Origin: Vermamoeba vermiformis
Taxonomy: Eukaryota
Assembly: GCA_045837725.1 (NCBI GenBank)
Contig: JBEWZL010000253.1
Span: 1-64,000, forward strand
DNA: 64,000 nt
Direction: 5' to 3'
The notes under the pieces are model-generated. The model saw only the letters and a program-made list of their open reading frames with translations, searched no databases and was not told the DNA's origin. Position 1 is the first letter of the stretch. Each line of letters starts with the position of its first letter. The position numbers and the translations under genes are program-made. Positions 1-64,000 of the stretch are shown one piece after another.

Positions 1-1315
1 GTGATGTTGCTCTTGGATCGAATGAACCCATTGAAAATTATTTTATAAAGAAGCAAAAAAAAGAAGACCCAAGTATTAAAATAGGTATGTATAGGCAGTA
101 ATTAAGAATATTATTTGTATAATTAATTAAAATTATTGAAAATTGCAGAACAAAAACCTTTGCTACTTGCGAATCCGACCTACCGCGTCAAATTAGGACC
201 TGCTAATTGGAAAAAAGGAATAAAAATAGACGGAAATAATGGTAGGTGCTATGAGGTTCTTAATAGGTGTCTAATTAACCCGGTGAAAATTTAGATCCGA
301 ACTCGATCAGACTTCTTTTCGAAGATGGTATCTTTGGAGACTATCCAACAAATAATTGTATACAAATGGAAGAATATGAAGAGATTGATTGGTTTAATTT
401 CACTGAAGATTGCGTGCCTGATTATCTGAACCACAATTTAGATATTTTATTCGTACGTAGCGATCTCACGAGGCTAATATTTCTAAATTTGGAAATTATT
501 AGCCAATTTTAATCGATTATCCAGCTCGTATTTTATGAAAAGAGTTACTAACGAAATTTGGATCCGACTTAGATTGGTTACAACCCTGGATTAATGTCCG
601 CTGCTAAAAAACATCATTATTCGAACCCCACGAATCATTTTTGGAAGTTGCTGAACGAGTCGGGTGAGTTTGACACTTTGACACTTTTGACACGCAAACG
701 TCGTTCTGATGCTTGGTGTAGGACTCATCAAAGACAAAGTTACGCATGAAGACGATGTACATTTAGTAGAAAAATATAATATGGGATTAACTAATATAGT
801 CGTGCGAAAATGTAAGTCGGAGTAATCGCTGGATCTGATCAGGATCCAAATTTTCATTATTCAACCAACCTCAACATTGTTTCTCTATATCATCGAGAAT
901 ATGAATATATGCTTAATGTTTCTAATACTATTATTCAGCACGAGGCACTGATGAGTTGACGCCATCAGAATTGAAATCAGGCGGAGAATTGCTACGGAAA
1001 AAAATCCAACAATACAAGCCGAAAATAGTTTGTTTTAACGGCAAACAAGTGTTCACGTATTTTGCACGCGTTAAAACAGTTGCATGGGGCAGACAACCGA
1101 AGATGAGCGAGTTCGGCGAGACCGAGCTGTTCGTTATCCCTTCGACCAGCGGCCGTGTCACGCACTTTACTAAAAAAGACAAATTGGCGTTTTTTACGGA
1201 GATGAAAGACGTGTTGGACCAAATAAACAAGAACGCACCGAGTGAAGAAAAGCAATTGAAGGAAGAAGAGATCAAACAAGAAGAGGAGAATAAGCCCCCA
1301 ATAAACCTCGTTTGA
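1..1315 (+). CDS. TDG: G/T(U) mismatch-specific DNA glycosylase (TDG/MUG family), 5'-truncated by window edge, multi-exon
   Basis: Spliced exons give [44 protein letters not shown]...GLTNIV...[26 protein letters not shown]...FVIPSTSGR, which are the GxNPG, NHFW and PS(S/T)S motifs of family-2 UDGs. Stop at 1313-1315. Confidence 0.9.
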
Positions 1316-1965
1316 TTTCATCACGCAATTCAGAGAAGGTACTCTAAACATCAAACGGCAAAAAGGCGGTTCTACCAGGGTCCGTTGGAACTTGGCGTAA
1401 AATGTTTGAACTTACCACATCCAATGTCAACCTTCAGCATAATCAGAGCCGATCATAATACTATTCAATGTGCTTGCAACTCTCGCTGACGTTGCGAGTG
1501 TCCGCGAAAGCTGGCGCAAACTACAAATACGATGGATTCAACGAGACAGATCAAAGGAACTTGAGCCAATTTATTAATGAAAATTATTCAATCGATCCCA
1601 AACTTAGGGATTTCAACTTAGGGCAGCACGCGGGCAGAGTCTAAAAATAGAAGGTACGTGTCTTGACTTCTTTCGTTGACGACAAGGGCGCGTTATAACA
1701 GTGCAAGACAGGACCGTCTGGAGTTTCATAACAACTGAGTCGTACGAAGTACAATACTTGAACAGATCTGAGGCAGAATTCGGGTCGGTAGGTCAAACGC
1801 TACTTTTCAAATTAATGGAAGGTCGTTGTTTTCGTTTGAAACGGAAATCGTGACGCGTGTCAACTATCGCTCGGGTATCCACCGTGTCCCAGAATTGTTT
1901 TATGGCATTGGATGAAGATACGCGCTAATTAGCTCTGCCTTGATAATCATAATACATTTGTTTAT

Positions 1966-2319
1966 TTAGGAAACGATGCATGGTTTCCTTTTACTAGATT
2001 TGGAGTTTGGATTTACTGGTGTCATTTCGGGTTGTTCTTTTTTCTCTTCAGCGGGCTCTGGCGGCAGTATATCAGCCGATGGCTCTGGTTGGTATTCTTC
2101 TTTCTCTGCAACGGTTCATGTTAGAAAATTCTAGTCGAGATCTAAAAAAATCTTACCGTTAGATGCATTATCGGCAGGGGCCTCCACTTCAGGAGGAGAT
2201 TGTTGGAATTTGGGAGGTAATGGAATAGGTGCGGGTCGTCGAGGAGGGCCATAGGGTTCAAACGAATTTTTGCCGCTGGTAAAAACTAGCATTCTTGTGG
2301 CTGGTGCTTGCTTCGACAT
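1966..2319 (-). CDS. Small proline-rich CaaX protein, RMLxxTSGK family, copy 1 (2 exons)
   Basis: ATG 2319; intron 2156-2106 (GTAAG...CTAAC...CAG) keeps frame; motif RMLVFTSGKNSFEPYGPP; ends KSSKRKPCIVS*. Confidence 0.75.
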
Positions 2320-2779
2320 TGCAAAATATAGAATATTCTTATTTAAATTTAAATTGATTGCTCTTATTGCCTTGCAATTGCTAGCTTACAAAGAAACAAA
2401 AAAGAAATCGAAAATCGGTTTCAACGATCTGGCATTTTTCTGACGTCTGTAGGTAAACACATTTTTTAGCTGAAACAAGATTGAATTTGCTACTTATACC
2501 GTATACGGAGTTCTTAGATATGATACTACCCAACATTCAACACTGGATCTTGCTCGTATCCGGATCCCGATTTGTTTCCCGAGAATTCGGGTATCTCCGA
2601 TCGTAAATACGACTACACAATTTTCTAGTGGCTAATCATGAATGCCATTTATGAAGATACGAGCGGTACGTACCTAAAAACAAACAATTTTAAAAATTAT
2701 TATTGATGAGATCAGTACTTTACCCGCAAAATTGTAAGCATAATTTATAATATTAACGAAATACATATTTTTTTCTAAT

Positions 2780-2971
2780 TTACAAAACAATGCATCTGCT
2801 TTCGGTTTTTTCTTCATTATTCGACTCGGCTTCTTGTGACTTGGGCGGTTTAATAGCAGGCGGCTCATATATGTCATATAAGTCCTTGCCACTAGTCATA
2901 GCAAGCATTCTTTCGGCTTTGAGATTAGACATAATTGGTTCAACGATCTCCGGTTTATTTTCTGGATCCAT
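2780..2971 (-). CDS. Small CaaX protein, RMLxxTSGK family, copy 2 (63 aa, single exon)
   Basis: ORF contains RMLAMTSGKDLYDIYEPP and ends SRCIVL*. Confidence 0.75.
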   Translation of the reverse strand: MDPENKPEIVEPIMSNLKAERMLAMTSGKDLYDIYEPPAIKPPKSQEAESNNEEKTESRCIVL

Positions 2972-3188
2972 GAAAGATACTTGATCTATCTAATATTGGT
3001 ACGATCGATAGTTCGTAGTTGAAGTGCAAAGTGGTGTTAACGACGGCAGGAGGATAATCTTTTGACGTTTTTGGTTCGTTGGCCTATTCCCAAATTTATT
3101 GCCGAAGAACCGGAAGCATCAGTGATTATTTATTATGTTAAATTTTTACAGTGATATTTATAGAAATACAGCAGATGTTTGATTTATT

Positions 3189-3507
3189 TTATGCAACGTT
3201 GCATCTCTCTTTCTCTTTTGATTTTTTCTGCTCAACCTTTGGAGGCGTATAGACCTCGTATCCGTCCTTACCACTAGTATCCATTAGCATTCGCATGATT
3301 TCTACTGATACTCGTCGGTCTATTTCTGAATTATAACGGTTAGATTCGGATCGGAGATCCAAAATCAATCTTACCAGGTTGTGGTGGTTGAGCTGGTTGC
3401 GCGTCTTTATGAGGTGGAGGAGGAGGTGGTGAGTAGGGCTCAAAGCCTTGCTTGCCACTCGTTGCCATTAACATTCTCGGTGGTGCGGGGTGATTGTTGT
3501 TCGACAT
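3189..3507 (-). CDS. Small CaaX protein, RMLxxTSGK family, copy 3 (2 exons, motif present twice)
   Basis: ATG 3507, MSNNNHPAPPRMLMATSGKQGFEPYSPPPPPP; intron 3374-3326; then RMLMDTSGKDGYEVYTPPKVEQKKSKEKERCNVA*. Confidence 0.75.
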
Positions 3508-4046
3508 CTCGATCGTTGAAACAAATCAGCAATAAATTCAGCTCCGATCTTTTAAAAAATTGGTATGTGTATTATTGTGCTAATAGAGTATGAAACTAAA
3601 GAGCGAAAACAAATCAACCGAATCCGTAATTTTTCTGACATGTCAACTTTGACAAGAATGCACTTCATTTGCCAAGATTTTACCTACGTTTTTATACATG
3701 GCTCCATTATACCTTTCTAGAAAGAATAGGAATCTGACGATATTATTTCCACCATTAATCTGCCGCGAGCGGATGTCGGCCTTTAGTTGATACTGTTATT
3801 GTTGGGCCTTGACTGTCAGTTAATTCAGCGTTACTAATATACTTAAGTACGGAGATCGAATAAAATTGCAATTATTAGAACTTGTGAGGGAGTTGTAACG
3901 AAAGAATTGGATGACACGTGTCAACAACAAACTTCCAACTACGAACCGAGGTTGATTAATTGAGTTAAAGTAGGATCTGTGTAGTTCATTATATTGTAAT
4001 ACAAAGCCTTTAAAGGATTGAATTCGGGCTGGGATCTGTCACAGAT

Positions 4047-4860
4047 CTACAACAACAAAAGCAGCGCTGAAAATAGACTGCCGAAGGAAATCATCAACTT
4101 GCCGTCAGCACTGCTAGCCTTGGGAGTTGAAGTAGTGCTCTTTGGCGTGTTTGTTGGTTGTGGCGAACTTGCGACAGGGCTCGCGGACGTAGGACTACTG
4201 ATCGGTTCAGACGCGGATGGAGCCTGCGGAGGTACTCCGACGACACAATAGGCGTAGGTAGAGTTCGTGCATGTACCATCAGAGCCAGTAATAGTTGTTA
4301 GTAACGAACTAGCAGAGCAGTTGTTGGTGCTAAATCGTTCGAGCGTGATCTCGCCATTGAGCGTGCAAGTATTGTTGACGTAAAAAGACATATCAAAAAC
4401 ATTAAAACAGCCAGTTATGGAGGGGTTAACTTCAAAATCAATATTAATAACAATAAATCGAGTAAAAATAATTAATAAAGTTCTTACACAGGATTCGTTC
4501 GTCAAGTGCAGTTTCGTTGCCACAATCAGTCGTAGTGTAGCTCGAAATATAAGATAGACCATCTACTACCTGAGACGGTTCGCTGCAGGTGATATACAAC
4601 CATAAATTATCCGCGACAAGGGAACAAGGGGTGTCAGAACAACCGTCCCCGACAATACCAACCTGAAAATAATAATTAAATTACAGGAATTTTTGTAGGC
4701 TATTTAAAAATATTACTTGGTATTCAAAAACGAGAGATTCTGTCGTGTTGCATCCTTCAGCGTTATAGTATCTTGACCGCTGCGACGCAGGAACTTGACA
4801 GGCAACAAATTGAATAATAGCTGCGCATAAAATTGCAGCGAGGGCGAGTTGTGGCTTCAT
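4047..4860 (-). CDS. Secreted, probably GPI-anchored Cys-rich surface protein with S/T/P stalk, copy A
   Basis: Signal-like N-terminus MKPQLALAAILCAAIIQFVAC, Cys-rich body, S/T/P-rich stalk and hydrophobic C-terminus ...SSADGKLMISFGSLFSALLLLL*. Paralogous to the neighbouring gene. Confidence 0.75.
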
Positions 4861-5165
4861 CTTTTTGAATTGAAAAGTAAATAGAACCGATTTCTGTCGG
4901 AGATTTTTTCCGACCGCGGCAAAGTTAAGCAAGTCAATCTCACCTTGACATATTGATATTATTAACCGTACGCTTATAATACTTGGGTGCATCTTAATGC
5001 AGGTATTGCTTTGGAGTAACACTTGTCGTGACATCTGTCATTTAACGGATCTTGATTTTACATGTACGTTATTGGAAACAATTGCAACTATAAATATCTA
5101 TATAAATGAGGGATATAATTGCTAAATTTAGCCCAAAAAGATCAATTTTACTCGCCGCACAAGAA

Positions 5166-5996
5166 TTACAAAAGTAAAACAGCTGATAAAATGCTGGTGA
5201 AAGAAACGGCAACTAGTTTACCAGTGCTGCTTGCTTTAGGAGTAGGATTGGCTTTAGGCGTGTTCGTATTGGGGGACGTAGGAGCTGTTGGCGATAAAAT
5301 TGGACCAGATTCGGGTTGGATCGTAGGTTCGGATGCAGATGGTGAATTTTGAGGTGCATCTACACTGCAAAAAGCATAGACAGAGTTGTCGCATGTACCA
5401 TCTGATCCTGTTATAGACTCGATCACATCGCCAGCGCTGCAATCGACGGATGTGTGTCTCTCGATCGTAATGTTTCCGTTAGCGTTGCAAGTGTTATTAA
5501 TAGAAATTGAATAAGTGGATGTAATGACGTTCAGGCAAGCCGTAGTGGTATTGCGATGGACTAAAATCAAAAATTGTCGGTTAACGATTTTGGATTTACA
5601 AAGATAAATAAATTAAAAATACCAGTAATTACTTACAAATTACTCTTTCATCAAGCATGGTGTCATTACATTCAGAACCCATAAATCTCGAAACGTACGA
5701 GAAATTGTCGACGAGGGACAACGAAACGTTGCAAGCTACAGAAACCCAAAGATCCCCGTTTTGTGTGCATGCTCGCTCTGAGCAGCCATCTGGGATGATA
5801 CCAATCTATCATAGCTAATTAATCTAAGTGATTTTAGCGAGGGCATTTACAATATACTGACTTGGATCTGGGCAACGAGAGATTCGGTCGTGTTGCAACC
5901 TTCAGCGTTGTAGTATTGATGCAGCTGTGACATTGGCTGCGCTACGACGCAATGCACGGCGACATATAGAATAGCGAAGATGAGTTGTGGCTTCAT
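5166..5996 (-). CDS. Secreted, probably GPI-anchored Cys-rich surface protein, copy B
   Basis: MKPQLIFAILYVAVHCVVAQ; shares YYNAEGCNTTESLV, ITGSDGTC and PSASEP with copy A; ends KASSTGKLVAVSFTSILSAVLLL*. Confidence 0.75.
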
Positions 5997-6367
5997 TGTT
6001 GAAATAACTGAAACATAACGCATGCGACATCAAACCACAAGCAGCACAAACAGACGCGCCAACAAGATCTTATCCATTTGAATTTCTAGATAAAACAGGC
6101 TTTGAAATGAAATCTTGTTAATTTTCCTGCCTAATCCATGGCAGTTGATCGATCGATCGGATATTCATCAATTTTCTTCGTATTTGCAACATTTCGCGAG
6201 ATGTTTTGCGGATAACGCGTGATCACGACTAATAATGTTAACTTATCTAATCAATGCTAATAAGATCAACAATTTTGACATCGTTGGTCAGTTCGCCAAC
6301 TGCATCCAAGCCAAAATAAAAGTCACATTTACTGTACAAGGATTTAATTCTGATAGTGGAACTAGAA

Positions 6368-8405
6368 TTACACGGGAAGATAAAGCGTATAAAACACACC
6401 AATGATGTAAAGTCGGATAATTAAACTCCACGTCAGGGAAGTATTGACTTGTGCCAGTTTTCGGTTCCAACGGATGTACTGCGAGAAGAGGTAAAAGGCA
6501 CTCAATTCTGTCGCATAGACCATGTTTCGTATTAAATACTGCCATATTGATCCATTGATAATTGATCCAATTGCTGTGCTCCAATCTACTGTCAAAAAAA
6601 TAACTCCGAAGCAAAATATCCGAAGCAAATCCGGATGTGACACATTAAGATTTCCGCTGTACCGATTTCTGTTTGCTAGATCTTCAATTATATATTCATA
6701 GCTGCATATAATAATACAATAGGCTGCAAAATTCGTGAAATCAAAAAACATTCCTGAACTGCCAATGAAACAAGCAATTACTACGTTAATAATTGCGCAA
6801 ATGAGCCAAATTAATTTTTTGGTTTCTGATTGATATGGCATCATATAGCCTAGTAATAGTAATAGCATTGATATTATGACTGCAGATCCGATGATTTGTT
6901 GTGCCAATGAAAAATATACTGATGTGAATAATAGGTGCATAATGTCTGATACTATACTAGGCATGTATGCGTAACCTAATGTTTGAGCCAAAGCGCGACC
7001 CCTCGGTAACATTCCTAAAAAGGAAATTTCAATAATTTTTTTGGTGGCAGATCCTGATGGGAAAATTACCGATTTTTGGGACGGAGGCAATAGGAAGCTT
7101 TCTGAATCGGTAAATTTGTTCGTGTGTTAATCGCAAAGGTAGCGTAAGATGTTCAAGTTCGATGATTATTTCGGCAATTCCATTCTGCTGTTCTGGATCT
7201 GCATTTCGATCTGCGTACCATTTGAGTATAATAGAGCCATTGCCAAGCACATAAATAACTGATTCTTGTTTTTGATAGGGTGCTCGAACTTTCGCCAAAT
7301 ACCTGTCATAAAGAACTGTAAAAATTCTGTCATTTGATTTTGACACGTAACGGTTGACACGTGTCAAACAATTTTTTCACGTGTCAAGTCAAAATTACTT
7401 GTTTAGGTAAAAATTTTAAAGAATATCATATGCTCGAATTTGAATCGGATATGTTATTACAAGCGACGATTAACTTAATTAAATTAAATTTTCGTGCTTA
7501 CTTCTTGGGTTGATCTTGAGCTCGTAATATCGCAGCAATTCCATTCGCACTTTCTAAATTAGCATCGATAATCTTTTTGCCCCTTTGCTGCGCCAAAACT
7601 GCGTCCTCGTACAGCCATTGCAAATCGTACCATTCCTGAAGACCGAATGTTAGTACAATATAATTAAATAGGTATTATCCAAAAAATGTATATATGCAGC
7701 GAGTAATCTTGAAGCAATTTAAATAATTAATGAACGCAATTAGGCCAATTATTCAACGCGACGCATCTGGCAAGGTTAAATTAATATGCGATTGAATTCA
7801 GATAATCGATCAAAGTGATAGTAATATAGCCATATTATATATTACCGTTGGATATTCGAGCCAGTCGATCTTGAGTGCCATTTGTTGTTCCAGTTTTTCA
7901 ATATTGAATGGTCTCGTTGGCCTAATAGCAAATTAACCTTTTTGTCTATATATAGTAATAATGCACTATGTTTTAGTGTGCAGTACTCTTGGCTTGACTT
8001 ACAGCTGCTTAAAAAAATGCTGCGGAGAGATCGTGGATGCTACACCGTTCCAATACTTGCTGACTCGTCTACAGTTTCTTAAAAATTCGATATCGTTACT
8101 GCCTATTATATTTGATAATATCTCCTAAAATTTAGGTTTGTTAGAAATCGAAAAAGGTCGATCGACAAAAAGTGTTTATTTGAAATTTGCACGTAATTTA
8201 AAATACTAATTAAAAAATATGTTCTTACCAGCGGTAATAATTGATCTATTAGAGCTGACGAAGGATCATATTTGAATAATCTTCCACGCTTTCTTTTTTT
8301 AGTCAGCTGTAAACGTTTAACGAGTTGTTTTCCGCGGCTGATTACTGCGGATAATATATAAATAGATATTATAATAATGGTTAATAATAGCGTCACGTAA
8401 ATCAT
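6368..8405 (-). CDS. Uncharacterised multi-pass membrane protein (multi-exon; model approximate)
   Basis: Hydrophobic N-terminus MIYVTLLLTIIIISIYILS; internal exons (e.g. EWYDLQWLYEDAVLAQQ); an intron at ~7069-7017 joins ORFs 7029-7367 and 6368-7090; the last exon has several hydrophobic segments. Confidence 0.5.
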
Positions 8406-8551
8406 GTTGTTACGTTGCGGCCGAGTTAAAAAAATAAATTTGTTTGGCTTTACTTTTAGTTTACTCTCGTAAATGGTCTCCACAAATCGAAGATTGCATT
8501 AAATAAGTGCACGCTAGAATTATTTGATATTTAGAGGCTCGTTATACAGCA

Positions 8552-11458
8552 ATGGAGAACTCTGTCAGCGAGGTTTCGAATCTGAAGGATTTTCGGCAGC
8601 TATTTTTGGAAAAATATCCGCAGCCCACGAATTTATTTAATATGGGTGGTAGTTGCACCCTGATTGCGCAAGTAAGTCAGCATATTTATTTAATTATTAA
8701 TAATTGAAAATGATTTTTTGTGAGTCTTGCGCCCCAAATCCTTGCCCAGTCATTCTTACGTTCTTCTCAGGCCTTAGAAAGCAAAAATTGGGACGTTGCA
8801 AAACGCTACTGCATTATTCGTCACTGGTATATAACCAAATACTGCGGTAAGCAACAAACGGAAGCTTTCTGGCCAGATCTGGAAAACAATTTCGAAACGA
8901 CGATCAAATCTTACGAAGACAAATACAATTTAGATTGGAGCGAGTTATTAAGTAAGAAGCCATTATTATGGCTATTCATTTTATTCTAATTTTTTTTGTG
9001 CAAGATGCGGAGTTGAAATTTACGCGTGCTCGTAGCACTCGCGAATACGTGCAAAAAATACTTAAGGCATTAATAGACAATAATATGATCACACTCAACG
9101 ATACAATCCATCGATTGAAGGTCTTTTTCAAGGCGTTTGATCTTGGCGCGAAGTTTCAAGAACCGGAGTTCTATCTCAAAGGAGTAACTTATACAGAGTC
9201 ATTGGAGTATTATATAGCTACTTCGAAGAATATTAGAAAATCAGATCGACTGCAGATCTTGAGTTTTTTAGCGAAGCGCGGAGCACTTACGTTAGAGCCC
9301 AGCGGATTCCAAAAAATATCAACGCCATTTATGTTGATTATTAAATCTAATATACTGGCATTGAAGATATTTTTGAGGCATCCTGAAATTCACAAACGTA
9401 AGAAAAAAAATTGGGATCGGATCCAAGGTGGATCTGCCAAACAAGTTTCTTTAATATAATATGACCATATTAATCGATTTATATAGTTAAGGATTATCGA
9501 GGAAAAACTATACTGCATCATCTTTTCAAGTATTATCCGATGATGCCCTTTTTGAAGAATTTTACGTACGAGCAATTGAAGTACATGCTTAAACAAAGGT
9601 ATAATATTTATAATATTTATAGTAATGACGTGTTTGAGTAATTTTATATGTCGCAGTTCGGAAAAATCTGAAATCAGGCAGTGGAATAACAGAATAATTA
9701 TTAAAGAAACTCCGCTCGACGTTATGTTGTCATCTCGTGGAGTTTATCCTTCAAGTACGTACCGGATCATTATGAAATAAGTACTTAATTAACATTTATT
9801 TTATTAAGTGTTTTTTCGGGCCATTAAGGAGCTAATTCTTGAAAGACAAATAGTTGGTGAATTTTTAAAAAAGCCGACATATAGCACTTTGGGATTTCAA
9901 GGAAGATATTTCTTGGCTAGCCTAGGTGTTCGAAATGATGACATACAGATGGTATTACACAGTACGTAGTCAGAGGAGGACAAAAACGAAATTTGTAGCG
10001 AACAGATGCAGATCTTATTTCTCGTTTAAGCGAATCGTTATTATATAATAAGTATTCTACGTTATATTAATACTAATATATATATTTATTTTAAGATTAT
10101 GCAAAGGCAGTGAGGAAGAACAAAGGGAAAGCAAAATTAATCTCGCCGGGAGATACAACTTTTCCATTAGAGTCCTTGCCATTGGAAATAGCGCACCTTA
10201 TATTTGTTGAACTGGACTATGCATCAACTCGTAGTTTATTATCGGTATCAAGAGCTGTATTCAATCTCAAAACAAAGTTCAGCGAGGTGATGTACAACGA
10301 GCTCATAAGAAAAGAATTTCCAGCGAATACAGGCTACAGCGTAAAAGGACGACGGGGCTATTTCAATCTGGCAAAGTAAGCGCATTCTCAAGCAGATCCG
10401 CTCAACTTAAAATTTCGAAGAAAAATGTTTAAATTTTTTATTTGTACAGGCGTTATACGAACTGGAAAAACGGAGTATTTAATGTTCGACAAATCGAATG
10501 GTCAAAAACTAGGCCACGAATTGAACCTAGGATGTGCACTATGGATGAAAATTGGTTAGCTTTCAGAACAGATCGCGAGTTCAAATTATGGGACTGCCAT
10601 AACGACGAGATACATCCCTTGGATGGGTTCAATATCGACACCTTAACTTCGATTTCATATCTTGAATCGCGCCCAGGAGAAATTCCAGTCGTAGTTGGCT
10701 TTTCAACGAATCAGTACTCCGTAATTGTAACCGGCAGATCCGCTCAGAAAGTTATCAAGAACGTAACGGGACCTGGTTCAGGAGGATTATTCGCAGAAGC
10801 TATTGATAATGACCGCGTCTTCATCGGCGGAAGTAAGTTTCAATCCTATGCCCAAATTAGGAAACTAACAACTTTAATTTTTTAGTTGGTCGAGTTTACA
10901 GCGTTGAAAAAGAAAAAGAAGTCGGCCAATTGCAAGTTGAGTCTTATCGTATGACACACGGCAAATTGAATCCTCTTAATGATTTAATTTTTACGTACAT
11001 GGTCAACGACAACGACAAGCTTATCGCTGCTTTTGATAAGAATTATACAAAAGTGGCGTCTGTAGCTGTAGAGAAAAACTTTGACGGTGGATTCAGATTC
11101 GTTGATGAACATACAATTGTAGCGACTCGTTTCGATTGTTCGGCAATTTGGGATCTGCGCAAGTCAGATCAGCCACGAGAATTCGTCAATATGAGGGTAA
11201 TCACATTATATTATTCCTAATTAACTAGATTTAACGTATTCTAATATGATTCAGATCGACAACATGTACTGTAACCGTTACGCGCTAACGTCGTACGCGG
11301 AACAACGACAAGCAGTGATTTGGGACCTCGTAACTGGCCAATGGGAGACAAGCATCATATTGCCTGATGATATTCGGTATCAACCCATGGGCAACTCGAG
11401 ATACGTCTGTTGGGAAACCTTCAAACCAATCTTTTGTTTGTTGGATTTCCAAACTTAG
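8552..11458 (+). CDS. Degenerate ankyrin-like region + F-box + WD40-like propeller protein (probably one gene)
   Basis: F-box FPLESLPLEIAHLIFVELDYASTRSLLSVSR at ~10160-10255; WD-like ends (KLWD, AIWDLR, VIWDL); upstream TPF/TPL ankyrin-like motifs; a phase-1 intron 9962-10095 links the upstream exons to the ATG-less F-box exon. Confidence 0.55.
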
Positions 11459-11557
11459 TAAATTCGAATTTTTTAGTTGCAAATTCAGGTCCTTATTGCG
11501 CACTTTTAAAGTAAAAAATGGATTTTATTACATAAATAGAGGTGCAAGGCTAAGGTT

Positions 11558-13800
11558 TTAAAAGAATTCAATCTGCTTCTCTGCAGGATATTCAACGGAA
11601 TAATGATATCCGATCACTTTTTCTTTGCCACCAGCGACACTCAACGTCCATTGAAGATTGTTCTTGTCATCACGAACGATGGATTTATCATTTTCTTTGA
11701 TTTCTGGTTCATGCAGCTTGACTTTGATCGATTCATCTTGCGACGTCGGACATGGTTCCGTAATTTGAATATCGATCTAAAAATAGGTTAGAAAAAACGC
11801 GGAATAATTATTTGAATTTTTTTTAACTTACAGGGATAGGCTTGGTATTCTTAATAGTAATAGATCTCTTCGTATTTTCGATTTTGCTCTTTCTAATAAT
11901 GCCAGTCTTGCCAGTGACAACTTCTTCAGGTTTAATAACCAATTTGACGCTGTCATCAACGCCCAAATAGAATTGCAAATCTTCGTCTTTGTTCGTCAAC
12001 CCGAGGCTGGATGTGGTCAAGAAACTTCCGTTCAAGAACACATTGATGCTGCCAGGCAACAACAAATAAGCCGAATTGTTCTTGCCGCTGGCTCGCATGT
12101 ACACGCTGCTTGAAAGAGATGGCACTGCTTCATGAACAATTTTCATGTCCAGATTGATCATGGCGATGCAGATCTGACGAAAAAAAAAATTCATTAGAAC
12201 TGCATAAGATAACTCGCTCTATACAAAAAAATGTCTGTCGGTCGTAATATATTTCAAATATTATCTTAATATATATTCCTGTTTAGTAGTGTTGTACTCA
12301 CTTTGTGGCCCTTGCCATCAGCAGGAACATTGCACGGTTGAGGCACGTGGAAAGTAACGCTGCCCAGCACGGACTGCTCAACAGTGGAGGTAATGATAGC
12401 AACTTCGGGCAAAGGTTCGTTCATGGAGTCATCCTCATTGTCAATGTACGCATCGTCGACGCTCATTTTCTCCTCGGATATCATTGCTCTGGCTGAGCTG
12501 TACGATGGTGCTGCTTTGCGATCACGACGTTTTTCGCGGTACACGACTGGTTGGTGGATGCGCAATCGACGCGCGCCTAATTTGGGAGGCGTACTGCCGA
12601 CAGCAGGGCGAGCAGTAGATATCGCCATCTTGACGTTGACCCAATCTTCTGATGAGTTGTTACGCACGTCGGCAAAGTACATCAATTGGCAGCTCAACGG
12701 ATCTGGCGGATTCATTGCCACGCGGATGTCGTAAGAAGTGCTGAAATTGACTTGGTTGACCAAATAAGTCACTTGAAGGACTAGTTTAGTGTCGCCAGGA
12801 GAGTAGAAAGTGATTGAAAAGTCGCGACGGGTATAAGAATGAGTGTAACCTCGATTGGTGATTTCGGCGCGGATTTGATCTCGTTCTTTGTTGAGAGCTA
12901 AAAGAAAGTATTAACCAACTGATATCATATTAATATTATATGCGTACCTTTAATTTTTTCTTTAATTTGGTGCATTTCTCCGTTCAAACGAGCCATGGTT
13001 TCACTGAAGAATTTAAAGTAGTTGGAGACTTCTTGAAGACCCATAATATTGTTCTCAGTGATGTCCTTCTTATTTTGTGATACGTCATTAAGCCACCGTT
13101 TCTCTTCCTAAGGATTAAGACCAAGATCAGAACGAGATCCATAAAAATTTAAATTTCGGATGTGAATCTGTTGTCGTACCTCTAAGCATTGCATATTAGT
13201 CGCCAAAACTTCAAGTTCCACGGGGATCTCTTCCAATCTGTTGGTTAAATCAGGAGTGACCTCTTTTGGAGGCGTAGTAATGGTTTTAGTTTCAAGACCA
13301 ACTTCGAAGATCGTTGCGTGGCCGGCACCGCCTGACATTCTAAAGCTTTGCTCGACCGCTAAATTATTACGTTAATACCATATTTTATTAAAAATATTTC
13401 AAAAAGCTTACCAGTAGTCGGGAAACCTTGGATGGTGATTTTTTGAACGCCTAAAAAAATTTAAATAATTTAGTAAATTAACGGCATACTTGGTTAATCA
13501 GATAATATGATCAGTAGTATAATTACCTTCTTTTTCAATTTTTGCGGTGACTTTGCGCGTAACTTCAGCTCGATCCGAATAAACCGTTACAAATTCAACT
13601 GGGCATTCAGTGATATCCTTTTCATGCACTATACCAGTCTGTCTGGTCATTAATTGCATAATATCGGCGACCACATTGCCAGAAGAAGATTTTCGGCTGG
13701 ATTCCTTGTCTTTCTTCTCGCGTCTTGGAGATCGATCCTTTTCTATGGAGGGAACTGTAAGGCTCGATGACGACGATGTCTTATCTGCTTTGTCTTCCAT
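11558..13800 (-). CDS. DUF4140/DUF4139 protein (mucoidy inhibitor MuiA-like / F37C4.5-like)
   Basis: VTVYSDRAEVTR (DUF4140 start); VRNNSSEDWVNVKMAISTARP, VPADGKGHKV, NNSAYLLLPGSINVFLNGSF and FYLGVDDSVK (DUF4139); ends YSVEYPAEKQIEFF*. Confidence 0.85.
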
Positions 13801-13989
13801 TGTGTTTAAGTTAGATAAAAATAATGAATAACCTTACAGTGTAACGGTAAATTTAAATTTTCAGTTCAGACAAGACAAAATTACCTACAATTATTTCGTT
13901 GAAGCAAAACGAAAAAAAAAGACTTTATTTACTAACGATTAATCTAAATATTTGTGCAACTAATTTTCTGACTCAGCCCAAATTGAGCC

Positions 13990-15721
13990 TTACTGCCTTG
14001 TTTCAAAATTCTTAACTGCAGGGTAGGCAGCCATCATTATCTCCTGAAATTAATGTTAACATCGCTTAATTATGATCGTACAACTACATACTTGATTCGC
14101 GTGAATAGCATCGCGTAATGGAGAGATTAAAGCGATTAATTCTTCGGCGACAGCAGGTTTCAACTCATCCGAAGAAATTTTCCCTATGGTATATTATAAG
14201 AACTTGCTTATCATGTTGATTATTACTTACTCTCAAATGCGCTTTCAACTTCTTTGTAAGTCCAAAAAGACTCGATAAGACCATCGCGAGTGGTCACTTG
14301 GAAGGACCGCTTTTGACTTTCTATGCGTCGGAAAATAACGTACTTCAGCATAGCAAGCATGCCATTGCCTTCTACTTCTCCCTCAATGGCATGCGCAAGC
14401 TCTAGCTTTTGACGGATGACTTCGTCAGTGTCGTCAAAGTCGATCTTCGAAAGAGGTTCGCTCGATGACATTTTTCCACTTTTACCCAAACCTGGCACGA
14501 GAGGATTCATTAAATGCATTCTAAAACATAAAAGTAATATTAATACAAAGATATAATATGATCTAAGCGAGATCCAGTTCGACAATTTTCTTACCTTCGT
14601 TTGTAACCGAGTTTTGGTAAATGTTCTCGTGCAAAAGCAAATATTTTTCGCTGATCGACACCACCGAACTGAATATCAACGCCTAAATATTCTTCGTCGA
14701 GTGCTTGGAGAATAGGGTAGAGCAATGAAGACATTAGAGGGCTAGCGACTTGTTTGACGACTGCAGCACCGGCCTAAGCATGCAACCGAAGTTAGAGCCT
14801 TATGCTAGGTACTTAAGTTAAATTTTGAAAACATCATAAACGATAAGAAAGACAAGTACATTCTGAAGCGTATCTGCCGTCGTTTTTGGGTTGATAACCA
14901 AATATACGTATTTTCAATAATAATAGCAAATATGAAGGGTTTAAAGCAATTATAGGCGTTATTTACGTGAGAGGTATGCTCAGAGGTCAATATTGCGCAC
15001 ATCCGGTATAAATCGATCGTGTATCTGTTGCGTGCTTCGTTTTTGTTCGAAATATCGGGTAATTGGTATTCAGAGCCTTTAATAAACTTCAATTTATCCA
15101 AAGGTACGCCAATAACTTTCAGCATTTCTAAATCAAGAAATGAATTTAGTCGTCTAGTTACTTTTGTAACGCGAAATAATACGGCATACCTTTAATAATG
15201 AATTGGTACCATTGGACACGAATGTTCAATTGATCCCAGTCGCTCTTCATGTTGTCGAGGAAAGCGTGCAAATCCGCGAACAAGATCGTCACCTCACAAC
15301 CAGCTGAAATATTAATTAGTTTCCTAGTAGATATTACAGGCGTTAATTACTTACCAGCCAAGAAGTCAGCAATTTTGTACATGGGAACAAAGTAGCCCAA
15401 GTGAGGTTTTCCTGTTGTTGCTGTTCCCCAGTAGATGCGAGGGTGTTCTTTTTCGAGCAAAATATTTTTCAACGCTTAGATACAATAGGTTGTTAATATA
15501 ACTGTTCAGTTTGGATTGAAATAACGCTTTTTAATATTTTAATTTTAATTTTGAAAGGGCGCCAACCTAGATGTGGCTTGGTTGTTTATGGATACGAGTA
15601 AATTATCGTGGAAAATTCATATTTTTATTTTACCTGCTGCACCATCTTCGTCTTTAGGCAAAGTTTCGCTCAGATTGCGCAAGATTATGTTGACTCTTTC
15701 GTCGATCGTGTTTTTCTCCAT
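13990..15721 (-). CDS. YARS: Tyrosyl-tRNA synthetase paralogue, short form lacking the C-terminal EMAP II-like domain
   Basis: [15 protein letters not shown] (HIGH motif), [53 protein letters not shown]; ends [13 protein letters not shown]. Confidence 0.85.
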
Positions 15722-15875
15722 AATGTCCTATGGTTGTTAATGATACTCATCATAATCAAAATGAATAGCAATTTGTGCCGTGTTGTTCTAATTTATCTAC
15801 TCAGGGAAAAATAACAGAATGTCAACAAGGCAAAAAAAGTTCAACGTTTTAACTTATTTTACATTTAAAGCGTTA

Positions 15876-18732
15876 TTATTGTTCAAGTACGCTAGTATTT
15901 TTGTCCAACAAGTCTTCCAATCCGATTGGCTCTGCAAATTCCCATTCGTTCGTCTGTTCATTGAGCCGTTCATAAACGAACAGGACTTTGCTGATACGAT
16001 TCCAAGTTATGAACCTAAATAAATATCAATGTCAATCAATTATTTTAACAAGGGTTTAAGCGTTTTAGACCCTGTTATTTGTTACAAAGAATTGAGATCT
16101 TAACACGATCGAGTGTCGAATTGTTTGATTTTAACGAAAAAAACCTATTATTGTCATAATATATATTGGGACTTACGGATGATAATGTGGGTATTCTTGA
16201 TAAAGGCGATTACAAAATGTAAGTTGAAACGTATTACGCACTTCATTTTCGCTGTCCCACGCCGCCAAGTAATCAGATAATTGAGACCAATCAACTGCGT
16301 GAGATTTCTTCCAATTTAATGGTTGACTGGCAATTCCGGTAATTCGATATCGTCGACCTTTGGTATCTTGCCTAATTTGGAAATTAAAACTTTAATAAAT
16401 GAACGAAAGTTGGTAATTCGCGTGTAATTACGCACCACTTACTTGAAATATGTATAGTGCTGAATTGGCACCATGTCAATTTGACGCTCTGCTAATTTTG
16501 AGAGGTCGACAGCGGCAATTCTTTTCTTGACAATTTTTGAGGTCGTTGTTCCTTTTGGCTGTTTTACTTCGGCAATAATAACTGGTATCTTTTGGTATAT
16601 TTTTGGTGATGTGAAATCATATACGGTCAAATTTCTAGAAAATTAAATACAAAATTAATTCAGATCCGAAAAAACGTCAGTGGTTAGCTGGATGCGAAAT
16701 ATTGTACTATTAGAATATTATAATGGCTCATCGCAGTCCCATTAGTTAAGCAGAATAATTTGCCACTTACCGGAAGTCCGTCACAATTTTTCCGTTGGGT
16801 GCCAAATGAAACGCTCCTTCAGAAATATTCTGCGCATCAGAAGTATTGAAGAACGTTTGAATTAATTCGCTAGTACGCTTGTCAAATACTGCGTAGAATG
16901 TAGATTGGGTTGATATCGCCACAATGACTTTTGATTTGTCAAACGCAACGGCTCGGATCTGGCGTAAATTTTTAATAATTTTCATTCAGAAGAAGTTTGC
17001 ACTTGTAATTTTCGTTCGTAAAATAAATTATTATAATTTTAAATATTTAAATTGAGGAAATTCAGATTACCTGGTAGTCGTCGAAGGCTTGGTACTCCTT
17101 CGGAGGCGGAATAATCTGCTTTACATTAAGCGTAGAAACTAAGTTTAAACTAGGCCAGCTGTAAAATTGTAATATTCCTTCTTGACCGAGACAACAGCCG
17201 AGCTGCAAATATCGTCAAATACGCGAAAAAAATTGGTGACACGTGTCACTTTTGACATGCCAAGTTGAACGTACCAAATTACTTTCCTTGCAATAATGAA
17301 CGCTTATTGCATACTCCGGGTCATCAAAATGTAAGTTTTCCCACTTATTCATGAAAATGTTAATAAACTTGAGTTCCATGGTGTTGGAATACGCGATGAC
17401 AGTATCTCCCTAAAGAAGCAATTCTTCTTAGTCTTATTTCTCGAATTTTCATGAAAATTAACACTTACGATGAAACCCAAGATTTTCTTTGCAGAAATTT
17501 CGAGTTGGGCAATTTTTTCGCCAGATCTCAGATCTACGACTTCAAGAAATCGTGCAATATCATACTTATTATGTCTGAGGTCGTTTGTTGTCAATACTGT
17601 CGGGCTGCCATCCATATTGACAAAAATATCGTAATAATAGAGATACAAAGGTTCAAAATGTTCGAGTGCAGGCACCGGATTTTTTCTTGCTAAAAACAAT
17701 TTCATTAGATTTACAGTGTAAAAGTATACAAAGTAAAGTTTTTCAGTTTCTTACCTATTGTACGCGTTGTCGTGCCGTCACTCACTTCAAATTTTTGCCA
17801 GTTAAAGTAATCATGATCATCGCATGCTAAGGTCCTAAGTTTGAATCCATTTGCAAATATAGTGCCATATGGAATCGGTTCTTTCACCATCGTGTTCAGA
17901 TCCAGCAAATACGCATTTTCGAAGAATTTTTCGTTATGGTTGGATCTAAAGGACGTAATTGAAAGTGTAACTATTAGAGTTTAGTACTATAGTAATGTAT
18001 TAATATAATCTTACGAGTTGAATATATGATGATTATTAATGATCACTTTGTTGCCTTCGAAGCTAGCAACGTATGAAAAAGATCGCATCTGCGGGAAATG
18101 ATACGACGATAGAGCTTCGGCCCACCAACTATTAAATATATTAATACGCATGAAAATATTATATTAGCGTATTTAGAGATATCGGACTTACATTCCTTTG
18201 GCCAAGTTTTGATCCATGAACGCGCGACGACTGAATTTTACCTTCCAATTATCATCTGACGATTCCGAAGCATCAACCATTCCATATCGTTCTATATACA
18301 AATGCTACGATAATAGTAAGTATTAATAGCCCAAAGGTGTGGATGTGACGTACTTGATAAACTTCTTGAACTGAAGATTCGTACCAAAGCTTGCACGATT
18401 GTGATGAACGAATGCAAGTCATCATATCTGCGTGTTTAAGAATATGTATGATGATTTCAGGAGGAAAGAAGCCATTTGGTGCGAAAACCGATCCTGCATC
18501 CCAACTAATTCTTGACTACAAAATTCAAAAATTTAAATTATCCGATAAATAATTTTCAAATAACAAGAGAAACATTTGAGCGATCGCGTAAATCGATAGC
18601 TTAATTTCTTTTAGAATTAATTTTGACAGATCAAGTCGTGGAAGTTCTATTTACCTCAGTGAAGGCAGTAGGCACTTCAGTATCATTTTCTCGATTACTA
18701 GTTGTGCGGAGTGACGTGGTTTGTTGCCCCAT
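15876..18732 (-). CDS. MGQ-initiated F-box / beta-propeller-like protein, paralogue 1
   Basis: MGQQTTSLR...; F-box NGFFPPEIIIHILKHADMMTCIRSSQSCKLWYES; shared family motifs WWAEALSS, IPYGTIFANGFKL, AFDKSK, LAPNGKIVT, YRITGIAS, EWEFAEP. Confidence 0.75.
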
Positions 18733-19633
18733 TGCGCATAAATCAATGAGCCGAATAAAATTACAAGTGGATCGGGCAGACGCTAAGAAAATCAAATAGG
18801 TGCCGAGCTTGAGGACTTCTTGTCCGCAGAATATTGTTGTCCCTTTTGGTGTTGGTGTTACAGGACTAATCACTGACCAATGTGCAACACAAGACCACAA
18901 AAAAACGGTCAAATTTTTTTTATTTTGATTTTATTGCTCGTACGAACAGATTCATATCCGGATATTCAATTCATTTTTTTCGAGATGATATTGTTATAGG
19001 TTAAGCTAATATTATGCGTGAAAAGGACTTGGCATTAATTAATTTACATCATAACAGCTGTACATCGGTAAGTAGATTGTTCGAAGGTTGAATAAATATT
19101 TTATGTTAATTAGAATCACCTTTGAAATTAATAACAATAATTACGAACACAAATAATTTTGTAATCCGCTTTTTTCAAACAGAATTTTCTTGCTATCCTC
19201 ATTGCACGCATTATTTGTTCGTGTAGGATTCATCAGCGACATTGTTAATAATATGAGCAATAATTGCAATGAGCCAACCGGATAAATGTAAATACACTAA
19301 CAAATCCGGCTGAAGTGATTCACTTTTAGATTTTACGCAATTTTGAAACGTTATTCGATGAATTGATCACATCCTCGTTGTTCTTCCGGAAAACGTGCGA
19401 AAAGTGTCATTAGTGTTGTTTGGGTGTTTTCCTCCGATGCGGACATAAAGTGTACGAGGATACAACCGGTCATTTCATTCAACATTTCTGAACGATAAGC
19501 CTCAAATCAAGTTAATACGTAAGTATAAAACACTATCAAGTCCATAGTATTTCTATTGTTTATTGTCAATACTAGCATTATAAACGATCAAGTTTTTTAA
19601 TCGCATCCGTTACAGATCCGGAACAATATCTCT

Positions 19634-20059
19634 ATGGGTCGTCATCTTGCTCTGCGTATACTTTTGATCATTGGCTGCGTTATTCTACTCGGCATTGGTG
19701 TTTTGACCATCGTCTATTCCATCACAGGCGAGGTCATTTTATCTCAAAGTGGATCGAGCGCCAATGTCTCCGTAGCGAATCCCGTTGGCTTAGCAGTAGG
19801 CTGCGTCGAAGTAGCTCTATTTATATTTGGTGTTTGGGGTGCTGCTAAGATTGCCAAGTTCCCGTTAGTGCTCTTCTGTGTCGTATCCATGTGCATGATT
19901 GCCCTCAACGTCGTTGCTTTGGTCTTATACCTTGTGGCTTATTCAAATAGCTACGTCGTATTAGATTTTATATGGTACATTCTCGGCATTGCATTTTTGT
20001 TGCTGCTGTTCATCTTCGCGGTCATCTTATCGAAGAAACACCGCGGATGCTGCTGTTAA
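19634..20059 (+). CDS. Small four-TM protein, tetraspanin-like, ending in CCC
   Basis: Intact 141-aa ORF with four hydrophobic segments, FGVWGA at the end of TM2, and C-terminal KKHRGCCC. Confidence 0.7.
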   Translation: MGRHLALRILLIIGCVILLGIGVLTIVYSITGEVILSQSGSSANVSVANPVGLAVGCVEVALFIFGVWGAAKIAKFPLVLFCVVSMCMIALNVVALVLYLVAYSNSYVVLDFIWYILGIAFLLLLFIFAVILSKKHRGCCC

Positions 20060-20349
20060 ACTCGAATTCGAAGAAACCAATGTACATAGTATTATAATAA
20101 ATACCCGATATTAATAATATCTTGGTAGATTACGTATCAGAAAGATTTTCACCGAGATCTCGTTGCCACATTTCGAACTCTCGGCAAGGGTGAATCCCAA
20201 TCGTGCTTCGAGAAGATAATTCAGCAATACGAAATGAATCCTAATTAATGTGGTGCAATTCTTTAAGTTTGCCAGGATCAGCCGATTTTTGTTTATTATT
20301 ACGAATACATTTTATTTTACAACAGTAACTTTATTATAGCAACATTAGC

Positions 20350-21774
20350 TTATCTTTCTTTGCGTGACTCTTCAAAACTATACTCAAAGCCAAATATTTT
20401 AGCAGACGTTGCCGAGATTGTGCCGCAGATCTCATCGGGAATTATTATTGCCAAACACCAGTTTTTGCAAACAAGTCTCAGTTCTAGTTTCGCATGTGGG
20501 CCACTAACAAAGCGAGATATATACTTAATTATATCTTGTAATTGGAGTGCGGGTAGGACTTGTCGCTGAATGACAGATTCGCACATCTGCGAACTTTTCA
20601 GTGACCACAAAGGCTTTGGTGCTTTTGACGAGTATACTTTGACCAATTTAATCTTCAAATTCCCAGAATTAGCTGCAAATAATGTAAAAGTACCGCCAAA
20701 CCTTGCTTTTTCTTCTAGAGGACTAAGATCGAATGCTTGGTACTCGTGCTTGATCTCCCAAAATCCATTTTTCTTAATAGTCAAGTACCGATATGAAATA
20801 TCAACGTCGAAGTCGTTGCGTTCTCCTGTCTCCCAATCAGCCCAACTCTCAATTCTTTTGCAAGCACGATAAGTTAAAGTGCGCTGATCCACGTCACCAA
20901 AGTGTTTGATCCATAACGCATTATCGACTGGTGCTACGACAGACGTTGTAAAAATCTTAGCATATGATACATTAAGGTTCATAATAGTCATTTTGTATTC
21001 ATATTGTGCTTCAGGAATCAACGGAAAGTCTTCGACAACTTGATCTAGATCCACCGATTTTACGACAATCTCTTTGCCATAATTTTCGTTATCAGCTGGT
21101 GCTATTAATTTCAATGTCGATTTGTATTGAGTATTATAGAAATGGTTTGGATTGAAATGGATGGAAAATGTTTTGTTGATCAATTTTTCCAGATCGATAT
21201 TTGCCTCCGATTCTATAACGAAACTCTTCCACATACATGTGATATCCGTAATAGGACTATATATAGCATCAATAGGTTCGTGATTATTGAGCTTGTAATA
21301 GACTTGACATTCGTAGATCTCGTCCGAACTGTCGAATGTAATTAGCGTCCCTTCAATCCATTTGTCTGTGCCTTTTTTGCGATATCTTCCATAATAAGGC
21401 ATATCTAACTCTTCTGAAGGTGAAATTTCGACGGTTGTAATCGAACGGAATTTTTTGATCGGATTTCGAAGTTCTTTGGGCCAGCCAGTAATTATGCAAC
21501 TGATTTTAAAATATTGTTTTGGGTCGCTGCAGCCACCAGTAATGTTAAAGCTACTAAAGTTAGCGAAATCGTCCGTCTTGATTATTAACGGCAGTTGGTG
21601 AGCCAATCCAGATTGGTCGTGCAGAATGAATGGTTCGTGATTGCTAGTGATATGCGGTGCTTCACAAGTTATAACTAATACACCATTATTTTTGGCACTG
21701 GACGGAAGCTGAACTGAAAAGGAGTTTGTTCCAGCGTTGCACATCCAACTCGATCCAATATTTCTGTGCCACAT
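20350..21774 (-). CDS. Uncharacterised beta-rich protein with a C-terminal F-box-like segment
   Basis: 474-aa ORF; C-terminal LPALQLQDIIKYISRFV...LELRLVCKNW resembles an F-box; LIPEAQYEYKM is FN3-like. Confidence 0.6.
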   Translation of the reverse strand: MWHRNIGSSWMCNAGTNSFSVQLPSSAKNNGVLVITCEAPHITSNHEPFILHDQSGLAHQLPLIIKTDDFANFSSFNITGGCSDPKQYFKISCIITGWPKELRNPIKKFRSITTVEISPSEELDMPYYGRYRKKGTDKWIEGTLITFDSSDEIYECQVYYKLNNHEPIDAIYSPITDITCMWKSFVIESEANIDLEKLINKTFSIHFNPNHFYNTQYKSTLKLIAPADNENYGKEIVVKSVDLDQVVEDFPLIPEAQYEYKMTIMNLNVSYAKIFTTSVVAPVDNALWIKHFGDVDQRTLTYRACKRIESWADWETGERNDFDVDISYRYLTIKKNGFWEIKHEYQAFDLSPLEEKARFGGTFTLFAANSGNLKIKLVKVYSSKAPKPLWSLKSSQMCESVIQRQVLPALQLQDIIKYISRFVSGPHAKLELRLVCKNWCLAIIIPDEICGTISATSAKIFGFEYSFEESRKER

Positions 21775-22045
21775 ATCTGTAAAATTAAATAAATATTGTT
21801 ATTATAATTAACGAATCTCAAACAGAAATTACTCAAAAGCAAATCTTACCGTACGAGCTCTAAGTCTTTCGTTGTTAGCCTGGAGCTTCCGTCGTGCCTT
21901 CTTCTTTAATAAATTCAAATGTACTGTTTTACAGGAAGAAGAGGCATTAATTCATGTTGTGGTTTTCTTTGCAAGCAAACGGAATCAAAGAGCAAGACCG
22001 TTTTTTTCATTTTATTTAAAATCAGGCCCTCAATCAACAACTGAA

Positions 22046-24816
22046 ATGGGGCAAAAACAAGTGATCAATGCTGAAGCTTCACAAAAAAATGACGCCATTA
22101 AAGTTCCTAGCTTTATAGAGGTAACGCAACGTTCAGATGTCTTGATCGGAAATTTTAATAACCAACAAATTTATTTATTGGCATAAAAGGGCTATTTACG
22201 TATATACATCTTATTTTATATTAGCTTAATAACGTAATAATAATTTTTCAATTCAATTAGGCGCAGATTTCGTTAGATGACGAATCCGTTATTAGGCCAA
22301 ACGGCTACTTTCCACCTGAAATTATAGTGCTTGTTCTCAAATACGCTGATTTTGCAACTTGCGTGCGTTCTTCGCAATCTTGCAAACTTTGGTATGAATC
22401 GATACGGGATGTCTTTAGAGTACGTTACATCCGGAATGCTTTGGCTTGGAAATTATATTAAGCCATTATTTTTTATATAGACTATGTATATATCACGATA
22501 CGGATCATTAGAATCGTTGGAAGATAATTGGAAAGTAAATTTTTATCGTCGAACATTGATGGATCAAAATTTGGCCAAAGGAAGGTTCGTAAATGTCTCT
22601 ATTTCCATAATAATATATACTTATTAATATGCTTATATGTGCAGTTGGTGGGCTGAAGCTCTATCGTCATTTCACTATCCAAAATGGGACACGTTTTCAT
22701 ATGTCGCTAGTTTTGAAGGCAACAAATTGATCTTTAATAATCATCATATTCACATAACGTAAGTAATTTTGCGAAATTTCATTATTTTGGTTCTTGCAAA
22801 TTTGCTCATTTCAACCGTTCTTGTCAATTGGATCTGGATCTCACGTTACATCCAGATCCATTGGTTTTTACCAATTTTTCCCCAATTTATTAACCTGATA
22901 TTTCATATTAATATTTACATAATAACTTAGGTCCTATTCGGATTCAAAGTTCTTCGAATCAGCGTATGAATTGGATCTCGAAACGATGAATCGCGTAGCA
23001 ATACCGTACGGCACAATATTTGCCAACGGATTCAAAATTAGAACGTTGATTAGAAATGACTATGAAGACTTTGATTGGAAAGAATATGAAGTTGAAGATG
23101 GCACCACGACACGTACGATAAGTAAGTATTTTCAGTGAAAAATTTTATACTTTTGTATACTTTTTCTAATTTTACCAAATATAGAACGAAAATTTGAGCC
23201 GCCACCAGCAACGGAATATTGGCGCCGAACTCAATATCGACTTTTTGTCAATAAAGACGGAAGTCCGACAGTATTGACAGTAAATGAGTTCCGTCAGTAC
23301 GTATCTATATACTAAACATGTCATAATAACAATAATAATAATTATTAATTAAGAAATTATCACATGGAAGGCTATACGCGTCACGGTGAAGTGGTGGATC
23401 TGCGAACCGGAGAAATCATTGCCGAGCCTAAATTTGAGGCTGATCAAATAATAGCCTTTTTAGTAAGTTAAACATTTTCCTTATTAGGCAATCTTATTGA
23501 CAAGTTTGCCTTTTTAGGGCGATACCATTATAGCGGCTTTTCCCGACGGACTATTTTTCGCGAACATTTATACCAACGAACGAATGCCATTGGACCCCGC
23601 TGATACCAAATGCATTTATTATTGCAAAGAAACTCATACGGTAAGTTTAATAGTACATTTATTGGCCCTATAAAAATTTGCTCAGATCGCCCTCAAATTT
23701 GATCAAATATGCGATTTTACCAAATATGGCCATAATACGTTAGCTAAAAAAATTGAAAATTATGATTGTTTATGGCGATAAACTAGAGAGAAAATTTACA
23801 GGTAAAGTACTACAATATCATAATATATTAAATAATAGTAATATCATTATAATGATCAAACGACATTTCAATTTTATCTTTTTTTTCCCGCGCGAGTTAG
23901 TGGATCTGACCCGTTGGCTCGGTTTTCTAACATCATTCAAACTTCTTATAGTAACCTAACCGTATACGACTTCGCATCTCCAATGATCTACAAGCAAATT
24001 CCAATTATTTACACTGAAGCCAATTCATCAGAAGTGACCAAGATCTGGGTCCCCGCAACATCGCTCGCGAAGTACGTGGCAGGGAAACTTGGCGTAGGAT
24101 TGCCTAGCATTCAACACGTCACATTTTTTGGGTACGTATATGGGCATTACTGTCCTTTTAAAATTACTTTTCTCTTAAACATTACTTTTTCGTATTTGAG
24201 AAATTTGGTCCGCAGTTGGATCTTGCCTTTGTTCGGTGTATTCTTTTTTGTCCGTCTCTTATTACATTATGTACATAACATGCAAATAATAAGCAATTTT
24301 ATGGCAATTTATAATAATGTAAATAATTTTTATTCAAAACAATAGCACGATTCCGATCAGATCTGGATATTATTTTTGACGGGCTCAAACAAACATTTAT
24401 TAATTGTTTAATAATAGAAAAACCAAGACTGGGCAGCAATATCGCATTACAGGCATTGGAAGTCACGGCAATGACCGCGATGACTGGGACCAATGGCGTT
24501 CGATCGATTGGAAGGATTTGTCGCTGTATTTGTCCGCGTGGAGGACTGAAAGTGAAGTTAGAAATACATTCCAAATGACTCTAAGCAATTATCCCTATCC
24601 GATTGATGCAGTAGGCAGATTGTAAGTACCCCATCCGAATCCAAACTTTTTTCTCAAAACTAATTGATTTAATGTAGTGATATTACATGGAATCGTCTTC
24701 GCAAAGTTATGCTTGTGTATGAAAGATTTAACGAAGAGACAAAAGAATGGGAATTTGTTGAGCCAATCGGACTCGAGGAACTCTCTTTTGAGAAAAATGC
24801 CGATGATGACGAGTAA
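22046..24816 (+). CDS. MGQ-initiated F-box / propeller protein, paralogue 2 (two internal exons apparently missing; may be a pseudogene)
   Basis: MGQKQVINAE...; F-box NGYFPPEIIVLVLKYADFATCVRSSQSCKLWYES; same family motifs; the AFDKSK/APNGK exons are absent between 23641 and 23950; ends NADDDE*. Confidence 0.65.
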
Positions 24817-25075
24817 AACTGACCAGCGATTTCGATTACTTAGCGATTCATTTGTAACTTAGTTGTAGAATAAACAGTTGTGTGGCTTGTTCAAGCTGAC
24901 AGCATTGACCGAACTAAGCTCCATTTGCTAATCAGCAAAGATTAGCATCATTCCAGGTATAATTTGAAATTTAATAATAATGTACGTTGACTATTAGGAC
25001 AAACATGTTTTAATTCGTTGAAAAAATTTGACCCTTTGCATCCAACAGTTAAAGTGCCGTTGAGCCAGTAAACCA

Positions 25076-27492
25076 TCACTTTGACTTTTTAATACTATTC
25101 TTGGCATGTTCGTTATTGATCACGTGGTCCAAAAACAGCTCGTGAAGTGTCTGTTCTTTTGGGAGTGTGAAAAGTGATGCTGCTTTAGAGACCACTTCAT
25201 CGTACTGTTTCGAATGATCTTTTAATTCAATAGCGTTAATATTGTACGAATAAATAGTAGGCGCCGAGCTTAGTTACCTCTTCGCCATATATAGGAAATT
25301 TGGAAAGTTTTAGCGGAGTTACTGATCACGCGATCCACTCGTCCAACACCGATGATTTTTCTCTTTTCTATAAGCATCAGTTTACCGCTATAGTTCTTTT
25401 CGAATTCACTTGGTTTGTATGGCTCTATGTCATAATGAATCAACGGCAATAAAATCGCTGTAACTTTTCTGTTTTGTTTTCTCGGAGGTCGTTCCGAACT
25501 TTTCGCTTGAAATTTCAATTTCATCTCCTTGACTTGCTGCTTATATTCCATCAGCTTCATTCTATACCCTTGCTTATTGTGCCTATATTCTTTTTTCTTC
25601 GGCTTCTCGACTTTGAACTTTCTAGTAGTTGTCTTTGCTGAAATTTCTCCATCTTCGTCCAGCTCTGGAAAAATCCACCATAAGATGCACGGAATACGAG
25701 ATGAGCCGTAGAATATATTATAGGTTTGATGCTGCACTAATCTATCGGGTTTCATAACGACAATTTGGGCTCGAAAAGCTATGGTACAATTCACCATAGG
25801 CGTTTCCGTCGGTTTGATTAAGTAGCTGCACTTGGGATATATATCATATAACGGGACATTCTTAATATTAATACCAATAATATCGCCTGAATAATCAATT
25901 TAAGTTGAGTTCAAACAAGATCCAGAAAATTTTTTACCTGGATAGGCTGTTTCAAGCGGCATGCAATATGATTCAATCGATTTAGCTAGAGTTCGAATTC
26001 CATCTGGATGAATGCTGATCGTACTGTTTGGAGTCAAAGTGCCACCTAAGTAAATGACAATGTAATTACTATTATTTCTCTAAACTGATTTTTTCAATAT
26101 TTTACAATTACGTACTGATGACGCGACCTTCAATAACAGTGCCTATGCCAGCGATCTTATCGGCGTTTGTGAGTTGAAGGCGCAAAGGGGCCTCACAAAG
26201 TTTTTTGTACGACGATGAGTCAAAGTTAGTTCGCAACTGATCGTCAAGAATGAGCTTTTTCAGTGAAGCACCGCTGAACCACTCGTACTTCGGTGTGATG
26301 TTTGCAGTGATGTTGGTGCCAGTTCGGACATTTATCGGAATAATTGTATAGCACATGCCAACTGTTTTGTTCAGCAACTTTGATATTTTGAGCTTTGCCT
26401 GATTGAAAGCTAATATATTTAAGCATTTCAGTGCTAGCACAACATCTATTGTTGAAAAATCTATACGCGAATTGTATCCGGTGTCAAAGTGTCATAAATT
26501 AGTTTGACACGTGTCAAGCAAAAAAACTTACCGTTACACAACCCGCTTGCTTCTTTGGCGGTCACATTTGACAAATCAATAGCGACGATGATATTACGAG
26601 CACTCATCATGAAACAACAGCCAAAGATCATTTCTTTAATATCTTCTGCGTACGCGTCGATTTCTTCCGGATCCACGATCAACAAACACAAATCCGCCTA
26701 AAAAACGAAATAATTGTACTCATTAATAGTTGAATTCATAAAAACGGACTGGGAAGACATAGATCTACAAAAGCAAAACGAGATCCGGATCAAGGTGCGT
26801 ACCTTAACTGCCAAAGTGTATAATCTCACTCGCAAATTGTTCGCTGTTGGTGCTTCAATCAATGAAACTTTTCTTTCTTTCGCGACAAGCGATGGAATAT
26901 GATTTTTGAAAGGTGTAATTTGCACAACGTTTTTCCTCGTACGACCGGTTGGATTTATTTCGGTCGTCGGCGCTTCACTGAAAAGCGTTGAAGATACGAC
27001 CGCAGATCCTATAACCTCCGTCATTAGTAAATTTGTATTTATTGAAAATTTAATTCTTACTTGAAACCGTCGTAGTTAACGAAATTGAATCTGGTAAATA
27101 AAAATTAGTAATAAAAACAATAATTAAAAAATATTTACTATATTTAGACGGAAGTGATAAGACTAGAACGCGGGAGTGGTCGCCACAAAGTCGGATCTTC
27201 TTTCGGTGCTCGAGAATATATTGGGCTAGTCCATGATACCGCTTATTTACTCGCACTAATTTATTTAAATCACGTCTTTCCAGATTATCGAGGATTTCTA
27301 CCAAGATCTAAACCAGAAAATTAATTTTTAAATTTGAACTGCAGTAGAAAAAATTAGATAAATAGAATATGGTTTTGTATTCTATAAACGTTAATAAACT
27401 GCTAGAAATCTTGTTATAGAGCAAATGTATACCTCGTTCGGGAGATCAACCAATAATGATAGTCTTCGGGGCACCTCTAATACTTTAAGCAT
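25076..27492 (-). CDS. F-box fused to degenerate eEF1A-like translation-factor body, copy 1
   Basis: LVDLPNE|ILVEILDNLERRDLNKLVRVNKRY (F-box), then ADLCLLIVDPEE..RNIIVAIDLS, IIPINVRTGTNI, EAPLRLQLTNADKIAGIGTVIEGRVISGTL, AYPGDIIGI, FRAQIVVMKP and GKLMLIEKRKIIGVGRV, collinear with eEF1A domains I-III. Confidence 0.8.
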
Positions 27493-27685
27493 AGTCTTGA
27501 TTATGCTCTTTTGTTGTCATTAATAGCCAGCTTTAAAAAATAGGAATAAATTGCAACCGATCCCCACAAACCCAAAATCTCGCCGCTGTTGTTATTAACA
27601 CGACGCAAAAAACATTAAGTTGAGTACAAACATTAAAAATGTATTTACATATTAATATAAAACAATTAATGAGGTACAACAAAAG

Positions 27686-30289
27686 CTAATCTTTACACTG
27701 AGCACGGCAAGTATTTTCCATCCAAGTTGATCCAAACGGACACTCAAACTCGTTGTTCCGAGCATCGCAATAGACCAAGCTGTCAGGATAATGATTGAAG
27801 ACGTCACGCCACGAATTGAATCGGTTGTTTGAAATGTCTAGTAGCACTACTTTGGTGAGTTGATAGTGTGGAATGCTGAAGTGTCCGTTGAACGTATTAT
27901 TTGCCAAATTTAGGTACATCAAACTTCTCGATCTCGTGGCAGCCATAACATCGCCGGTAAGCATATTATTTGAAAGATTAATATACTCGAGGTTGAGGCC
28001 GAGGAACGGAAGTGTTCCGTTGAGCTTGTTGTAGCTCAGATCCAGTTTGACGAGAAATGCTTTGCCATCGTCAGGAATAGTCCCTTCAAGTTGATTATGC
28101 GCCAAGAAAACATTGTTGATTTCACTGTTGAGAAAATCTCCTGGAATTGTGCCGTAGAAATTATTCTTCGAAAGATCTATCTCCTGAAGTGCAGGATATT
28201 TTGCTATATTTGGTAATGTTCCCGTGAGATTATTGCTCGCTAATTTTAGCACTTTCAGCTTTTCAATCTTCGAAAACTCTTCTGGGATCGTTCCGGTCAA
28301 AAAGTTATTCTGCAGTTCGAGCCTCTGAAGCCACGTGATTTTGTAAAGTGACGACGGCAATGTGCCATTCAAGTTGTTGTAACTCAAATCGATATTAATC
28401 ACCGTTAACATCACGTCGGGAAAAGTCTCGTTCAGCCAATGAGCTTCTTCGTGACAGTCCACGCCGGTCCATTTACAAATCGAGACACGTTCGTCGAGCC
28501 AATTCCTCCTAAACAACCACGTGTCACCATTCGTTGCCGTATATAAGTCCTTCAAAGCCACGATGAACTCCGGTGGAAATTTTTCGTTCGCAGCGTTGCC
28601 CGAAGAGTCTGGGTTAGGTCCATCTCCAAGTGCGCCACTGAAGAGCGGAATAACTCCCGCAAACGCCAGAGCTGTGATTATAGCGACTAGAACGGTCACC
28701 GAAATGATACCAAGAAGCAAGAACTTTTTCGTTCGAGATCCGCTTTGGTGGATATGACTGTGCATGGGTGGAGGTGTAGTTGACTTCGTGGCACTGTCCT
28801 TGCGAATAAATTGGTCGTACATGTCGTCGATAGTCTTTTGAATGCGTTCTGTCTTTGAACGAAGATCATTGATGTCGGTGAAATTGGCACGAATAGACTC
28901 GCTTAGATATGGAATCAGCGATTCATAGTCAACGTGCAGGATACCTAAGTGACACCGTCATTAGTTTTATAATCAATAAAATCATATTTGATATCGCAGT
29001 ACGTACCATCAATGAGCTGAACTGCCTCGGGCACAACACTTTCCACTTGTTGTGCAATGTAGCCAACAAATCGTCTGTTCGTGTCTGGATGCACCCCTTG
29101 TTTGAACTTGTACTTAACACCGTCGATTTGAAGTAGCGTATCGCGGCAATCGTAATCTAAGGTACGTGTGTCAGTTCACATTACACGCGATCCGCGGAAG
29201 TCACACGAAGATTTATAGGTACGGCAGTACTTCATAACATACTTAGCCGACACCTTGTACTTACCTTCGGTTAATAATCGAATGTCCTCTTTGATGTTAA
29301 TGTCCGAGGATTTGTAGAAGTTGAGTGCTCTGAAGTTGCCGATCACTTCTGCATTGCCGTTGTAAAGGACCATATACTGCTCTCCGTTAGTATTCATGCC
29401 CAAATATTGCATTTCCGCCCCGCTATAAATGAACAGTTATTATGAGCCAAAAGAGCTGCGTGATCGAACAAAACGTACGCAGCCTGCATCGGGTACTCAG
29501 TAGGCTGTTCTTCCTCCGAGTATACTTCAATGGGTGCGTTCATATTATAGATTGGTTGATTATAATTTGATTGGTTATAGCCATTTTCTAAGTATGGCGA
29601 GGACAGCTCATCCGCAGGACTTTCGGCAACATAAGAAGCAGTCGGTGACAGTTGACTAAGCGGTGATGTTGATACTACTTCTGCGACCCAAAAAACGGGT
29701 ATAATAGCTGGTAAAATAAATGGTTAGTGCCCGTTGCAGGGTGTTCAATTGAATCCAAAAATAACTTGGATGCAGTAAATCTTAAATAATTCCGGAAAAT
29801 TGCAAATCACTTACTAGTTGATTCTGTTCCTCCATTTCGATTTTTGGGCAATATTTGGACGACGTTGCTGAATGCTTGTTTGATGATCTGGCCATTTTTT
29901 ATTTCGTTGACTTGGATTCGTGTTTGCTGGGATCTGTATTTTCTAAAATCAAACACTCTTGGCGGTAATTTAATTCTAACTGCAATTCCTTCTACTTCTT
30001 GTGTTTCATCCGACCGTTGAAATCGAATTGGGTTTCTCTTCGCCCAGACGAAGCAATTAGGCAACGAAATATCGTCATCCGTATATGACTGTTTGAAGAC
30101 TAGTTGAATATGATATTGAAGGGTACTATCAGCGGTGTTTTTCTCGGCCAAAGCAAATCCGAAGTTAGTTCCGAGCAAAGGTACGGCTTCAAGATTTGGA
30201 GGGCCGCTGATAGGAATATGCAAATCAAAAATATTGCGAATACGTGCGCTGTGGGCCATTCTTTGTTGTGTCAAGTTAAAAGGTGACAT
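27686..30289 (-). CDS. MYRF/MrfA-like self-cleaving membrane protein: N-terminal domain + Peptidase_S74 (ICA) + coiled coil + TM + plant-type LRR ectodomain (5 exons)
   Basis: Four GT-AG introns (first 29814-29708) join ORFs 29807-30289, 29176-29412 and 27686-28822 in frame. The product contains FYKSSDINIKEDI...FVGYIAQQVESVVPEAV...LHVDYESLIPYLSESI (S74), a TM (FLLLGIISVTVLVAIITALAFAGVIPLF), ALKDLYTATNG..W...W....ICKWTGVDC (LRRNT_2-like cap) and LxxNxLxGxIP repeats. Confidence 0.85.
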
Positions 30290-30402
30290 TTTGGTGACGC
30301 CTCAAAGCATGAAACAATTCACATTTGATCCGGACCTAAATACCGTCCGCTATTGTTTTTGATTCGAAAGAGATTTAATGAGAATTGTCTACGTAAACTA
30401 TT

Positions 30403-31770
30403 TTATTCTTCAAAGGCGAACCTCCCATCTTTATGTTGAACGATTTTAAACCAATCGCCTCGTTCGATCAGTTGAGAAATTTCATTGTAGTTCCTGATAA
30501 TGCAATCGAAGAGCTTATCGGCGCGACCAAGCCTGTTAAATGAAGGTACAGTAATATGGCTGAGAATTAAAGACCAGATCTCGGCGGGAAATTTGCGTGC
30601 ATTTGCTAGCATTAAAACGATAAATGCCACTTCTTTGCGGCGATTTCGAATTTTCTCTTTGTTCTCGTTTAATCTATGCGTTAAAGGGTGCTGATTATCC
30701 ATATAAAAGCCGGTGCACCCAAATGCGAAGATCGACGGATGCATCCATAAAGCTTGTTGCGCGTCCGAAAACTTGAAATCTTCAGTTGTTACGTTGTACA
30801 TAACCAACTTTGTAAGCGTTGTATTCTTTTTAAGGCCTTCCCAAAAATATTGCGTTATTCCTCGACTTTCTCCGTTTGAAATGTTTAAAAAGGTCAGCCG
30901 AGTCGTTTGCTCCAAATATTCTGCTAGAATTTGATGGCTTTTCTCTGATATATGATTTCCAGTTAAATCTAAATATTCTATGCTGTCGTTTACCATTATT
31001 GATTTGATAATCGGGGCTACATGTGTATCAGACAAATAACACGAGTGTAAATCCAGTTCGGTCAAATTATTGTGCATTCTTAAACACCGTTGGAAGCTGT
31101 TAATAGATAATTCCCCTTTGATACTTAAATTTTGTAATTTTAGTCTCGTTATCGATTTGTTTTCCGCAACGCCATCAAAAATTTTAGCCCATCCGCCGTC
31201 GCTCGTTTCAAAGCCTCCCATTGATATTCCAACGATAAAATCTTTCAGTGAATTATTCCTTTTTAGGAAATTTGCTAGCGCGTCTATTGTTTCTTCGTGC
31301 GCGCCCAGCTGACTGCTTGAAACTTTCAACTCTGCCAGCCGGGAATTTTCCAAAGCTGTAAATAAGTCTTTTGCTTTTGCATATGAAAATACGCTTTGGT
31401 CTGCAATTGTTAGTGACTTTAATTTGGGTATTGACTTGACTAGCTCCACGATCCATTTCATCGCATCTGGTTTCTGAAAAGTATTTATGAACGTAACCGC
31501 TTCTAAGGTCTTAATAGTTGCTAATGATCCACATATCCATCGGGCAGATTCATCGCATAATAAATGCTCGTTAATTAATATTTTTTTGAGGGCTTTGTGA
31601 TTTTTGAGTTTTTTTGCAACGGATTTAGCTTCATTTAGAGTCATTATAAGACCACTGTGAACAGAACAAATAAGGTCAAGTTCTTCAAGATAAGGATCTA
31701 AAATAAAATCCTTCTCCTGGGTAAGCGCCATTTCAATCCCGTCTTGATCAATAACGACGACCGGATTCAT
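30403..31770 (-). CDS. Ribonuclease-inhibitor-type LRR protein with a C-terminal F-box-like motif
   Basis: 455-aa ORF with NxSLxxLxL repeats (NNSLKDF, NKSITRLKL, NNLTELDL, NDSIEYLDLTGN, NTTLTKL) and KFPAEIWSLILSHI near the C-terminus. Confidence 0.75.
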   Translation of the reverse strand: MNPVVVIDQDGIEMALTQEKDFILDPYLEELDLICSVHSGLIMTLNEAKSVAKKLKNHKALKKILINEHLLCDESARWICGSLATIKTLEAVTFINTFQKPDAMKWIVELVKSIPKLKSLTIADQSVFSYAKAKDLFTALENSRLAELKVSSSQLGAHEETIDALANFLKRNNSLKDFIVGISMGGFETSDGGWAKIFDGVAENKSITRLKLQNLSIKGELSINSFQRCLRMHNNLTELDLHSCYLSDTHVAPIIKSIMVNDSIEYLDLTGNHISEKSHQILAEYLEQTTRLTFLNISNGESRGITQYFWEGLKKNTTLTKLVMYNVTTEDFKFSDAQQALWMHPSIFAFGCTGFYMDNQHPLTHRLNENKEKIRNRRKEVAFIVLMLANARKFPAEIWSLILSHITVPSFNRLGRADKLFDCIIRNYNEISQLIERGDWFKIVQHKDGRFAFEE

Positions 31771-32250
31771 TCTGAAAATCTAAAAAACATCAATTATTAA
31801 TTAATAATAATAATTCTAATTTCAAATCAAATAAGCGTCATCATTAAGTCAAAAAACTAAATCTTGAGTTAAAAATTTTGGCATCTCGTTCCCTCTTCCC
31901 TACCTAACTACAAAGTACTACGGCCGTATAAATTAATTATCTGATCGAAATTACTGTGGTCAACAGGGGTGCGCGTACAAAAATATGACGTTGTAATTGT
32001 TTTCAAATCATCAAAAACACCGAAAACTACAACACGTCATATTTATTCACCTAGGTTTACTTCCTTCTTCGGTGCAACTATTAATCGTCTTAAATTTTAA
32101 CGTAAATAATGCTAAATAAGGAGTCCAAGGTTAGAGTTATCGAAATCTGCTCAGGAAAGAAATAACTCGGAATAAGCTGTAACACACGAAGTTCAATTGC
32201 AAAAAAAATTCTAATTAAAATAGGCGTCGTTACCAGAGAAGGCGTAAGAT

Positions 32251-33974
32251 ATGGTAAGGAACATCTCGATCAAAGTTTATTATTAGCACTGCGCGCGATC
32301 CGTCCCATCAATAATATTGATTTTTTACATCAATAGAAAGGGACCCGTGTCAATTTACCAGATGTCCCGCCAGAGCTTCACGAAATAATCGTCTCGTCCT
32401 TGGACGACAAATCCAGGCGATATATGCGAGTAGCAAGCACTTATTGGTTCAATTTGATCAATTACAACGAGTTTACAATTTATTTTGCACGTTCCACAAC
32501 GCTGCCAGAAATGGTCGATAGATTCGCAAAGTATGAAGGTCCAATAGCCCTCAGATTCAAAAAAGAAATACAAATGGATGCGAACAGGATGGCACAGTAT
32601 TTACAACAACTAACCAACATTACTGGCCTGTCAATGTCGCAAAATGTCAAATCTATCCCATCCAGCCCGGGCGAAGCTCACTACCCCGCGCCGTTCAGAT
32701 TTAACAAATTATTTTTTGACCAAAAGTTCAGCTTATCAACCCTTACAAATTTACAAGAATGGTACGACATGCCTTGCTTTGGTGAAGATCATTTTGAAAT
32801 GCTATTAAATTTTTCGCGCTTGACGAAACTGCGATTACAAGGCAAAAACCGGCACAAAGCGACATTGGAGCAAATTATTATAAATAATAGCAATTTAGAA
32901 GTGTTAGACTTGGACTACAATATGAACGCCAATGATCTGATCTCAATTTTACCGAATCCAAGCCGGTTGACCTCATTAAGTATTCCACCGAGCACATTTA
33001 ATTTCAATGAAGAAGACTATTCCAAATTAGGAAATTTGCGACACCTAAGAATGCACGGAGGATTTTATCGGACATTTACAGCACTCGAATCGCTCGAGAC
33101 ACAAAGTCACTTCGTAGTTTATTTTGATGTTAATACGACATTAACGAGATTGATATTAACATCGTCATCCGATGAGATCTTAAAAAGCAGCTTACCAAAT
33201 TTGGTAAATTTGCACGAGTTAGTCAAGCTTGGGCGAGTTGGCAGATCCATTGACGTACCTTTGTATCTTCAGCCGGACAAATTAACGAAGCTTCATATAA
33301 TGCAAGAAGAAGTAGAGAAGCTAGAGCATATGTCTAGATTGACCAATTTGGAGAATTTACTCATTTTCAGAGCGACATCCGAAACGGATCAGGAGACATT
33401 AGAGCCAATCATGAATTTGACAAAATTGACGCAGCTAAGGCTTCATTGTGACTTAAAGACTGATAATAGCTCGTTCATGACCAACTTAACGAACCTTAAG
33501 TCATTGATCTTGCGCAGTGACTTGACGAACTTAATGACAGCGGATGCAGCAAGTAAATTTTCAAAATTGGAAGAACTACGATTCTGCGAGTACTTTGCGG
33601 ACTCATTTTTAACGAGAATTCAAGCACTTCATCAGCCTACTTGCTATCACACAATATTATCGAACTTCAAAAATTTGACGCGATTGCAGATCCACAACCA
33701 AACACCGGATCTATGGCAGACATTGACCAAATTAAGCAATCTTAAGGCACTGACTATTGGATGGATGGATGCAAAGGATATGCCGGCATTGACGAAGTTG
33801 ACCGCTCTTACTGACTTGGATATTGGGCAATTTGTCATGACTGATCGTGAAATTTTTGCCAAGTTGACCAACTTGCAAAGATTATGGCTAAGATACAATG
33901 ACAAGGACGAGAAAGATTATTTTTACTCGAAGTTGCCGTATTTACATTCGTTTGGGTGGCAGAGAAACCAATAG
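32251..33974 (+). CDS. F-box/LRR protein
   Basis: ATG-only first coding exon (32251-32253), intron to 32336, then KGTRVNLPDVPPELHEIIVSSLDDKSRRYMRVASTYW (F-box) and many LTNLxxLxL repeats. Confidence 0.8.
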
Positions 33975-34136
33975 TTCAAGCGTTAAATAAATGATTAGGT
34001 GTTCCCAAGGAAGACTTGAACCAAACGGGACTGATGGTCTCCTCGAAGTAACTGTTATTCACACGGGGTGAATTTCGGTTTCGTTTGTGTCCATTTTCTT
34101 GTTCGTTTCCGATGAGACCACAACCACAAAGCATTA

Positions 34137-37100
34137 ATGGAAGATAATATTATTAAAATTGTTGCAATAGGTCGTGGTACTAAAAGGAAGGGTGACGAGC
34201 TCGCACAAGAAAAAAACAAGAGACAAAAAATTACAGATCTTTCTAGAAATAACGGTAACTGAGCCAAATTAGAATATTATAAAAAATAATCAATACTAAT
34301 AGCTTTTATTTTTATTGCAGATTTTTATTTCCTAGAATTACCAAACGATTTGATTCGACAGATCGCATCTTGGAGCGAATCTTTGGCGGCTTTATTACTA
34401 TCAATAACGTGCACGCGAATATATAATTTATTTCGTAATGACAATCGTCTATGGCACTCGATCTATCTTCGAGAAGGCGGGATTAATGGTATCAGTATCG
34501 AAAATACGATTGCCCATGATGGTAAAATTAACATTTTTTCGTTGGATAAGGTAATAATTAGCAAACTAATAAATTTCGACAGTTCTTGGGTTCGATAGAG
34601 GCAGCGTTGCTTGGGAACGTGAATCGCTGGCTTGGGCAACTTATGAACACTCATTGACCTCTGACAGTATTGATTTTGCCAACGAAATAATTGCTGAAGA
34701 AGATTCCTATGCAAAATATTTTCCTCTGGGATTTCACAACGGTAAACAAGGGATAGTATCTTTCTTTTTCTAACTTGCTTGTTGTAGACTACAATCCAAT
34801 TGAATATCCACGCAAATATGTGTCGTTCACTGAATACAGTCCTTCAGTGAATTACAAGAAGTTAGCTCTAAAGGCGTGGTACAATTTCAATCAATATGAC
34901 TATTGGAGCGTACAACGGCACTGTGCGCGATTATGGAAATACAAACATTGCACTTGTTTCGGGCTTCCCGATTTGGAAATGAGCAATGAACTCGGAGAAA
35001 AGATAGCAATAGTTGAAACGAACGAAAAGAACGAAAAAGACGAATTTGATTCGAACTACAGCTCACAAAGCGAAAGTGACGATGAAACTTCTTCATTGGA
35101 CGGCGGATCTACCTCTGAAAACTCACTCTCAACGCAAGAAACCTACGATTCGCTCTTAGAGTAAGTAAAATTTTACCTAATTTATTCGATGCTAATCAGT
35201 TTTCGTAGCGATATTTCGGGGAGTGACAATTTTAAATATTTTGCGCAAGTTCTCAGTGGATTACTCGTTGGGCACTGTGCCTCACCGGGATGCAAACACT
35301 CATATCAAATACGAGTACGTTACATATACCGATACTTTTTTTGGTCGTGCTAATCAACTTAAGATGGCCAAAATGTTGAACACAACCGTCGTTCTCAAAG
35401 ATGTTACTGAAGCCACTTTGGATCAAATACGTAACGCAATAGACAACGACGATAGTTTTGAGTGCATTTCAAGCATTGTCTGTGCACTACAAAAGCTTTC
35501 ATTGGACGACTTGTTAACGCTGCACGAATGCGTCAAACAAAGATTTCCTTATTTGGCAACCGTTAGTTCAGGTATTTGCTCTTCGAATGAAAAATCAATA
35601 TTAAATCAATGTTAGTATTGGATATAGAAGAAAATAGTCCGTATGTTTGGCCTTTCTTCGCGAGCCACCATGAAATGCCATGGTCGTATCATTTTCAAGC
35701 AGATATTGCAACGAAAGAAGACCACGAGACTATTCCCGATTGGCTGTCGAGTATGTAAAGCGGAATAACTACCAGCTATCTACATAAATCAAGAAACTAA
35801 TAATCTTTTTAGTTCGTCATTCGATGTTGAAACTGTTTCGCCTAGCAGGCATCTTTTGTGCGACGCCAAATTCTACAGGTACTTAGCGTACCTTTCAACG
35901 ACAATAGTTATTAACTTGAGCCGGGTAGAGTACGGTATTAGTGCTTTAGGTGCCTATATTAAGAGCGTTCTTGGGTCGGTAGTAAGGTCCAAACCTGCAG
36001 ATACGGAACAACTGGAAGTCTCCGAAGGAATGATACTGCATGCGATCAAATCGCCTCTAGACAATAATAAGAATGGAACTACATTGTACAGCCCATCCTT
36101 AGAGTTGATGCAAGATGATAGTATAATTATGTACTCCGACAGTGAACTTTCAACGAATGAAGAATCGAGCTTCTCTGATGCGAGTGAGGAAGACGACCTG
36201 ACGGAGTTTTTGCAAGAAGCTAACAATAAGGGTGATAGCAATGACGAAGAAGATGATGAGGATATTATCGACGACTTCAAGAGCTTGAACGACATGATTA
36301 AGGTAAGATGACACGAGTCAAAAATTTTGCTGATCAACCGATTCTAGAACTCTGTCTCTGGATTAAACGAAGACAATAGTCCATTGTTAATGAAGTCTGC
36401 TGTCGTTTACGCACAAGCCGATGTACCCTACGACGAAATTTCCGATGTTGTAGGGACCGAAGAAGAAGAGGAAAAGGAAGATCAAGAATTCGCCGTGCAA
36501 AGTCAAATGTACTTGGATGAGTATGTGCCACGTAGCTGCATATTGATTTGATGTTTAACTTTTGGTCGGCAGAGATGATGAACTGTTTTCAGCCTTTCCT
36601 GAAGAAGCGAAGGATTTAGAGGAAGCGTTGGAGTATCATAACAAAGCCTACGAAAAATGCTTGAAATTTGAAGCATCTTATTATGGCGTGGTGAACAAAA
36701 ATGATCGAGAATTTGAACTGGATCTGCCGCTAAAAGACATGAACGACGAACAACGAGCTAAAACCCTAGCACTACGACGTACATAGCTTATTTCCATTTT
36801 AATACTAAAGTATTAATTATAGCAATTTAGGAGAAACGAACAGAATTCTGAAAGAGGAAGCCGATAAAGAATTTCAATTCGATTGCCAGCGAGCTGTAAG
36901 CAATAATGACCAACGTGACAAACCTGACATTAATTAATATTATACAGACCAAACGACTCGAAGAAAATGTTGAGCACTACAATCCTATGACTTGTAAATC
37001 AATGGTCATTGTGATGAACTGTCACGGACCGAAATTACGAAGTATAGTTGAGCAGGCCGTTGATATAATAAGTAAGTATTAATCAACTCTCGAGCCGTTA

Positions 37101-37416
37101 CAAAATATACGAGGAGTACTAATTTCCTTTTTCAGGCAACAGCAAAGTGCTTAAAAGCGTCAAGTTAAAATGGGCGTGGCTAGAAAAAGAGGTGACGCTT
37201 GATGATGACAACTCTTATAGCATGTTGATTGACGAACTAGCCAAATGTTCAACGCTGAAAAAATTGATTCTTGAAGACTGTGATCTCAGCGCTGACGGCA
37301 TTCAAAAGCAGTTGCCGAACGTAGAAGTTATTGTCAAAAATTACAAACCTGATAATCCAAATATCAATCTAAGACCATATCGCCCTTCTTTCTTGAATAA
37401 ATTCCGCTACTATTAG
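34137..37416 (+). CDS. F-box protein with basic N-terminus, acidic tracts and LRR-like C-terminus (multi-exon; model approximate)
   Basis: MEDNII...KRKGDELAQEKNKRQK (NLS-like); FLELPNDLIRQIASWS...ITCTRIY...LWHSIY (F-box); D/E-rich exons; last exon CSTLKKLILEDCDLSADGIQKQLPNV. Confidence 0.6.
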
Positions 37417-37789
37417 ATCTAGATCCGATCTATATCCCTTAGACGCTCGTGGAATTTTAATGTAGGATATAAAAAATGGGCCAAGAGGGGGTAGTGGCGG
37501 GTTGGCCGCACGCGAGCTCTTTTTTGTTACCTAGCCTATGTAAAATCCGAGCGAAATTAAGTCATTTACCTGTAAATCGCAAAAGCAGTGTTGAACGTCT
37601 AAGGGATATATATAAGGAAGCTGAGCGCTGGTTCGTCGAGGGCATTCATTCACGCCAGTATAATTGCACTGTCTGAGTCATTAAAACCTATCCTTTTTCA
37701 TTTGTAGCGGAGGACCCGAGCTGACTTAAAATAAAAAGATGGATTAAAACTGGATGCGATTGAACACAAAATAACAAACGAGAAACAAC

Positions 37790-40700
37790 ATGGGTCAAAA
37801 TATTACTGTACGACTAGATTATAATAAAAACACGAAACGGCAGCATCGCAAAGTTCCCACATTTACGGAGGTAAGCCAATTTAATTTCATGAAACAGATC
37901 CGAAAATTTAAATTATGTACCTTTAAACCTTTAATTTTAACTACAGGCAAAAAATTACGTATGAAGCATATATAACTATATTCTAGCATTATTTTAATTT
38001 TCTGTGCTGCAGGCTCAAATTTGTATGGCAGATGAGTCAATTATTCGACCAAACGGCTGCTTCTCTCCAGAGGTCATTATAGCCATTATACAATATGCTG
38101 ATTTAATTACGAGTATTCTTGCGTCCGAAACATGCAAGCTTTGGTACGAGTCAATTCAACAAGTCTTCAAAGTACGTTGCAGTCACATAACACGCAATCA
38201 ATAATTCATATTAATAACTTATTATATACAGAACGCGTATATATCACGATATAGCGCATCAGAGTCTCTTGAAGATGATTGGAAAGTTCATTTTTATCGT
38301 CGAACATTGGCGGAGCAAAACCTTGCCAAAGGACTGTAAGTCGATTTTTGCGAATGAATTAGTCAAAGCGTAAATTTCCATATTTGGTAATAACGCTCTT
38401 GAAGGTGGTGGGCCGAGTCGGTTTCAGCGGAAAATAGGGCAGATTCGACAATTTTCAGTTACGCGCCAAGCTTTGAAGGCAACAAAATGATATACAACGT
38501 GCATTCAATAGTACATGGGTCCGTATTACTCATATTTAAAAGAATTACAAGAGGTTTCTTGATTTGGTTAAATATTTCTAGAAATACAAAGTTCTGGATC
38601 CGTTAGGACTTTTTATTAATATTCGATTTTAATAGAGACTTCTCAGCTTCGAAGGTTTATTGGGCAGCATATGAAGTAGATCTCAATACAATGAAGACGA
38701 CAGCAATTCCCTACGGAACATTCTACGCGAATGGATTCAAGCTAAAGACGCGTGGTAGCGAGGACACAACCGCCTTTGATTGGAGCGAATTTATCGTTAT
38801 TGATGGAACTAACGAGCGAAAGATATGTAAGTATCGAACTTTCACGATCCGCCCAGCGGAGTGGATCCAGTCAAATTAAGCTAATATCGGATTTAGCAAG
38901 ACAAACGACGTACCATGATAGGTACGAGCTGCATGTAAATATGGACGACAGTCCTAGAGTCTTAACCACAAACGTCATTCGAGAGTAAGAAAGAGAACGG
39001 TGTAACAAACTTTTAATTTACCCGACACTTTCCTTTTACAGTTATTATCTGCTGAGAGACCTTCCAACGCGCTCCGTTGAAGTCGTCGATCTCAAAACCG
39101 GCGAGATTATAGCCCTGGTTGATATAGCCACAAAGTTCATTGCTGGCTTCTTGGTACACAAACTTGTTCGAAATTTCCAAAACGAGTAGTCATTCAATTA
39201 TTATATTAGGGAGACTACGTGATTGTTACACAGCCAGACGGACTTTTCTTGGTCAATATTTTCACAAAGGAACGAAAAACGTTAGATACGGAAAATTGTA
39301 CTGCCGAATTCTACTATTGCAAAGAATCCAAGTTAGTACGTGGCCAATATTAATTGTCTCCCGTGGAAAATCTAATACACTTATTGCTAGCTTGGTTACA
39401 GTACAGGAACAACGATAAAGTTTTGTCGTTGGCCTACGCTCGAACTGGTGTCGCAGATTGATGTATCAGTAGTTGCCCCTCAAGATGACACTAATGACTG
39501 CTATCGAATTAAGGTACTAACTAATTGGTAACAAAAAAATATCTCAGATCCGCTTTCATCGGACAAAACAGATCCGCTAAACCAGGACCGCTGAGGATCC
39601 TCGGCGACTATCATTAGTAAACAGCTATTGATATATTTTTCAGATTGCAACGTTTGCATTCGACAAGTCGAAGCTAGTTGTAGCACTTGAGACGAATGTG
39701 ACGTCAATCGCAGTATTTGACATGCGCACTGGTGCCGCGATTCAAGCGATCTACAATACTTCTGATGCACTGGATAGAATAAAGGGGACGATTCACTTGG
39801 CGCCGAACGGAAATATAGTCACTAGTTTCAAGTAAGTATGAACTACTGCAAATTGAACAACACCAAGGTCATTTCGTAAATAGCAATATCTAGTCATATG
39901 GCCGAAATTAAACATTCGAATTTTTCGTTCTGAATGTTGGAACTTGGTGGCGGTCGTAACGCATAGGCCATATCGCCTGGAAGTTTAGTCATATGACTTA
40001 AAATTTGAACCGTGACATTTTACAGTAATTTGGTCGTCTATGATTTCTTGTCGCCGAAAATGTACCAAGACATTCCCGTTATATTTGCAAAATCTTCTTC
40101 GCCGAATGAAGCAAGGAAATCGTACGTGCCTGCCACAGACCTGTCGAAATTTGCGGAGGAGAAACTCGATGTTCCGTTGGAAGCTATCGGTTGTCTTACT
40201 TTGTTTGGGTACGTCTACTTGATCACGTACAGTAATTACAGTAGCGATTAATCAGGATTTCAAGACGAAATTTCAACCCTGATTATCCGTCGATTAATGC
40301 ACATTCTAGGCAAGACGAGCAAGGCCAAGTGTATCGTATTACCGGTATTGGCAGTCACTACAAAGACCACCGCAGTACGTCTGATGCGTCTTCTTGGCCA
40401 CAACTATCGGAGTATTTGAGTCCTTGGGAAAGCCAGATTGATACTGGGACCGGCTTGCAGTTGATATTAACTGATTACTCGTACCCTGAGAGTGAATACA
40501 GCTGTTAGTAAGTATAAGTCATAGTAGACTTGGTGGTTGAGTTTTCGAAATCAGTATTTCCTTTTATGGCAATCTGACAGAATGTTTTACCATACTTCTC
40601 AAAAAATCCGTTTTCGATCATAGATTGACTTTAACTTTATTTAACGGAGTCGAATGGAATGTACGTCGCGAAGTTCTGCTAGTCTACGAACGATTCAACG

Positions 40701-40795
40701 AGAGCACTCAACAGTGGGAATTTGTCGAGCCATTAGCACCCGGCAAGATCGTTCAAAGAACTTCAAAAACGAAAAGAATATTTGCCTATGGTTAA
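37790..40795 (+). CDS. MGQ-initiated F-box / propeller protein, paralogue 3
   Basis: MGQNITVR...KVPTFTE; NGCFSPEVIIAIIQYADLITSILASETCKLWYES; all family motifs present; last splice junction uncertain. Confidence 0.7.
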
Positions 40796-41060
40796 AGCGT
40801 CTAAGTTCAAACTTTTGTTGCTTCTGGGATTTAAAGTCGGAGTTGATCTTCGAAAGATCGGATCCGACACGCTGGAGCTAAATTAGCGTCGGATCCGCAA
40901 GTTATGAAGTATAACTTATGACCGCGAGGCGTAAACTTAATAAAAATTAAGTTTTTGCAAACTGACTAACTAAACGCCTTCCCTGACCAGAATTTGTTCG
41001 AACAATTAATTTTATTTGCGCCAAGGTCAAATTCGTTGACACAAACGAACGAGTCACATC

Positions 41061-44026
41061 ATGGGACAAAGTCTTTCTACCAAAGATATTCATAATATCA
41101 ATGCAAATAAAGAGCGCAAAGTCCCCAATTTTACGGAGGTACGTCATTCTTTCTTTTTTCGGGATCCGATCTAGAAAAAACTAAATCCTAAAAATTTAAA
41201 TTCAATTTTAAATGATTACGAATAAGAAAATACGATTTAATCTCATTATTTGGTATTAATTTAATTTTATCTGTCGCAGGCTCAAATTTGTTTGACAGAT
41301 GAGTCAGTAATTCGACCAAACGGCTATTTTCCGCCTGAAATAATTGTATTTATTCTCAAATACGCTGATTTCATTACGTGTACTCGTGCATCTGAGACGT
41401 GCAAGCTTTGGTACGAGTCAATTCAGCAAGTCTTCAAAGTACGTTGCAGCCACCAAACATGCTATTGGTAATTCATATCAATAACTGATTCTATTATTAG
41501 AATATGTATATATCACGATATAGCTCATCAGAGTCTCTTGAAGATGACTGGAAAGTTCACTTTTATCGTCGAACATTGGCGGAGCAAAACCTTGCCAAAG
41601 GACTGTAAGTCAATTTGTTGCGATAATTAGTCAAAACGTAAATTTCCATATATAGTAATAACGCTGTTGAAGGTGGTGGGCCGAGTCGGTTTCAGCACAG
41701 CATTATCCCGGATACGATTTCTTCTCTTACGTAGCGAGTTTTGAAGGCAACAAAATGATCTACAACGTGCATCACCTTCACATAACGTACGTATTTTCGT
41801 GGAAATTACGTTTAAAATCCACCTGCAAAACCCTTGTATATATGGTGCATAAATGCTGTCCCATAGTTATCGAAATGTCTAATTACAATAATTATAGATC
41901 GTATTCAGACGAAAAGTTCTATTCCGCTGCATATGAACTCGATCTAGATACAATGAACATCACAAAAGTGCCCTACGGAACAATTTACGCGAATGGACAC
42001 AAGTTGAAAGCACTCGTGAAAGATAATACCGATTCATTAAATTGGCTGAAGTACGATATAATTGACAACTCTAGCACTACTACGATCAGTAAGTCATCGT
42101 TTGAATGATTCACGAAGAGTCGTGAAAAAATTGTTTGACACGTGTCAAACCAAAAGTGACACTTCGCTGCTTTTCTTCAAAATGAACCAAAACAGCATCA
42201 AGTTTGTCATATTACGCAGCTATAATAATATAATCGATAAGACTTACGTATAAGTGAATGAGATGTGTCGCTCCAAGTGACTTTTTGTATTCTTATGACG
42301 TGAATTTTTTTAGCTAGGAAGTTTATGCCCCCAATTAACGAACAATGGCGCCGTCAATCCTTAAATATGCACGTCAATGTGGATGGCAGTCCGAGAGTCT
42401 TGACGACAAATTTCTTACGAAAGTACGTGCACACAAAGTGTTAACTTACTCTAATGACGCTTTCCTTTTATAGTAACCACTACGACGAGCCCTATACGCA
42501 CTACATGGAAGTAGTCGATCTAAAAACAGGCGATATTATTGCTCAGCCATATATAACCGACTCCACTGATATCATCTTATTCATTGTACGGTGAAGCACA
42601 TTGCCTATTATGGAAACTCTGCTGATTGCAATTGCCTTATTAGGGAGATTTTGTAATCGCCGATCAGCTGGACGGAGTTTTCTTGGTGAATATTTTCACG
42701 AACGAACGAATTCCTTTGGGACAGGGAGTCCGTCCATTCCATTTTTGCAAAGAAACGAACTTGGTAAGTTCATCGATATTTTATTCGATTTTCCAAATTT
42801 GGAAAATAATGTAAATATCCTTTTTTAGTTCGGCTACTGCACAGGAACTCTGATAAAACTATGTCATTGGCCAACACTTGAAGTCGTGGCGCAGATTGAC
42901 GTCGCATCGGCATTGCCCGAAATTCAATTGATTCCTTCCGGAAATGAAGAACAGGCTAATAAGACTCCTATTCAAGTATGCACTTGTCAAATCAGGATTT
43001 GTTGATCTAACAATCAATCTCGTTTGCAGATCGTATCGTTGGCATTCGACAAGTCGAAGTTGGTAGCAGCACTGCTAACGAGTGCTTTATCATTAGCAGT
43101 ATTTGACATGCACACTGGCGCATTGATTCAAACGATCTACAATACTTCTGACAGCAAAAGTGGAAAAGGTCAGTTGGGGATCCACTTGGCGCCGAACGGA
43201 AAAATAGTTACTAGCTTCGAGTAAGTCGGAATAATATAATATAGGACTCTTAAACCAAGATAAACCAAAATTGCGGTTGCGCATAGGCCATATCGCTTGA
43301 AGTTTAGTCATATGACTTAAAATTTGAAGCATCAAGAGCACTTTTGCTGACAATCGATATTTTTTGCTAGTAATTTAGTCGTCTATGATTTCTTGTCACC
43401 GAAAATTCTACATGAAATTCCCGTCATATTTGCAGAATTGAAGTCAAACGAAGTGACAAAAACTTACGTGCCTGCCAAAGCCTTGGCCGCATTTGCCGTC
43501 AAAAAACTTGAAGCACCTTTGGAAACGATACAACATCTCACCTTCCAAGCGTAAGTACTCTTGTATAAGCACCTTAATTTTTCATGTTTGGAAATGTGGA
43601 AAGCTGCTAATTCCTTATTTTCAGGCAAGACAAGCAAGGCCGAAAGTATCGCATGACTGGCATTGGCAGTCACTACAAAGACAAGGACAGTTGGGATGTT
43701 TGGAGTAGCTTGGATTGGCCACAAATGCCAAAATATTTGTGTGATTGGAGTAGTGACTGCAAGACTCGCAATACGTTCCAATTGACCAACACCAAGTATA
43801 ACATGTACCCTGAAACTGGGCAAACCGGATTGTAAGGAGAATTTTCCTTTTATAGCAATTCTAATTCTAATTTTTTGCAAGTGAAATCTCGTGGGGGCGA
43901 CTTCGCAAAGTTTTGCTCGTCCACGAGCGCTTAAATGAGGTCACTGGTGAGTGGGAATTTGCAGAGCCGTTAGCGCATGATGAAGTCGTCAAATATTTTG
44001 AAGAAAGCGATGAAGAGGAGGACTAG
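41061..44026 (+). CDS. MGQ-initiated F-box / propeller protein, paralogue 4
   Basis: MGQSLSTK...KVPNFTE; NGYFPPEIIVFILKYADFITCTRASETCKLWYES; AFDKSK, LAPNGKIVTSF, YRMTGIGSH, EWEFAEP; ends EESDEEED*. Confidence 0.75.
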
Positions 44027-44319
44027 AAAAAACACAAAAGATACAAAACTCATTGTTACTGTTTAGTCAATAACAATGAGGCCAACAGAAGCATTAATAA
44101 AAGTGTCATTGACATTTAATAATTATGTGTTTGAACATTTTTCGGGCTTTCCATTCCGAACACGATTTGCGTTGAATGCAATTCTTGGCCATTTGACTGT
44201 TTTAAAAACGATTTTATTAAGAGGGGCTACGATAGAAAAATCGGTAAAATTTAAATTGACAGCTGCTCGAGACAAATCGCATTTATTTCAACATAGAGGC
44301 TTCTATTTGAATAAACATA

Positions 44320-47300
44320 TTATCCAACGGTACCGTCATTAATCTCGCTAGTAATTTCACCCTTGCTAGTTTTGAAAACGTGCTCTCCAGAAACAACTCG
44401 ACCGGTCGCGTTTGTCTTGAAGCCCTTAAGCACTCGTTCCAGGCGCTTGAAAGTCAATACTGGATCTGGAACACCATTGGCGGGCTCAAACCTATGGCAC
44501 GATTATATTTAGTAAGTTGCTTTTTGTAGCTTCATAAAGTATTTCGCGATCAGCACATCCAAAACGGATCTGAATCTCCGTTCGGCTGCTGTTTTAACGA
44601 GCTACGTTGCTTTAAATATGTAGTAGTAAGTACTTACACTAATTTTTCACCAGCGGGAGTGTCAGCAGGAATGTTCAACAAAACAACTTTGCTTGCATCT
44701 CCGTTAGCGGCAGTCAAGACCATGCCGTTGCTTTCAATGCCCATAATCTTCTTCTTTTCCAAATTGGAAACAACTAAACGAATAATATTAATATAAACTA
44801 TTTTTTTGACTTTCTCTAAACACGATTTTAGTTGCAGCGAATCCGTTAGGCGGATCCAAACTTTCCGGGTGATCGTTGTGTATAATATTACATAATATAA
44901 TATTACGTACCAAGAACATTAGAACCAATAAATTTGTCCAAAGGAATGTGAAGAGCCAAGCCTGAAACGACTTGACGAGGCTTTTCTTCACCAAGGTCGA
45001 TCTCGGCTACGTACAATCTGTAACATTAAACATCTTATTAATATCATGCTATTAACTTATTTAAATACCAATTCAAGTGAATTAATATATACTTACTTAT
45101 CAGATCGCTCAGCCTTCTTGGCAGACAAAACCTTGCCGACACGGAGATCGAGCGAGTGAATGGTGGCTTGAGTGGTGGGAGTGGCGTCTTGACGAGTCTC
45201 AGCCACAACTGGAGGGTAAGACTTGAGGAAGAGCTCCTATTATTCAGATTGAAGATCAGTACGTGCCTCGAAATTTGGACGCAGATCTGATGTTAGACAA
45301 TGGTCACGAGTGGTACTTACTTGGTTAGCATTAATAGCATTTCGCAAAGGAGTAATCAACTTGATCAATTCGCGAGCAACAGCAGGCTTCAAATCACCAG
45401 AAGCCAATTGTTCTATTTAAAAAAATTAGTTTCAGATCACGTGTCACATCCGCTCGATCCAACGATGAATGTTAAATGGAAGTATATTATAATTAAACAG
45501 AATTGATAACTTACTGTCAGCGAAGGCCTTCTCGACTTCTTCGTAAGTCTTGAAGTGCATGTTGCCACCCCACTTCTCGGGACGTTCGACCAAAAAGTCA
45601 CGGCCCTCAGCTTCAATGCGACGGAACAAGACGTACTTGAGCATAGCCAACATGCCGTTGCCTTCGACTTGACCGTCAACAGAGTAAGCTTGCTTCAATT
45701 TTTCTTGAATGGCCTTGTCAGAGTCGTCAAAGTCGATCTTGGACAAGGGCTCGCTAGAGGACATTTTGCCGCTCTTGCTCAAGCCAGGCACGAGAGGATT
45801 CATCAAGTGGAATCTATAATGATGATATTAGTAATCCATAGTTAAAACAGCTGTACAAGTACAAAAAGTTGATCTGGATGGAGATTTGGATCGAGCAAAA
45901 AAAAATCTATGAAGTTCTTAGTGGCCTAACGATCAATAAGTCTTTGATGTAGTCCGTGGATTCTTCAATCGTAATTATTAACGATATTATATTAATTCAA
46001 GTCTATTGAAAGGGTCGTGTACGATGTTTTGAGCGTACCAACCAATTCGCTAGACTTTTATTGTGGTATCAAAATGGTTACTCAAAATATGATAAAATTG
46101 CGTAATTGTGCGCCACGCATTAAAATTAGCGTTCAAACAGCCCTAAACTTGTATTTAACAAAAATAGATCGTGTGGCGCGATCGAGCAAATCAAAATAAC
46201 TGAAAGCAATGTAATGTCGCTCTAAACTCGCTTTGTAGAAGTATTATATTATTACTAAGAGCGTAGACATTACCTCTTCTTGTAGCCAACTCGAGGCAAA
46301 TGTTCCTTAGCGAACATGAAGATCTTTCGCTGATCGACACCACCGAACTGAATATCAACACCCAAGTGTTCTTCATCGAGTGCTTGGAGAATGGGGTAGA
46401 GCAATGAAGACATGAGAGGGCTAGCGACTTGCTTGACGACTTCAGCACCAGCCTAAGCATGCAACTGAATATTAGAAGGCCGATCCGACAATTTAACGGT
46501 ACCCAACTTCTGAGCCGATTTTAAAAGCATGTATACCGCGTTGAATGGATACGGTAATGATATGGCATCGATTATTAATTAATTTGGAATAATAAATGTT
46601 AAATCAAAAAAAAAGGCTGTGGATCCGCAACTTTCAAGCTGTTACACGTACCTTGTTGACGTGCTCAGTGGTGACAAGAGCGCTCATTTTGTAGACGTCG
46701 AGTGTGTATTTAGCAGAGAGTTGGTAGTCAGTACCTTGGACGAACTTCAACTTGTCCAAAGGAACGCCGATCACCTTCAACATTTCTGAACAAAAATGAC
46801 AATTAGAATGGCTAGTTAATGTATTAGATGACTATTTGCAATGATGCGTACCTTTAATAATGAATTGGTACCATTGGACACGAATGTTCAATTGATCCCA
46901 GTCGCTCTTCATGTTGTCGAGGAAAGCGTGCAAATCCGCGAACAAGATCGTCACCTCACAACCAGCTGTAAGAAAATTGTAAGTCTCTTTAGGAACAAAA
47001 ACATAGATATTGTAACTATAACGGAATAATTTATGAAAGAGATTATTTTAAGGTTCGATTTAAGCAATCGATCCGCCGATCTCAAAAAGACCCTCACTCT
47101 TCCGAGGAAGAATTAAATAATTCTGAATATGTCATTAACTTAATAACTTACCAGCCAAGAAGTCGGCAATTTTGTACATGGGAACAAAGTAGCCCAAGTG
47201 AGGCTTTCCTGTTGTTGCTGTTCCCCAGTAGATGCGGGGGTGTTCTTTCTCAGCCAAAATCTTCTTAAGAACTATCAAAGATGTCAATTAATGGGTCCTA

Positions 47301-47634
47301 TGAACATGGTGCAAAAAGAAAGCTAAATCTATGACACGAAATCTGTCCGATCGAGTTGCGGTTCAGAGTCGTTATAAAATTAAATTTGTGCCCGTGCGCG
47401 ACATAAATAGGTATTTCAATTCTATTAGGACATTATTTATAGCCTTCCGTAATTTTTGAAGGTTTTTACTGATTTTTTCAAAATGCATCCGTTATGAAAA
47501 TTGTGTATTTATCAACAAATAGCTCTAAAAGACTACAAACCTTCTTCTCCTTCCTTGCCATCAGGGGCAGTCTCTTGAAGATTGCGCAGAATCATCTGCA
47601 CTCTCTCATCAACGCTTTTTTGGTTGTTCTCCAT
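44320..47634 (-). CDS. YARS: Cytosolic tyrosyl-tRNA synthetase with C-terminal EMAP II/Arc1p-like tRNA-binding domain
   Basis: HLGY and KMSSS motifs; C-terminal [41 protein letters not shown]...[22 protein letters not shown] (OB-fold tRNA-binding domain); ends INDGTVG*. Confidence 0.93.
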
Positions 47635-47833
47635 CTTCTGTTATTATAGGTTTTTAATTATATTCCTCGATGGTGTCCAACGAAAATAACAATAGCGATA
47701 ATAAACGCTTCGCTTTTGTGTCTTTCGTTTAGCGAAAAATAACGGAAACAAACATTTGCACGCAGGCCTCCTTTTATCCTTTCAAATCCAAAATGAAATG
47801 ACAACACAATAGTTACAATAGAATAAGATAACA
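47635..47833. promoter_or_regulatory. Probable bidirectional promoter between TyrRS and BRF1
   Basis: Only ~200 bp separates the divergent ATGs at 47634(-) and 47834(+). Confidence 0.5.
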
Positions 47834-50800
47834 ATGTCTACTGCTGCAAAACAAAAACAACAAACGTGCCCTAACTGCAGAGGAACCAACTTCGAAAACT
47901 GGGACTCCGTGCTTACTTGTGTCGCATGCGGTACTGTAAGTTTATTTTTACAATTTATCCACGTCACATTATTACTAGAATATACGAAATTTGCTAACCA
48001 TCTAATTTTTGGGCAATTAAATTATTGTGTTCGAAGATCGCACAATCTGAATCTGTTTTTCAACGCCGCTTTTATTTTTCCCTCATAAAATCTTGATTAA
48101 TATGTAATATTTGTAGGTGATTGAGGATAGTACTATAGTATCTGAAGTCACTTTTGCGGATACTGAAGGCGGTGGATCAGCAGTGGTCGGTCAGTTCGTT
48201 CCTGAATCAGGTAATTATCATAATAATAATATTTTTGCGTTAAATTAAATTTATGTAAAATTGTAATAATACATTTGATATGCATTGATAAGTGAAAATT
48301 TTGGCGGTCGATCAGTTTATTTTTCTAAGGACCGTTTATGCTTTCTGCTGGTTATAATATTCCCATATTTAGGCAAAAAGAAGAATCTTCCGGGTTATCA
48401 AAAGCAATCCCGAGAAGTAACGTTGATGAACGGCAAAAGAAAAATTCAACAAATTGCTAGTGCTTTGAAATTGAAGGGCCACCACGTGGAATCAGCCGAT
48501 AGATTTTTTAAATTAGCTGTGCAGCATAATTTCGTGCAGGTACGTACACCGAACAAGATCTGCAATCACATAACAAACATTTTTTGTTGTGTTACCTTTG
48601 TGAACAAACTATTTTTCTAGTGGTCACATATACTCAACATCACTATCAAATGCATTATAATATATTTGCTAGTATTTTAAAAAATGCTAATTGTTATTAT
48701 TAGGGCCGCCGTACCCAAAATGTCGTGGCTGCATGTCTGTACATTGTTTGCAGAAGATTGAAAACACCTCGTATCCTTAATACCATATTAATATAATGAT
48801 ATAATCCATCGTACAGTTATTATATTCCTTAATTCTGAATTCCATAGACATGTTAATCGACTTCTCGGATCTGTTACAAGTACGTAAATTGTGTACAGTC
48901 CTATATAATCAAAAGATGACTAATTAGTTAATTTTAATATTAAGACCAACGTCTACGTCCTCGGCCATACTTATTTGAAGTTGTGCCGCGTGTTGAACAT
49001 TCAACCGCCCATCATAGATCCGTCCCTTTACATTCACGTATGTTATTCAAACCTGGTATTTTTAATTTAATATAACTCATATATCGTGTATAGAGATTTG
49101 CGGCGCAATTAGAATTTGGCGAACAAGAACAAGAAGTCGCTAACACAGCTTTGAGACTCGTGCAACGTATGAAGCGTGATTGGATCCAAACTGGTAGAAG
49201 ACCTGCAGGCATTTGCGGTGCTGGTACGATATAAAACGAACGTAGTTGAGACATATATATATTTAATACTATTGGTTATTAGGTCTGTTAATTGCTGCTC
49301 GTTTGCATGGCTTCCGAAGAACACAACGCGAGATCATTCAAGTCGTCAGAATTTGCGACGTAACGCTTAGAAAAAGGTAATATTATAGTTGATTGTATTA
49401 AAGCGGTTGTACTAATGATTTATTGAAGATTGTTCGAGTTTGGTGAAACGCCATCGTGCGATCTAACCCCAGCTGAATTTGAGACCATGGATCTTGATAC
49501 AGAATGCGATCCACCTGCTTTTGTAAGTACTCGTATAATAACATATGCACCTATTTATCATAACGTAATATTCTACTGGTAACGCAAGACCTTTTTGATC
49601 GCAGATCTAATTTGTTTTATTAGAAACGTGCTCGAGAAAAAGAGAAGGAGGAAGAAAGTATTAGACAAGGAAAGAAGCCTAAAAAAGGCAAAAAGAAAGG
49701 CAAGAAAGACGAGGACGAAGAAGACGAGGATGATGAAGAAGAAGAGAACATTAAAGAAGAGGATGAAGAAGACGAAGAAGAGGATGGCAAGAAAAAAGGA
49801 AGGAGGAAACGTAAAGCCAAGAAACAAAAACAAAGCTCTATTAAGAAGAAACGGAAAACAGTAAGTAATCTCTACAAAAAGAAAACCCATCGGCGGATGC
49901 GCTCAAAACAATTTCGGTTCTGATTACTGTTTTAGGGAAAAGATACTGCTAAAAATATTAAAGAAGAAGAGGAAAAGGATGAAGAGGAAGAAAAAGAGAA
50001 TAACGACTCTGCTGAAAAGAAATCAGATCCTGAAGAAGATCTGGACGAGAACATGGTTGAGTCGGAAATGAAGGCTGTATTGGACGAAGGCGAGTTTGAT
50101 GATATTGATCCAACTAAACGTAAGTACAATCCTATTTTGACCTGTTTCGAAAGAAATTTAAAAAAGTTACTGCGGCCAGATCGCGCTAAAATTGAATTTA
50201 TATTTTGCGTTAACTGACGCTCTAATTATATAGTCGCGGTTCCTATGATGCCTAGCATGAAGGTCAGCGAGGATAACGAACCAGCCGCTGAACAAGCTGC
50301 TCCACCTAAAGTCGAAGTTGCTTCAACTGTAAATAAGATTATCGAAGAGCAACAAGCAGAGCAGCAAGAAGAAGAGAAGGAGCGCGAAGACGATAATTTT
50401 TCGGATATTAATGACGATGAGCTGGATATGTACTTGGCATCCGAAGACGAGGTCAAAGTCAAAACCATTATTTGGAGTCAATTGAACAAGGACTTCTTGG
50501 AGGCCGAAGCTGGTACGTACTAATATATCATATTTATTATTATAGGGTCATTATTCAATCTCATTCATACTTTCGTACTGGATCTTCCTTTTTAGGAAAG
50601 TCGAGTTTTAATAATTTTTAAGACAATTCTAAGCATAATTTCTTACGACTGATTGGTTGTATATACTAATAATGGTGTTATATATAGAAAAAGAAAGAGA
50701 AAGGCAAGAAGCTATTGCCGCGGGTAAAGTTCCTCCAAGCGAAAAGAGGCGCAAGAAGAATGAAGAAAACAAGAACAAACAAAGGCAACAAAACGCTCAA

Positions 50801-51505
50801 GGTGTTGCTGGACAGCCTCTTACTACTGGTCAAGCCGTTGCTAGCGCTGTTTTACGAAAGGTAAGCATGATAAAATTATTTTAGAGATGCGGATTCGTTT
50901 TCAAGATCCGTCCTTAGAAGGACTAAGGATCGCTTAATATATTATTAGAACATTATATTAATTTGATTCATTTTTAAGGTCCCTGAAAAGAGCGCTAAGA
51001 TCAACTACTCGGCGATTGAAAAATTGTTCGATTCTACGAACGACATTACTAAGAACGACGAGGAAGAAGACGATGATTTAAATGGATCTACAGACACATT
51101 TAATGCTTCCAGGAATTATCCGTCGGAATTAACGCTCGATAGTTCTACTACTTCGTTGCCGCGATCTCAATTTGCTACGCCTGTTCTGACGCATGGTCCA
51201 TTCGCCAGACTTGGTCTTAATAATAGATCATCTGGAATTATGAACACTCCTATGAACAATAATAACAAGAGAGGTACGTAATAATTTAAAACATTTTTAC
51301 GGATGTCGCATCCAAACTTGAAATCTCGGAAATTAATCTACTAGGCTAATAATAATAAGAAAATCAACTTATCGAGTATTAATTTCAATGGTAATTTTTA
51401 GATTCGCTTGCTTCTTCTCAAGCCCTTGACGATACGGATGTGGACATCAGGAAACAACTTGGCTATGGCGATGATGAAGAATTTGATGACTATGATGATG
51501 ATTAA
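47834..51505 (+). CDS. BRF1: Transcription factor IIIB subunit BRF1
   Basis: Zn ribbon CPNC...[85 protein letters not shown]-terminal [11 protein letters not shown]...[17 protein letters not shown] and SAKINY. Confidence 0.95.
48771..48847 (+). other. U12-type (minor spliceosome) GT-AG intron in BRF1
   Basis: 5' site GTATCCTT; branch site TTCCTTAAT at 48825-48833, about 12 nt upstream of the AG; splicing restores KTPHMLIDFSD. Confidence 0.85.
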
Positions 51506-51706
51506 TTATCTTGCTTGTTATTCGACTCATTAAAACTGATTTCAAAGTACTACTAAGATACACACTTTTTTTTTTTTTTTGCAACAAAAAACTACTGATT
51601 ATCGTAGAAATTTGGCGGGTAAATCAAGACTTTGGCTCCACTTCAAGCGAATTTATTTTTACTGCAAAATTGCATTAGCTGATATACAAATCTACCTGAA
51701 CATTGT

Positions 51707-53742
51707 TTATTTAAACTCGCTAAAATTTGTGTCGAGGTACAGATCCAGCTGTTTGACGCTCTCGTGCATATTCTTGCGAGCAAATCCGACTCTAAATCCT
51801 TTGTCGAGCGCATGTCCATCGTATTCGTAGCACTCTGAAGGCAGCAACAGCACTTGACACTCTTTGACAACTTTTTCACAGAATTCGGTGCTGCTCATGG
51901 ACGGGTGTTTCAATCGCACGAAAGAGATGGCGCCTGCTTTAGGGACCTTCCAATCGAATAGTTTGTGCCACCTGTAATACAAACAAAGGATTAGAAACCG
52001 TAATTAAAAAAAAGTAGTGGGATCTATTTTTCACGCTAACTTCAGATCCACGAAGAAAGTTTTTGCTAATTATGCAAATGGCTTATCATAGTGTTGATCG
52101 GTGGAAAAGAATTGAACTGCGAAATTTCGAAAAAATTTGGTTTCGAAATAGATTCCCGTTACAAAAAAGCATTGCACTTACTTGGCAAAAAATTGGTTCA
52201 AAATAATAAGGTTTTCGCTGATGATTTGTTTGTTGCGTGCCACGAGTGCATGGTACTGTTTCAACGCAATTATCGACAGTAACTCGCTGGGTCCGCTGTT
52301 GCAAATTGAAGTGTAGTCTTTGTACGCCGCCATGTTCTCGTACACGGTTTGATTTTTTGTCACAATCCAGCCTTGAAATTAATCGAGGTCAGTCGTTAAT
52401 ACATTTCTTGACATTATCTTTATGACACGTGTCAAACAGCGAAGTGCACTAATGCGAGTAATTTAATATTACTGGCAAAAATTATAAACGTAAATATACC
52501 AAAGATTTAACGTTAAAAGTAATTTTTTCACGCCAAGATTTTTTTTTCTTGGGCCATATTTTTGCGTTATCCCATAAGTAAGAATTATAGTAAAGTTATA
52601 TTATACTGATTATATTACCTATTCTAAGTCCCGCAAGACCAAAAGCTTTGCTCATTACGCCCAATGAAATCGCATTCGAATAGTGACTCGCGGCAGTAGG
52701 CAATGTATCCGCTGCATCGTACTCTAAATACCTGCAATGATTAATGGTAAGCATATTTACCATATTAGGAAATATGAAATCGTTACCTGTAAACTTCGTC
52801 GCAAAACACGAGTAAATTATTTTTGGAGGCAAATTCAAGAACTTTTTGCCACGTATTCTTGTTCATTAAATAGCCTAGAGGTGTATTAATATGATGCTTA
52901 TGATAATATTATGTGAGTCATTTACCAGTTGGATTATGAGGTGTGTTGAAAATTATCGCTTTGGTATTCGATTTCAAATTTTGTTCGAGAAATTGCGTGT
53001 CTAACTCCCAGTCACGATCAAATGTTGATTTCCATAACGAAATTTCGCAGCCAACGGATTTAGCGACTTGATAGAGCGATTGATAGCACGGGTAATGAAT
53101 TATGACGTGATCTCCTATTTTATAAATTTGATAGCGATTAGGACCGGTTTTTCTCTGGTATATTTCAGCACATTAATATTTTAATATTATTGGACTTTAA
53201 TATTTAGAAAAAGAAGGTTGGGAAAGGAAGATCTGGATGTCGCGTAAACAGTTAGGCTTACCTTGCTTAAAATTAGCTCTGAAAAATATATAAATTAATT
53301 CTTCGGCACCACTTCCAACGAGTACATTATCCGCTGTAATATTTTCAGGTCCGCCTTGATAATGTTGAGCAATTAATTTTTTGAGTTCTGGATCTCCGCT
53401 TGACTCCGTGTAACCGAGTCGTTGTGCTAATATTTTGTTAATATTAGCTTCTTTTGTACTAGTGTCGAGTGATAATAGTTCTTCGACTGATAGAGTCTCG
53501 CAGTCAGATGAGCTCAGAAGATACTTGGTATTAAATTCCTGCCAAATAATATGATTAAAGATATTTTAAATATAAAAATATTAATATCAAATAGTGTATA
53601 TTTTAACAGTGAAGAGGGCTGGGAATATTTGAACGAAGCCAGATTGGTTTTTAATCAATTTAAATTCTTGTCCTGTGGCTGCAATACTCACATATTTAGC
53701 AAAGAATCGTTCTAATTTAAACTCAGGTAGTGTTTCAGTCAT
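51707..53742 (-). CDS. PLP-dependent class I/II aminotransferase (aspartate aminotransferase superfamily, capreomycidine-synthase-like branch)
   Basis: FKLERFFAKYEF..KYLLSSSDCE, LGYTESSG, GAEELI, PCYQSLY, NTPHNPTG, CDEVYR, SLGVMSKAFGLAGLRIGW (PLP lysine), FRVGFAR. Confidence 0.88.
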
Positions 53743-54163
53743 TATGAGCGTTCTATGGTCAAGAATCAAACGAAATTATTCAAGCAATTTTTATTCGCAA
53801 GAACTCAACCACGGGGTCGAATGAAATCTCACGTCGTTAAGCGAACTATGCATGCATGAACAGTTTGCTAATAGACAGTTAGTATTTTATAAGGTTTGGA
53901 TGAGCCTCGAAGATCACAACGGTTGATCTTTCAGCTGTGGGATCAGGACGGGACAGAAAAATCCAAATGAGGACTAGACTTGGCTTTTTTTCGGCATTCA
54001 AAAAAAATTCATTATTGAACAGCTTTAGACAGACTTGTAAGCGTTGTCCTCTAGCCACAATTGTTTACAACTGCTGTCGAGCCAATTTAGAAAGATCCTT
54101 CTGAATAAGGGCCCAAAGGTGAAATCTGTTGGTAAATACAATATGTTATAGAGTTGGCATATT

Positions 54164-56682
54164 ATGGAAGCTCCTCAAAGGTCCTCATGGTTGGCGGATC
54201 TACCAAATGAGGTTCGTTACTTTTCAATCTGAATTGGCTGCGCTTAGTTTATTTTTCAATTATTGTTAAAAAGCCAAATTAATTATTACGAGCAATTTTA
54301 TATCATTAATTTGCCTTAATTCAATTTTCTAATTTATTTCTCCATTTTTATAACTGACACTTGCTTAGATCTTGCTCGAAATCCTTGATAAACTCGATCG
54401 GTTTCAATTAAATAGATTAATACGCGTTAATAAACAACTTCGACCCCTGGTACAATACGTTCTCGAGCACCGAAAGAAGATCCGAGTTTGTGGTGACCAC
54501 TCACGCGTTATCGTCTTATCTAGTACCCTCTCAATATGGTAAAAATATAATTTATTACAATTTAATACTTGAATATGATATTGATGCATGTATTACTAGA
54601 TCGGGTGACAATTTCACCAAAAACAGATGAAGATCCGAAACAAGTTCCTCGTACGTTTTAATGCGGCTAATCATTAATTTTCTTGCTAAATAAGGTTAAT
54701 AGGCGCAGCATTATTGACGCATACTTTCTTCAATGAATCGCCAATAATCAAAACCGAAAATTTTGTTTCTCCAGTCAAAGAGCGAGAACGAGCTGTGTGT
54801 CAGGCAGTCATTAATGGCGGGAAAGAAACACAAATTACGTTGATCGAACCACCAATGGCACACAATTTGCGACGGAAATTATACACGTTGGCAACGATGG
54901 TAAGATTCAGGCTCATTTTTTGAGACGATTACGCGTCTTTCCAAATTTGGAAATACCATCTCATTGGTCCATTTTAGGCGGATTTGTGTTTGTTGATCGT
55001 GGATCCGGAAGAAATTGACGCGTACACAGAAGACATCAAAGAAATGATCTTTGGCTGTTGTTTCATGATGAGTGCTCGTAATATCATCGTTGCTATTGAT
55101 TTGTCGAACTATCCTTTGGATGGACCACACGCTCTGTACAACAGTAAGTGATGATTAAAACAGATCCGTGAAAAATATCTTGACACGTGTCAAATGTCAA
55201 ATATTTTTCAGTGTCATAATATCGTCTCAGAATTAACACCGTAATATATAGCTTTCACCGGAGCAAAAATCAAAATCGCGAAATTGCTCGACCAAACAGA
55301 ACACATTGCCCAATCGCTGTTTGAACGAACAGTTGGCACGTGCTACACAATTATTCCGATAAATATCCGAACTGGCACCAACATCACTGCAAACATCACG
55401 CCAAAGTACGAGTGGTTCAGCGGTGCTTCACTGAAAAAGCTCATTCTTGACGATCAGTTGCGAACAAACTTTGACGAATCAGCGTACAAAAAACTTTGTG
55501 AGGCACCTTTGCGCCTTCAGCTCTCAAATGTCTATAAGATTAGTGGCAGAGGCACCGTTCTTGAAGGTCGCGTCATCAGTACGTAATTGCAAAAACTTTT
55601 CTGGTTCGCACCAAAATTAATTAGCTTTAGGTGGCACCCTGCCACGACATTACGAGGGCATTGCTATTCATCCAGATAAAATGTATACTGAAACTAGGGG
55701 CATCGAAGTCTTTAGGAAGTAATTACAGACAGCTAAGCCAGGTAAAACCATGCCTCATTTTTCCAAATGCGGATCTAATTTTTTATTTTCCTTTTTAAGG
55801 CAATGTTATCGGAGTTGTTGTAACAGCCGTGTCCAAACGAGATGTATATCCCCAATTTGGTTACGTTGTGTCCAGAAAACAAACCCTGATCAATTGCACG
55901 ATTGCTTTTCGGGCTCAAATTGCGATAATGAAACCTGATCGATTTGCACAACATCAAATCTATACAGTATTCTATGGCTCATCACGTATACCTTGTTTGT
56001 TGTGGTGGATTTTTCCCGGTGAAGACGGAAAATCTCACGATAAATCTGAACGGCAGTTCAAAATCAAAAAAGACCTTGCTGACAAACCACGCGGAAATTC
56101 TGGTTCAACGAAAGAACTACATAAAGCATGGCGTACTTATACCAGCTATGTTCATGAAGTTACCGCAGAAAATAAGAAAATCATGATGGAGGAAGGCAAA
56201 GACTTTAAACGACCGCCGAAAAAATTGCTCAAAAAAGCGACAGCAATTCTATTGCCGTTGATTCATTATGACATTGAACCACACAAACCAAGTGCATTTG
56301 AAAAGAACTATAGCGGCAAACTGATGATTATGGAAAAGAGAAAAATTATCGGTGTTGGACGCGTGGATCGCGTGATTTGTAACTCCAGCTGAAACATTCA
56401 CCATTCCTGAATAACGAAGGTAATTTATCATCAGCCCGACACTTACTATTATATTGAGAAGTACTAACAAAATCTAAATACATAGAATATAAGAAACAGT
56501 ACGCGGAAGTGGTCGACAGAGCGGGGTCACTTTTCACACTGCCACAAGAACAAAAACTTCTTGAGCTGTTTTTAGATCACGTGACCAACAACGAGCGTGC
56601 TAAGAAGTGCATTCAAAAGTACAAATTGCGGTCTGCTTGGATGGAGGCTTATCTTGAGAAGCTCGTTTTCATTAGTTCGTGA
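54164..56682 (+). pseudogene. F-box-eEF1A-like fusion, copy 2, apparently inactivated
   Basis: Same exon structure as copies 1 and 3, but with an in-frame TAA at 55720-55722 (EVFRK*LQTAKPG) and a +1 frameshift giving TGA at 56390-56392 before the last homologous exon. Confidence 0.7.
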
Positions 56683-56903
56683 CCGCTTGACAAAGCAATA
56701 TCAGCCAGGTTCGAACCGGACCCGGTAATTTGATGACTTGCTGTTGGATTGGTGCTTTAAGTCAAAATAAATTGTTTTTTTCTTGTAGACCCGCGAGAAG
56801 TTCGGCAAGGAAAAATACTCCGTGCAATAAAGATTTACACTACTAAACCGAAGAAGATAACCACAAATGTGCATTTTAATTAGTTAATGCACGCATAATT
56901 GAC

Positions 56904-59468
56904 ATGGAAGAAGAGAATCGACAGCAGTTGTGGTTGACAGATCTGCCGAGCGAGGTAAATTTCCGTTTAATGTTAGAATAATTTTAAAAATTCCAGTTTA
57001 CGTCGTACAAAAACGAATTAAAGATATTATTTCATAAACGATTTAGCGTTTAATTTTTGGGACTGATGGCGAACTTTTTCAGATCTTGACATCAATCCTC
57101 GATAATCTGAATAGATTACAACTAAGTCAACTACTATTCATTGGTAAAGAGTTTTATTCCTTGGCCCAATATCTTCTTGAAAATAGAAAGAAGATCCGAC
57201 TTTGCGGCGATCATTCGCGAGTATTAGTATTGGCACTTCCCTATGCCTTAAGTAATTAAATATTATTAATAATCATAAATTATTATTTAAATACTAACTG
57301 CATACTTCAGACACTCTGGCGCTCAATTCGCAAAAATCAACGAACGTGGAGTGCAGCTCTCGTACGTTCACAATAAAATTAATAATGACGTTACTAAATT
57401 TGGCAATATATTATTTAGGCACGGGACTGCTCGTTTCTACTTTTTTCAGTGAACAGCCTACACTAGAAATTGAACCCAAATACGGAAATTTCATCAAAGC
57501 ACGCGAACGCGTCACAAGTCGGACCGTAGAAAATGGCGCCAAACAAACCAGAATTACATTGATTGAACCACCAATGGCCAGCCAGTATCGATTGCACTTG
57601 TACACTTTGGCCACGACTGTAAGATCCGGATCCAAATTTTACATCCGAATAACAATTGTTTTGCATTCGAGTTTTACGTCTTCAAGGTCGAATTTACTCT
57701 TTAAAGTGTTTTAACGACATATAATATTAGGCGGATATATGCGTCTGCTGGTTGTGGATCCGGAAGAAATTGATGCGTACGCAGAAGACATCAAAGAAAT
57801 GATCTTTGGCTGTTGTTTCATGATGAGTGCTCGTAATATCATCGTGGCTATTGATTTGTCAGATATGATACGCCACTGTTTAAGAGACATGGTAAGCGGA
57901 CTTTTTCACCGATGAGTTCATTATGACATATGACATTGTAAAATTGGTATAATATTTATAATGACAGCTACGAGTATTCCAAGACTATTCGCAATCTTTG
58001 GATGCAGTGTCAGCGTCACTCGTAATCTTTCACGTTAAATATAAAAATCGACTGTTGTAGCTAACTCTGACATCGCTTATTTCCGTAGAGTTTCAATCAG
58101 GCCAAAGCTCAAAATATCAGATCTGTTGGACTTAACAGAACATTGCCCATCGCTGTTTGACCGAACAGTCGGCACGTGCTACACAATTATTCCGATAAAT
58201 GCCCGAACTGGCACCAACATCACTGCAAACATCACACCAAAGTACGAGTGGTTCACCGGTGCTTCACTGAAAAAGCTCATTCTTGACGATCAGTTGCGAA
58301 CAAATTTTGACGAATCAGCGTACAAAAAACTTTGCGAAGCTCCGTTAAAGCTTCAATTAACAAATATACACAAAATTCTCGGAATCGGTACTGTTATTGA
58401 AGGCCGAGTAATAAGTATGTACCAACAAATATCAAGTCAATTTGAACCTAATAATTTTAACAGGTGGCACTATACAGCGTGGAGATACAGTCGTTTTGCA
58501 TCCTTTGCAACAAACTAAAGTTTGGAGCGTCGAAACATATGGCCATCGAATAGAGATTGCAAAGCCAGGTAAACAAAAGTCCTTCCGTTGGCATTCTGTT
58601 AATATTAAGAAATCTTTGTTTAAGGCGATGTTGTTGGCGCAAATGTAAACAACGTTACAAAGAGGAATCACCCTGCAAAATTCACCTACGTAGCGAAGTA
58701 CCCCACGGTCATTTGCACAATTGCTTTTCGAGCTCAAATTGCGGTGATGAAGCCTGATCGATTTGCACAACGCCAAGTGTATAAAGTATTCTATGGCTCA
58801 GCGCGTATACCTTGTATGGTGTGGTGGATTTTTCCCACCGATGAAGTTCCAAAAAAGGCAAGAAAATTCAAACTGGAACGAACGAATTGGCCTGTCGAAC
58901 CAACGAACGAAAATAATCAGATCAACCGTGACGAGTATGAAAGGCTATTAAAACAATACCAACAAGAGTTAGAACAAGCAAGACAGCAATTTGCGAAGTT
59001 TCAAAAGGAGAGCGGATCTGGCTTTACACGACCTCCGAGAGATCAGCACAAAAAAGTGACAGCAATATTGTTGCCACTGATTCATTATGATATTGTACCA
59101 TACAAACCAAGTGAATTTGAAAAGAACTATGACGGCAAACTGATGATTATGGAAAAGAGAAAAATTCTCGGTGTTGGACGCGTGGATGGCGTGATATGTA
59201 ACCCCGAACGCACTTTTCATATTCAAGATCGTAAAGGTAATATATCATAAGCTTGGCGTCTACTATTTATTCCAAAAATTTTAACAAAATTGAATAATTA
59301 GACATCGAGTATCAGATTCGAGAAGTGATCAACAGAGCAGGGTCACTTTTCAAACTGCCACAAGAACAAAAACTTCTCGACCGGTTTTTAGCGCAAAAGC
59401 CAACTAAAGTACCGATTCATAAAGAAAAAGGCGAACTACGAATGCAACGAGAGTACTGGAAGTGGTAA
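56904..59468 (+). CDS. F-box fused to degenerate eEF1A-like body, copy 3
   Basis: LTDLPSE|ILTSILDNLNRLQL (F-box); [95 protein letters not shown]; ends EYWKW*. Confidence 0.75.
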
Positions 59469-59755
59469 AAAGGCTCGTAGACAAGCAGCCAGAGAGTAAA
59501 AATATTTCGGCTACGCTCGCGGTTGTCTCGCTGGGAAAAGCAGTAAATTTTGGAGGTTTGTCGGAAAATTACTATAACGACGTAGTAAATATCGTCCTCA
59601 GCATCGGTTGAAAAGTGCGATCAAAATTGACATGTTGATTCGGTGTAAAGATAATTTCGGTCTCGGGCTCTGTTTAGCCACAATTTATTTTTGAAACAAA
59701 CAAACGGATGTGATCTTTTAAGTACTGATCCAACTCAACGTCAATTTTTTCATTT

Positions 59756-61618
59756 TTAGTCCACGTCCACATGCAATTCATCCGCGTCCAGGACCGAGTA
59801 ATATTCGACGGGAATGTTTTTCAATGGAATTTGACACGTGTCAAACTGAGGCTTGCCAGCAACTCTCAACAATTGAAGTTGCGTCAATTTTGCCATTTCC
59901 GGCACGGCGGCTACAGCAGCGTTATTTAGAGTGAGCACTCTTAACGAGGTGATCGATGAGATTGCATTGAGAGTTTCTCCGCCTGAAAAAAACATGATTA
60001 AATATTTATTACCAAATTTGGCAATTTTTTTTGAACAGAATTTGGCCAGAACATAATTATTGAGGATTTTAAATTGTTACTAGGACTTGATAGAATTCTT
60101 CTAATTATTTTGTAAAGAAAAAGGATTGGGGCAAAATATTTTGGTACTTACTTTGTTCAGGTTTATCTTCTTTTTCTAATGGCGCAATCTCGAGCTCTTT
60201 CAGATTTTGTAATTTGCTTAAATTGTCCAATAAAAACGGCCTCGTCTTTTCTTGTTGACGCAAGTGTGGCTCTGAACTGCAGTTTCGTCAAGTTGGTCAT
60301 GGTGCATAATGCCGTCAACACTGAATTGTTATCTTCGTATAGCGAGGTGTCGGTCAACGAAAAGTCAACGAGCTTCGGCAGATTTACGGCGGTCCCGATC
60401 CATTTCACTGCTTGGAACGAAAGTCGCAATTTTTCGAGATTAGTGAGTGCAGATAGGTTAGCGCGGTCAATAATAGCTAGTTGCTTGAGATGAGTCATAT
60501 TATTGACGCCACTAAAGTCCGTATCATAATATTCAAAATAATCGTTTTCATCCAGGAAAAATAATTTCGTCAGATGCGTCATGTGCGAGGCTGCTTTGAT
60601 CGTTGTTTCGTTGAGCTCTTGTGTGTTCTGCCAATGAAGCGATTTCAAATTAGGCAAGTCAAATAGCGGCTTGTCGGGGGAAATGTTTGAATATCCGAAC
60701 TTGGTGTAGATGAGCTCAAGTTCGGTTAGATTCGTTAAGACTTTGAACGGGCTGGTATCTTCAAAGAATAAGAACTGAGTGAGTAGCTTCTTGAGGTTAT
60801 TTAGATGCGATTCTGGGAATTCAAAGCAGGATCCAGGAGGCGGGTAGAAATATCCTTCTCCGCCGCGAGATAATTCGAGATATTGAAGGTTTGTGACGCA
60901 CTCCCATCCCTTGGCTGTATTCAAAACACTGTTATAATCTATTTTCTAATGGATTTTCTCGCAGATCTCACCTTGTTCGAAATTGGACTTTTTGATCGAA
61001 AAGGATCGCAAGTGTGGATGATTAGGAAACATGGCGCTGAAGTCTATCCTGGGATCTTCATCATATCTCTTGTAATATAAACACACGTGCTCCAATCTCG
61101 TCATTCCGCGGATTAAATTTTCAGGATTTGGGATCAATCTGCAATCTAGATCCAGCGAGGTTAACTGTTTGCCACTTAATGCTGCTATTATATCATCGCT
61201 TAGATCTTCTTCCGATTTCAACTGCCAATGGCCTCGAAGCTTGAAGCTCGTAGCTCCTAAAAAGTTACGCTTTTGAAGTAATGGTCGGATTTCGTTTGGA
61301 TCAGTGAATCGACGGAATTCTACTCGTGTGATGGTGTTCCATATCGAAGACAATTCTTTGCACACTTGAGCCAACCTGTTATCGCAGTTAATAGGAGGGT
61401 AAATTGGACAAAAAATAGAATTCTATTTTGAATAATAGGTAATAAAGCGATTGCACAATTTTTTCGTTAATATTAGTAATAGGTAAGTTAATAATTTAAA
61501 TAATAATAATTAATAGCAAATTAATAGCTGCCTTTTACTTTTGTATTTCGTGCCCAGGCAGCCAACTCCAGATCTCGTTCAAGCACTCCTTCGGAATGGC
61601 AGAGAATAATATGTTCAT
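59756..61618 (-). CDS. F-box/LRR protein with an apparent +1 frameshift (pseudogene or assembly error)
   Basis: MNILFSAIPKECLNEIWSWL...LAQVCKEL (F-box) and LTNL repeats. Removing one base from the A5 run at 60232-60236 restores LDNLSKLQNLKELEI and the phase of the last intron. Confidence 0.65.
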
Positions 61619-61760
61619 AATATTAGGAACGGAGCTAAGTGTTTTTCTTGTTTGGCAAAATAAAAAATGAAAATGTGACCGTTGAATTTTGCATAAATAA
61701 CCAATCTTGGCCACAACAATTTATTTAATACTGTCCCGTATCATTAAGTAATATCCACGC

Positions 61761-64000
61761 ATGGGACAGCAGTTCTCTGATAACAAAGCTTTTATTAACC
61801 GATCAACGAAAAAGAAACGTGGATTAGGGAAAGCTTTGGTCGTAAGTTAGTTTAAATATCAATAAATTAATATTAATAATACTAGAGTATTTGAGGTAGC
61901 ATTTTTCTTCAATTACAAGCACGGCAAATCAAATTGAATCTTCTATTTTATTCAAAAAATTCGTGCCAATTCAAGCAGTCATTTAATATTAATATCTCTG
62001 TTAGAATCCATCATTATTAAGCCCCGCGCAATTAATACCCGGAGATTTGCCGCAAGAAATACTCGTGTTCATTTTTCAATTTTTGGATCTTAACAGTTTC
62101 TACTACTGTGCTTTTTGCTGCAAGTCCTGGTTCGAAGCAGCGTTAATTTCATATCAAGTAGGTCCTATAATCAACGAGTATAATATATTATCTCTTTCTA
62201 ACGTATTTTTAGAATCAATATTTGAAACGCTATTTACCGCCGCCTGATCCGACTGCAATAATCGACTGGAGGGCTTTGTATAATAGACAAAAGAAGATTG
62301 AAGATAATATCATTGAAGGAAGGTACGTAAATATCTTAATACTGAGTTTTTAGTTAAATCCGGTTGTAAAGTACTCGAACTTTTTTGAGACGGCGCTTAT
62401 TTATTATTGTATAATAGATACTGGGCCGAAGCATATGCATCAAATTATATCATTTATGAAATTAATAACGATGAAGTAGTGTATTCAGCGAGCTATTATA
62501 ACGACCAACTCATTTACAACATTGCGATATCCAAAGAAACGTAAAACAAGCTCAAATTTGATTAATTATAGTATATTAACATCATATTATTCGTTGTATA
62601 GAAGACTAGGCAATACATCGAAGTACAATATGGAAGGGTATCATATAGATCTCAATACAAGGCAAGTGAACAGATCTGATCGCTACGGCCAAGACTTTGC
62701 AAATGGATATATTATAGAAGGTGATACAACTACTAAATGGTGGTTTGTTGATGGTGCTTCGATCAACGTGTACGATGCTACAGGCAAAACATTTCTCAGA
62801 AAAATCGGTACGAATTGTTATTTGGCTTAGAATAGCATTAACATTACATTTAATATTAGATATGTGTTAATACAGAGTATTATACAGAGAGGCACGAAAG
62901 GGAATCCAGTTTTGGGTCGTATTATTTGATGAAGCCGAATCTGGACGGATCAGCTGAAGTTCTTACGCATGAAAAGTCGTCGTTGATTCAAGGCAAAGAC
63001 CTGCTTAAATACAAGAAATTTAATGTAGAAATATTCAATTTGAATACTGGCGACACGATTTATCGGCAGAAAATTGGAGCGATGGACATTTTAGCTTATT
63101 ACGTACGGCTTAAACGCACTTTATAGCCTCGATATTAATGTAATCGTATAATAGGGCAATCAAGTCTTCTTATTATCGAAAAAAGGCGTTGAAGTATACG
63201 ATCTGGATCAGCAACAAGTTTTAGTCACTTTGGGATCCGACCACAACACGATAATTAAGATCAATGACGATAAGGTATTATTGCATACAATTTTATTATC
63301 ATTATATAATACTATTACGTTGTAGCTCGCCGTTGTCGACAAAAACTTGATCAAGTTTTACGATCTACGTTCGTTCACTGAATTTAATTCAATAACGATC
63401 TACCTGGAAGAAAAAGAACGGGTAAGATTAATATATTCCTATTTTAGTAATATGAACCAGTACGCATTAACGAATACCGTCTCTTTATAGATTTTCGCAG
63501 TTAATTTTGATCGGTGGAAACTGGTCATTGGCATTATAATTGAAGGAAAGCACAGACGATATGAAATCTACGCACTAGACAGCAAAAAATTGCTGCAAAG
63601 ATTGATCAACACGAGCGATCATTCTGACGACAACTTGATCTACTTGCCATCGAATGGAAAAATTGTTACCGATTGTCGGTACGTCTCACTTACGTGAAAT
63701 ATTTCCTAATTTGGTAATAGTAATTGACTTTAATTAGGAATCTGACTGTCTATGACTTCGACGATCATCAAAATTGGAACAAAAAAGTCACGGTACAATT
63801 TTTTGACGTAAGTCAAGCAATACGGATACTATAGTACAAAATTATAGTATTACATATGATTATGCGAATTAATTGTATAATTTACCTTTTACAGGTTGAT
63901 CAGAAGTGGCACAATTACGTTATTAAATCGAAAAACTTGACCAAATTTTGCGAAGAGAAATTAGGACAGCTGTCACAGCTCTGTCACCGCACTTTTTACC
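61761..64000 (+). CDS. MGQ-initiated F-box / propeller protein, divergent paralogue 5, 3'-truncated by window edge
   Basis: MGQQFSDNK...; DLPQEILVFIFQFLDLNSFYYCAFCCKSW; YWAEAY, YGQDFANGY, NFDRWKL, LPSNGKIVTD and NLTVYDF match family motifs. Confidence 0.7.

Follow-up and report, generated by a model that had tools for sequence, protein, structure and literature searches.

The locus at positions 30289 to 27686, on the minus strand of the window (the whole 64,000-nucleotide stretch of Vermamoeba vermiformis DNA analyzed here, positions 1 to 64,000 of contig JBEWZL010000253.1), raises the question of whether a single amoebal gene can encode both a Peptidase_S74 (ICA) self-cleavage module, as found in phage tailspikes and MYRF, and a plant-type leucine-rich repeat (LRR) domain, and what such a protein would do. 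The first-pass annotation had proposed that three open reading frames are spliced in frame through four canonical introns into one such protein. Four GT..AG introns do join the open reading frame pieces, giving five exons and a single open frame of 756 amino acids that begins at the ATG at 30289-30287, ends at the TAG at 27688-27686, and contains no other stop. In the stop-to-stop track, the gene is dispersed over five pieces (29807-30301, 29394-29723, 29176-29436, 28945-29175, and 27686-28957).

Exon 1 (29815-30289) opens with the start codon, encodes the all-beta domain at the N terminus (residues 1-158, with a core of residues 12-152 at 29834-30256), and ends in an LPKNRN motif, for which the family consensus has LLPKKR. 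Intron 1 (29708-29814; 107 nt) has a GTAAGT donor, a CACTAAC branch-like motif, and a CAG acceptor. Use of an alternative acceptor at 29681 would extend it to 134 nt (29681-29814) and reduce the protein to 747 residues. In relatives, a short [VI]-x-P-[VIL]-x-W motif directly follows the region encoded by exon 1, and it is preserved in the window protein (IIPVFW, 29685-29705) solely under the upstream-acceptor model; the comparison therefore favors the upstream acceptor and an exon 2 extending from 29707 to 29479, the remainder of which encodes an acidic S/P/E/Y/N/Q-rich linker. Intron 2 (29423-29478; 56 nt, GTACGT..TAG) is located within this variable linker, and its position is thus beyond verification by homology. 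Exon 3 (29265-29422) encodes the stalk (residues 250-272, 29311-29379) together with the first part of the ICA domain, which carries the cleavage motif SDINIK. The junction created by removal of intron 3 (29157-29264; 108 nt, GTAAGT..TAG) is gap-free in comparison to the relatives P0081, P0075, and P0083. Exon 4 (29007-29156) encodes the Peptidase_S74 core, including GYIAQQVESVVPEAV, and is separated by intron 4 (28945-29006; 62 nt, GTACGT..TAG) from exon 5 (27686-28944), which runs from the ICA tail to the stop codon. All four introns have GTAAGT or GTACGT donors and branch-point-like motifs (CTAAC, CTGAC, or CTAAT) close to their acceptors. The peptide landmarks quoted in the first-pass annotation were all present in the spliced protein, and its positions for the start, the stop, and the serine codon of the cleavage motif were correct.

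Mapping of protein features onto exon 5 placed the ICA tail and the ensuing helix at 28802-28942, a basic juxtamembrane stretch at 28724-28804, and the single hydrophobic segment of the protein (residues 412-437) at 28646-28723, i.e., 72 residues past the ICA tail and with basic residues on its N-terminal side. Neither a hydrophobic N terminus nor a signal peptide was detected, the maximum 19-residue Kyte-Doolittle mean being 0.72 in the first 30 windows. A single transmembrane (TM) segment preceded by basic residues, in a protein devoid of a signal peptide, was therefore recovered as previously described, and the type II orientation proposed along with it is suggested by the charge bias, the sequons, and the Cys caps. 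A secreted tailspike-like fiber is unlikely, given that the protein lacks a signal peptide and that its ICA domain would face the cytosol.

Beyond the membrane, feature and motif scans identified an LRR N-cap with the CxWxGVxC motif (28451-28579; Cys pair 494/501), nine LRR units (residues 519-726, 27779-28402), and a C-cap containing four Cys residues (730, 739, 750, and 754; 27689-27772) ahead of the stop (27686-27688), in agreement with the initial count of about nine repeats and a Cys cap. Comparison of exon 5 to Pfam returned LRR_1 (E = 1.2e-21; 72.6 bits versus a cut-off of 20.6), LRR_4 (E = 1.5e-11), and LRR_8 (E = 1.6e-11), the latter two also above their cut-offs. Thus, the expected LRR families were found, whereas LRRNT_2, expected along with them, remained below its cut-off in the window copy (13.0 versus 20.7 bits; E = 0.13); precomputed matches to this family (PF08263) exist for the relatives P0057 and P0058. 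The top solved matches of the relative P0081 were GSO1 (E = 5.3e-84) and FLS2. No kinase family was detected by Pfam in any exon, and the C-terminal part matched LRR-type families only, with no match to the lumenal MYRF C-terminal domain as that domain is described in the available part of the literature.

Based on this organization, we give somewhat better than even chances to a MYRF-like, trimerizing, self-cleaving type II membrane protein, the N-terminal part of which is freed, probably to the nucleus. The portion facing the cytosol would start with the basic all-beta domain and continue through the acidic, low-complexity linker into a short stalk resembling a beta-helix. The ICA domain and the helix would drive trimerization, after which cleavage by the Ser274-Lys279 dyad would occur immediately N-terminal of Ser274. 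The trimeric N-terminal fragment would then leave a membrane stub keeping the ICA domain, the TM segment, and the plant-type LRR domain, which would be extracellular or lumenal, with its nine repeats and Cys caps. The freed fragment would most likely enter the nucleus and bind DNA.

The first-pass annotation had described a beta-rich N-terminal domain of about 155 residues, which was confirmed by an AF2 model of a confident all-beta sandwich (pLDDT 89.8). Forty-three relatives of the domain were found. No Pfam family, including NDT80_PhoG, matched the domain of the window protein (E ≤ 1) or any of 37 family members (E ≤ 0.1), and the domain is, by these sequence criteria, a new family in its own right. 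A D-F-R motif is invariant in this family and W, F, G, P, S, and R positions are near-invariant, indicating that the domain is not a throw-away pro-piece. The domain is basic (pI 9.8) and is followed in the family by a KKR motif and an acidic linker; the linker of the window protein lacks Lys and Arg (pI 4.05) and has no detectable similarity to those of relatives. The best fold matches were weak and tilted towards Ig-fold DNA-binding domains, such as those of EBF1, Rel, MYRF, and Ndt80, with transcription-factor Ig folds accounting for 15 of the 50 rows listed and non-DNA-binding sandwiches appearing at equal Z. Foldseek searches with the model gave no match at E ≤ 0.001 in PDB or in BFVD, the rows listed being generic Ig V-type folds (TM 0.2-0.4). 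Comparison of the domain profile to PDB sequences gave two chance-level matches only, to Mediator subunit 11 (E = 0.43-0.45). The best ESM Atlas score was 0.81, for a lead threshold of 0.9 and with low recognition (1578), and none of 173 candidates for longer proteins bearing the exon-1 domain reached E ≤ 0.001.

The protein could also cleave itself as proposed without releasing a transcription factor, the N-terminal trimer serving in the cytosol as an adaptor, effector, or structural component, or being discarded while the stub formed by the LRR, TM, and ICA parts acts as a surface receptor or adhesion molecule. We regard this possibility as unlikely but deserving serious attention, since the N-terminal domain matches no known DNA-binding family by sequence and its weak fold matches do not rank above sandwiches that bind no DNA. 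In addition, the LRR part is conserved together with its caps and sequons, indicating that selection also acts on the stub itself, and the available part of a MYRF paper states that the C-terminal fragment may have a function of its own. Discarding of the N-terminal fragment is nonetheless difficult to reconcile with conservation of the invariant D-F-R motif over 43 relatives, and the basic pI, the KKR motif, and the acidic linker are features commonly combined in nuclear factors. The transcription-factor folds among the rows listed also speak against this alternative.

Assignment of the cleavage module to Peptidase_S74 was borne out by Pfam, since the piece encoded by exon 4 matched PF13884 with 42.4 bits (cut-off of 22; E = 8.7e-11) over profile positions 7-57/58, positions 1-6 falling on exon 3. 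The relatives P0081, P0075, P0083, and P0050 matched positions 1-57/58 with 34.4-44.2 bits. The Ser-Lys dyad is intact, as initially reported: the Ser predicted to act as the nucleophile and to mark the cleavage site (residue 274 in the 756-residue model) is encoded at 29305-29307, and the Lys predicted to serve as the general base (residue 279), five residues further, is encoded at 29290-29292. According to the available portions of the published accounts, from which the catalytic role of this dyad is transferred, the same spacing occurs in endoNF (S911/K916), MrfA (S767/K772), and MYRF (S578/K583). Both the dyad and the motif flanking it are conserved in the window copy as well as in all relatives that were read through the site (P0081, P0075, P0083, P0050, and L004). 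An Arg ahead of F-V-G-Y-I-A-Q, a candidate counterpart of the oxyanion-stabilizing Arg of endoNF, is almost always conserved among family members (R318 in P0081) and is also present in the window copy. With P0081 as the query, the stalk and ICA domain aligned to the stalk and mutated cleavage site of MYRF (7dc3_A) and to 6f45_A (E = 0.0097) across SDxxIKxxI and GxIAQEVExVxP. Prediction of a trimer from three copies of P0081 residues 245-400 scored 0.92 versus 0.36 for the best control, a value that may reflect memory of solved ICA trimers; the mark for this score, calibrated on two copies, was reached by 21 of 30 proteins whose solved structure is a pair of one chain and by 0 of 23 solved as single chains.

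Exon 3 displays 88-97% amino acid identity to relatives, with mostly synonymous differences, and comparison of the stalk/cleavage exon to that of L011 revealed 17 codons with synonymous differences only versus 1 nonsynonymous codon in 38 codons. Nucleotide identity of the S74 exons to those of relatives is 64-87%, the differences again being mostly synonymous, indicating that purifying selection acts on the protein. Gene conversion or an RNA element as the source of the similarity between S74 exons was rejected on the same grounds. Strong conservation of the stalk and ICA domain would also fit a purely structural role in trimerization, and cleavage is a prediction here; the module may accordingly have lost its cutting activity, the protein being a type II LRR receptor that forms a stable trimer and signals through cytosolic N-terminal domains still attached to it. 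We consider this improbable, because the dyad and flanking motif are kept in all six sequences listed above, the variants that RNA reads of relatives show at position 29305, within the Ser codon, and at position 29308 are synonymous, and cleavage follows trimerization in all characterized ICA proteins with an intact dyad, as far as the available accounts describe them.

The first-pass annotation had called for a search for proteins combining S74, TM, and LRR parts. The order N-terminal domain, S74, TM, and LRR was found in metagenome loci, retrieved with six close sequences as the query, and in predicted proteins, one of which is a transcript-derived open reading frame. All related loci long enough to tell show the same collinear order, and its recurrence in divergent relatives is far beyond chance. 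Intron 4 is missing from the relatives L007 and L008, in which the S74 core and the TM-LRR part are contiguous, and residues 279-503 aligned to L011 as one HSP. The possibility that the LRR exon is a separate gene was thus not supported, since some relatives have one open reading frame across S74 and TM-LRR. Skipping of the 62 nt of intron 4 (CT..AC ends on the plus strand) was observed in RNA of relatives (two reads in X9, three reads in X11, and one contig in X2). X9 and X11 are RNA runs under the same species label, whose reads are 90-95% alike, cover the stretch only partly, and are heaped on the two S74 exons; these reads come from relatives and are therefore silent on expression of this copy. 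Contigs from X1 and X2, which we guess to be RNA, showed 0 differences over the matched parts of exon 5. The five-exon gene is real and encodes one membrane protein with the S74 and LRR parts in a single chain. It is very improbable that a gene-model artefact has merged N-terminal domain, S74, and LRR exons from two or three neighboring genes, or that the locus is a pseudogene: no one read or contig covers all junctions of the exact copy and junction 2 escapes the homology check, but the collinear loci, the one-chain predicted proteins and transcript-derived open reading frame, the relatives with uninterrupted frames, the absence of a stop or frameshift in 756 codons across four canonical introns, and the mostly synonymous differences from relatives all argue against it. 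The earlier interpretation is partly supported. Gene structure, domain content, the intact dyad, the conserved architecture, and the purifying selection are established, whereas topology, trimerization, cleavage, release, and a nuclear or DNA-binding function are predictions.

The closest known systems are animal MYRF and Dictyostelium MrfA, which, in the available descriptions, share the order of a cytosolic effector, a stalk, an ICA domain with an SDxxxK dyad, a helix, a single TM segment, and a lumenal or extracellular C terminus, together with type II topology and a predicted trimer. ICA self-cleavage is presented there as a trait of the MYRF family, in which an NDT80-type DNA-binding domain precedes the ICA domain, whereas the N-terminal domain of the window protein belongs to its own family without an NDT80/PhoG match. 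MYRF and MrfA have a Pro-rich region before the DNA-binding domain rather than an acidic linker after it, and they end in the MYRF C-terminal domain and in a very short tail, respectively, according to the same descriptions, rather than in a capped plant-type LRR domain. MYRF reportedly undergoes its usual processing in yeast, as does a fragment of it in E. coli. Phage tailspike and tail-fiber chaperones (endosialidase K1F endoNF; long tail fiber distal subunit 6f45) share the Pfam family and cleavage motif, but their ICA domain is C-terminal and thrown away after fiber folding, whereas that of the window protein is internal and would stay on the membrane stub. Plant LRR receptor kinases and receptor-like proteins (GSO1, FLS2, PEPR1, and PGIP) share the LxxLxLxxNxLxGxIP repeats, the CxWxGVxC N-cap, and the C-terminal Cys cap. 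Plant LRR receptors have a type I topology; the window protein has neither kinase nor signal peptide, and its ectodomain is C-terminal to the TM segment. EBF1 (COE) and other Ig-fold (p53-like or Rel-like) DNA-binding domains also count among the closest known systems, their fold matches to the N-terminal domain being weak. In Caenorhabditis elegans, a cell-surface LRR ectodomain is similarly coupled to an ICA-cleaved membrane-bound factor, in two proteins rather than one chain: available parts of the reports on PAN-1 and MYRF-1 describe an interaction between their extracellular parts and control of trafficking and cleavage timing by PAN-1.

The view that no protein with this architecture has been described agrees with our literature search. 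No paper was found on Peptidase_S74 plus leucine-rich repeats, no relevant paper on S74, LRR, and membrane-tethered transcription factors was among the matches listed, and ICA or autocleavage plus an LRR ectodomain retrieved only the PAN-1/MYRF papers. A 2026 NAR survey of membrane-bound regulators reports proteins combining NDT80, TM, and "chaperone of endosialidase" parts in four Amoebozoa; its main text, as available, mentions no LRR or leucine-rich protein, and its supplements may list further architectures.

No paralogues were found within the window. Between paralogues, the ICA module is ~80% identical and the sensor and effector domains are ~30% identical, the pattern expected from a diversifying receptor family. 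The gene is one of a diversified, probably amoebozoan multigene family with a nearly unchanged ICA module and divergent N-terminal and LRR domains; many diverged paralogues distinguish this family from MYRF and MrfA. The family adds a conserved, well-folded domain of ~150 residues for which Pfam has no model and which may represent a novel DNA-binding domain. It also shows a phage-derived ICA module reused with a different cytosolic domain and a true ligand-binding ectodomain, so that whether outside events can control ICA cleavage, as hinted at by PAN-1 and MYRF-1, becomes testable in a one-protein system. In a bolder version of the proposed mechanism, which we hold to be rather doubtful, this would be a large, fast-diversifying amoebal family of one-chain surface-to-nucleus receptors, in which a ligand or cell contact at the LRR domain controls ICA trimerization or cleavage and frees a trimeric transcription factor with a previously unrecognized DNA-binding fold. 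If true, the roles of nematode PAN-1 and MYRF would be merged in one polypeptide. Such receptors might act in innate immunity, in the sensing of prey, or in the recognition of kin.

The region 27686-30289 contains a minus-strand gene made up of five pieces lying in different frames of the stop-to-stop ORF list. A search for in-frame GT/AG pairs between these pieces resolved introns 2, 3, and 4 uniquely and left two options for intron 1. This places exon 1 at 30289-29815, exon 2 at 29707-29479 (29680-29479 with the alternative intron-1 acceptor), exon 3 at 29422-29265, exon 4 at 29156-29007, and exon 5 at 28944-27686. The donors of all four introns are GTAAGT or GTACGT, and the acceptors are YAG with branch-point-like CTAAC, CTGAC, or CTAAT motifs upstream. 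The first-pass annotation had joined three separate-looking ORFs through four canonical introns, and the five pieces do join in frame, giving 756 open codons (747 with the alternative acceptor) closed by a TAG stop. The 756-residue model is preferred, because relatives have in common a [VI]xP[VIL]xW motif directly after exon 1 that the window protein retains only with the upstream intron-1 acceptor. The codon of the dyad serine (Ser274) had been correctly located at 29305-29307, and the sequence places that of the lysine (Lys279), five residues on, at 29290-29292.

Exon pieces were submitted singly to Pfam. The exon 4 piece matched Peptidase_S74 (42.4 bits for a cutoff of 22; E = 8.7e-11; profile positions 7 to 57 of 58), bearing out the assignment of an intramolecular-chaperone autocleavage (ICA) domain. 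Exon 5 matched LRR_1 (1.2e-21), LRR_4, and LRR_8, as expected for the proposed leucine-rich repeat (LRR) part, but the accompanying LRRNT_2 match was weak (E = 0.13). Pfam returned no match for the other three pieces (exon 1, the linker ORF, and the exon-3-containing ORF). A feature scan of the model revealed a basic N-terminal domain (pI 9.8), an 87-residue linker (pI 4.05) devoid of K and R, and nine LRR units preceded by a Cys pair and followed by four Cys residues. As previously proposed, there is a single hydrophobic segment (residues 412 to 437) with a basic stretch on its N side, and the scan detected no hydrophobic N-terminus. The C-terminal side carries six N-x-S/T sequons. These features fit a type II arrangement in which the LRR domain lies outside, an orientation that we infer from the scan.

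Could the five pieces belong to several genes? Judged from sequence comparisons, conservation settles this question in favor of one. The exon 1 product had 43 relatives in a library of 1.84 billion proteins (25 of them reaching E ≤ 1e-10 and 3 reaching E ≤ 1e-30). Most are about 150 to 260 residues long and stop at the exon 1 end, and are therefore ORFs the size of a single exon, derived from eukaryotic DNA that lacks annotation. Scanning metagenome contigs with a pattern gave 13 related loci, some of them identical sequences recovered in more than one assembly (L001/L002/L003, L006/L007, and L009/L010). In local tblastn with the joined model, an S74 match followed on the same strand in all 10 loci with roughly 400 nucleotides or more downstream of the N-domain, and the TM-LRR part followed in five of these (L004, L008, L009, L010, and L011). 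The other three of the 13 loci end too early to show the order, and none contradicts it. L007 and L008 lack intron 4, and there the S74 core runs straight into the ICA tail; residues 279 to 503 fall within one HSP in L011. The L008 contig carries two tandem family members (3581-5638 and 5998-7116, N-domain then S74), the first without intron 4, and in L004 an LRR-like ORF adjoins the family member.

The L004 ORF used as a query retrieved 74 proteins at E ≤ 0.001 among 4,435 candidates. Twelve of these carried a precomputed PF13884 annotation, 11 of them with LRR families too. The sought combination of S74, TM, and LRR occurs in predicted single chains elsewhere: P0081 (807 residues), predicted at full length, has the N-domain, the linker, S74, TM, and LRR, and P0083 and P0075, the latter labeled as a Trinity transcript ORF in EukProt, begin within the N-domain and reach the C-terminal Cys cap. 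These three proteins align gap-free across junctions 3 and 4 of the window model, and S74 profile positions 1 to 57 of 58 were matched in all four relatives scanned. Predicted family proteins are already present in public databases, named hypothetical or "LRR." Together, the gene model, the Pfam domains, and the conserved order in relatives support the one-chain architecture, and the region is almost certainly one real gene.

This copy has little RNA evidence behind it. Contigs from X1 and X2, two runs whose RNA status is a guess, showed no difference over parts of exon 5, and X2 also spans 30047-30309. No read or contig in the runs examined covers 29386-30043, a span taking in introns 1 and 2, all of exon 2, and exon 1 in its 3' half, and intron 3 falls in bins too shallow to resolve it. 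Raw reads from the RNA runs X9 and X11, which bear the same species label, are 90 to 95% alike, almost confined to the two S74 exons, and have diverse loose ends; they derive from relatives. A 62-nucleotide skip equal to intron 4 (28944|29007) occurs in two X9 and three X11 reads, and one X2 contig has an equivalent joint. In X9/X11 RNA and X1/X2 contigs, the S74 exons (29010-29103 and 29292-29385) are covered 30 to 60 times as deeply as the remainder of the gene; in all four runs variant letters are numerous there, and the flanks on either side bear several distinct loose ends. This suggests that the organisms behind those runs express many genes with a nearly identical ICA module.

The window motif SDINIK has the Ser-x4-Lys spacing reported for endoNF (S911/K916), MrfA (S767/K772; SDLRIK), and MYRF (S578/K583), in which changing either residue is reported to stop cleavage (PMC3742443, PMC3828593). 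A 145-residue stalk-ICA segment of P0081 aligned to 6f45_A (phage long tail fiber distal subunit; E = 0.0097) and 7dc3_A (MYRF ICA crystal construct; E = 0.032), with alignment extending over the stalk, the motif at the cleavage site, and G-x-IAQ-V-x-x-[VI]-[LV]-PEAV. Between the window model and four full-length or near-full-length relatives, identity was 75 to 86% for stalk plus ICA, 30 to 39% for the N-domain, 29 to 40% for the LRR part, and 23 to 28% for the helix/TM part, with no detectable similarity in the linker. Codon changes were mainly synonymous (17 synonymous-only versus 1 nonsynonymous of 38 codons in L011; 8 versus 0 of 20 codons in the L004 ICA tail), and Ser-codon variants in relatives' reads were synonymous. 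A three-copy prediction of P0081 residues 245 to 400 scored 0.92 versus 0.36 for the best control, the runs having at least 97% of contacts in common and partner pLDDT of at least 84. Among proteins solved as one-chain pairs, 21 of 30 attained the mark, against 0 of 23 single-chain ones; this calibration is based on two copies, and the pass may reflect memory of solved ICA trimers. We read the result as likeness to ICA trimers, no more. The window protein probably cleaves itself.

The N-domain of the window copy matched no Pfam family, and no family was common to more than one of the 37 aligned members. The alignment took 36 of the 43 matches, leaving out seven fragments or multi-stretch matches (P0011, P0030, P0033, P0035, P0036, P0038, and P0039). 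D114, F115, and R116 are invariant, F21, P26, F43, G44, W82, F113, S141, and R151 are nearly so, and LLPKKR ends the family consensus. AlphaFold2 with this alignment produced an all-beta model (mean pLDDT 89.8; pTM 0.82), likely a large Ig-like sandwich, for which Foldseek found no match at E ≤ 0.001 in PDB and BFVD. DNA binding is a lead drawn solely from charge, the KKR motif, the acidic linker, and analogy with MYRF; that the released part acts as a nuclear DNA-binding factor is a tentative prediction.

The window has a GC content of 36 to 40% and short introns. The best named eukaryotic relatives of a tyrosyl-tRNA synthetase (TyrRS) exon (45447-45809) are Paramoeba aestuarina (70%) and Balamuthia mandrillaris (69%), pointing weakly to Amoebozoa. 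The ORF at 45447-45827 (-) reaches up to 88% identity with TyrRS proteins and has a TyrRS-like stretch around the KMSSS loop in common with 14226-14675 (-); the pair may stem from duplication of a TyrRS gene or of a whole segment within the window. An F-box-rich, possibly immune cluster had also been suggested. F-box-type matches occurred in four of six neighboring pieces tested, mostly below the cutoff; the immune part stays hypothetical. Weak F-box and/or LRR matches concern 10095-10376 (+), 27050-27307 (-), 30403-31779 (-), 32337-33974 (+), 34290-34595 (+), and 60163-61422 (-), the F-box cutoff being reached only at 34290-34595. A two-ORF unit present in three copies (25273-26491 [-], 55245-56389 [+], and 58045-59247 [+]), with the motifs TVGTCYTIIPIN.RTGTNITANITPKYEW and CTIAFRAQI.VMKPDR in common, is a repeated gene family; one piece weakly matched GTP-eEF1A_C (E = 0.0052, below the cutoff). 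The ORF at 12266-12910 (-) matched DUF4139 (E = 3.5e-22; 79.6 bits for a cutoff of 31.8), 49583-50520 (+) contains long, low-complexity, highly charged K/E/D-rich ORFs in overlapping frames, and the ORF at 926-1312 (+) has, by eye, a putative resemblance to a uracil/thymine mismatch DNA glycosylase.

The window protein belongs both to the Peptidase_S74 domain family and to the plant-type LRR class. LRR receptor kinases are a different group, since the protein lacks a kinase and its predicted topology is the reverse of theirs. Its working mode is likened to that of MYRF and MrfA, a predicted likeness of mechanism, but two defining features of that family, the NDT80/PhoG domain and the MYRF C-terminal domain, are absent at the sequence level. 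For the LRR part, the closest functional parallel is PAN-1, a distinct LRR-TM protein reported to bind MYRF-1 extracellularly and to govern how MYRF-1 is trafficked and cleaved (PMC8099431, PMC12803276). Our literature search, which included work on MYRF and MrfA, found no paper describing S74 together with LRR. A 2026 survey reports proteins combining NDT80, TM, and "chaperone of endosialidase" in four Amoebozoa, and LRRs are absent from its main text (PMC13294678). The functional half of the initial interpretation (release gated by a ligand, action as a transcription factor, and a role in immunity) is a plausible hypothesis, of which gating of release by the LRR domain has a low probability. 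Within a diversified family, the protein is best read as a MYRF-like one that its ICA domain would release, combining a new effector domain with an LRR ectodomain of its own.
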